Source of the DNA: Tubulanus polymorphus
Taxonomy: Eukaryota; Animalia; Nemertea
Direction of reading: 5' to 3'
DNA length: 64,000 nucleotides
Assembly: GCF_964204645.1 (NCBI RefSeq)
Contig: NC_134027.1
Coordinates: forward strand, 1,830,485 to 1,894,484
Part shown: positions 1-64,000 of the stretch, one piece after another
How positions within the stretch are numbered: the first letter of the stretch is position 1
How the letters are laid out: each line of letters starts with the position of its first letter
Notes under the pieces: generated by a model
Seen by the model: the letters and a program-made list of their open reading frames with translations, nothing else
Databases searched by the model: none
What the model was told of the DNA's origin: nothing
Made by a program: the position numbers and the translations under genes

Positions 1-3000
1 AACTACTGAATAAAACAGAGAAGGTCAGCGCCAGAAATACGCACTTTTTCCGGGAACGCATTCAATGCGTAAAGACATTACAGACTAACTAAATACCTAC
101 CGCGCTAACGTTAATGGCACATAGCTTTCGTAAATAGTTAGTCTACCTGTCACCGGTTTGTCTATTATTGATACGAAATCAAAATATAAGCTGAAGCAAA
201 TGTTTACAAGATGCGTAATTTAAAACTGCGAGATAATTGAAAACTAACATTTCGAAGTTTACCTTTCGGATTCATTGCTGTGTTTAACATCAGAGCGTCG
301 AATGCGCCGTGAAACTCGACACTGATTCAGAGCGAACGGGAAACAAGAGTAACGCATTGAAACCAAACTGTTCTTACGACATGGAACTTTGCTTTTTCAA
401 GGACCGAAAACAATGTTCCACGCCCGCAGTCATGTCGTGCCGTGCAATGTTTTTCTTGTTTTGACGCCGTTAGAAACCGTTGATTTTACACCGATAACCA
501 CTATGCACTATTTGAAGGGGTAATGGGTGCGTCGATGTGCATTACGTCATCAATATTGGCGTTTCAATATAACAATTACAATTGGAAAAACATTGATGTT
601 TGTTTTGATAAAATTTGATGCGTCACTTTTACTTTTCCATTTATGGAATTAAATTGAATTTTTTTTGCATTTCAAAATAACGTGAATATTCGTGGATTTT
701 TAGAATTTCAAAAGCCAGATGATTATTTCTCGTTTAGTCGATTTTCGTGACGTCATCAATATTGGGGCTAGACTCTCGTTGCCAGTCAATTCGATTTATT
801 CCAATTCAAATGCATACTTAATTTATTGATCTTTGATGTAAATCATATTATTTCAATTTTATCGACAGTATCCAATTCAAGTCGCCAATAAGCTTCCAAG
901 TTAGTTTTCTTGTTGACTTGTTTTACTCTGATGAGAATCTATTCGCTCATTTCAATACAATTCTTTTCTGAATCTCACTATTTTAAAGGGGCTCAAAATC
1001 AGAGAGTAAATATGTATACGCAATTTCTGTTGGTTTCCACCACAATATTGTAACAGGAAACCAAAACCTGGTAAAAGCGTTTCATTTACAATAGCAAATC
1101 CAACGACACAACGCGATGTTTGCGTATCGACTACAAAAATAATGTTCAGATTTCCTGCATCAATTATTCACGATGTGATATTTACCGAAAAAAATGATAC
1201 AGTGAAATGGCGATATTAAGACGTTCGCTTATGAATAAATGATACATCGATTTGAAAAAAAGATATCAGTTTCAGCTGTCTTTTATTTTTTTTCCTACAA
1301 AGATTTGTTTTCATTTCAACCCACAGGACCAACAAACGTATTTCATTGAGCTGAAATAAAGTGAATCTCAAATATCATCAGTTCGAAAGAATCAAAATGT
1401 TTGCGAATGCCAACAGTAATAATTCATATGTGTTTGGTAATTTTTATACTATTCATTGAAGATGCAGTTTCCTGTCGTTTGCCGAATGTGATAAATCAAA
1501 AAATAAGTTCCTAAGAATATTCACCACACACACAAATCAGTATGATTAATTCTTCTATCGTCCTTGGGAGTTGGAGGGAGGGCGCTTAATTGTATCAGTG
1601 TCGTGTTCAATAGCGGGTCATTAGTAACAGTCATTATTACTTGTCAAGACTTGGTATATTCTGATTGCTCTTTGAACAAAATACCATCCTAGTGTCACCG
1701 TGTCAGAAGTTATACCATTAATTAACGGCAGGATGACAATTTCTGCCGTCTGCGGATAATCTCGGATAGTTCAGTTGCAATATGGATAAAATGATTTTAG
1801 ATTTCTACTATTTGTTTTTATGTTTTATGAATTCTACGCTGAAATGTTTTGAAGAGATAAAAGATCGAATACGTAGCATCCAGACACAATCTTGAAATGA
1901 TATTCAAAGCTTATTCGCCGTGCTCTGCACGCTTCAGATTCCTATTTCAACACTCGTGCGTTTTTACGTCGCCCGTAGGAGTGACGAACGACAGTTATCC
2001 ACCGAGAAACCCCTTAAAAATTTCTATCCGAACCGAAGAGGATATTCGTCGCTCTACCATTATATCTTTTGAAATAAGTCCTCAATTACGAGAGATTCTC
2101 ATGTAAGAAGAAGGAAATACGACAACCGCCTACGAAGAGGTGAAACACGCATATTTGTATGAGTTGGTCCAATTTTAGACGTCGACGTCGTGAGTGGGTT
2201 TTAATACAGACGGTAAATTCAGGTTGAAACGCTTGAATTTTACTTTGATTCGACCTTTCGTGCTCATCATCTTGAATTGTGTACGTGCGTGTCGATGTTT
2301 CCTGGTCGATGGCGCGGTACTGATCTCATAGACCTACCCGCTACTGCTGTTGTCAGCAGATTTCAGCTTGGAAATAGTTCATTATTCGATACACCGCGAG
2401 AATCGTGAATAGATTGTATAAAATATCGAAATGTATTTTAAAGAAGTTTATCATCATCAGGCTGAAATAAAAGAAACAATATTCTTATGTTTCCCTTATG
2501 ATGTAATCACACGACAATAAACCATTTCACAGTTGCTAGCCGCCATTTTGTTAGGGTACTTTTGTCCCGTATTGTTGGGTCATTTTTTTTCTTTTTTAAA
2601 AACTATCCGTGATGCGTGTTGTATCATATTTCATCTGTCCATGGATGGATTTTGACAGTTTCAGCAACATTCAAACCGCGTGAATCTCTTGTTTTCAGTT
2701 ATCTAAAAATCATTTCTCAAATTTGCAACAACGCGACATGAGAGCGATATAAAAATCGTGTGTCTCTCCCGGAGAAGTATCCGATTACCGATTACAGATA
2801 TGGCTTCACGTTTGACAATGGTTGATATTCGAGGCTCGTAACATCTCTAACAGTTTATTCCGTAATACCGTGTGATATACAATTACCGTCACTTACAGTC
2901 GCTGTTGATAATAGAAAACGCATTAGAGAATATATAGTTTGATATGTTACATCGTAAAAATGATAAAACACTCGAAGTCGTGAAGTCTGTGAAGGCATGA

Positions 3001-5060
3001 GTTAATATATACCCAAATAACACTCATAGGAACAATAATATAAGAGTCAGACATAGTGTCAATCCCTTTGGTTTTTTTCATTTTGTAGATCTTATATTGA
3101 GATTAACCCTGTTATCGACCTAATTGGTAAATTTCGTTTGATTTGGTGTCCCTTAAAACCCGCTACACCTGTCGGGAGCGAAGCAGGGGGTTTGAATTTG
3201 AAATGCAAAATCAGATTTAGTTGTGTGATCCACGGTCGAATTTACAGCACTTTTTTGTTTAAATCGTAGTACATAACTGAAAGTTTTGTTTCCGGTTCAC
3301 TCAATCCGTCAACCAGCCAGAACTGGCAAGTGGTAACTCGGTAAAAGAAATTCTATTAGAAAACATTGGTTTTGTTTACTGTTTGTCTGAAGAGGACATC
3401 GTCTGTCAACAAGTGCAAAATATGGAGAACAAAAGCAAATCAACGCTTCACTCACTTTCATCTATTTACAATATAAGTTATATTCACTTGTTGATTATCA
3501 CATTACGATGAATACGATTGAATCTAATTTCAATTAAACACCGTCTGTTGCTCTTGTTTGTGGCTTATCTATGAACTAAAGATAAAAAAGGATATTTTTC
3601 CTGTTTACGATTCAGACTCGGGGAACTGGCGTGCGCTGGCAGTAAAAATTAAGAGAAATAATTCATCAATCAACTTTCCAGACGAGAAATTCTCGGTGAC
3701 GTAGTATTTAATTGGGAAATGAATGGTTTTAAGAGAACATTTATGTAACGATCCACTAAGCTCCCCGTGGACTAAACCTTCATTCCGAGTGACATTATAA
3801 AATCACGCGGGACCGCGTTCGAATTCTAAAATTCACGCATATTCTGACAGTTTAACACAAGAATCGTGTCTGGAAACTGAATAAAATGCCAACTGCGCGC
3901 TTTGGTTTGACAAGCTTTTCCCATTAAATTATTTTTGTGATAAAAGTATCATGTTTTTTTATGTGCTGTGCCATCATTTTCATTGAGAGAACCAGCAGCA
4001 CTCAATCGGACAATTCGTTTCTCGTGTATTGGGTATGATAAGTCGATAATCATTTCAAGGGACGGCGGTACGATAGTGGTGACGCTCTGTGGCTAACGTC
4101 TGAACGAATACTGGTTAGATATGATCCATCCAACCGAACTATTATTATGTCTTGTTTATCAAAGGCTTCTGGAAGATCTCTCGCTGCGTTGAGATGTTGC
4201 TCTGTTGGTAGCGCATTTTCCTCGGGCTCCCGTCTGATCGTTTTGGAAAGAGAAGACGTATGAAATGCATTTGTATATACGACAAACCGGAATACGTATA
4301 TTCAGTATAATGAGGAAGCAAAGGAAATACGCAGAAACCTGACAGAACATTCAGAGATGTTAAAAATATAAAATTTGCTCCATGGGTGAATAGAGTTTGA
4401 ATTTCACTTCCAGCTATGATCAAGCGCACGTATCGGCTGGGCGATATTTTTAGGTAAACTTGCTATAATGGGGGTATCCGGTGGTCGCGGTGTGTGTTGT
4501 TGATGAGTGGTTTGAGATTACATTTCATCATGAACAAATAATAAGACGGATCTCACTTGTTCCCGTCACGTCTTCCCTTGACACATTGGCTTAATGATAA
4601 CGCGTGGATATAACTATTACCGCGTATAGTATATTGTTCAACTTTGTAGACAATAGATACGCTGTATTTTCATCGCAGGAAGAGCTAAAACTCAAAGCGT
4701 ACATTTCCAAATTATGTATTTGTTCAGGGGAAAACAACGAATGCGGGTAGAAAAGTGACGAGAACCATTTTTTTTAATATTTGAAGCCAATCCGTTTGGT
4801 GAAATACATGTATATATGGAGGGATTATTGTGCTCACGGCAGGTTTTATATTTCGGTAATCCACTGAAGTATATATAGCGATATTTCAGCAGCTGTATTA
4901 GCAATTCATAGGCGTTGAGGCGTTTGATCAGATTGCAGGCGAAGAGAGGACCGTGATTTACATCGGGTGTTAATTGTGGACATTTCCAGACATCATTTCA
5001 CCTTCAAACGTGTATATACTTACATACTGATTCATTCTGCGGTGTCGTGATTCTCAGGTG

Positions 5061-5398
<338 letters not shown>

Positions 5399-8300
5399 AT
5401 TTCTTTACATTTTTAATGAACTGCAAACATCTTTCAACACACAAGTGATGGGTGATATAACAGACAAATGTACAAGAAAAACATGATATTTTTAAACGTT
5501 CTTATATCGGTTTAGATTCCGCTCGATATTGACACCTGCAGTTGACCCTTCAATTTCATATGTTGAAAATGCCGTATATATCTTTGTGAATTCACTTAGT
5601 GAAATGAATTGATAAGATTATAGAGAAATCATGAACTGTTTTAAGATAGGGCTGGAGTGCACCGAGTATATGTGGACTGATCCGGTGAAACGTTGAATGT
5701 TATCCTAATAATCGTGTAGAGTGGTCATCTGTCACGTCGCTCGAATACAATTAATGGAGAAAAATCGTCGCGTAGATAATCAAAGTAGAGTCTCATTACA
5801 GGCCAATTATGCTTGCTTTTTACAAGCTGCAACAGCAGTGAAGTTTTCTGAGAATCGATTTTGTTTTTCATGACCGTAAAGAAAACCAATACACATCGCG
5901 CATGTTACGATAAAACGTTAAACCACAAACTTGAAGCGAAGCGAGTTAGTTCCCGACTGATTTCGTGTTAGTGAAAAAAAATGTATCTAGCTTAATATAA
6001 ATTCGATATTTATGATGTTATTACGGTGATTTCATTTTCATTCATCACAGCTTCTAGAACGAATTGTTCGGCCAATTATAGAGAGGCAAGGAAAAAAACT
6101 GACGTTGACAATCTTCGACAAAAATCAATGGCGGCGTCAATCTAACTGCGAGTCCAACAGTCTGGAAAACATGACTGCCTTCTGCGGGTGTTATTCAATA
6201 ACATGTTTACCGTGGGCGATCTCATCGGTCACGAATTGTTTTATTTACGCAAAGCTTGACTTATTCGGCGACATTTTTTTTCAAGCTACCGACAAACATT
6301 TTTTTTTGATACTGATAGATCTTGATATGAACCCAAGGCACAATAATCACCACTAATAAGACACTATTTCCGTCTTGTGACGGTGGTATAACGAGAATCC
6401 CACAATAATAACGGACTTTATTTGTTTCCGTTATGATTGTGGGCGGGATTCTCTTTTTTATGAGTGGAAAATATGAGTGGAAATAGCTGCTATGCGCGTA
6501 TGCTCATAGTGATTTGAGTTATTTTTCTATTAAGATATAAATCAGCTTATCACCTGTGATCGTGTATCGTGTATCGATAAAGATTGTTCATTTCATCTAT
6601 CGATTTCATATTTCCTATTCAATAACCCAGCCGTTCACGCAAACCAATAAACAAAATAATGACATTTTTAATTATTTATGATAAAGCTTCTCCGCTAGAT
6701 TTATCGCTTGGATAAATATAATTGAAACGAAAAAAAGATGGATTCGTTTGCTGTTCAGTTTTGTTTGAAATTGTGTGTTCTTGTGTCTATTCGGGGTCCT
6801 AGGAAACACTGAAAACTAATCTAACTACGACACAACTACAATTAACTTAATATGCATTCTTTACTATGCAGCAAATCCTAAAGGTTGCACAAAATGAAAC
6901 TGGCACATGGAAATTACAATCCCAAAACCGTGCTTCCATTGATTGAAAACAATTGAGGGTGTTTTTCACAAAATTATCAGTCATCATGCTGAGAAATGAG
7001 CTGATTTTAGACGATGTTATGAATGACTGACAGTGATAGAATATTGCGACGATACGTGACCGGTTCGACCGCTTTAAAAGACAACTGACCATGAAGTCAA
7101 GTAGAAGTCGATCATATCTCCGATAACAAGCCATGTTGCTCGTCATTTTTCAGTCGTAAAACATTGAAAATAAGTTGGTCGGTGACGCAAATCTTGTATT
7201 ATCAATAATCATCTTTTTTCCCACTGACGGAATCAGATTCCGTAAGATCCTCTTCCATGGTAACCGCTCCACATTTTATCGAGTTGCACACATGCAAAAT
7301 GTAAATACACAACTGCTTATATACGCTAAGTGAAATAAGACTACCATTCTGTGTTCGTGTCGTGGTTGATTTTTAGGACCGTAGAATGTGTTTTTTTTTT
7401 GTGTGCGCGTCATAAAACTACGAATAACCAACCATCCCTCCCGTGACAGATATCTTATAGACAAACACTCAACAGGGAACATCATTTGTCACGAATGCCA
7501 TGTTGTTCTTCTACGCTTAGCGTATTTGTGCGTAAGGTAACTTTCGTAGAAAATCGAAGGAGAATTGTGAGAACAGCCGTAGTGCTGGTGAAATTGTCAA
7601 ATACCGTGTATTTTTGTTATCAAGAACCCCGGTAGCCCAATACGTGTGTTATACTAAATAGAAGTATAGTTTAGAAGCACGCAGGTATCGTGAAACCTCG
7701 TACTTACAAACGCATTATACGCATAACGCATTGAAAACGTTTATTCTAAATAATCAACAGGGAATAGAAATCACTCGACTTTTCGGATTCTGACTAGAGA
7801 CTTGTTAGTATTTCAGGTGTTTTAAGGGAACAATAACGTTACTTATAAAAAGATGAATAATTGCATCCTGACAATTCCAGTAACCATTACCGGGCCCGTA
7901 TTATTATACGACTGTACTTGATGTGAATGTTTTACGAGTATGTTATCCCTTAGTGCTTCGGCCACCGTTCACGAAAGAACTAATTAAACAACCTGGCACA
8001 TCCGACATGCATTGCAATGCCCGGTACGAGATAATAAACCAACAGTCGCCATTTCATGGAAACATTGCCGGTGACACTAAACATGCGTCTTCCATGATTT
8101 ATAAAGCGGATAAGATGCGGTTCCGCTGATTTACACTCGGTAAACCTCGATATATCGGTGCGTAATTGTTCCCTGGTAACTCAGTCGTGCTAGTTCAGAT
8201 TGTAAACCGATAAAAACAACACACTTCGTGACGCTGTTCCGCACCAATGACCGACAAAGTATCGGTGTCTATTGAAAATCAAAAGGCTCCTATCGTATAA

Positions 8301-9894
8301 GCTATAGATCTTGCAGTAAGGAGCTACTAAGCCGCATCTTCTGCGTGAATCTGAGAATCATCATTTCGATTCTCAGTAATCGAACGCTACAATTTCGACG
8401 AGTCCGAATCGCTACAGCCCGATCTGTGTCAAGAGCGCAGCGCTCGGGTAACTGATGATAAACTCAACAGGCTTCATTAAACTAATCGTTTTAAGACATC
8501 AGATCTGACTGTAAAACGACCGAGGGATAAGTCGCGCTTTTCATTACGAAACGCATCCGGTTTAGAATGACTGAGCGTTAAATCTGTAGACATAGTCATG
8601 ATTGCCTTTTCGTCTGCCATTTCAAGGATATTTCCACACCAATCCCCCGATGGAGGGAAAAAAATTCTCGTCTGCAATCTAGAGAATTACGTGTATATTT
8701 TACAAGACGAATATTGATTGACGATATATAAATAAATTCAGCGATGAAATGTGTCGTCTTGGTTTTGATGAACGGGGTTTCGTGTATCTATAAATTCGGT
8801 TTTTGTCCCATCAAATGAAAAATGCTTATATCATGTATATGTCGTCCTGAAATCAGGCTCCTGTATATCCATTATCGAAAGTGATTTTGGACGTGTACTT
8901 TTCTTAAATACCAACTAGTGACGGACGCTGTAAACGGATTCCCGATGAAAATAACAAAGGCGAAAAATTTCCTTTCTACGAGGGCATTTGGCGTTAACCA
9001 CAAAAACCATTATCGTTAAGATATTTTGCAAAGAACTGTCGCAAGGATTTTAGATGAAAAGTTATTTGCTAAAACCGCTAATGCAATCATGACGGGCGCG
9101 TCGTGCACCCACTGTATAAATGTGATAAGTTTGCAAAAGCAATTCACTTTCCAAGTTAGATGGATGTACCGTTAAGTTCGCTTTGGAAGATAGCTAGATT
9201 GGATATCAGAATAATCGTTAAAGATCGCGAGAAAATATGACTGAATTGAAGATCAATTTAATTACTCTGTTGTAACTGAAGTATTCCTGAGAATGACAAT
9301 AAGGATTAAGTCGAATCGCGCGTCGAATCAGATATCAACTTAAGAAAGACTTTCAGACTTGTTTTTCTTTTGTATTACGCAATTTCATCTTATCTCAAAC
9401 AGATCGTGTTCAGTAGAATTCTCATGTGCGACATTATGAGAAAAAGATTCAATATTTATATTTCAAGATATATTCAAGATTTATATTTTCTAATTCGCAT
9501 CATAGAGTTAGTTGTATATCTCAGTTTATTTTACAGTTAATTAGGTTTGGTTTCAAGGTTTAAATCTAAGGCGATTCAAAGGCAGAACTTCGATTGGTTC
9601 AATTGATTCAACATCTGCAAATATATTTCCGGTAAAGAGAACAAATTGGGACGTTTATTTCCGCATCAAGTCTTTTTGATCAGTTAAGGCAGCGTCATTG
9701 ACTAATCATAGATTTTCTGTTATAATCTTTAATTAGATACCAAATTTACAAATTTGATCGCGTAAAGAAGGATTTTACTAATCAAAGAAACCTAGTTGGG
9801 AATCAGACAGAACCTATGAATATCTAACGTAACCTATACAACCTAATGTGTGTGTTAATGTGTGTCGTGAGCGCGGAGCCCACATAGGAGCTCT

Positions 9895-9965
9895 AGTCTC
9901 GGAGGCGGTAGCCCGGCGAGGATTCGATCTCGGAACCTCTTGCGCTCGGCCACGCTAGCCGGGGA
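9895..9965 (-). mobile_element. tRNA-derived SINE-like fragment
   Basis: Minus strand reads TAGCGTGGCCGAGCG (A-box-like) then GAGATCGAATCCTCGCCGGG (B-box-like). No anticodon arm, so not a tRNA gene. Boundaries approximate. Confidence 0.45.
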
Positions 9966-12408
9966 GACAGTGTTGACGCATTCGCCTGAACGTGGTGAAT
10001 TCACAGCGACCTAGTCATGAATAGAGCCATGCTTCAATGAATCTCACGAATTTGTTGTGACGTCATGATAGTGACGCGTGATGTGACTGATTGAGTAGAA
10101 CCACGAACAAACTATTTTGAGACGAGTTTAGTAACAGGTTTGTTTTGAAGGCTAAACGTAGACAAAGACCACTGTCGATGTTGTATAACATCGACCAATC
10201 TCACCTAATTGAAAGACAATAATATCTTCTAGAAGCGAGTCTAGCCGTTGGAGACTTTGCCCTTTAGATCGTACTTGTAAATCGTACACAAATCGAGCAG
10301 TTCATTGGGCTGGAATTCATGCAATTTGATGAGAATAAATTTGACTAACGCCCTAAAATCGAAACACGTTATGAAAAGTCTCACCAAAAATGATCATCCC
10401 GAATATTTTTAGCTTATACAAAATTACTAACATTTCTATTTTCTTTATGAGGCTAGAAAATTCGAACGTGGGCTTTTCCAGAAAATTTTTAGATTTTCCA
10501 ATCAAATCAAAATTTATATTTCGTACACGTTTCAAGTTTTGCATAAACAGTGAAACGAATTAAACTCGCGGATGGATTTCGGTTGGATGTAAAATGTCTG
10601 TAGTATATGATTTCAGTTTTTATTTATATATATATGTGTGTATATATGTCTATATGTCAACTCGTCAACTGAATTGCAAATCCAATCAGATGCAAATCTA
10701 CCAAATGACGAAATACCGACATTCCGGATTCAAACCTGATCGCTGCAATTGAATTATTCATAACGTCTCCCGCGTCGAGTTTAAGCGATTAAAATTGCGC
10801 TTCTGGCATTTTTGCATTTTATTCAGGTTTTTAATGAAGGCGTCGGTTGATTATCATTGTACACAAAATGTCGCGACGCGACGTTCGCTGTTCGAGGCAA
10901 GAATTCGAAATTTTTGCCGCGATCTGCAAGTCTGATCTGAACCTTTAAAAACTAAGGAATTCCCTAAGACGAGAAACGTAGCATTCTTTATCCGGTATCA
11001 TTACATATGTATATATCTATTGGTTGAAATTTTCAATGCCCGTTAATTCAGTTAACTCATAATTATAAGCCTGATGCTACGCTGAAATATTCTCTTCGTT
11101 ACAACTATTGACTGTGGTGCCTCAACTTATCAATTATATGCGCTTTTCAATGCTAGAATTGGAATCATATTACAGGTTTCAGACGCAGACCGCGTTACAA
11201 CTCAAGTTGAAATTGCAGCAGGATACAATTAGTTTGAAATTCACCGGGCAGAGGCACCTCCGGCTACGTCCATCGTAAATACTACGCAGGAAACTCATTC
11301 CACCGACTATTCAAGACTGTAATTTAACATACTTGTATCGACATTTAGTTCGTGAAGATACCTTCAATCAATTCGTCCTCGGCCGCATTCACCCAATCCG
11401 TATCAGCGACAAGTGGCCATTTTACGGTTCGCGGGGAATGGTGCTGTGTATGAGTTCACCGGGTTAAAATGCGAACCATCGGATAAATCTGCTCGCATTG
11501 ATTTATTCTTAAGGCTTCCACGAAGAAACCCGGCTAGAAATGGGAGCGAGGGAAAGAAGAGGTGAGCAAGCGGTTGAAAATTATCTAACTCCTTTTGAAT
11601 ACTCGGATCAGTTAAATAACGTTCGTTCCTTTAAAAACGGATGTAGGTAAACATGTACATTCTCTTGTAATCTTTATTGAGCGAATCGACAGCAAAGCGA
11701 AGCACCATCAGAATGTGTGTTCGGTAAGACGCTCAGTTCGCTTGAGCAGTTCGAGATTTCATTGATTACTCATCAAGACGCTTAATAACGGCCGATTATC
11801 ATATCGTTTGAAGTGCGCAAAAAGCGTCACAGCATCGGAAATCATTGTTTAAGAAGGTTGCGATTCCGATACGCTAGTCTATTCTCAATTCATAATGTGT
11901 TGATAAATCGATAGGACACTGCTAAGTTGGCGAGATGAAATTTCCGGGTGATTAGGAGAAGCGCAAAATTCGTATTGGCGTCGCCCCAGGGGTAATATAC
12001 GCATCCCGAGGTCCAAGTCAACAGATGAGGAGTTAGTCAGTGTTACGTCGGTGAAGCATCAGAGAATGCAGAATGACGGGTGATAAATCGAATCGGCGAA
12101 CCGTGGTAAACGTATGCAGGAATAGAAGATCATCGCCCTGCGATTATAAATCACTGTTGTTCCTATCTACGACACCTTGAATTCCATTATAAACGGCCTT
12201 AAACGGCAGAACTGATTTTTGAGAGTTGCATTACCTCTTATATAAAGAGGCGTAGTCAGCCTTCTGCGTGGGTTAGTCTTAACTAGAAAACGGACGGAAG
12301 GCTAAACCTACTACTTTATTTATGTAAATCTAAAATGAAATTGTAGATTCCCCGCGAGCAAATTCTACCTTCACTTTTTACAATGAAGAATCGAATATAG
12401 CAATGTTT

Positions 12409-12451
12409 TTCATCGGTCCCCTGAACTTCGTTGTAACGAGGTTCCACAGTA
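12409..12451 (-). mobile_element. Solo pogo/Tigger-like DNA transposon terminus
   Basis: Reverse complement TA-CTGTGGAACCTCGTTACAACGAAG resembles pogo-type TIRs (CAGTGGAACCTCG...) with a TA flank. No partner end found. Confidence 0.4.
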
Positions 12452-15400
12452 TCTAATTGTTTTCTCAAAGAATGGAGCTTTTCTTCAGGACTAATCCAAC
12501 AAAACCCTACTTAGCTACGCTCATATCTAAAACACTGTGCACCTTTCTACCGCTAACAAGATTGGCTTGAAATAAGACATTTTGACACGTTAAAAAATAT
12601 GTAATTCACTGAAATAAACCGTAATTAATGATCTAAAGAGCGCGTCTCTTAGAGGATAACTTCCATGATAAGTCTCCGTATACGACGCGAAGTTAGACGA
12701 TGCTTTCACCGAGGTTAGACAGAGATCAATTCAGACGCCGGTCTATAGATTATATCGATTCATTAGAAAAAAAAAACTCCAAGACAAAAACCAGTGACAG
12801 AACATTCTCGTCAAGTTCAATACTCGCAATCCTCCTCAAGGCGATATTTATTTTCTTCGAATGTCACTCGACTAATAAATAATTAATACTTCTATTCTGG
12901 GAGAAATCGACGTCAATTTTATCGATCTGTTGACATTAATCGATGTATGTAATTATTTTTCGATGCATCGCACCACCCTGAAATGTCAAAATGAAAAATT
13001 ATCGTTTTTTGTATATTTCGTTTTTTTGTATGTCTTACACGTGTAACTGAAATCATACAAAATATGTGAAAATGGAATGTTGTACGCGGAATACATTCTT
13101 ACGATGACTGTTTAGTAGAACACTGACCGCGGTCAGCACTCAATTCAACGACCGGTCAGCACTCGACTCATATCGACGTAATTAGTCGACAAACGAGCTG
13201 CTTCATCTAATCATAAGTGTTTACACGTAATGACCGACGTATCTAACGATCAATTGAATACGAATACGAAAGTTCCCATAAACACTTTATGTTTTTTCGT
13301 CATTCTACGCACACTTATCCCGTAGTAGTAAAAGTTCGAACGCGAGTAACGCAAACACTTGAACATCATTCACAGAACTGCCGTGAATCACTTCAGAAAG
13401 TCTGAAAAAACTGGCGCTTTCTCAGTATTGAAGAATCTAATCTTTTTTCCTCAGTTTTCTCGCCTGATTTTCAGATGTGGTCTCGAAGCGTTTGCTCAGT
13501 TACGTTGATGGAGAATCACAGCGTTAATTCAACGTAGAATTTGTTAATTTACTAAGGCGGTTTGACGTCATGGCATCCTGGTTTTTAGAGGTGATAATCA
13601 CGTGAATTAGCGACGTCATATTACAACTAGTTTGGTTCAGCGCTACTTTAATATATTTGCTAGGTTCAAGGAATTAATCTTGGCGAGTTTATTTACGAGC
13701 AAAAGGTCTCAACTCGGATTATTGATTGCGCTGTGGGAAATAACCATCTTTCGTGAAGAGTCATTGCTACCTACCACGTTTAATTTCCTCATTGGTCTAG
13801 TTGTCAGGGTCTCTTCGACAAGGCTGCACAGAAATGGAAAAAGGAACGATGATATTCTGTCGAAGTTCACCGATACAAGTAACTTACGTATATTTCATTC
13901 GCAGGAGACGAAACTCTTTGTTTTCGATACAGTTTTAATTGAACCTATTCATAATGAGAATTCATTTTTCAAATTATTTTTGTGTGAGTGACTGTTGTGC
14001 TTAGAATAGCTGTTAGCTGATGGTTCGAAATCGTAATTAAATTAATTAGAATGCGGCAATTTACGAGAGGAAAGGGCTGTTCAAAATCTCGGCTCATTAA
14101 TTATTCCAGTGAGAAGGAGAGGAAACCCCTTCAATTGGGTTCAAAAGGAAACAGCTTCATAACGAAGCCTACAACCGATCTATAAGGTGTAGCCGCAGAC
14201 GGTATCATTCCTTACAAACGGACCGGTTTCAATATCATCTTTGCTGGAAATTTCAAATTAAATCCACATTATCAATGGTTCACTAACGTAAAATAACAAC
14301 TATTTGTGTCTAATTGAAATGCCGTTTTAGGCTGCTATGCTTTATAGTCACATAAAGGCCAAACAAGTCCGGCAGTAATCACGTGGTTCTAATCATGTCG
14401 CCGTTGTTTTTTTTTTCGTTGTTTACAATTTCAACACGGATCACCGGAAAATTCGACATAGAATAAACACGTCTAATTGGTGTAATGGACTGATTTGGGG
14501 TGGATCGTGGATGTAATAAAATAGGAAGCCAGCCAGACATGGGAATAAAACATGACGCTAAAATAGGACCATGCGCCATAAGGCAGGATATGTATTATTG
14601 AGTTAAGGATTATTCAAACATCTGTCTCCATCAGGACAATATTAGCAGTGTCAAACCATCGTATTATTAATCGCTTTCCGAGGCAAATGGACACGACCTA
14701 CTGGTGATAGAACACCTATATTATTGAAGAGTCGATGCTTTTACCGGCGGCCTTTATAACAACTAAATCGATCGAAGGAAATGTACAAACAGTTAGAACG
14801 TACTGTTTGTAGGAATGAGCTTGTTTTCTTTTACTGATTAACTGTCGATCGGTACAAAATAAATTACCATCAACTGATGATACCTTAAAAAATCCCATAA
14901 TAATAACGAAAAAAATGATCTCAAGTCCGAAAATGTTTCCATGAGCTAGTATTGTTTATTCGACTTTTTCAACTAATATTATAATAGTCATCATTAGGAA
15001 TACTTCAGTATCTCTACGTATTGTCGTCTCAATACAGATATAGTGTTTTATCGATGCTAACGATCGACTGATGATCAAGAGAAATATATAGACAGTTTTA
15101 AGAACATTTTCCTTATCGCCAGCAATTTCTGAGAGAAGGCTGAACGAATGCTTGTTGCAAGATTAACTAGAATAACTCACAATTTCCCGACGGTTTTTCA
15201 TCATGTTTTTACATCACACAAATCTAAAATTGGTTACATTATTCACTGTATCTTCAGCGCGCCGCAAAATTGTGCCATTCATCAAAATATATTTCACTAA
15301 GGCTGCCAGATCTTTCCGTTGCCAGACCGTTCAACTTTCCTCTGAATAAACTGTGCATCATTCTAGCATTCCTGTAGCTGAGGAAAAGTGGAGATTATTG

Positions 15401-17943
15401 GAAAAACTCAAGTTTTACCAAAGTTTCGTACTTTGACTATTTCAAAGCGGGTCGGATATTTTTGAGCGACCGTGCGTGATTTTTTTTTCTTATCATCGGA
15501 ATTGTTTTTATCCCGGGGGAGGTTGTTTCGGATCTATCGGCTTCATTTTGCGATGATTTGATTTATCGTTTCGTATCGAGCCGAACCCGAAGAAAAGACT
15601 TCTCTGGTTGGTTAATCCTGCAGATATAGTTCGTTTCCGTGTGGCGTGAGAAATAAATGCAGCTTAACATCACGCGTAGCCTCAAACAGTTTAACGAGAC
15701 GCTAAGATTACCAACAGTCAATCCACATTTCATTGACCAAGCATTGCATGCGCAGGAGTCGTCTACCGTCACAAGTCGCGTTTCCTTTGTGAATAACGAA
15801 ATTTACTGACTTCACCCGCATCATGCGCAACTGCAGTTGATATTAATTTTCTTTCACTAAGGAATTATACAGTTTATGTTGCAGCTTTAACAAAAGTGGT
15901 AAGTACACGATGTTTGGTAGATGTTCGTACGACTTTGATGACGCACCGTAGGAAATTTTCGAAACCTAACATCTCTAGTGCACTTTAGTGAACAACATTT
16001 TGCAACAATTTTAATGATACGAAACAAAAAAACTAACAACGTTCGAAGCCTTAGAAAATGCGCGTCAATTTTCTTTGTGAATAGAATAAGACATTTTCGA
16101 CGATGACTTATGAATGAAACTAATGATGTTTAATTCGACGACATGATTATAGTTGAATCGCCCAGAAATATACCCTGTCTTTCGTTGTAAATTTTAATTT
16201 GTCCCGATGGAAGGATGAAAGATAAAGCGAGGAAGACTTTTACTTTACTGTCGTTCACTAAATCATTGAGGAATATAGCAAAAAACCATTAATCATACTT
16301 ACTTACTTATATACTATAGTCCTCGGTCAGTTAACATAACTTCACCGATATAATCTAGACTAATCATAATCATAAGATGAATACAGTTTTGACAAAAGCT
16401 AATTCTTCTAATTCTTCAAATTTTCAGTTTTCATCTGAGCTAATCATAATCATGAGATAGACTTAAATTTTACTAGAGAAAATGTCAATTTTTTACTCAC
16501 ACTTCATATAATGTACAATCAATCGAACTTGCAATATGTGTTTTGATACAATTTGGTTACGGGTGGACATAATAGACAATATTCCCAGCCAACCACAATA
16601 ACAACATTTCCCCATCAATCAGCGACGGACTTAATGACATTTCTAACATTAACGTCGATTTAATTTACGTACATCGACTTACAATCAATATACACAAGGC
16701 TGATGAAATGCCGATGACCAATCATAAAACCAGTCAAAATCATCTGTAAAATCAACAATTTCAAATCGGGTTAGAATTGATCGAGAATATGCGTCGCGAA
16801 GCAAATTTCAAACGCAATTTATCTCTAAATCAATAGACATCGTTAAGAAATTCGTGCTGTGAATTGGATTCATGTTTACGAATCATTCCGGGTGATTTGG
16901 AGCTGATATTTTCAGCCTAGTCTCTACACATACATGTATTCACATATATATTGTATCATCACGAGGGAACTATCTATCAAAGTATTAAGCGAGGGAAATA
17001 AGACTTATTCGAGAAATGAAGTTGATATCCGACGCACAGAGCGATCGTACGTGTTCGAATTTTGATAAAATGCGGACAAATCGAATCTCAATAATTCAGC
17101 AATGAAATCGTGAGCGGACAATAAAATATTTGGCCAAATGTTCGCATCGTTTGAACCTAAGATATTTCCTGTTTACATAGATGTTTCATAGATTTGATGT
17201 ATTAAGATGCAAATCTCGACATGTATAAAGACAGTTCATATTTCAGTGCACCATGATTTTACTACGTGCGAACATAATATCAGATAAATTGTAAATTGTA
17301 TATGTATATCTAATGCTACCCCCTAACTGCTCTTGTCTAATTTCTCTTGAATTATTCATTACCTTTAATTGACAATTGATATCGATTTAAAAGGCACATC
17401 CATGGCGTACACAATGACGAAATGATCGTGTTACAACCGCACTCAATATTGATGATAGATTATCCGGTCATTAACGTTACTATGAAACTGTGTAACACCT
17501 CGTGACATATTGATATAGCGCAAGGAAGAACCATCGCACTAGTAAATGTAAAGCCGAGTTTTAACCATTGGTACGACGCGAAAAACATCTTTCAAAACAA
17601 ACCTGGGAGTCTGTTTTACAAATACGACTTGACATTTCATTACAGTTTCATCAGATATTGTTTTATTATGACTTGAAGCTTGAAGTCACTGCGTTCTGCA
17701 ACGACCCTCAGGTCCGCAAACTTTTGACTCGTATAAGCTCTAAATTTGTGCTGATCTAAACTATTAAGTGGATAACCTCGACTCGTTTCAGGTTCAATGA
17801 AACACCCAAAATATCGGCGGTTCATCAAAGTTTCAAGTTAATGACGAGTTTATGGATCGTCACGTGTTCCCTTCATTCGACACATACTTTTGGATTTTTA
17901 ACCCAATAGTTTAAGTGCTATTGAAATTTCAACCATTTTAATT

Positions 17944-18057
17944 CTGGATCCAGATCCACAGTCATGAGTTAGAGATAACTCTGAGTTAAAGTTAGTTCAT
18001 TTTCAATGAGTTAACCCGGAGTCAAATCTTAACTCAGAACTGTGGAACTGGGTCCAG
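17944..18057. mobile_element. 114-bp MITE / foldback element
   Basis: 19-nt terminal inverted repeats CTGGATCCAGATCCACAGT ... ACTGTGGAACTGGGTCCAG (2 mismatches), plus internal GAGTTA/TAACTC symmetry. Confidence 0.7.
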
Positions 18058-19099
18058 ATCTTTTATCATGATAACAGGAACACAATTCGTCCTGATCGGT
18101 TTACATAAGAATATCGTCAGAAGAAACAGTTAATCTAGGTGTGATTTGAAACACGTTCAATGAAAATAGCATCAGATAGTTTTTTGATTACTATTCTACG
18201 TATAGCAGTAGCTGCGAAATTATTTCTAAAAACTTTTTTCTCATTTTCCCTCCAGGTTTCGTATGTAAATTGCAGGAAATTGTTTATTAGTGAAAATAGA
18301 ACGCATCGGTTTATAATCGCAGCTATTCTAGAGGCACGTTGTCGGCTGAATCCGACATTCTAATGTCATCTACAGCATCGATTGGATTATTACAGGCGCT
18401 CGGTTGCGACATTGTACAATGCGGTATAAGATTGTAATGAGATTATAGAATATTTAAGTCACACGCAGAGATGCGGATCTGCAGCTTCTGGAAATCTTAA
18501 CTACAACGAACTGTATGTTTTAAGGCTCAATCGTTAATTAAAAGACGAAATTGAAAATCGACGACCTTGATCGCTGAAAGGTTGTCGCGATATCGGAATA
18601 CCGTCTTCGCGTGATGGCGCATTATATCGGAAGATGAGAATATCGTAGAACTGGATGAAAACATTCATTTAGGATGAAAATGATATCCACAAAATTACAT
18701 CCCATGCGTCTACTTCAACCATGCTTCGATTAATTACGGAAGCTTTTAAAATTGCCGCTTTGCACGCAAAAATATTACATCCAACGACTAAGTTATTCAC
18801 GTGAAAGTGCTACGTGCATTAAAGTTGTTCGGCCGCTGACCCGGTGCAGCTTGGCCGTATTTACATCTAACACAAAGTCTATTAATTATTGGTTGACTCC
18901 ACTTAGGTCTTACTAACATCAATATGGCTGATCTGTTGTGGTAATTGTAATGTAAAATCGAAACTGAAATTGCCTATCATGTATGTACGGGCGTCACGAA
19001 ATTCACCGGAATATTTATAAAATCAGAGCTCGGTCGAATATAGTCAGGAAATATAAAGTCCCTTAGAAATCGCAGCTAAAAAATAATTATTTATAAAAT

Positions 19100-19143
19100 C
19101 CCAAGGATTTACCCCTAAAGCCCTTTAGGGGTAAATCCTTGGG
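19100..19143. repeat. Perfect 21-bp inverted repeat with 2-nt spacer
   Basis: CCCAAGGATTTACCCCTAAAG-CC-CTTTAGGGGTAAATCCTTGGG; the arms are exact reverse complements. Confidence 0.95.
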
Positions 19144-20998
19144 CGACAACCGTCACTGACACACACAATATTCCAAGGGATTACTTTGCCCCACCCTCAC
19201 ATTCATGAAACTCTGCCCGGTATCATTTAGGTCTACAATTTCAATCAGAAATCAGCTCTAAGAATCACTGGCGAATTATTGGATTCTTCTATTCATTCTA
19301 TACTTCCATCAGAAAGTTGTAGTCAAAGTATTGAAAAACCCGAAGCTCATTGATTTCACCAATCTGCCCGTGATGTTATAGGTCTTCACACAAGACATCG
19401 CCCGCTTCTATTGATCATATTCAAATATCGTATCTAGTGATTAAAACATAATTCCTCAGGGACACGAAGGAACACTAGGCTACGTGTTGTTCATGGAATT
19501 TTGAAAGAAAAGCCTTATAAGAATAACCGATATTTATAAACTGCTTTCATCGAGATCGCGGTATTTTCCATTACAGATTAAATCCGTCATATCAGTATTC
19601 ATAAGGAATGAAATGGAAACATACGTGAACTTTCCCCGATTGTTAACAGTCACGTTTTAATGCTCTCCTTGGAATTTTATATGGAAAGTAATCTTGTCCA
19701 AATAGCGCTAAGCCAGACGACTGTTTCCGGATATGCTGTAGATTCAACGTCACTCTTTCTGGCGCAGTTTATATCATTCCGGAAAAGATTTTTTTCTACC
19801 GTATTTTCCGATTGAGAAAACACGGCTTTTGAAGGAAACTTTAGAAACCCTTCACACACACTAGCACCCGGCACTCTCATTTTTTTACAATCATTACCGC
19901 GTTTCGAATAGAAATATCCACCTTCAAGTGGCACGGTTTTTCGCTGATTAATTTCACAATGATGCACAGAATGGTTGCAGTATACGGATCAGAGGGGAGG
20001 GGGAGCACGTTAACGTGAATTCGATCTCTAGTTTTAATAAAACAAGAGAAATGGAAGGATAGATTTATAGGACTTGGTTTTGATTTATTAAGGAGTGCCC
20101 ATAAATTGTTTAACAGGAAACTAGAGGTTTTCTTATCGTTCGAAGCGGCGACAAATATAGATAAATCCAAGCCTCGCTTCGAGTTCGCATATCATTTTGT
20201 TTCTAAAGATTCTCTGATAAAAATAACACCGTAAAGTAAACGATGATTGGTTTACAACATCTTCCGGCAAAAAGAATCCGAACGATAACGAAATTATAGT
20301 TCGCAGATTGTGAAATAATTGTGATTTACTGGCAGTAAGACCAGGCAGCGAATTTACATCGCACTAGTTTAATGATATCATTTTTTGCGTTGGAGAGAGA
20401 GAGACTAAAACGTTTCTGGTGGTTTTGAATTCAATAACGGATAAATGGAGAATGATAACATTTCTGTGTTTTTGTAGATTCTTAGGAGGAAACATTGTTT
20501 TTCTCCATTTGGAAACATTAGATAAAAATTGATCACATTCCTATCCCTTGACATCGACGTCACTTTATCTCACGGAAACAAGCCGAACGGGCTAGTTCTG
20601 AAATAGATCGGTCTAATTGACATCGGACACAGGATCATACAACGGCTACAGTTATGTTTTCCTGTCGCGGAATGGCTAAGATTACCATTTTCCGTGCGAT
20701 CAGAAAGACCTATTAAAGGCCTAATAATTTCATTAGCGAACCTTACCTCTCGGATGTATGGAACACTGCCCCTTCCCCGTCAGGGATCGCTTTACTGCTT
20801 CGACAATTGCACTTACCGTTCATACTCTACACTCATTATTTTCTCTTTTTGATGTTTTCCAACTTATAAAAAGCGGGTACAACGCAAATGCTTTTTGTTG
20901 CCACGGGCATTTCGGTGTTAGATCGACGAGAAGTAAGTTTTCAGTTGACTACTGGCATTTACATGTTATTTGTTATTCGATTCGTTATTTCAGACTAC

Positions 20999-21893
20999 AG
21001 AGAGAGAGAGGGACAGAGGGAGAGGGAGAGGGAGAGGGAGAGGGAGAGGGAGAGGGAGAGAGAGGGACAGAGGGAGAGGGAGAGGGAGAGAGAGGGACAG
21101 AGGGAGAGGGAGAGGGAGAGGGGGAGGGAGAGGGAGAGAGGGAGATAGGGAGAGAGGGAGATAGGGAGAGAGGGAGAGAGAGAGAGAGGGAGATAGGGAG
21201 AGAGGGAGAGAGGGAGAGAGGGAGAGAGGGAGAGAGGGAGAGAGGGAGAGAGGGAGAGAGGGAGATAGGGAGATAGGGAGAGAGGGAGATAGGGAGGGAG
21301 AGAGAGAGGGAGAGAGGGAGAGAGGGAGAGAGAGAGAGAGGGAGATAGGGAGAGAGGGAGAGAGGGAGAGAGGGAGGGAGAGAGAGAGGGAGATAGGGAG
21401 AGAGGGAGAGAGGGAGAGAGGGAGGGAGAGGGAGAGGGAGAGGGAGAGGGAGAGGGAGAGGGAGAGGGAGAGGGAGAGGGAGAGAGAGGGACAGAGGGAG
21501 AGGGAGAGGGAGAGAGGGAGATAGGGAGAGAGGGAGATAGGGAGAGAGGGAGAGAGAGAGAGAGGGAGATAGGGAGAGAGGGAGAGAGGGAGAGAGGGAG
21601 AGAGAGAGAGAGGGAGAGAGGGAGAGAGGGAGAGAGGGAGAGAGGGAGAGAGGGAGATAGGGAGATAGGGAGAGAGGGAGAGAGGGAGGGAGAGAGAGAG
21701 GGAGAGAGGGAGAGAGGGAGAGAGGGAGAGAGAGAGAGAGGGAGATAGGGAGAGAGGGAGAGAGGGAGAGAGGGAGGGAGAGAGAGAGGGAGAGAGGGAG
21801 AGAGGGAGAGAGGGAGGGAGGGAGAGAGGGAGATAGGGAGAGAGGGAGATAGGGAGATAGGGAGAGAGGGAGAGAGGGAGAGAGGGAGAGAGA
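20999..21893. repeat. ~900-bp GA-rich compound microsatellite (GAGGGA, GGGAGAGA, GGGAGATA units)
   Basis: Directly visible near-pure purine tract. It explains the low-complexity ORFs at 20758-21939. Confidence 0.98.
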
Positions 21894-22946
21894 TCAGGTT
21901 ATAGGTACATGGCGTTTTGTCCCTCAGTTTTACTCCCACATTGGGCCTGATTTCCCATCACAATTAATGCGATAAGTAATTGGCAGGAAATATGAGTCCT
22001 TCATGATTCCCGAGTAATCAGATTCGCGCTGTATATCCTACCGAATACGTGACATGTTTTCTTAATTACGCATACGTATATTTTTGGAAGCCGTTACCAA
22101 TTACGGCGTATGAGAAATGTGTTTTTTTTTCAAAAACAATGTTTGCCGTTTAACAAAAGGTACAAAAAGGTCAAAGAAAATGATGACACGTCTTAATATA
22201 AATTACGTGAATTGTTGTCGCGCAAACAGCAGTATTCCAAACCGATCTCTTACAGTTCAGGTCTCATCAGGTGATCTACATGGCTATTTCCCGTCTCAGT
22301 GCGCCTTTATATTTCTGACATCTGAAAGTTCAACAAAATGTCAAGCATTTGCCGGATGATTACCTTCAGTTGACTCTGTGTACATAGATTGGGGACACTT
22401 TCACCGATCTTACGTACTAACTGTACCCTTGCTTTATATATGAAACTGACAGCTTCTCTTTGTTTTTTTCAGTTCTTCAATAACAAGTTGTTGCCATTTA
22501 CTAATCCACGCAGCCACTGGTCTAATACATAAAGATCCACACGCGAGAAGGCATCGATCTAGCAATCCGATGACAAAAATTTACTTTTAAAGCAATAGAA
22601 CGCACAAGTCCTAAGCCGTATCTGTGTTTTCCGTTTGCGAAGTGCTGTAGAAAATAATCGGAAATCCTGTGACTCGGTGAACTATGTTCGACAATTTCCC
22701 GCATCATCGTTAACTCAAACTAACCAGTCAGTCGTTATCCATTCGCCAAAATATTCAGAAAAACGCAATATTCATCAAGGATATTTTTTTCTCTCGAAGA
22801 ACAAGCCAGATCGAGCATCTGTTCTGGAAATAGTCTACGACGTTGAATTGATTAAAAGTCGAACGTTCAATGAATGGATACATCTTAGCTGAGGAAACTA
22901 TGCTTCTCAATAGACCGTATTGAAGCCTCTAAATTCAACTGATATT

Positions 22947-23996
22947 ATGGATGTACCGAAATCAAATTTTTCTGGCCACATCAATCAAACGATGCCGCCG
23001 CGTTTCACTGTGCTTCGCTCGAATACGGTCGAAGCTCAGGCCTGTTTTAGTAAGTATTACGAACCGTTTGTGATAAGTTTCGGAATATTCCTGAACAGTG
23101 TGCTCATACACACGTATAAACGCGCAAAAGTGAGAAAATTCTCAGGTTGTTTACCCGCCTTATCCGGTGCTGAAATCGGCTGTCTTTTAGTGCACATATT
23201 CCATTGGTTGAAGAGTCGAGCGAAAGTAGATGCAAAATCGGTGACAGGTATCTGTCAGGTGAGCATGTACGGGACATACGCGTTTAACTTTCTCGTCGCC
23301 TGGTTCCTGGTTGGACTTGTCTCTGAGAGAATTTTCGCCATGGGCCATCAGATCTGGGAAACTAGAAAAATAACGAAATTCCTGATGAACCTTTACGTGA
23401 CAATTATAAGTCTTGCCGGTTGTCTTCTGTACACCATGTGTCTTTGGACATTTGGTATCAACCCTATAATCGGCTGTACGGTCCTCCACGCCTTCCAAAA
23501 GGCTAATAGGATATTTGCTTACGTAGATGCACTAATCGCTGTACTCATACCTATTCTCTTACTCGGTGTACTTGCTGTGTTGATGTTGATTCTTTACGTG
23601 CAGTTCATAGTGCGATATGTGATTAAAAATCTGCCCAGGGAGCGACGAGTGGGTATTCGCGATCTCGGCAATCATAAGGACGAAAGCTGTGTTTCATTAG
23701 CCGTACTGATCGTCGTGGTGACGCATCTGGCGATGATTCTACCGGACAAATATCTACATGTAGAATATATCATTATTGAATTATCTGGAATTCTGCCACA
23801 AGTAGGCCCGACCACGATCGTACAGCAAATGATCTTCAAAGATGTTCTGTTGACCTGCTACGCGTTCAATCCAATCATCTATTTCGCGTGTCTGAGCAGT
23901 TTGCGGTCGACTTTTTATGAGAATGTAACCAGATGGCCATGTTTACAAGACAAACGACCAATGCAACCGGTCGGGATAGAATCCGAGGTCGCGTAA
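22947..23996 (+). CDS. Single-exon rhodopsin-like (class A) GPCR, orphan peptide/chemoreceptor-like, 349 aa
   Basis: First in-frame ATG at 22947. N-terminal sequons NFS/NQT, seven hydrophobic segments, TM1 GxxxN (GIFLN), Cys 25 residues before the R of ERIF (DRY equivalent), ECL2 Cys, TM7 NPIIY. Confidence 0.88.
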   Translation: MDVPKSNFSGHINQTMPPRFTVLRSNTVEAQACFSKYYEPFVISFGIFLNSVLIHTYKRAKVRKFSGCLPALSGAEIGCLLVHIFHWLKSRAKVDAKSVTGICQVSMYGTYAFNFLVAWFLVGLVSERIFAMGHQIWETRKITKFLMNLYVTIISLAGCLLYTMCLWTFGINPIIGCTVLHAFQKANRIFAYVDALIAVLIPILLLGVLAVLMLILYVQFIVRYVIKNLPRERRVGIRDLGNHKDESCVSLAVLIVVVTHLAMILPDKYLHVEYIIIELSGILPQVGPTTIVQQMIFKDVLLTCYAFNPIIYFACLSSLRSTFYENVTRWPCLQDKRPMQPVGIESEVA

Positions 23997-26900
23997 AAAC
24001 AAAATCATTTCATTTGCCTTTTTGCCCTCGAAAGAATGAGAAAATAATCATCGCTTTACCAAATATTTGACCGTAAATTTCCGATGAACGCAGTGAGTTT
24101 GCATGATCGCAAACTCGTATATATATATATATATACATATTTCACCGAAAAAAGCTTCGATTAAATCGATGTATTGAATCTGACTTGATGCGGTCGCAAA
24201 AGCCGTTTGTAAGTGCACGGATAGCAGAAACGTGAACCGCTACTGACCTTCTAGTCACAGATATTTGGTTTTTAATAATGCAAAGATAGTTTCCTGCACT
24301 TGGTAATCATCTTACCCACTACGACAGCGAAAATAATGTTATAAAAGTGGGTATTACTTATTACGTATATGACTTATTTGCGTTCATGAAAGATTTATGA
24401 ATATATATTATTCCTATACACGTATCGGTAATACCTGGATGGAGAGAGGTGACATAACTGGATTATGTGTTCATCCATTCAGTGCCTTAAGCTGCGTATA
24501 TATGAAATGTTTCTGTTCGGGAGATGCGGTGTATAAATGTACTGTATATACAAATACTTTTAAATCGGAAGCTTCGTTTTTTGCATAGAAATATTATGTA
24601 TTCCATAAAACTTCGTTTTCTGTTCATAAAAATTCTTTCTTTCATGCAGATGTGCTTTTTTTGTAAAAATAAAGGTTTTTCAGAATGTTGAAGAATTTTG
24701 TTCGAAATGATATCATGGTTCACCAGCTGTTCCCCCAGTCCCGGAAGCAGTTGTGTCTACAATTATACTAGTTCTCCCACCTGTAGTCACTGATGACACT
24801 AGTTTTCGTGGTGAGTTACTACCAGCCAGTCTCAGGATACACAGTTTTTATAGGATGGCCACCAAAAATCTGAACATTAATCTGAAGCCTTATCTGAAGA
24901 TTACTGTTTGTAGTAATTATGAAAGTACCTTTATGCGTGGTGGCCAAGCGTTCTCGCGTTATCACTCATTTCCGTGTCCTCAACTCAAACGGGCTAATGT
25001 AATTTCCGGAATTGTTTTATAGTTATCTATTTGATACCAGAAATGATTACTACACCAAGCTATGATTATATCATCCTACCTCGTTATTCTCACAGGATAC
25101 TGCTCGATCAAACAGTCTATATTTGCCACAAGTCATCTTGTTGAACGGTATAATAATTATAAAACAATAGTAATCACAATGGGTATGAAAGAGGATTATG
25201 TATTTTTATGTATTTTTGGTATGACCAGATTTGCTATATATGACGAGATTTTTGATCGATATATTGAAAACAATCCTTGATAGCACTACAGCTAAATCTA
25301 AGCGTTCCGACGCGAGAACGAACTAAGAGTTGATATTACGAAAACCAAAAATTGACTTCGGTTTATTTGAATAAAACGGAAATTAATGCTGGCAATCTGT
25401 GGACCTCAGAATCATTCATCATCTCAACATTGGTTTATCTTACTGGTGATTATACAATATAGGATAATAGCTCCGTTATATTGTGCAAATTTACTGTTAT
25501 ACTCGATGCACGTTATAAGGGATGTTTAAAATCATATTAATCATTATTGAGTGTAAACGTTGTTGACCATTTTGCGAGGGAATTGATCGGTCCGTCGACA
25601 TGTCGACACGGATTTTGGAAAAGATGGATCACGGGTATACATTCTGACGTAATGTGTGAAATACAACAGGTTGATTGTACGGTACGTTAGCAACGCCGGG
25701 TAGCCTACGCGACAACGGTAACTTTGTATTACATTCCAAAAGTGACGTTGATAGATGAAAGTCAGCATGATTAATTATGATTTGAACACAAGCGCTAATT
25801 CTCATGAATTGCTGGGTAAATTGAGTATTAATGATTAAAGGGATTTTTATCGACGGTTACCGCATGAAATTACTAAACACATTAATTCGTTTTCTTCGCG
25901 TAGTTCAGCTCGAGTATGTCACTCATCTTTTTTTAGAGAGGGAAGCCGCAAAATCCGATTGGAATATCGAGCAATTTAGGCCGATTACTGTTTGCATTCG
26001 CTCTCTCCATACACAATTATCATGTTATCCAAAATTTCCGAACAAATTACAGCAATTGTGTCTATTAGACCGGCCGCACTGAACTAGCGTATGGTTCAGC
26101 AGAATTTGCTGTCTAATGATATCTGTGTTCGTCTAAAGAGCTCAATTGTCCTGTTCTCCTATAGTTGAATATACTATGAAAGTACGGTTTCTGTAAAAGA
26201 AACCAAACAACTTGACAGTCTTATGACAGAGACGTAGTTGGCATTTGAAGAGAGCTCATTCGACTTTTTAACTGGCAAGTACTTAGGGCCTCCCTGCGGA
26301 GCGCTAATGTAGATAACCTGTTCATTAAAGATAAGGCTGAGCCATCCACTGATCACACCAAAGGGAAATAACAGACTAGTTAACTTTTAAAAACACTAGA
26401 TTTGCCAAGAACAAACCGACTACACATCACCAGCCAACTCGACAACAACTTCATCGAAAAAAGAAACATTTTAGAAATTCTAATCCTGAAGTTCGGGTAA
26501 TTCAGCTATTTTACGTTCAAATAGATTCCACCTGTTTTATTTAGATGTTATGTCAGTTTCTCAGAATAAAACGTTCCTTTTTGGGAAACTGGGCGTAAAT
26601 AGTTTAGAGCCTGTTCACCACACCTCAAACAAACGACTTGTACATCAAACAATCATGTTATATCAATGTCAATGTAGGTGTTACGTCTATGTTTAGTAAT
26701 TCTTGAAGAGAATCGTGATTAATACAGAGAATCTATTCGAATCCTTGGCCGCCTCGCTTATGGAAATACATTAAACGTGACACTACTTTCACGAGGTGAT
26801 ATCTCGTCTCATTTATCGTGTATAGATCTTGTAATAGGACTTTGAGGATGTATGGCTGCTTCCATACAGCCGTTTCGTGGAATCGAAACTTTTCAAATGT

Positions 26901-29412
26901 ACAAATATATAGATGCATAGAATTTAGAGGAACTTCTCGAAAATACCGAAAATATTGGCGAAAACAGAAGTCTCCGATAGTCTCACCAGAAAATGATTAG
27001 CATTTTCCAGTTACTATAGTCTATAAGTGGCCTTTGTTCTAAAAAACTGAGGGAGAACAACATATTTTCGTAAGCGATAAAAAAAGGAAAATGATGGCGA
27101 TCATCTTAAGAATATGGCGAATAATATGAAAACACAGCGTGTCATTATTACGAAAATATGAGGACGCGCGATAGGTGGCAGTCACATTACGTGCGAAGAC
27201 TGTACTAGTAGTGAAAGTGAGTTGGTTCTATTGATGACACTGGCACCTGACTCCTTTACTCGGTATGAGGCCTGTCGTCTGACTCTCGCCTTAATTGCTT
27301 GCGCTTCTTGAACAGCGAAACGATGTGTTTCGTAACGCATTTGTTTTTGATGTTCAAACATACGTAGCTGTTATCGTTTTCGTGGATGATTCCGTTAGAA
27401 TCCATTAAAATATCAAAGATGGAAAAATACGTTGGAAAATTCATCAACGATGTGAAACAAGCAGTGGGAGTTGATAGTGCTTTGACATATTGAACAAAGG
27501 ATGTCAGAATGGATGAAACTTAGTATGAATTTTCTACCAGGGATTAAATCATAAAATGAAACTGCGAGTTCTATTAGAGATAAAGAACATTCGCCAGTTG
27601 CCCAAGAAAGTGGAAAACACCTTCCTTCCTATCAATCCTTCCTTGCAATCTTTTTTTTTGCTTCGGCATTAATTATCTTTTGAGCCAATCCCAGAATGTC
27701 GGTTTTTTAGTACGTATTTATGAATTCAGTAATTATGGAATATTTCCCTTCTACGATGACGATGGGTTGTTTGTGACTGATACGCGATACGCGGAGGAAG
27801 CGCATCAATCATATGTCACTAGTGATAAGACGGTAATTCGTCAGGACGCGTGAGATCATACAGACGTTCCATAACGGACACCCTCAATCATCATCGAATA
27901 ACAACATTATTAATTGATTACACACACTGACAACTGATGTTGTTGATGATTATGATAATTGATAATAATTATCCTACGATCATACACAATGCATTAAAAG
28001 AACAATATATTCTGCTAGTGAATCCTACTGCACCACTGTCCGTTAAGAAGGCAATAACGTGCAAATTTTCTGCAAAATGTCACAAAAGGCGCTTACGTAA
28101 AGGTTTTTCGTGCACTCGCAGATAAAACAGTCTTAAAAAGGCGAAAAGTGGTCGGGTTTAGAATCTGTTGCCTGAGGCAACGTAATAGAGGAATCATCGT
28201 AAAATTCGGGTCATTCGAGAGCATTTTGCAACTAAATGCTACTTAAGCGACTCGGCCATACGAGAGAGACCATTCATAATGGCAATGTATTTGGCGTAAA
28301 GACCCGCCGAGAGAATACGGATAAACCTCTATGCATTCACACGTTCTGATCGATGCTTCCTGGACGGTAGTAAATTTCCCGACGGCAAGGTTGGATTTGT
28401 CCACGAGTAAGAAATACCAACGGATAAGAAGTAAGGTATAGGAAGCCCGAGAGAAGATTACACACCGATGACGAATTAGAAAATGAACATTTCATCTCCA
28501 ATGAAATCATGATGAAATTGTAACGAGTTTTCTTTACTTTACTTAATTGGACAAACTCTTGGTTTCACGAGTGCTATACTTACAAAAAATGGCTTAGACC
28601 CGTATAAAATCGGAATGGATCATGTATATATGTTTCATAATTCTACAAGCACACACAGATTTGACTCGATTTCCAGTTTGCATTATATATGATTCGTATT
28701 CGAAATGAAAAATCTCTTGTCTCGATGAAATTCTTAACTCCTATTCAAAAAGTGGAACAGACAATTAAATTCATCCCCAATAATCCCATTACATAATTCA
28801 CATATGTATTCTTTTTTTTATTATATTCATTCTTTATTTTGCTAATAAACATGAATTAGATATAAATTACATAATTTTTTTTTAAACATACATTTTTTCG
28901 TCCTGCTCTATGATATTTCATCTACAGTTTCTGCGTGGTAGTATTTTTCCATTTTACAGCAATATTATGATTGCGTCATGACAAAAGAGTTCTAGCAATT
29001 ACAAGGTTCATATATACATTTTCCACAGTGACAGAATAAAAAATGAACTGTACATCACATTACATTATAGAGTATATTACAGTAATTCTAGTATAAAATC
29101 TTCTCAGCAGAATTTTCTAGGATGAGATTTTCTAATGCAGATTTATTGCGCTATCCAGATGTTCCTAAATACACATAATCTAATAGACGATAAACAGTTA
29201 CACTATCATTCATGCACTAATTCTCATAAAGTTATTATGAAAATCACCATTATCTGCTATGCCATTAACTAATAGAGCTTTAAAGCTTCGCTAAGTATAA
29301 AAATTACCAATTTGTTGGAAATTTCATTAAACTTTTATCTTAGCCCCAGGAGAATGCGATACCGATTACTTTTTTGTCAGAATTCAGCTTGAATAGAAAT
29401 AACAAAGTTCCT

Positions 29413-29695
29413 CGTACTCCGTTACGGCTCTACTCTCCGGAGTACTCCGTTAAGATTCTACTCTCCGGAGTACTCCTTTACGATTCTAGACACTCCGGAG
29501 TACTCTGTTACGATCCTAGACTCCCCGGAGTACTCCATTACGATTCTAGACTCTCCGGAGTACTCCGTTTCAGTTCTAGATTCTCCAGAGTACTCCGTTA
29601 CGATTCTAGACTCTCCGGAGTACTCCGTTATGGTTGAAGACTCTCCGGAGTACACAGTTCTAGAATCCCCGGAGTTTTCCACACACGGTTCTAGA
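29413..29695. repeat. 30-bp minisatellite, about 9 copies (CTCTCCGGAGTACTCCGTTACGATTCTAGA)
   Basis: Head-to-tail units without spacers, degenerate at both ends. Confidence 0.93.
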
Positions 29696-31963
29696 ACAGT
29701 TTTTGAATGAGGGGTTTTTGCAATTTATTGGAGAAATGCATTGACGAGCACTGATTTTTACGATCGTTTTTTGCGAACGACCGTCAACCAGTCTACTCAA
29801 CGAGGGAGCAATTTGGCGATTTGATTTGCGAGATGGCTGCGCTCAGAAGTCGATAGGGATACGATTCTCTTTCCACGTCGTTTATATGTCATGCAATCCA
29901 AACAGCATCGACCAGTTTTACACAATTTACGAAGAAAATTGACGAAATCTATCGCAAACATCGCATGCTCTTCAAACGGCCTTTCGGAGATTCAGCACCG
30001 AAAACGAATCAAATCAAACAATTTATTGACACAAAAAAACGAAATATGTTTTGCATTCTTACGGAAGCTGGAGAAACGTAATATAATGATGAAACGAAAG
30101 TGGATTTTCCTCCTATATCACTGGGCCAAACAGAACGGGTTCACTAAGTTAAATATAATATACCTAAAATTCGAATGTACTTTTTCGCAATATTTTTCAC
30201 AGAACGAGTCACGTCTGGCGAACTAAAATCGTCTCTTGACCGCGTTGTGAACGTGTATCAGACCACTTCATTATTACTGCGTAGAATTACGAGTACCTGA
30301 AGAGTAAATGTAGCGGAGCTTTTATTCAAAAACCAAGTCCATTACCCGGTTGATACGTCACAAAAACTACCCAAGATGATTGGTAACTTTTTTGGCTAAA
30401 TGACGATATTGATCGAGGTCGGCGTATTCTATCAACCTAAGTATAACGCATTCGATTAATAAAAATGTCTAAAAGGCCAGTGCCTGTGACTGATAACGGC
30501 ATTTTTTTATTGATATGTCAGGAAGGTAAATTTACGAGTTGCCGCTTCTCAATTCTCCTGATGCATATAACGTTTATCTAATCGATACAATATGAATAAA
30601 TCACCTACCCTTCGAGGTACACAAATTATCAATTTTCTATCAGAGACTGGTTTTAAACTATTGGCGGGGTATAATTTATTGGTCGCTGGAGATTTCCTCT
30701 TCTGGCCGTCCATCTGCCGCTGCGAATAAACATTCGAGTCGTATACGGCTTCGTTAATCTATAGACCAGTCTATCAACGTAAAAACCGTCGAAGATTCGT
30801 ACAGATCACGATGTTGTGTTTACAGCTGAGACTGATAATATTCGAATACGTGACGATCGCGTCTCGTAGATAGTTCGGTAATTCATCGGTTAGAATACGC
30901 TGAGTGCTTGATCGTGGGTAGTTAAAGAACCGAAAATAAATACCATAAATTACAACGAACGTCTATTGCACGTTTTTATGCAATTTGTCGTGAGAAAAGA
31001 GACATCTGTTGGGCGTCAACTTCACGCAAAAAGTTGATTACTCAATGTTTTACTTATTTTTTTTTCTTTCTTTTTTTTTAATCATCAGCGATGTGAGTAA
31101 ACAGCTGGTAGATTCTCAAATACCGTAGACTTTCTCGGAATTATTTGTTGCCGAAAGTGACGACGCATGCCATAAAAACCGATATCGAGTTCATTCTATT
31201 CCAAACAGAAAAAAAGGGCATTGGAAAAACTATTTGAACTGCAATCGAAAATAGAAATCCCCCCCCCAACTACCTCTGCCAGCTTGCTCCCCGCTCCCTC
31301 TCTATAATTCTCTCCCTCCCTTATCAACAAGAATTATATTTCTCATCTGAAAATAGGCAAACACAAAATGCCATATACATACACTTAAAATCCTCTAAGC
31401 GGTTCTTAGAAGGGGGTGCACCGACAATATATTATATTATATATAAAACCGTTTTGTTATAAGAACATTTCCATTTTACCTATATTTCACGTGTAAGAAT
31501 TTATGATAGAGATACACAGACACTTGCGAAAATCTAATAGTCGTTGTTTGCGTAATTGATGGTTTTACGAAATATGATTTCTATCTTGAAACACAATTAA
31601 TGAGTTATTCATATTTTCCACGGGAATATTTTTAAACTTAAAATATGTAGAATGCCTCGAGAAAAATAACGCGGATATCGCTTTTAACATTACCACTACA
31701 ACCGATTCGATGAATTTAAGGGAAGTGAGATATATCAAAAAATCTATATTGAAGAGTCGTGTGTGATCTGTAAACTGCGACGTCCACGTAAATGTGTATT
31801 AGTGTCGCTGCGGGTGTCCGAATGACGATTTGGATTTACAAATGATATCTGATTGTCTAACAAAGGCGATAGGTGGAACATGTTCTCGGAGTCTTTTGTC
31901 AGAATAACAGGCAGTTTATTATATTTTGTGGTATTACCGTGAAGATAATTTCTATTGTTCGGT

Positions 31964-32908
31964 ATGAGTAACGTGACTCGAATATTCGTCCCTCTCGAAT
32001 ACGCATTACTCACATCGGTAGATTTCAGGCGTCCTGATTTAGAACTAATGCTTGATAACTGCTTTACTTTTCTCTTCGTTATCTTCGGATTTATAGGAAA
32101 CAATTTCATAGTTATAATAATGTTACAGCGAAGCTTCTGGAAACTATCTTACAGTCGATTTCTGTTCACTCTGGCGATTTCCGACAACGTGCGCGTAGTC
32201 GAAGCCGCTTGTATTCTCCTTAACATTCTAGGCAAGAGATTCTTGCGGAAAAACATCGTCACATTCTACAGCGTTTATGCGGTTATTATCCACGAACAGC
32301 TGGTAGTTTTGGCAATGTGTATGAGTCCAGTTTTATTAGTTCTAGTGACGATAGAGAGACTCTGCGCTATCCGCTTCCCTTTCACTGCTAAACGATTCTG
32401 GACAACAAAAACATCGTCTATAATGTGCGCCACTCTGACTGCGGTGATTTATGGTGTTTTCTCTTTCACGTGGACGATCACTTGTGATGATCGTTCCCCG
32501 ATAAAAACGTGCACATTTCCAAGCTTTCAATATATTTTGATTGAATATGCTTTATATTCTGTGTTTATATATTTTCCGGCAGTGATTATTTCAGTAGCGA
32601 CTATAATGATGGTCGTCACGATGAGGTCGAGCGATGCCGTGTCCGCTTCAGGAAAAGGTACGACAAAAACTAATCAAGCCAGTCGTATGGTTCTGACCGT
32701 TATGATATTCTTCGTCGTAACAATGATTCCAATTTGTCTGTTTGCGTCTCTGCGTGCTGTTAAGGGTTTGTACATGGTGCTGAGACTTCCCTCCTACATC
32801 GCTTCTAAAATATTCGCTCTGAATTACGTGATGAATTTCTATCTGTATTTGTTATCAGGTAAAGAGTTTCGTACGGTGACCACCCGTTTGATAAAATGCC
32901 AGTCATGA
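31964..32908 (+). CDS. Single-exon class A GPCR, tandem copy 1, 314 aa (orphan, probable chemoreceptor or peptide-receptor-like)
   Basis: ATG at 31964. TM1 GFIGN, TM2 LAISD, TM3 IERLCAIRFP, TM5 YFP, TM7 MNFYLY followed by helix-8 GKEFR. Confidence 0.9.
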   Translation: MSNVTRIFVPLEYALLTSVDFRRPDLELMLDNCFTFLFVIFGFIGNNFIVIIMLQRSFWKLSYSRFLFTLAISDNVRVVEAACILLNILGKRFLRKNIVTFYSVYAVIIHEQLVVLAMCMSPVLLVLVTIERLCAIRFPFTAKRFWTTKTSSIMCATLTAVIYGVFSFTWTITCDDRSPIKTCTFPSFQYILIEYALYSVFIYFPAVIISVATIMMVVTMRSSDAVSASGKGTTKTNQASRMVLTVMIFFVVTMIPICLFASLRAVKGLYMVLRLPSYIASKIFALNYVMNFYLYLLSGKEFRTVTTRLIKCQS

Positions 32909-33145
32909 GAACATCACATTTTTTTCTGTCGATAGAAAATAGATTCTATCGAAAAGTTTCTATCAAAATTGATAAACTCGTTTTTCTTTTCAAATATTTC
33001 GGGCTTATTTCTTTTTCAATTCCCGTCACACAGCCCCGCGGTAAAAATCAACCGAACCACACTAAAAGGTGATAAAGTGCAGAACAATTATGTTGATTTT
33101 AGTAATGAGTAGATTTTTGAAGACATCGTAAAAATGATACAATAT

Positions 33146-33844
33146 CTACATGTACAAAATACAAACGCCTGCAAAGACGATCATCAACGATTCTGTAATT
33201 TTTATTATGCAAGAGGAAAGACGGCAGATATCACTCGAGAGATCAGCGATATAGAAAGAGACAATCAAGTCCCGCTGAAAAGTCAGATATAAAAGGTTTT
33301 TTCCGTATCCCAGTATCAGTAGTATCTCTTCCACGAGGTTTTTTTAAAAATGTAAACTGCTATTTCTAGCAATCTTTCAGTTCGATACAGCTTCATTCAT
33401 AGTTGTAAGTTTTCCTACCTGAATTTTGTAACGATTCATGTAATTGCATTGTAAATAAGTTGTGAAGCAAGTAGCGTTATGCTCGCTGATACCAGCCAAT
33501 AAATCTCGACTTAATTTAATGTAAATTCAAAAAATGTCACCTAGTGTCACCTAATGATATATACATGTACAAAAAAAGCATGCCAAGACAATTTTACAAA
33601 TGATTCTGTATAATTTTTATGATGAAAAAAGAAATGCGGCAGAGGTTCTTTCCTTTTTCGGTATCGGGAGTATCTCCTCCATACTCCTCCATGGGATACA
33701 GCGTTAGGTCCGGGTTGCTTTCTACTATAAACTGCTAAATCTAACAACTTATTAATACAGACACCTCGATACTACTGCATTCATAGCTGAGAGTTCTCCT
33801 ACATGAATTTTGAAACGATTTATGTAATTACATTTTGAATAAGT
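33146..33844. repeat. Diverged non-coding direct duplication (~33146-33460 vs ~33562-33844)
   Basis: Shared blocks in the same order: TACATGTACAAAA, GATTCTGTA, AAACTGCTA, CATTCATAG, CCTAC(C/A)TGAATTTTG, ATGTAATT, AATAAGT. Confidence 0.7.
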
Positions 33845-34077
33845 AGCAAAGCCATATATGAAATATAGTTTGAAAAGTGGTCTTCACTGGGTACGGATCT
33901 CCGTAACAATTTGGATTTATAAATCATATCTGTTTTCTAACCATAGAGAACGCATTGCTACATTTAAATCATATCACATGTTAATAAGCGGGTGTAGGTA
34001 CAGGAAGAAACGATATATCATTCGTTTTGTGATAGTACGTTTAAATTGGCTCCACATTCATCATCGTTGATGTAATA

Positions 34078-35019
34078 ATGGTTAATTCGACTCGAATATT
34101 CGCTCCACCTGAATACAGAGCACTCAGCGCTGTCGATATTCACCGGGCTCACTGGTTTCTGACGCTTGATAATCTGTACACTTTCCTGTACGTGTTCTTC
34201 GGATTCGTAGGAAACGCATTCATAGTCATTATAATGATAAAGCCAAGTTTCGCGAAGCTATCTTACAGTCGTTTCCTGTTGACTCTCGCGGTTTCAGACA
34301 ATCTGCGACTTGGCGGTTCTGCTTGTATTCTCGTGAACGTTCTAGCTATGAGATTGATCGGTGCAAATATAATCACATTCTACAGCGTTTATGCGGTTAT
34401 TATCTATGAACAACTGGTAATTTTAGGAATGTGTATGAGTCCAGTTTTATTAGTTCTGGTAACGATAGAGAGACTCTGCGCTATCCGCTTCCCTTTCACT
34501 GCTAAACGATTCTGGACAACAAAAACATCGTCTATAATGTGCGCCACTCTGACTGCGGTTATGTTTGCTATTTTCTCCTTCACGTGGACGATCACTTGTG
34601 ATGATCGTTCCCCGATAGAAAAATGCACATTTCCAACATTTGATTATGTTTTGACCGAATATGCTTTATATTCTGTGTTTATATATTTTCCGGCAGTGAT
34701 TATTTCAGTAGCGACTATAATGATGGTCGTCACGATGAGGTCGAGCGATGCGGTGTCCGCTTCAGGAAAAGGTACGACAAAAACTAATCAAGCCAGTCGT
34801 ATGGTTCTGACCGTTATGATATTCTTTGCTGTCACAACGATTCCTGTGTGTATGTTGTCGTCTCTACGTTTTGTAAAAGGCTGGTACATGGTGCTGAGAA
34901 CTCCCTCTTACGTCGCTTCTAAAATATTCGCTTTGAACAACGCGATGAATTTCTATCTATATATTTTAGCGGGTAAAGAATTTCGTTCAGTAGCCGCCCG
35001 TTTGATGAAATGCCAGTGA
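34078..35019 (+). CDS. Single-exon class A GPCR, tandem copy 2, 313 aa
   Basis: Colinear paralog of 31964-32908 (offset 2114 nt), with the same motifs GFVGN, LAVSD, IERL, MNFYLY. Confidence 0.9.
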   Translation: MVNSTRIFAPPEYRALSAVDIHRAHWFLTLDNLYTFLYVFFGFVGNAFIVIIMIKPSFAKLSYSRFLLTLAVSDNLRLGGSACILVNVLAMRLIGANIITFYSVYAVIIYEQLVILGMCMSPVLLVLVTIERLCAIRFPFTAKRFWTTKTSSIMCATLTAVMFAIFSFTWTITCDDRSPIEKCTFPTFDYVLTEYALYSVFIYFPAVIISVATIMMVVTMRSSDAVSASGKGTTKTNQASRMVLTVMIFFAVTTIPVCMLSSLRFVKGWYMVLRTPSYVASKIFALNNAMNFYLYILAGKEFRSVAARLMKCQ

Positions 35020-37834
35020 GAAAATATTACAATTTCTGGATTCGCTCAGTGAGAGCTTATGAAAGTATGGCCATCAATAACTAAATCTTATTGCATTTTA
35101 TGCGAAAGAAAAATTTTGACTTTCTTCTTGTCTGGAATATTGCTTACGCCACAGCTATCGTAGTTGCTAGTCAATGTTTGGGGTAAGTAATCCTCTTCAT
35201 GATTGCTCAACTGAGCTTATTAGTGGCCGTAACCAATTCCAGGACGATGGTGTTTCCGGGGGCGATGGACTGGATGATTGAGAGAGGATTAGAAACGATA
35301 TCCCGCGGTTAAACCGTCAATTCGCCATAGAAACGAAACATAGAAACGACTGAGAAATTGAAATATGACGTAATTTGATATATACTGATAAAATGAATAT
35401 TTGATATCATTTGATATTAGTAATTATATACATTGGTATAGATAGAATACAATCCCGTTTTACAGAAATACGTGTTCATTCCTATCAAGAGGAATAAAAA
35501 GAATATAGTGCTATGTGAGCCTGCCCGAAGACGAATTATAAAGTTATAACAATTTGTTTGCATCTTTGATATAACGGATGAGCCGGATGTTTCTTGTAAC
35601 TTTTCCATGTTAAAAGGTGCCTAAAGCGAATATGATCTTGGTTGACAGGTGTTGTTCTTACTCCTAATTTTCTTTACACCTTATACGCTGAAAACATGCA
35701 AAAACAATGGAATTTGACACCAAAACTGCTTTTAAACGCGGTTTCATGGCACTGATGAAGGTGAATCGAAGCGTGTTGATGGATTGGAGTGGACTGGACA
35801 GTGCATTCAGACAGCACATCAATCACAATACAAACATCGAGAAGACGTAACCACAGCCAGTGAGAAACCATCGAAAATATAATCTTATATGATCCATCAA
35901 AAATGAACGCATCCATGAAATGAAGAGAACTGTTGCCCAGTTCCAGCCATCATCTGGGATTCATAATGAACAGAATATCGTATCAAGGTGTCTGGGTAAG
36001 AGAAGATGAATTGATCGGTTCAGTGACGAATTTTTATTCTCAACGGCAAGCGTGAATCCGGAACGCCGATATATAAGAAACACTCGTTAAGATCAAGAAA
36101 CTCTGTGATCTATAAATTCATGAAAGATTGCATTTTTCCTCTTGCAGAGTCTGTGTGACATTTAACCGAATAGAACAATCAGCTTTATCAGAATATTTCG
36201 TGTATACATCAAAAACTAAAAATCCAGTTGATGCTGTTATATACTGTGGTGAAACACTGTAATTTATATGCTTCCACTATAACTGCCGGTTGTTGTTGTG
36301 GTGAAATAAATATCCGAACTTTTTTCTCGCGTGATCAGGGAATTCACACGATACGAACTCATCATTGTCGTTTCTTAATCCATTCCAACCCTGATACATT
36401 ACGTTTATTGATAGCACGGTGGCTATCGCTTCACTTTGTGAGACGACGTGAAGCAATTTATTAATGTAATGGCAATTTGATCTGCCGGGCTCTTAAACTA
36501 ATATACCACCGTTCAGTCGCTGCGTTGAATAAATCCGCCGAAAATAAGATTCCTTTTATTGTTAAGACGATACTGATCTGTGCAATTTTTGCGCTGAAGA
36601 ATTCGCCGAAATGAATAATCGCCAGACGACCGAAACACCCTCCGCGAATACGGCATGAAGCTTAGCGTCGTCGTGTGAAGGAGAAGAATTCGTTTTACGG
36701 AGAATTTGCTGTAGGAAAAAGCACTTTGATTGATTGAGACTCTCATTGATGTCAATTGATCTGATTTGGAATTCCTCTCATCGACCTAAAGCAACTATTC
36801 GAAACATCAAACTACACCCCGAAACAGAGAGTAGGCCTATACACAATACACAGCGTGCCTCAAAACAGTGAAAACTTACGTATTTCATCCATTAAAAAAT
36901 TGCGTAATTAGAATAAATTCAACCTCGCTGAAAATAGAAATGAATTAAGAACAAAGTGATTGACACCAAGATGTCTAATTTGTGTATATTTTGTGTATTT
37001 CATTTACTAAATAGTCTGCGATAAGAAATAGAAGGAAATTTAAAATACATCGTAAAATAAAAACACTGGATAACTGGTGGAGTTAGAAGATCACTTATTA
37101 TCTTCAAGAACCAAAAGCTCACACGCTCGCATTCATACTCTATTCATGATCCATGTAAGTATTCCCTCGATATTAATGAACGAATATTGTGTCAAAAAAA
37201 ACGCTGGAAAACAAGTGAAGTCAAAAGATGACTTTCTAAGAACCGAAATCCCACACTTTTATATACGTACATTCATACCCCATTCATACGCCATTCAAAT
37301 CCTACTCATGAAACCATGTAAGTATTCCTTCAATTAATGAATGAAGGAATATTATTAATCATTACTGAGCTTTCTCATCGGATAATTAGTACGCCTTCCA
37401 TGATCAGCGATTCCTCGTATGATTTCATTTACGATATTCATCGAATATTTTCCTGATAATAGAATAAATTCGTGTACAAGAGCGCGTTATCTTATATTTA
37501 ATTTTGCCAGGCATCACGACATGACATGTCCAAAATCAACACGAAGATTACGACTCTTCCCCCGAGGCTTGCAATCATATATGAGCTTGCATGTATACGA
37601 CGAACTGATTCTATTCCGAACAGCCATCGATTCAACATTGTCCTCATATATATAGTCATTTCTGGTCGCGGATCTTTTTCGAAGGAAATTCGTTTTCGAG
37701 ATGGAATGTTGATGATTTTTCATCACTTGGAAGAACAGTGATTGGAAAGAGTGTCTCTGCTCGAACAGCGGGGTTTGTGGAAACTAAACGATCCCGGTCG
37801 CTCGCGTCTGCCATTGCGCTGGCTCCATAAAACC

Positions 37835-40800
37835 ATGCTTGAAGACAATCAGACGACAAACGCGATGCCGCAGTGTGCCAAAATGGCCAAGAACAAACTA
37901 GTTCCGGATGAAATCAAAACTTATCAGTTTTGGAAATCCGTTCGCTGTGAATTTCTCATTACTTTGTTATTGGTTTTTATGGGCTGTGGTTCGTACAATA
38001 TCTGGCATTCGGGTACGGAATATAGCGATATCAGAGTAGCCCTGGCATTCGGCTTTAGTGTTGCTACTTTGATGCAATGTGTCGGTCACATCAGCGGTGC
38101 TCACATGAACCCTGCGGTCACTATGGCCATGTTAGTTACACGAAATGTGAGCATTTTGCGAACGCTTTTTTACATAGTTGCCCAATGCTTGGGCGGAGTA
38201 GCCGGCGCTGGGATTTTATACGGTCTAACTCCGAACACTTCCGCCACCCATTTGGGTGTCACCTACGTCCATCCAGAAGTGCCGTTAGGGCAGGCGTTTG
38301 GAATCGAGTTTATGACAACTTTTTTAATGGTTTTTACAGTTTTTGCTAACGTTGACTCGAAACGAGCGGAGATGGGATCTCGAGCACTTTCAGTTGGATT
38401 ATCTGTGATCATTGGACATCTTTTAGCTGTAAGTATTCATGATAATGATCTCACATGTTCTAAAACGAAATCTTAACTTTACGGTTGTCATTTAGTTCCA
38501 TCATAGCCGTTCTAACAACTAAAGACTAGTCTTAAAATTTACAAACACTTTTGAACGCAAGTCACGACTGTGACACTGTTTCGCAATGAAAAAGAATTCT
38601 TTAAGGCAAAACGCACACAACACAGGGATATCTACGATCAGAAACATGTTTCCATGCTTCTTTGCGTTGTGCGCGTCGGGCTTTAGCAATTATTTCGTAA
38701 CGCGTCCGGAAAGTAACGAATTTTTTCTCATCTTGTTCTCAACCGCACCTCACCGACAACAGTACCGCGTTAGAGTTAAAAATCTCATCATCTTCGGCGA
38801 GATGAAGACGTTGCAGTCTCTTTTTAAATGTCACAGCAATGAGTTTCGTACCGTCACCTCGAGACATCACCTGCTACGCGTACATGACATAATAAGACAG
38901 AGTAATTCAGGTAGATGAACGGTAGCTCGTTTCCTCCGCTGCGGGCGACGCAAACTATAACTTCTCTCCGATAAAAGGTGAAGCTTTAATAGTAAATCTC
39001 ACCTGCAGCACCTGCTTCACGTAAAAGCGTGAAAACTCTTCAAAATGATTGCGACTTCGCGATGGCATCTAGCAGCTCATGTATACCAACTTATACACCG
39101 TTATTTACTGCGATGCCGCGGGAATTGTTTCAAATACGATTTTAACATCTCTGATCGACCGAGCGGTGTGTACGCCACGATACATCCTTCAATAAACTGC
39201 CTCGAGTGAACTTCATATAGATTCGTCTATTTCAACATGAACTACTTGATTTTAAAAAAGAAAGCCGCGAGCAGAATAAACAAAGATAATAATCTATATA
39301 TACATCTATACTTATCCATATCGATAATTTCGTCTCATTAGTGAATATCTGGGCGTATTCAAAATGTGTTCGAAATTCTGTTCTCAAAAATAATAGAGCT
39401 CCGAGGGGCCTCGAACCTGTGTTGCTCGCATTAGTGACCCGTATAATGCAGCTCCTAGAAGAAATCCTAGATATGTCCCTGAAAGAATGAGTCTTATGTT
39501 AAAAGGCGAAGGAAGTACAACGATATTGCACGCGTCTATGGAGGAAACTGCGGCCGTCATTTTAGCGCTGTTACTAATAACTATCGGTTGGGATTGGGTA
39601 AACACTAAAAGCACCTAGTCCAGCGACTCTCAAGAGTGAAGCAATCATTCTTTCCATTTCGTCTAATGCGTCTATCGCGTGTATGAAAACGACAGAAATG
39701 CGGAAACGGCATTGATGCAGCAAATTAAAACTTCCGCTAAGAGAGAATTTGAAAACAAGTCTAACTGACAGTAACCACCACGGGTTTATCTCGAGCCGCT
39801 TTTGAAGATAATTACATTTTCATGTGTTCATGTCATTTTTTTTATTCCACTGTAAGCTCGGTCGGAGAGTGTACTATCGTTAACAGATAACTACATTTTC
39901 AGGATCAATTCTAAACGTCCCAGATAGAATTCATGGTGCTGGGAATTTGCTTGAGTTTATCCCTTAGAAGCGCAATCAAGCACCCGGACACCAGTGACCG
40001 GTTACATCTCCTTTTTGTAACGAATTTTAGATAGGTCTCGTAAATTCATTAATTGTATTTTTTTCTTATTGATCTAAAGGAATATCTTACATGGATCATG
40101 AATGGGGAATAAACGCGGGGGATGGGCTTTTGGTAAAAATCTATCTTCTAACTTCACCAGGTGTCTGGCGTTTTGTTTTACAACACTATTTCCTTCTATA
40201 CTTCCTTGTGTAAATTGATTCGTGAATAAAATATAAAACCTACACAAAAAATATATATGTGAGTGTATTATAAGTTACTTTGATCATGGCATCGGTCCCC
40301 GTTCGGGCCCATCATATATAGAACAACGATTCGAGGTATTTAGGCAATATTTGATTCGCTAGGGATGAAACATCTAAACCAGAATAAAGCGATTAACGGG
40401 CTGTGTAAAGGTTGGCTGCGTTTATCCGGTCTGAAGCAGTAAGGTAAGACGATCTGACACATCAAGGAGCTTAGATCCGGGTTCTCGAAGTAAATGAAGC
40501 GCATACAGATTCTAAGCTTCCTTATCATCACGGGACAGTTGACGAGTTTAAGCCGATATACTGGTAAACCATGCATCAGGTTTTGTGAATATATACGTCT
40601 TGTTGTTCATTGAGCAAAGTTTATTGAGCAATAATCTTGTTAGAAGTGAAAGATCGCCATTTAAGTAACGTCACGGTGTGGAAAAATCTGAGTCGAAATT
40701 TTGTGATCGTGTTAATGGAATTTGCCGACGATTGAAAACACGATTCAATCATCGTTACGGCGACTTCAAGGCAATCCGCTCAGTTTGATTAATGTATAAC

Positions 40801-43800
40801 CCAGCGTAAATGTTGTCCGTTCGTTTCGCAATTAGTAATAATGTGCAATAAAGGCGTAGTATACAGGGTACAACATTAACGACGTTAAAAGGCTATTTGC
40901 GTCATTTGATTTCCGTGCTGCGGTAAACTGCGACTGTCGCCATTTACGGATCCGCGTGGTCGACGTTATTACTATAATGGAGCTTAACGCCTAGTGGAGT
41001 ATAACACTTAGCATTCGGTCATATCGCATATAAGTAATTCTGAAATAAATAACCAGCGGCCATAAAAACCAGTTGCACAATATGCCTTAGACTTAAGACC
41101 AATCTAAACTCATCTTGTTTGGTGACCAATCTGATAACTTAAGACTAAAGTCTCTAATACTGAAACGGCCTTTGTTGTTTTCATTGACTCCTCCCGTTTC
41201 AATAGGCTGTAACAAACGTATCCTGTCATACCAAACGTTCCACTGGTACCTTTAAAAAAATCTTAATCGCTTTACGAATTTTGTTTTCATATATTTTGAG
41301 TATTCAGAGAATGAATATCATTAGATTACATAATCATTCGCAAAAATATCGTTTATAATTTACCGGGCAACGAACCATGCGCTGTTAACAGCTTTTATAT
41401 AACAGTCGCCACGTACATATTTTATATAAGCGAAAAGCATCAAACTGTCGACAGGGAATTATACACAATAATTTATCAGCAGAAAATCCCTGCGAGTAAT
41501 AAACGACAACTGAACGAATTCATTGGGAAATAATATACAACAACGTCTAGGAAGGCAATTTCATGAACGATTCTATAATTGAAATTATCAAAGAAGGAGA
41601 AGATTTTGTGGCCCGAGAGATTCGGCGCTATAGAAAGCGAGATCTATTGAAATTCCCCCGAGGTTGGAATTTGTCTATAAATATTTCATTGGCAGAGAGG
41701 GTCGAGAACCGAATGCAAATATATGCTACAACATCAATGGAAATGTAACTTGTATCCTGAGTGATGTAAGACCGATCGGTCTCGTTTGCCTATTGATTTG
41801 AGTTAAATATTGGAAGTCTCCGATGCTTGCAATACGAGAGCGCCATTAATGTAACGATAATTCGATTACATTCCTTCAGAAATCAGATACCTGTCAATTT
41901 CGCCGTGGTTTCCAATAGATTGCAAATTGCGTCAAATGCCAACAACGTCTGTCGCCAGCTCGGAGTTCTCCCACGAGAATCAAATCCAAACTATGGAGCA
42001 GTCCATGAGGATCGAGGATCGGCTCAAAATTATCAAGATGTATAAGAGGACCCCGAGTGCCACCAGCTATCCCGCTAGACGAAGTGCGTATCAATAGGAT
42101 AACCCATGGACAATCTGATAAAATTTAGTTCATTTTCAATGTACATGACTGTACTTTAATCTATATTTCTAGCCTCCCATTAAAAACATTTGGCAAAGCG
42201 TGTCTCTTGATAAACACAGGTTGATTTTTAAGCGTTCGTTTATAGCGCGATTATTCGATTCCTCATCCATTGAATTTGAAAAACTATGGACAGATTTCAA
42301 TTGAATCTGAGAAGAAATCCGGCATCGCTGGCGAACCTGGTGGATATTCGCTTGCCACAAGCAGAATCATCGATTCCCACAGTTGATCATTAAATTACGT
42401 ACATCAATAGATTCGGGTGGCTCCATTTCTATTCTAATCGAAGGTGGGCGACTTTTAAGATCTCATTTAACGGCACGTTATTCCCGAATCAGTCGAATCT
42501 TGACTCGATTGTCATGACATATCCGTTTACACGAGATACACCATCAGATGGAGGAAAGTTAGATCACGCAAGTTGGGAAAAATGATTCACATGAAACACA
42601 TCGGATGCTGTGCGGGTGATCGGGGGAAATCGGAGAGTTGCTTGAGAAACCTGTTCACGTATGGAGAAAATGCTGTTATTGACATAACAAATCACATGGG
42701 ACGTGACCGTTAAGCAATCAAGGTTTATCACTCTACAACGCTTTACTTTTCCTCGTCATTTATGAATATTTTACAAGACTTCGTGTCGATTTTATTGCCA
42801 TAATAATCATTCTACGTTGCCAAAATGATCTATCATTCTCGGTTCAGTTATTTGGGAAATCATGACGCAAATACCCCATACATCTAAATAAAACATGATG
42901 GTTTCAATCAATTCTGGTTCTTACATGTATAGAAGATTGCGTTTTCTCTCAACGGTACCAGGCTTCCAGGTTATCAGGTCGGGTGGGTTCCATAATCATA
43001 GCTTATTACGGTTATATAACCAATCTAGCAACTTGAGACCAGGCCTTAACTTTAAACAACACTTTTGGACCCAAGTCTCGTCTATGGACTATGTAGCAAG
43101 CCACAGATGAAATCACAGGATTTCTTATGTGTTTCAATCGTTTTCTATGTGTTCTGACGTGTACGTCATGACATACGTTTCATTGGAACTGCTCCGAAAT
43201 GTCGAGAGAGAATTTAATTGAATTTCGCCCTCACATTCACGGTCTGAAATAACTCAAAATGCCACTGCCATTATTTTCTCTACAAGCAAACTGTCAGAAG
43301 CCATCGTTCTACCACTTCTGAAACGATAATTACGTTTTGTACGCATGGAAACAAAATATAAAACGCCTTCGTTTTCTAATCTATCGCGTCATGAATATGC
43401 GCGCAGTTAAGTAACAAGTTGCGACGCAGTTCACCGTATTTTCGGATGGAACCGAGCAAGAAAGAATCGTGAGAATCTTGTAATGATTCGTCTTGTCTCC
43501 GTAGGTATAAAAGCCGCTTGAAAGGACACCGAGCTATTGATGTGTGGAACTGTTTAAGATGGCTTACGGGCAGAAACATCCAGAAGTGGCTTCGTTTATA
43601 CCCGAACAGCGGCGAAGGACAGACCTCTTTTCACGTTAAAGATTAAATTGTTGCGAGAATCTTTGTATAAAACGACGGCTCAGAAGCCGGTTAATACAGC
43701 TTTACATCAGCGCACGGATAGGAAAAAATATCTTTTCAGATAAGTAAATGAGCGGAAAGAAAACCCGACCACACGTGCCTTTGAAATCGACGAGTAAAAC

Positions 43801-46800
43801 CAACAGAAGGAAAATAATCCCGTATTCAAAATGTCTCGCTGGATGTTGCGCACCTCATTTTGAAAATGTTTAGACCACGGTAATTAATGAAACTATTTAT
43901 GAATATCGTCGTATCGACGGAGAATTGTATGGAATGGTACTCAAATTAATGGTCGTTTAATGAACAGTTTACATTAGCTCCAGTTTCTGAAGCACCTGAG
44001 GCACAACTGGTAATAATTGGAATACGTGCGCGCACCGACCGTTTGAATCTCAGTACCACCGTCCTAGTGACGTCACCAGTATTACAGCTATCAACCGGCT
44101 GTCTGTACGAACACCCTCAGACGTTAGACGGACATTCGCCATTTTCCCACAACATGTTCTTCAAGCGTCGCCACCCCCTGTAGCTGTACCCCAGATATTC
44201 TTTGAACATGAATTAGGATGGTGCCATCAATTCTAGACAGACAAACCAAATACGTCGTAATTTCAGTGGAAAACGCCGTGATATTCATACACCGTACAGT
44301 GACCCAATTGACCACGACGCAGGGAAATTAGACCGTATTACGAAATTCGCCGCGATGCCGATAGTTTTATATGTTATCTAATGAAACCTAAGAAGGGGTG
44401 ATTTAGCTATCAGCCATGGTTGGCTTCGTATCTGGATTTTTTCATTACGAATCGGCGTCACAACAGTGATTGGCTTAATTCAGGGATATTTGTTGCCGTC
44501 GAAACTGCCAAGATTGCCGTAGATAACATGCTATTTCTCTTATCCGGGTTTCGTAATGATCTAATTAGGGATGACTCCGACTCCTGGGTTTATACGAATG
44601 CTGGATCCAACTTGTCAAGTCCCGATGAAAGATGAGCGCGATTTCCATTTCGCAACTCATATAAACGAGATACTAGTTACACTGACAATACATGACTTGT
44701 ATAGAGCCAATGGCTGCCATCGGCATCAATTTCAACTTCGCTTGTTTTTCATCATTATACACTATGATAAATGTAATATAAAGTTCCTGCTGTCAAAATT
44801 CTGCAGTCGTAGCAAAATCCGTAACATCAAATTTAGCTCCTAGCACATTTACAAAATCAGACGATTTCGGTAACCTTTTTACGCTACATTCAAAGGCAGG
44901 CGGGTACGTATATATTTATTTGATATCGATGAAATGATACCCCTCCGGGGTCCGGTTCGTCCTTGACGATTTTCAATCAGTAACACCGTGAGAAAAAGAA
45001 GGATTTGCTAACCATATCACAGAGATCCGATACCGCCCGAGAGAAATAAAGGAAAAAAAACATCTCTAGATATGCAAATCAAATCCACGGGGAAAATTGC
45101 GTTAAGATGTGACCGGCAAAAAGCGCACCACACGAGATTACCATCGATTGATGTGAATCATGGTGGAACACTCGTGATCGAGAGGTTTTTGGTAGTTTAA
45201 AAAAAAAGCGATTTGAAGATTTGCATTCTCTCTTTACCTACGGCAGACAATTTGAATTTCATGACACCGATCGGAATTTATATGGCATAATAGAACACTT
45301 TTGTCACGTATTGAATTTGCAAGGATCCAATTCTGTCAGTCATGATTAGCAATCAAAACGCGAGAAAAACTAGCGACACGTGATATCTGAATGGTGCTTC
45401 ATATAACCTGCAACGCATAAATCGAAGCCCAATTTACGGGCTTAATTTCAGATTTCCATCGAGGGAAATGTCTGAATGCCGTGTTGCTGCTACAGTTCAT
45501 TGTTCGCTATAGACATCTTTGAAATTAATGGTCTTCAGAAAATTGTGCCGACGACGATAGACGAGGAGGCAATTTGGATTATGGCTACAACGATTGTATT
45601 TTATCCGTAATAGGTTTTCCTCTCATGCGAGAATTACAAAGTAATTTCACTGACTTAGAACCAAACCTATCCGCTTGGCTAGTATTCAGTTTGATGAACG
45701 AGAAGCTTAAGTTTGAACGATAGATAATTTTCCCAATGGGACTTCGCTTATTATCAATATTCATTTAGGTGTATGTTTTTGTATACGAAGTGAAGTTCGG
45801 CTAATCTATTTAGATACGACGAAGAAACTGGCGGTGAGAAAATTTTTCAAAGTTCATGGACGAATGAAATATATACCCAATTTAGATCTGAACAGGACTG
45901 GAGACAGGTGTTGATAAATTGTTTTAGATTCCATGCGTCGTTCTTATGCATGATACCGTGATCAGAATATAAATGCCAGTTAGAAGTCTATGTTTCAGCT
46001 CGACAAAGATTTCCAAAGAGTGTCGAGGCATATCTCGTATGTTACAGCACAGTGTGTACCTTTTATCAAATGAATTTTACAGACAGAAGTGTCACTAAAA
46101 TGATCCATCATCTGAATAGCGCAAGACTTTTTTGCTTTTGTACCGTCATGATTAGTTATCAAGGGACCGTTTACTGCACCTGCGACGACCATAGTTCAAT
46201 CGTTTTTAATCGTAAAAATGTACATCTTATATTCGGTATCTTTTTAGATAAATGCAACCGGAGCAAGTATGAACCCTGCTCGTTCTTTAGGTCCTGCTGT
46301 TATCATGAATAGATGGACTAATCATTGGGTACGTATCCTTCGAAATTATAACCGTAGATAGTGACATAGTGCAAACGATCAGGAATATTATCCCTGGTTT
46401 TCTAAGAACCATTGCTATACCTTTCTACTTTTTAATAATGATGAATTAGATAGACTAAAGGTTGTCGCTGTGTGGATGGAGAATGGGATTCTATACACGT
46501 TTCTAATGTATATGTCTTGTCTGAAGGGGGGAGTTCGTAGTTAATGTGAATCTAACCACAATTGATCGAATAATGAAGACAAAATTGACTCGATCGTGAG
46601 ATACATCCGTTACACATCCTTGGTTAATTAGTGGTTCCCATCGTCGGAACCGTTTCATCGTTAATGTAATCAGTTCTATACCACCAGACGGGTACACGTA
46701 TATCTTCGTCTGTCCTCTTGTGACATTCACGCGGGTATTTTCACTATTTTGTAAGTGATACCATAACATTGTCGCCCGTTCACTGATTGACAAGAAAATT

Positions 46801-47320
46801 GACAAGATTGTATTTTGTGGTTTCATTACTTGGTATTTTTTTACTATACACTCTTCGAACGTGGGGTCTGGTGTTCTTCGAAGAACCTCGGGGTTATTGG
46901 TGGAGAATTAATGGTTCTTCTGCAAAATAGAATGTAGAATGGAGTTGTTCGAGACTTATGGTTCTTGACAAAGAACCTTGAATTGGGTTTCGATTTTAGT
47001 CGATCTGCAGGTCAAGAGTGGTTATTTTCATAAGAACCATCGGATATGTATAACTGGATTATAGTCCAAAGATTAGTACATTTATTTTTCTAAATTCTGT
47101 ATTTTAGGTGTATTGGGTTGGACCTATTCTAGGTGGAATAATCGGGGGATTCACGTACGAATATACGCACGATTCGTCGCAACAAATTCAACATTTCAAA
47201 CGTTCGTTTCGAAGGAAACAAGCGAGTATGAAACGGACCCGCAGTACGCTCAGTACTAACTCGACCATATCAACAGAAATGGCGTTTACACCGACCTCCA
47301 CATTCGACAGTTTAGCGTGA
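37835..47320 (+). CDS. Aquaporin (MIP family), AQP4/big-brain-like, about 295 aa, 3 coding exons
   Basis: Exons 37835-38428, 46248-46328, 47108-47320, all phase 0 with GT-AG introns. Motifs [10 protein letters not shown] and [14 protein letters not shown], then NHW|VYWVGP. Aromatic/arginine filter F/H/A/R as in water-selective AQP4. The start ATG is uncertain (alternative in-frame ATGs downstream). Confidence 0.93.
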
Positions 47321-48567
47321 GGTATCCATGAATGATTCCGCTAAAATGTATAAAACTGAACGAAACATTTTGCTGTAAAATATTTCAATCTTAAATTGTT
47401 CTTTTTTTTATCAATTAATGTGTTATTGTTGTGTAATGCTAGTTGCCAGAATGTTCATGAACAAATTTCGATTAATTTTCTTACGATGTGAATCTCGTTC
47501 AAATCGTATCGTATACTGTTTTATGTCAGGTCTACATCGATGGATTGTAAATTTGTGCAATAAAACGAATACGATATTCCAAACCATTTCTTTTTTTTTT
47601 GCTTTGAAAAATGACGGGCTTTGAAACTAAGACATTTGTAGCGATGAACGAGAAACGTCGTTCCAACAAGTTCAAACGTTTTTAGAAGAATTAATACAAC
47701 AATGTTATTTAAAGAAAATCCGCTGCTTACAATCGAATTACACTTAATGAATTCTTACAAAATCTACACGAAACAAGAGCTTTCTCTTAAATGTCTTTCT
47801 ATGTATTTATCGAATCAAAGAGCTGCACCCCGCGAAATCACAGCAGTTTCAAGCTGCAACCCAGAGTCAAATACAAGATCAAACGAAGGAAACTAATTAC
47901 ATGTACTAATAATATTCCATTTATTCATCTTTATATCATATCAAACTTGAATGAATAATGACTAAAACTTTTAACAATTCACACAAGAATAACAAATAAA
48001 TAATTTCGTAAATATATCATGTAATCTGCTATATCTTTACATTAATAAATAAACTATACAAATAAAACTTTTTTCGGACAGTATAAATACATTGAATGTA
48101 AATCGGTGACGAATATAGATATATTTATATATAGTGAAAATATCAATAAATAGAAAATAGTGAAACATTGCACATCAGTGATTCAGGATATGATTGATGA
48201 TTAAATCTTCACATAACAACACACGCTCACGCTGTGACAGTTTACATGATGGATAGCTTCATTCCACTCATCACTCTCACAAATACTTCAGTCATAACCA
48301 TAGGAAAATTACACAGTCTCAAGAAACCATGCAAAAGGCGTAAATCTTCATATGAGCATCTTCTTCATCGGACGACAATATTCTCGAGTTGACATCATTA
48401 CCAAATAGTTACATTCATATTAGGAATATGGAATGTCATTTTATGAGGAAAATGAACACAATTCGTCATCACCAATAAAATGTACAGTAGAGATTTATAA
48501 CAACAGATGAACTCATAACATGGAATCTGTGAATTCTAATCAACTCCTTATTGTTACCGAGTTGTCA

Positions 48568-51419
48568 TCAACTGTTGATAAATTTAGCTATTATTTCATC
48601 AGTTTCGTCGTTTTCAGCGAGAAATCGTTTCCTACAAGATAAAATTGAACACTACATTATTAATCATCTTCTGACAAATTGACATCAGTTCAGATATGTG
48701 CAATTTATTTCTATTGCTGATGCGCGGTCATATATCACAATGGCGGAAGATTTTGACATCGTAATAAGTGAAAAAAATCATTTCAACTCATTCTATTTAA
48801 TTTAAGTGATTAATATAGATATCGCTTTTTAGTTTCATGAAGATACAAAGCGCCATCTATTGTCAATTCGTTACAGAGTGTATTACGTACCACAAATCAG
48901 GAAATTTGTCAATTATTTCTTCTTGCGAAACTTTTGAGGATTCGAAATTTCGCAAACACCAGCGGATGTAATTTATTGCTAAACCCTAATAAAATAAACC
49001 ATCAACTCATTTATATATCAACTGGTAAATATCTAGGGAAAATTTGTCAAATGTATAGTTTACCTGCCAAATAGATGTAGTATCGTCATCTAATTTCAAC
49101 CACGTTCGAATTTCTAGAATTCGACATTTTGTCTACAAGGAAACAGGTTTATCTTGTCAGAAGTTCATGTCATGTCAGTTAGATTGTAAACATTATTTTC
49201 TAATAATTTACCTTTCCAAGTGCCTTCTTCTCTTTGAAATCTTGTTTTTTGCTTTTCGATAAAACGGCTGCCTTTGACTTTTCACGAATTGCTCTGCACA
49301 TGATGTACCTGCAACGAAATTGTTTCCAAATAAGGAAAATTCATTAGTTCAAAGAGAAATGAATTCAAAATTTCGCTTTTCAAAATCAAAATTTTCCCTA
49401 CCACACTGTTTTCTTCTTCAACAATCCAACAACATTACTGTTGAAATCGAGGAAATAGAAAACTTCACCTTCAGAGTTATAACCACACCTAACCTGAAAA
49501 ATATCACGTAATCACAGTCAAATTCGTTTAAGTCATCATCACGTCACTGAAGTCTGTTCAAGTCATCACATCATTGAAGTACCGGTAATGGTTATTCTTT
49601 GATACAATTTTGTATTTTGAATTCAATTCACTACGCGTAAGTCACCATTTGAATAAGTTTGTCACAATAATGATGGTCTCAGCTACAACGACTTAAACTG
49701 TAAACAATATGAAATATTCTCATAAGCGATTGATGTTGTAAAATGAAGGTTCTTACTTGCTGCATTCGTAAGTCCAAATCTGACACGGGAATCAGGTCAT
49801 ATTCAACTGTATCTAATTTCAGTATTCGACCGATCTAAATAAAATATCAGCTACAGATAAGATGAAATCAAATATAATTCGATATACATTTGATGTGAAT
49901 ACAAAATACCTCAAATCCTATATGTGGCACAACACAACACAAGTCATTGGTGTCTAAATTTGAAGTTTTCGTCCAGGCAATAAATTTGAGCATTGGTCTG
50001 TAAAACACAAGAGATGAACATAGAGAACTAGATGAAATCTAATGAATAATTGATAGTTGTTAGTTTTAATGCTTTATTTCTTACCGTTCGAGATGAGATA
50101 GATTTTCGACATGTTGATGAGCTGGGGATAAAATCTCAAAAACTGCGGTGAAATGAGTGACGCAAAGAAACTCAAGCAACCTGTAGTGAAATACATAAAC
50201 ACATAGATTTCAAAAAGATTTTAGTAAAAATAATCAAAATATATGATTGTATGTAATCAACTAGCCCTACTTTTGCCTGGCTTCTTTATCCATCTGATCC
50301 AAAAAATCCGAAACAGTTTGAGCCACTTCTTTAGCAATTCTGAATCGCTGGTCAACATATTTTTCAATATCACCTGAGGAAAAAACAATCATCATAAGTG
50401 AATAAAAACTTTACAAAATATTACAAAAATCTATGTCTTACATGAACGCAAAATTGTTACTATGGTATATTCGAACTCACTTCTATTTTTGAATAACAAA
50501 TGTACATTTTTGGACCCAGCACAAATGATCTTCTCCCCTTGAACATCTATACAACTCAAATGAGCAGCTTCACCATTGGCTTTCTTAGTAGCGCAAACTA
50601 ATTCCACTTCATTGAGTTCCTAAACAAATATATAGACAAAAAAGAAAATAAATTTCAGATTTCATGGGAGATTGAAATATGTGAAAATAGCTTTGGAAAC
50701 AAATAATTTTGAACCTTAATGAAATAACGTTTCCAAGTAAAATCATCTCCTCCTGTAGTTTTATCGTCATCGTCCCCGAGACCACCGGTAAACTTCTTCA
50801 ACGCGTAAATAATACACGTCACTTCATTACCCATTCTCAACAAACAGTTTCCTCTAGCAACCTGTGGAATATCATCATTTTAATCGTCAAAAACACTCTT
50901 AATTCATTTCAAAAAATTCGATCGGTAATAGAAAATTTACCCTATTCCGAATATCATCATTGTTATCATAGATTTCATCATCCGGACCTCTTTTTTTCGA
51001 AAAAACCTTCGCATCAATAAGTGAAGCATTACAACCATCTGGTAGAATTCCAACTGGCACTTCAGTTTCTATACATTTGATATATTTATTCTGTTGAGCC
51101 CAGTACAGCCATCTGAAATAAATGATCAGCGATGTGAATGATATAACACTGAATAAAGATTTAATTTGGATTTGAATTCGACCCTGGTAAGTGAAGATTT
51201 CATGGAAATTCCCACTGAAAATTTCACTTTCTGTCGGTCTATTTACCTTTCTGCCTGTAAGGGTCGGTCTGAAACTTCACTGTCTTTAAGAATTGATTTC
51301 AAATGTTCTTTCAAAGATGTCAGGGTGAGATGAGGATTATCATCTGTATAGTTATCACACAAATATACCAGTAATTCTTCTTGAATGCGACGAGTTTGTG
51401 CGGCCATTGTTGACGTCAT
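48568..51419 (-). CDS. Putative ATP-dependent RNA ligase (T4 Rnl1 / Trl1-like adenylyltransferase), 470 aa, 13 exons
   Basis: Exons 51419-51247, 51112-50941, 50861-50715, 50619-50481, 50373-50271, 50180-50085, 49997-49910, 49834-49757, 49493-49402, 49308-49212, 49132-49064, 48985-48891, 48631-48568. All introns GT-AG with consistent phases; 1413 nt with no internal stop. Motifs in order: ARG, KKF, KANG, GSK, TAVFE, EGEVF, KKKTVWY. Alternative ATG at 51407. Confidence 0.85.
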
Positions 51420-52470
51420 TCGGAGATTTCGTCAGTCGTAGACTGGTTACCTTAATGGAACAGGCAACCAGTCTACGTCAGTCGGAGCCCGATCCTCGCC
51501 TGCCACAGCTAGGGCTAGAGTTAGGCATCCACCCGATAGATGTCAGTAAATGCAGACGTCACACGATATCACTACGCTAATTAAGTACTACTTAATGTGA
51601 TGATAATTCAAAACTTAATTCGATATTAAGCCATCTATATAAACTGAGTGGTCTGAGACAAATTCATTTAAGAGTTTGAAAATCATGAGAATAATTGAGA
51701 TAAATCTCAAACAGAAACATTTGATACTGAATTGAACACTATTTCAATGGCGGAATATGACACTAATCCGGGGGTGTAACAGGTGTCGGTTTGCAGCCAT
51801 TTTTAGACGAAAAATTAAAGGAATGCTCAATAAATTCACTCGAAACTCGTTAACCACCTGCTAAAATGTAAATATATCTCATTTCAGACACAATTTATAA
51901 CTGTTTTATTGCGTTGAAACTTAAATAGTTGTCAAAAGAAGGTGAATTATTGTGTAAATGAGGCCGGATTTCTTGGTTTCCGGGTCGCCGACGGTCGGGT
52001 GTGTGACTTGTCAAAAATTATGTATTTCTCGTTTGCATACTGTCTAAGTTGTACGTCCCAAATGTATCCGCGTTGAGGTGACCCACACTGTAGTATTACC
52101 AAAATTAAAAAGCGTGTATCATAATGAATACTGACTTAGGTTTGGTTTTAATTAGTTACCTAATCATTGGTGGTGTGTATTTAAGCTTTTACAAGTCAAT
52201 TGACTTATTGGAAAGGCACCAACACCGCATCCCATGTGGTTTGTGAAAATATCTGATCGTGAATTAAAACTACTGATAGGTTACTGACTTGGTAGTAGGT
52301 TGGTCATTTGAGCCAGTTATCCATATGTGACAAGTCTGTTGTCATAGGCCAGAAGAGACTTTCGCACCTAAGATTCGAACCCATGAATCCAGTGACTGTT
52401 GTTGGTTTAATCCACTCAATCTCCAACAATGCTCTTGTCCTCGACTACAGACCAGTTTTATTTCTTGCAG
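51420..52470. promoter_or_regulatory. Probable bidirectional promoter / 5' UTR region between the ligase gene and AP1G1
   Basis: Divergent start codons ~1.1 kb apart (51419 minus, 52517 plus). YY1-like AATGGCGG (~51746) and GCCATTTT (~51796). Acceptor TTTCTTGCAG ending at 52470 suggests a 5' UTR intron. Confidence 0.55.
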
Positions 52471-52516
52471 ATTTGAAGACGTTTTCACAGAGCGCCGCAG
52501 TGTTCATTGATTCACT

Positions 52517-63513
<10,997 letters not shown>

Positions 63514-64000
63514 TGATCACAGCTGAATTATAGAATCGAAATATTATAGAAACGATAAGAACTGTGCATGAAAGTAATTGTGCTTTACAAACATTCATAA
63601 CTAACAAACATTTGAGTTCTATGTCCAAATGAACACAACACACTGGTAGACTGAGTATGTGTGTATGTGTGTGTGCGTTACTCTATTCACTTGCGCTTGT
63701 GTGAATTTGCAAGCTTTACTCGCGTGAGATGATGATTTAAACTATCACCGCCGAGCAGAATATTACATCCATTCATTCATTTGTTTATTTGTTCATTAGT
63801 CCATATTAAATCTTACTGCAGCAGTGAATTGAGAGCATTGTCAAGCTGAAACGACTGTATGTAGAGTCTCTCTCCTTTCTCATCTCTCTCTTTCTTGTCA
63901 AGTGGGATTTGTATTATTTTCTGAGTACCGTTGATTTCAATTCGACTCATTATTGTCTCCTCTCGTTGCCAAAACAGTAAAATATATGTGATTCTATTGA

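What the first reader, a model, noticed from the sequence alone, without database searches (positions are those of the whole stretch)
48568..51419. Intact, intron-rich animal gene for a stand-alone T4 Rnl1/Trl1-type ATP-dependent RNA ligase
Seen: 13 small exons splice to a 470-aa open frame that the ORF track nearly misses. Motifs in order: A-R118-G, K138-F, K177-ANG (motif I, predicted adenylylated Lys), S200-K201 (Ia), TAVF-E260 (III), E340-G (IV), K358-x-K360-xxx-Y364 (V). Established, from recall: this order matches T4 Rnl1 (CRG, KFF, KEDG, SK, TANFE, EGYV, KIKSDWY) and yeast Trl1 (KANG, CSK, TAVAE, EGFV). Animals normally use RtcB for tRNA and XBP1 ligation; the 5'-phosphate ligases I know of in animals are lancelet RNL and human C12orf29/RLIG1. 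Inference: a functional 5'-P/3'-OH RNA sealing enzyme, possibly an uncharacterised animal RNA-repair family. Twelve introns and linkage to AP1G1 argue against contamination or a recent viral insertion.
Basis: partly seen in the sequence, partly recalled or inferred. Interest (0 to 1): 0.9.

Follow-up and report, generated by a model that had tools for sequence, protein, structure and literature searches.

The report
Invertebrate sealing-only Trl1-type RNA ligase
This is a real, spliced 13-exon gene of a ribbon worm whose protein folds like the sealing half of the fungal tRNA ligase and is predicted to join broken RNA ends that carry a 2'-phosphate; it is very likely the same kind of enzyme already described in the lancelet, so it is a widespread but little-studied invertebrate gene rather than a new one.

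Summary
In detail: 13 minus-strand exons, 12 GT-AG introns and a 470-codon open frame with every named motif. From Met5 on it equals RefSeq XP_074646130 of Tubulanus polymorphus, Pfam DUF7920. Contigs of run X2 skip 11 of the 12 introns exactly.

The model (pLDDT 93.5) matches fungal Trl1-LIG best (Z 26.5, 352 residues, C-domain included), ahead of T4 Rnl1 (Z 19.1, no C-domain). H268/R368/R371 sit where Trl1 has its 2'-phosphate-binding His-Arg-Arg triad and are intact in 88 of 90 divergent homologs. One viral relative is fused to kinase and phosphodiesterase domains and abuts a Tpt1 gene.

The lancelet ortholog is 47% identical and is very probably BfRNL (Englert 2010). That paper was not held, so the link is indirect. 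Verdict: a new member of a known kind, not an uncharacterised family. Activity is untested here and the cellular job is unknown. The scan found this family three times before on other DNA.

The parts
51247..51419 (-). exon 1, coding part (Met1 at 51419; likely true start Met5 at 51407)
   Evidence: joint 51112/51247 in X2
50941..51112 (-). exon 2 (aa 58-115; conserved P101-D102-D103, candidate ligand of the second metal)
50715..50861 (-). exon 3 (aa 116-164; R118-G, K138-F139, GGLGDDDD insert)
50481..50619 (-). exon 4 (aa 165-211; motif I K177-A-N179-G with the K177 codon at 50581-50583; motif Ia S200-K201)
   Evidence: K177 in 117 of 117 rows of A1
50271..50373 (-). exon 5 (aa 211-245)
50085..50180 (-). 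exon 6 (aa 245-277; motif III E260 at 50135-50137; triad H268 at 50111-50113)
49910..49997 (-). exon 7 (aa 277-306; F282, candidate motif IIIa aromatic residue)
49757..49834 (-). exon 8 (aa 307-332)
49402..49493 (-). exon 9 (aa 333-363; motif IV E340-G341; motif V K358-x-K360)
49212..49308 (-). exon 10 (aa 363-395; first helix of the C-domain with Y364 and triad R368 at 49293-49295, R371 at 49284-49286)
49064..49132 (-). exon 11 (aa 396-418; C-domain, R399)
48891..48985 (-). exon 12 (aa 419-450; C-domain)
48568..48631 (-). exon 13, coding part, ending in TGA
48119..48567 (-). 3' untranslated region, as far as X2 contigs reach; candidate AATAAA further on at 47920-47925
   Evidence: table 8 (records 4 and 5)

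Best explanation
The gene encodes a stand-alone ligase domain with the fold of fungal tRNA ligase (Trl1-LIG, Rnl6 clade), predicted to seal RNA breaks with 5'-phosphate and 3'-OH/2'-phosphate ends, and likely the ortholog of lancelet BfRNL. Shown here: the gene, its splicing, the predicted fold and the conserved residues. Inferred from the Chaetomium Trl1 structure: (1) K177 attacks ATP to form lysyl-AMP; K358 and K360 hold the alpha phosphate; R118, K138 and K201 hold the gamma phosphate; N179, E260 and E340 hold the catalytic metal through water. (2) AMP passes to the RNA 5'-phosphate. (3) H268, R368 and R371 grip the 2'-phosphate and aim the 3'-OH, giving a 3'-5' bond with a 2'-phosphate left at the junction. 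The protein has no kinase or phosphodiesterase domain, so separate healing enzymes (a PNK/CPDase or Clp1 plus a 2H enzyme) would prepare the ends, and Tpt1 would remove the 2'-phosphate. These partners were not checked in this animal. The most likely cellular job, the least supported step, is repair or back-up splicing of nuclease-cut tRNA or mRNA alongside RtcB.
For: Fold: AF2 pLDDT 93.5, pTM 0.92. Foldseek ranks 1-7 are all fungal Trl1-LIG (best E 1.3e-10, TMq 0.56), T4 Rnl1 is rank 8 (TMq 0.44), capping enzyme rank 43 (TMq 0.22). VIA-align: 6n67 Z 26.5, rmsd 3.3, 352 aligned, chain 21-402; T4 Rnl1 Z 19.1, rmsd 3.0, 248 aligned, chain 0-278 only. The C-domain folded alone has five helices, as Trl1 328-406 has (PMC6379707). 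Its best match among 48,161 chains is Trl1 9r3w, residues 327-407 (Z 7.8, rmsd 2.8, 77 aligned); counting from the first aligned residue puts R368/R371 on R334/R337 if the helix is ungapped. Triad intact in 113 of 115 rows of A1 and 88 of 90 rows of A2. H268 is E+8 from motif III; in fungi the His is E+9 (PMC11404444). Family context: L002 encodes ligase + kinase (below cut-off) + tRNA_lig_CPD (E 8.7e-11) and overlaps a Tpt1 gene (E 1e-32); P0234, P0267 and L070 are also kinase-fused. Lancelet link: B. floridae P0134 is 47% identical over 424 aa and groups with the window protein (SH-aLRT 95, 90). Its RefSeq accession XP_035679797 differs from the B. floridae RTCB and C12orf29 accessions given in PMC10680797. 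BfRNL is described as stand-alone, Rnl1-like, 2'-PO4-requiring and weakly similar to yeast and plant ligases.
Against: No activity was measured. The BfRNL paper and the supplement that may give its accession could not be read, and no held paper names the lancelet ortholog's accessions. Its motif I lysine is K184, which matches my recollection of a 'K184A' BfRNL mutant, but that is recalled and a paper search did not confirm it. Sequence profiles alone did not reach Trl1-LIG at E<=10; the A2 profile reached T4 Rnl1 weakly (E 0.047). The isolated C-domain's Z of 7.8 is tied within 1 with unrelated helical proteins (7.4, 7.3, 7.2), and Foldseek found nothing for it at E<=0.001. Residue-to-residue mapping comes from ranges and spacing, not from inspected coordinates. 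Spacing differs by one residue from fungi at both the His and the Arg pair.
Confidence: 0.85

Rival explanations
1. It is an ATP-dependent RNA ligase of T4 Rnl1 or RLIG1 behaviour that seals ordinary 3'-OH/2'-OH ends (general RNA repair or circularisation), and the conserved His and Args bind backbone phosphate.
For: The only ligase reached in PDB by sequence profile is T4 Rnl1 (E 0.047). Atlas feature neighbours are mostly viral RNA_lig_T4_1 clusters. Trl1-type enzymes vary in stringency (PMC12440814 passages; PMC11404444 discussion).
Against: T4 Rnl1's C-domain does not align while Trl1's does. The triad is near-invariant. A relative sits beside Tpt1. BfRNL is reported to need the 2'-PO4.
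Confidence: 0.07
2. It is a Trl1-type 2'-phosphate ligase, but BfRNL is a different lancelet protein, so this is a second animal family with no characterised member.
For: The BfRNL sequence was not seen. All named members are labelled uncharacterised, hypothetical, DUF7920 or 'actin-binding protein IPP-like', apart from one UniRef 'T4 RNA ligase 1-like' label. DUF7920/PF25536 occurs in no held paper.
Against: Only one Branchiostoma cluster appears among the 120 listed hits. It fits every second-hand description of BfRNL. K184 matches the recalled mutant.
Confidence: 0.06
3. It is a catalytically repurposed nucleotidyltransferase (adenylylating RNA or protein without sealing), a DNA ligase, or a capping enzyme.
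For: All share motifs I-V (established knowledge; PMC6379707 passage).
Against: DNA ligases score Z 8.5 or less, apart from Aquifex 3qwu (Z 16.8), which its depositors call a putative DNA ligase and which ranks with the archaeal RNA ligases. The capping enzyme has TMq 0.22. The C-domain is all-helical, not an OB fold.
Confidence: 0.02

Closest known systems
BfRNL, stand-alone RNA ligase of Branchiostoma floridae (Englert et al. 2010, PMID 20837552; paper not seen, known here from passages of PMC3400036, PMC10946426, PMC10680797, PMC4408790)
   Same: Animal, ligase-only, Rnl1-like, weak similarity to yeast and plant ligases. The B. floridae protein of this family is 47% identical over 424 aa and lies in the same supported clade.
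   Different: Different phylum (Nemertea). No biochemistry here. That the B. floridae protein is BfRNL is inferred, not read from the paper.
[quoted passage not shown]
   Same: Whole fold including the five-helix C-domain (Z 26.5, 352 aligned). Motifs I, Ia, III, IV, V, the upstream Arg and Lys-Phe, and the His-Arg-Arg triad.
   Different: About 15% identity. No fused kinase or CPD (as in Mucorales). Acidic GGLGDDDD insert after K138-F139. SKNVH in place of SKHS. Likely Phe in place of His at motif IIIa. His at E+8 and Args at K+8/K+11, against E+9 and K+9/K+12.
T4 RNA ligase 1 (Rnl1; PDB 2C5U, 5TT6)
   Same: N-subdomain and adenylyltransferase core (Z 19.1, rmsd 3.0, 248 aligned); motif order.
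   Different: Its C-domain beyond residue 278 does not align. [quoted passage not shown]
Panulirus argus virus 1 gene 3 'T4 RNA ligase' and the Cafeteria roenbergensis virus ligase
   Same: Best viral structural match (TMq 0.80, E 2.5e-31; CroV TMq 0.64). PMC6960288 already calls it a distinct RNA ligase with close animal homologs.
   Different: Viral; activity not reported in the passages seen.
Human RLIG1/C12orf29
   Same: An animal ATP-dependent 5'-P/3'-OH RNA ligase (PMC13247085 passages).
   Different: A separate gene: B. floridae carries its own C12orf29 ortholog, XP_035678444, distinct from this family's XP_035679797.

Membership tests
Trl1-LIG / Rnl6 clade | Nucleotidyltransferase motifs I (KxNG), Ia, III, IV, V with Lys, Lys, Glu, Glu, Lys-x-Lys | tested here: met
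   K177 117/117, K201 117/117, E260 117/117, E340 116/117, K358 116/117, K360 116/117 in A1; 89-90 of 90 in A2
Trl1-LIG / Rnl6 clade | Rnl1-like N-subdomain with gamma-phosphate Arg and Lys-Phe (Cth R99, K120-F121) | tested here: met
   R118 89/90, K138 90/90, F139 88/90; alignment to 6n67 starts at chain residue 21
Trl1-LIG / Rnl6 clade | Unique helical C-domain (Cth 328-406), the clade-defining feature | tested here: met
   The whole-model alignment runs to chain residue 402-405 for Trl1 but 278 for T4 Rnl1. The isolated domain's rank 1 of 48,161 is Trl1 327-407, Z 7.8, rmsd 2.8, 77 aligned. On its own that Z is tied with unrelated helical rows, and Foldseek gave nothing.
Trl1-LIG / Rnl6 clade | His-Arg-Arg triad after motifs III and V | tested here: met
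   H268/R368/R371 intact in 88 of 90 and 113 of 115 rows; register agrees with R334/R337; side-chain geometry not inspected
Trl1-LIG / Rnl6 clade | Requirement for a 2'-phosphate in sealing | not testable with these tools
   Needs an assay; indirect support from the Tpt1 neighbour of L002
Trifunctional Trl1 (LIG-KIN-CPD) | Kinase and cyclic phosphodiesterase on the same chain | tested here: not met
   The frame ends at residue 470 and X2 contigs run on into the 3' UTR; Pfam finds only DUF7920 above cut-off
BfRNL orthologs | Orthology to the B. floridae member of this family | tested here: met
   47% over 424 aa; same clade, SH-aLRT 95 and 90, quick trees without bootstrap
BfRNL orthologs | That B. 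floridae protein is the published BfRNL sequence | tested here: inconclusive
   Paper not held; accessions in no held paper; fits second-hand descriptions; K184 matches a recalled mutant name
BfRNL orthologs | A separate PNK/CPDase healing gene in the same genome | not testable with these tools
   No whole genome is held for this window
T4 Rnl1 family | Rnl1-specific C-terminal domain | tested here: not met
   2c5u and 5tt6 (375 aa) align only over chain residues 0-278
RLIG1/C12orf29 | Structural or sequence match to RLIG1 | tested here: inconclusive
   Not listed, which does not exclude it; the lancelet has a separate C12orf29 gene
Pfam DUF7920 (PF25536) | Score above the gathering cut-off | tested here: met
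   44 bits against a cut-off of 27, E 2e-11

The most novel reading that the evidence does not exclude
A fungal-style heal-and-seal RNA pathway (2'-phosphate ligase plus separate healing enzymes plus Tpt1) is ancestral in choanoflagellates and animals and still works in many invertebrate phyla, not just the lancelet. It would serve there as a second route beside RtcB, repairing nuclease-cut tRNA or mRNA under stress or viral attack, which would explain why crustacean viruses and giant-virus-like contigs carry the ligase, some fused to healing domains and next to Tpt1. DUF7920 would then be the animal, protist and viral branch of the Rnl6 clade.
Probability: 0.35. Interest if true: 0.7.

Novelty: new member of a known kind. 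Interest (0 to 1): 0.4.

Why it matters
Reviews still describe Trl1-type ligation as fungal and plant, with the lancelet as a lone exception (PMC4090602, PMC4931112; the passages seen of the 2026 review PMC13247085 contrast Trl1 in plants and fungi with RTCB in all animals and hold no mention of 'lancelet'). The named hits show the gene in nemerteans, molluscs, annelids, a bryozoan, rotifers, a tardigrade, crustaceans, a springtail, hemichordates, lancelets, a sponge, choanoflagellates and several protists, all still labelled as unknown. This gives DUF7920 a function and a testable 2'-phosphate site. It also makes an open question testable in oysters, snails, rotifers or shrimp: what does a second, 2'-phosphate-leaving RNA ligase do in animals that also have RtcB? 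It bears too on the selectivity of Trl1-directed antifungals towards invertebrates. The single gene is an ordinary ortholog.

Tried and rejected
Contamination or recent viral insertion: rejected. The gene lies between an aquaporin gene (MIP, E 1e-50) and AP1G1 (Adaptin_N partial match, E 1.5e-7, below cut-off on one exon). 8 of its 12 intron positions recur with the same phase in unnamed loci at 46-67% protein identity (12 hits in 72 tests over 6 loci picked by eye from 79; 0 of 1152 shifted decoys; L057 and L059 gave none at the strict threshold). Other intron-bearing loci (L035, L036, L064) show different break points by eye.

Pseudogene: rejected; the frame is open, and 4 of 5 exonic variants among 24 listed places are synonymous.

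No RNA holder listed; the four runs have no library record and come from at most 2 samples of 1 study.

Single-exon Pfam scans gave nothing above cut-off. Sequence searches of PDB with P0001, A1 and P0272 found no ligase. tblastn against 50,697 phage records: no match. The prokaryote collections were not searched successfully, so presence in bacteria is untested. RLIG1 was not listed in the fold searches; this is no evidence either way. Careful (bootstrap) trees did not finish in two runs, so only quick trees are cited. No vertebrate, winged insect, nematode, echinoderm or cnidarian name appears among the listed hits, but the lists are cut at 120 and use a word index, so loss is not shown. The name 'actin-binding protein IPP-like' on some homologs is unsupported: Pfam finds no kelch or BTB domain in P0004. 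Rfam near the gene: nothing near a gathering score. Paper searches for BfRNL details. No complex was folded.

Full report
Observation. The region holds a minus-strand gene from 51419 to 48568. Exon 4 used alone as a query found a 100% match, RefSeq XP_074646130 / LOC141902347 of the nemertean Tubulanus polymorphus, which equals the model from Met5 on. Met5 has the better start context. Contigs of run X2 skip 11 of the 12 introns at the predicted ends and cover only exons and 3' UTR. Intron 3 lies at a break between two contigs, beside a variant site. The run has no library record, so I read it as transcript-derived from its content; a processed DNA copy is not excluded. Of 24 variant places, 5 are exonic and 4 of these are synonymous.

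Genomic setting and age. The gene lies tail to tail with an aquaporin gene and head to head with AP1G1, about 1.1 kb away. Eight of its 12 intron positions recur in phase in unnamed eukaryotic loci (12 hits in 72 tests over 6 of 79 loci, picked by eye; 0 of 1152 decoys). In quick trees it groups with lophotrochozoans, and these with lancelets and hemichordates (SH-aLRT 95 with 71 rows; 90 with 30 rows). A sponge and choanoflagellates lie outside the bilaterian group; deeper branches are less resolved. This is an old, vertically inherited gene.

Family. A full-length search gave 202 hits among 5477 candidates, 120 listed. A profile of 117 of these (two isoforms and one partial match left out) found 1657 representatives at E<=0.001 and 294 at E<=1e-30. 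Named members: molluscs, annelids, nemerteans, a bryozoan, rotifers, a tardigrade, barnacles, copepods, decapods, krill, a springtail, hemichordates, lancelets, Sycon, Monosiga, Salpingoeca, Pyxidicula, Pythium, Albugo, Plasmodiophora, Percolomonas. The Pfam label is DUF7920, with sub-threshold hits to RNA_lig_T4_1 in several members.

Structure. The AF2 model is confident (pLDDT 93.5). Foldseek ranks fungal Trl1-LIG first to seventh and T4 Rnl1 eighth. VIA-align gives Trl1 Z 26.5 (rmsd 3.3, 352 aligned, chain 21-402), T4 Rnl1 Z 19.1 (rmsd 3.0, 248 aligned, chain 0-278), archaeal ligases Z 15-17, and the rest 12 or less. For scale, Trl1 against T4 Rnl1 was reported as Z 21.6 over 252 residues (PMC6379707). 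The Rnl6 clade is defined by Trl1's five-helix C-domain, 328-406 (same paper). The last 110 residues, folded alone, form five helices, and their best match among 48,161 chains is Trl1 327-407 (Z 7.8, rmsd 2.8, 77 aligned). That score is tied with unrelated helical proteins, and Foldseek found nothing for the piece. The weight lies in its agreement with the whole-model result. Sequence profiles alone did not reach Trl1-LIG.

Active site. Against the Chaetomium table: R118 = R99, K138-F139 = K120-F121, K177 = K148, N179 = N150, S200-K201 = S168-K169, E260 = E218, H268 = H227, E340-G341 = E300-G301, K358/K360 = K323/K325, R368/R371/E372 = R334/R337/E338. This mapping is by motif order and spacing, and for the arginines by the register; I did not see coordinates. 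H227, R334 and R337 enforce 2'-phosphate specificity in fungi (PMC11404444 abstract and discussion; PMC12440814 passages). The counterpart triad is intact in 113 of 115 rows of A1 and 88 of 90 rows of A2 (22 chosen first hits plus 68 near full-length picks from the 150 listed). H184 and H204 are as well conserved, so conservation alone does not single out H268; its position does.

Guilt by association. A viral scan gave 2 loci from 32 pattern matches. L002 encodes an 815-aa protein with DUF7920, a kinase-like part (hits to Mucorales kinase structures, E 1.6e-5) and a tRNA-ligase CPD domain, and it overlaps tail to tail with a Tpt1/KptA gene. Tpt1 removes the 2'-phosphate that Trl1-type ligases leave. 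L070, P0234 and P0267 are kinase-fused too, in two domain orders. The Tpt1 linkage is one case. L001 is an intact ligase-only viral copy that nests among decapod sequences (SH-aLRT 97, long branch). The best viral structural match is the Panulirus argus virus 1 ligase, already noted as having close animal homologs (PMC6960288 passages).

Relation to BfRNL. The B. floridae member is 47% identical over 424 residues. BfRNL is described as a stand-alone, 2'-PO4-requiring ligase with weak similarity to yeast and plant enzymes that complements yeast trl1-delta together with a healing module (passages). The lancelet's RTCB and C12orf29 have other accessions. One Branchiostoma cluster of 8 sequences appears in the lists. 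Its motif I lysine is residue 184, which matches my recollection of a K184A mutant; that is recalled and unconfirmed. The original paper was not held, and the supplement of PMC3400036, which may list the accession, could not be read. I put the identity at about 90%.

Papers and what I saw. PMC3400036, PMC10680797, PMC5434554, PMC4090602, PMC10946426, PMC6960288, PMC4931112, PMC12440814, PMC4408790, PMC13247085: passages only. PMC6379707: passages and Conclusions. PMC11404444: abstract and Discussion. PMC11494293: search listing only. Englert 2010: nothing. DUF7920 and PF25536 occur in no held paper, nor do the lancelet accessions.

Mechanism, shown and inferred. Shown: gene, splicing, predicted fold, conserved residues, no healing domains. 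Inferred: three-step adenylyl transfer, 2'-phosphate dependence, partners in trans. Unknown: the substrate in vivo. RtcB is reported to be kept in all animals, so a repair or back-up role is more likely than sole tRNA splicing; RtcB and the partner genes could not be checked in this genome.

Verdict. Real, and probably active. A new member of a known but neglected kind. The scan reported the same family three times on other DNA, with similar readings; I looked these up after forming my own reading. Interest 0.4.

Noticed in passing
window 51430-51484: 23-nt inverted repeat with a 9-nt loop, 11 nt upstream of Met1. It folds as RNA at -38.4 kcal/mol, z -4.75, 0 of 200 shuffles as good. No Rfam match near threshold. 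X2 contigs stop at 51405, so whether it is transcribed is unknown.
   Followed up: partly
L002 2860-5307 (+) and 5186-5704 (-): Viral contig with a ligase-kinase-CPD protein of this family overlapping a Tpt1 gene: a complete predicted heal-seal-dephosphorylate set.
   Followed up: partly
L070 4135-7218: 1027-aa protein with kinase, CPD-like HxT motifs (seen by eye) and ligase in that order, beside a DHFR-thymidylate synthase gene on a giant-virus-like contig; P0267 has the same order, P0234 has ligase-kinase first.
   Followed up: partly
L004-L022: Intronless copies, some on contigs of 8-13 kb, mostly with RxxRQ in place of RxxRE: a lineage that lost its introns, or retrocopies.
   Followed up: no
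P0092, P0107 and similar 680-710 aa members: Copepod (Neocalanus) and related members carry an extra C-terminal region with a sub-threshold match to the B3/4 domain (PF03483; E 4e-6 and 1e-4), a possible RNA-binding add-on.
   Followed up: no
tree: The malacostracan clade holds about 17 unnamed, partly long-branched members and viral L001; Petrolisthes, Meganyctiphanes and Brachionus each show two clusters. Possible expansion or host-to-virus capture in crustaceans.
   Followed up: partly
P0164, P0185: Family members joined to a Methyltransf_16 domain in two representatives; may be real fusions or merged gene models.
   Followed up: no
window 22914-23993, 31949-32905, 34045-35016 (+): Three long single-exon frames that look like G-protein-coupled receptor genes by eye, the last two similar to each other.
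   Followed up: no
window 37742-47340 (+) and 52517 onward (+): Aquaporin gene (MIP, E 1e-50) and AP-1 gamma adaptin gene flanking the ligase.
   Followed up: partly
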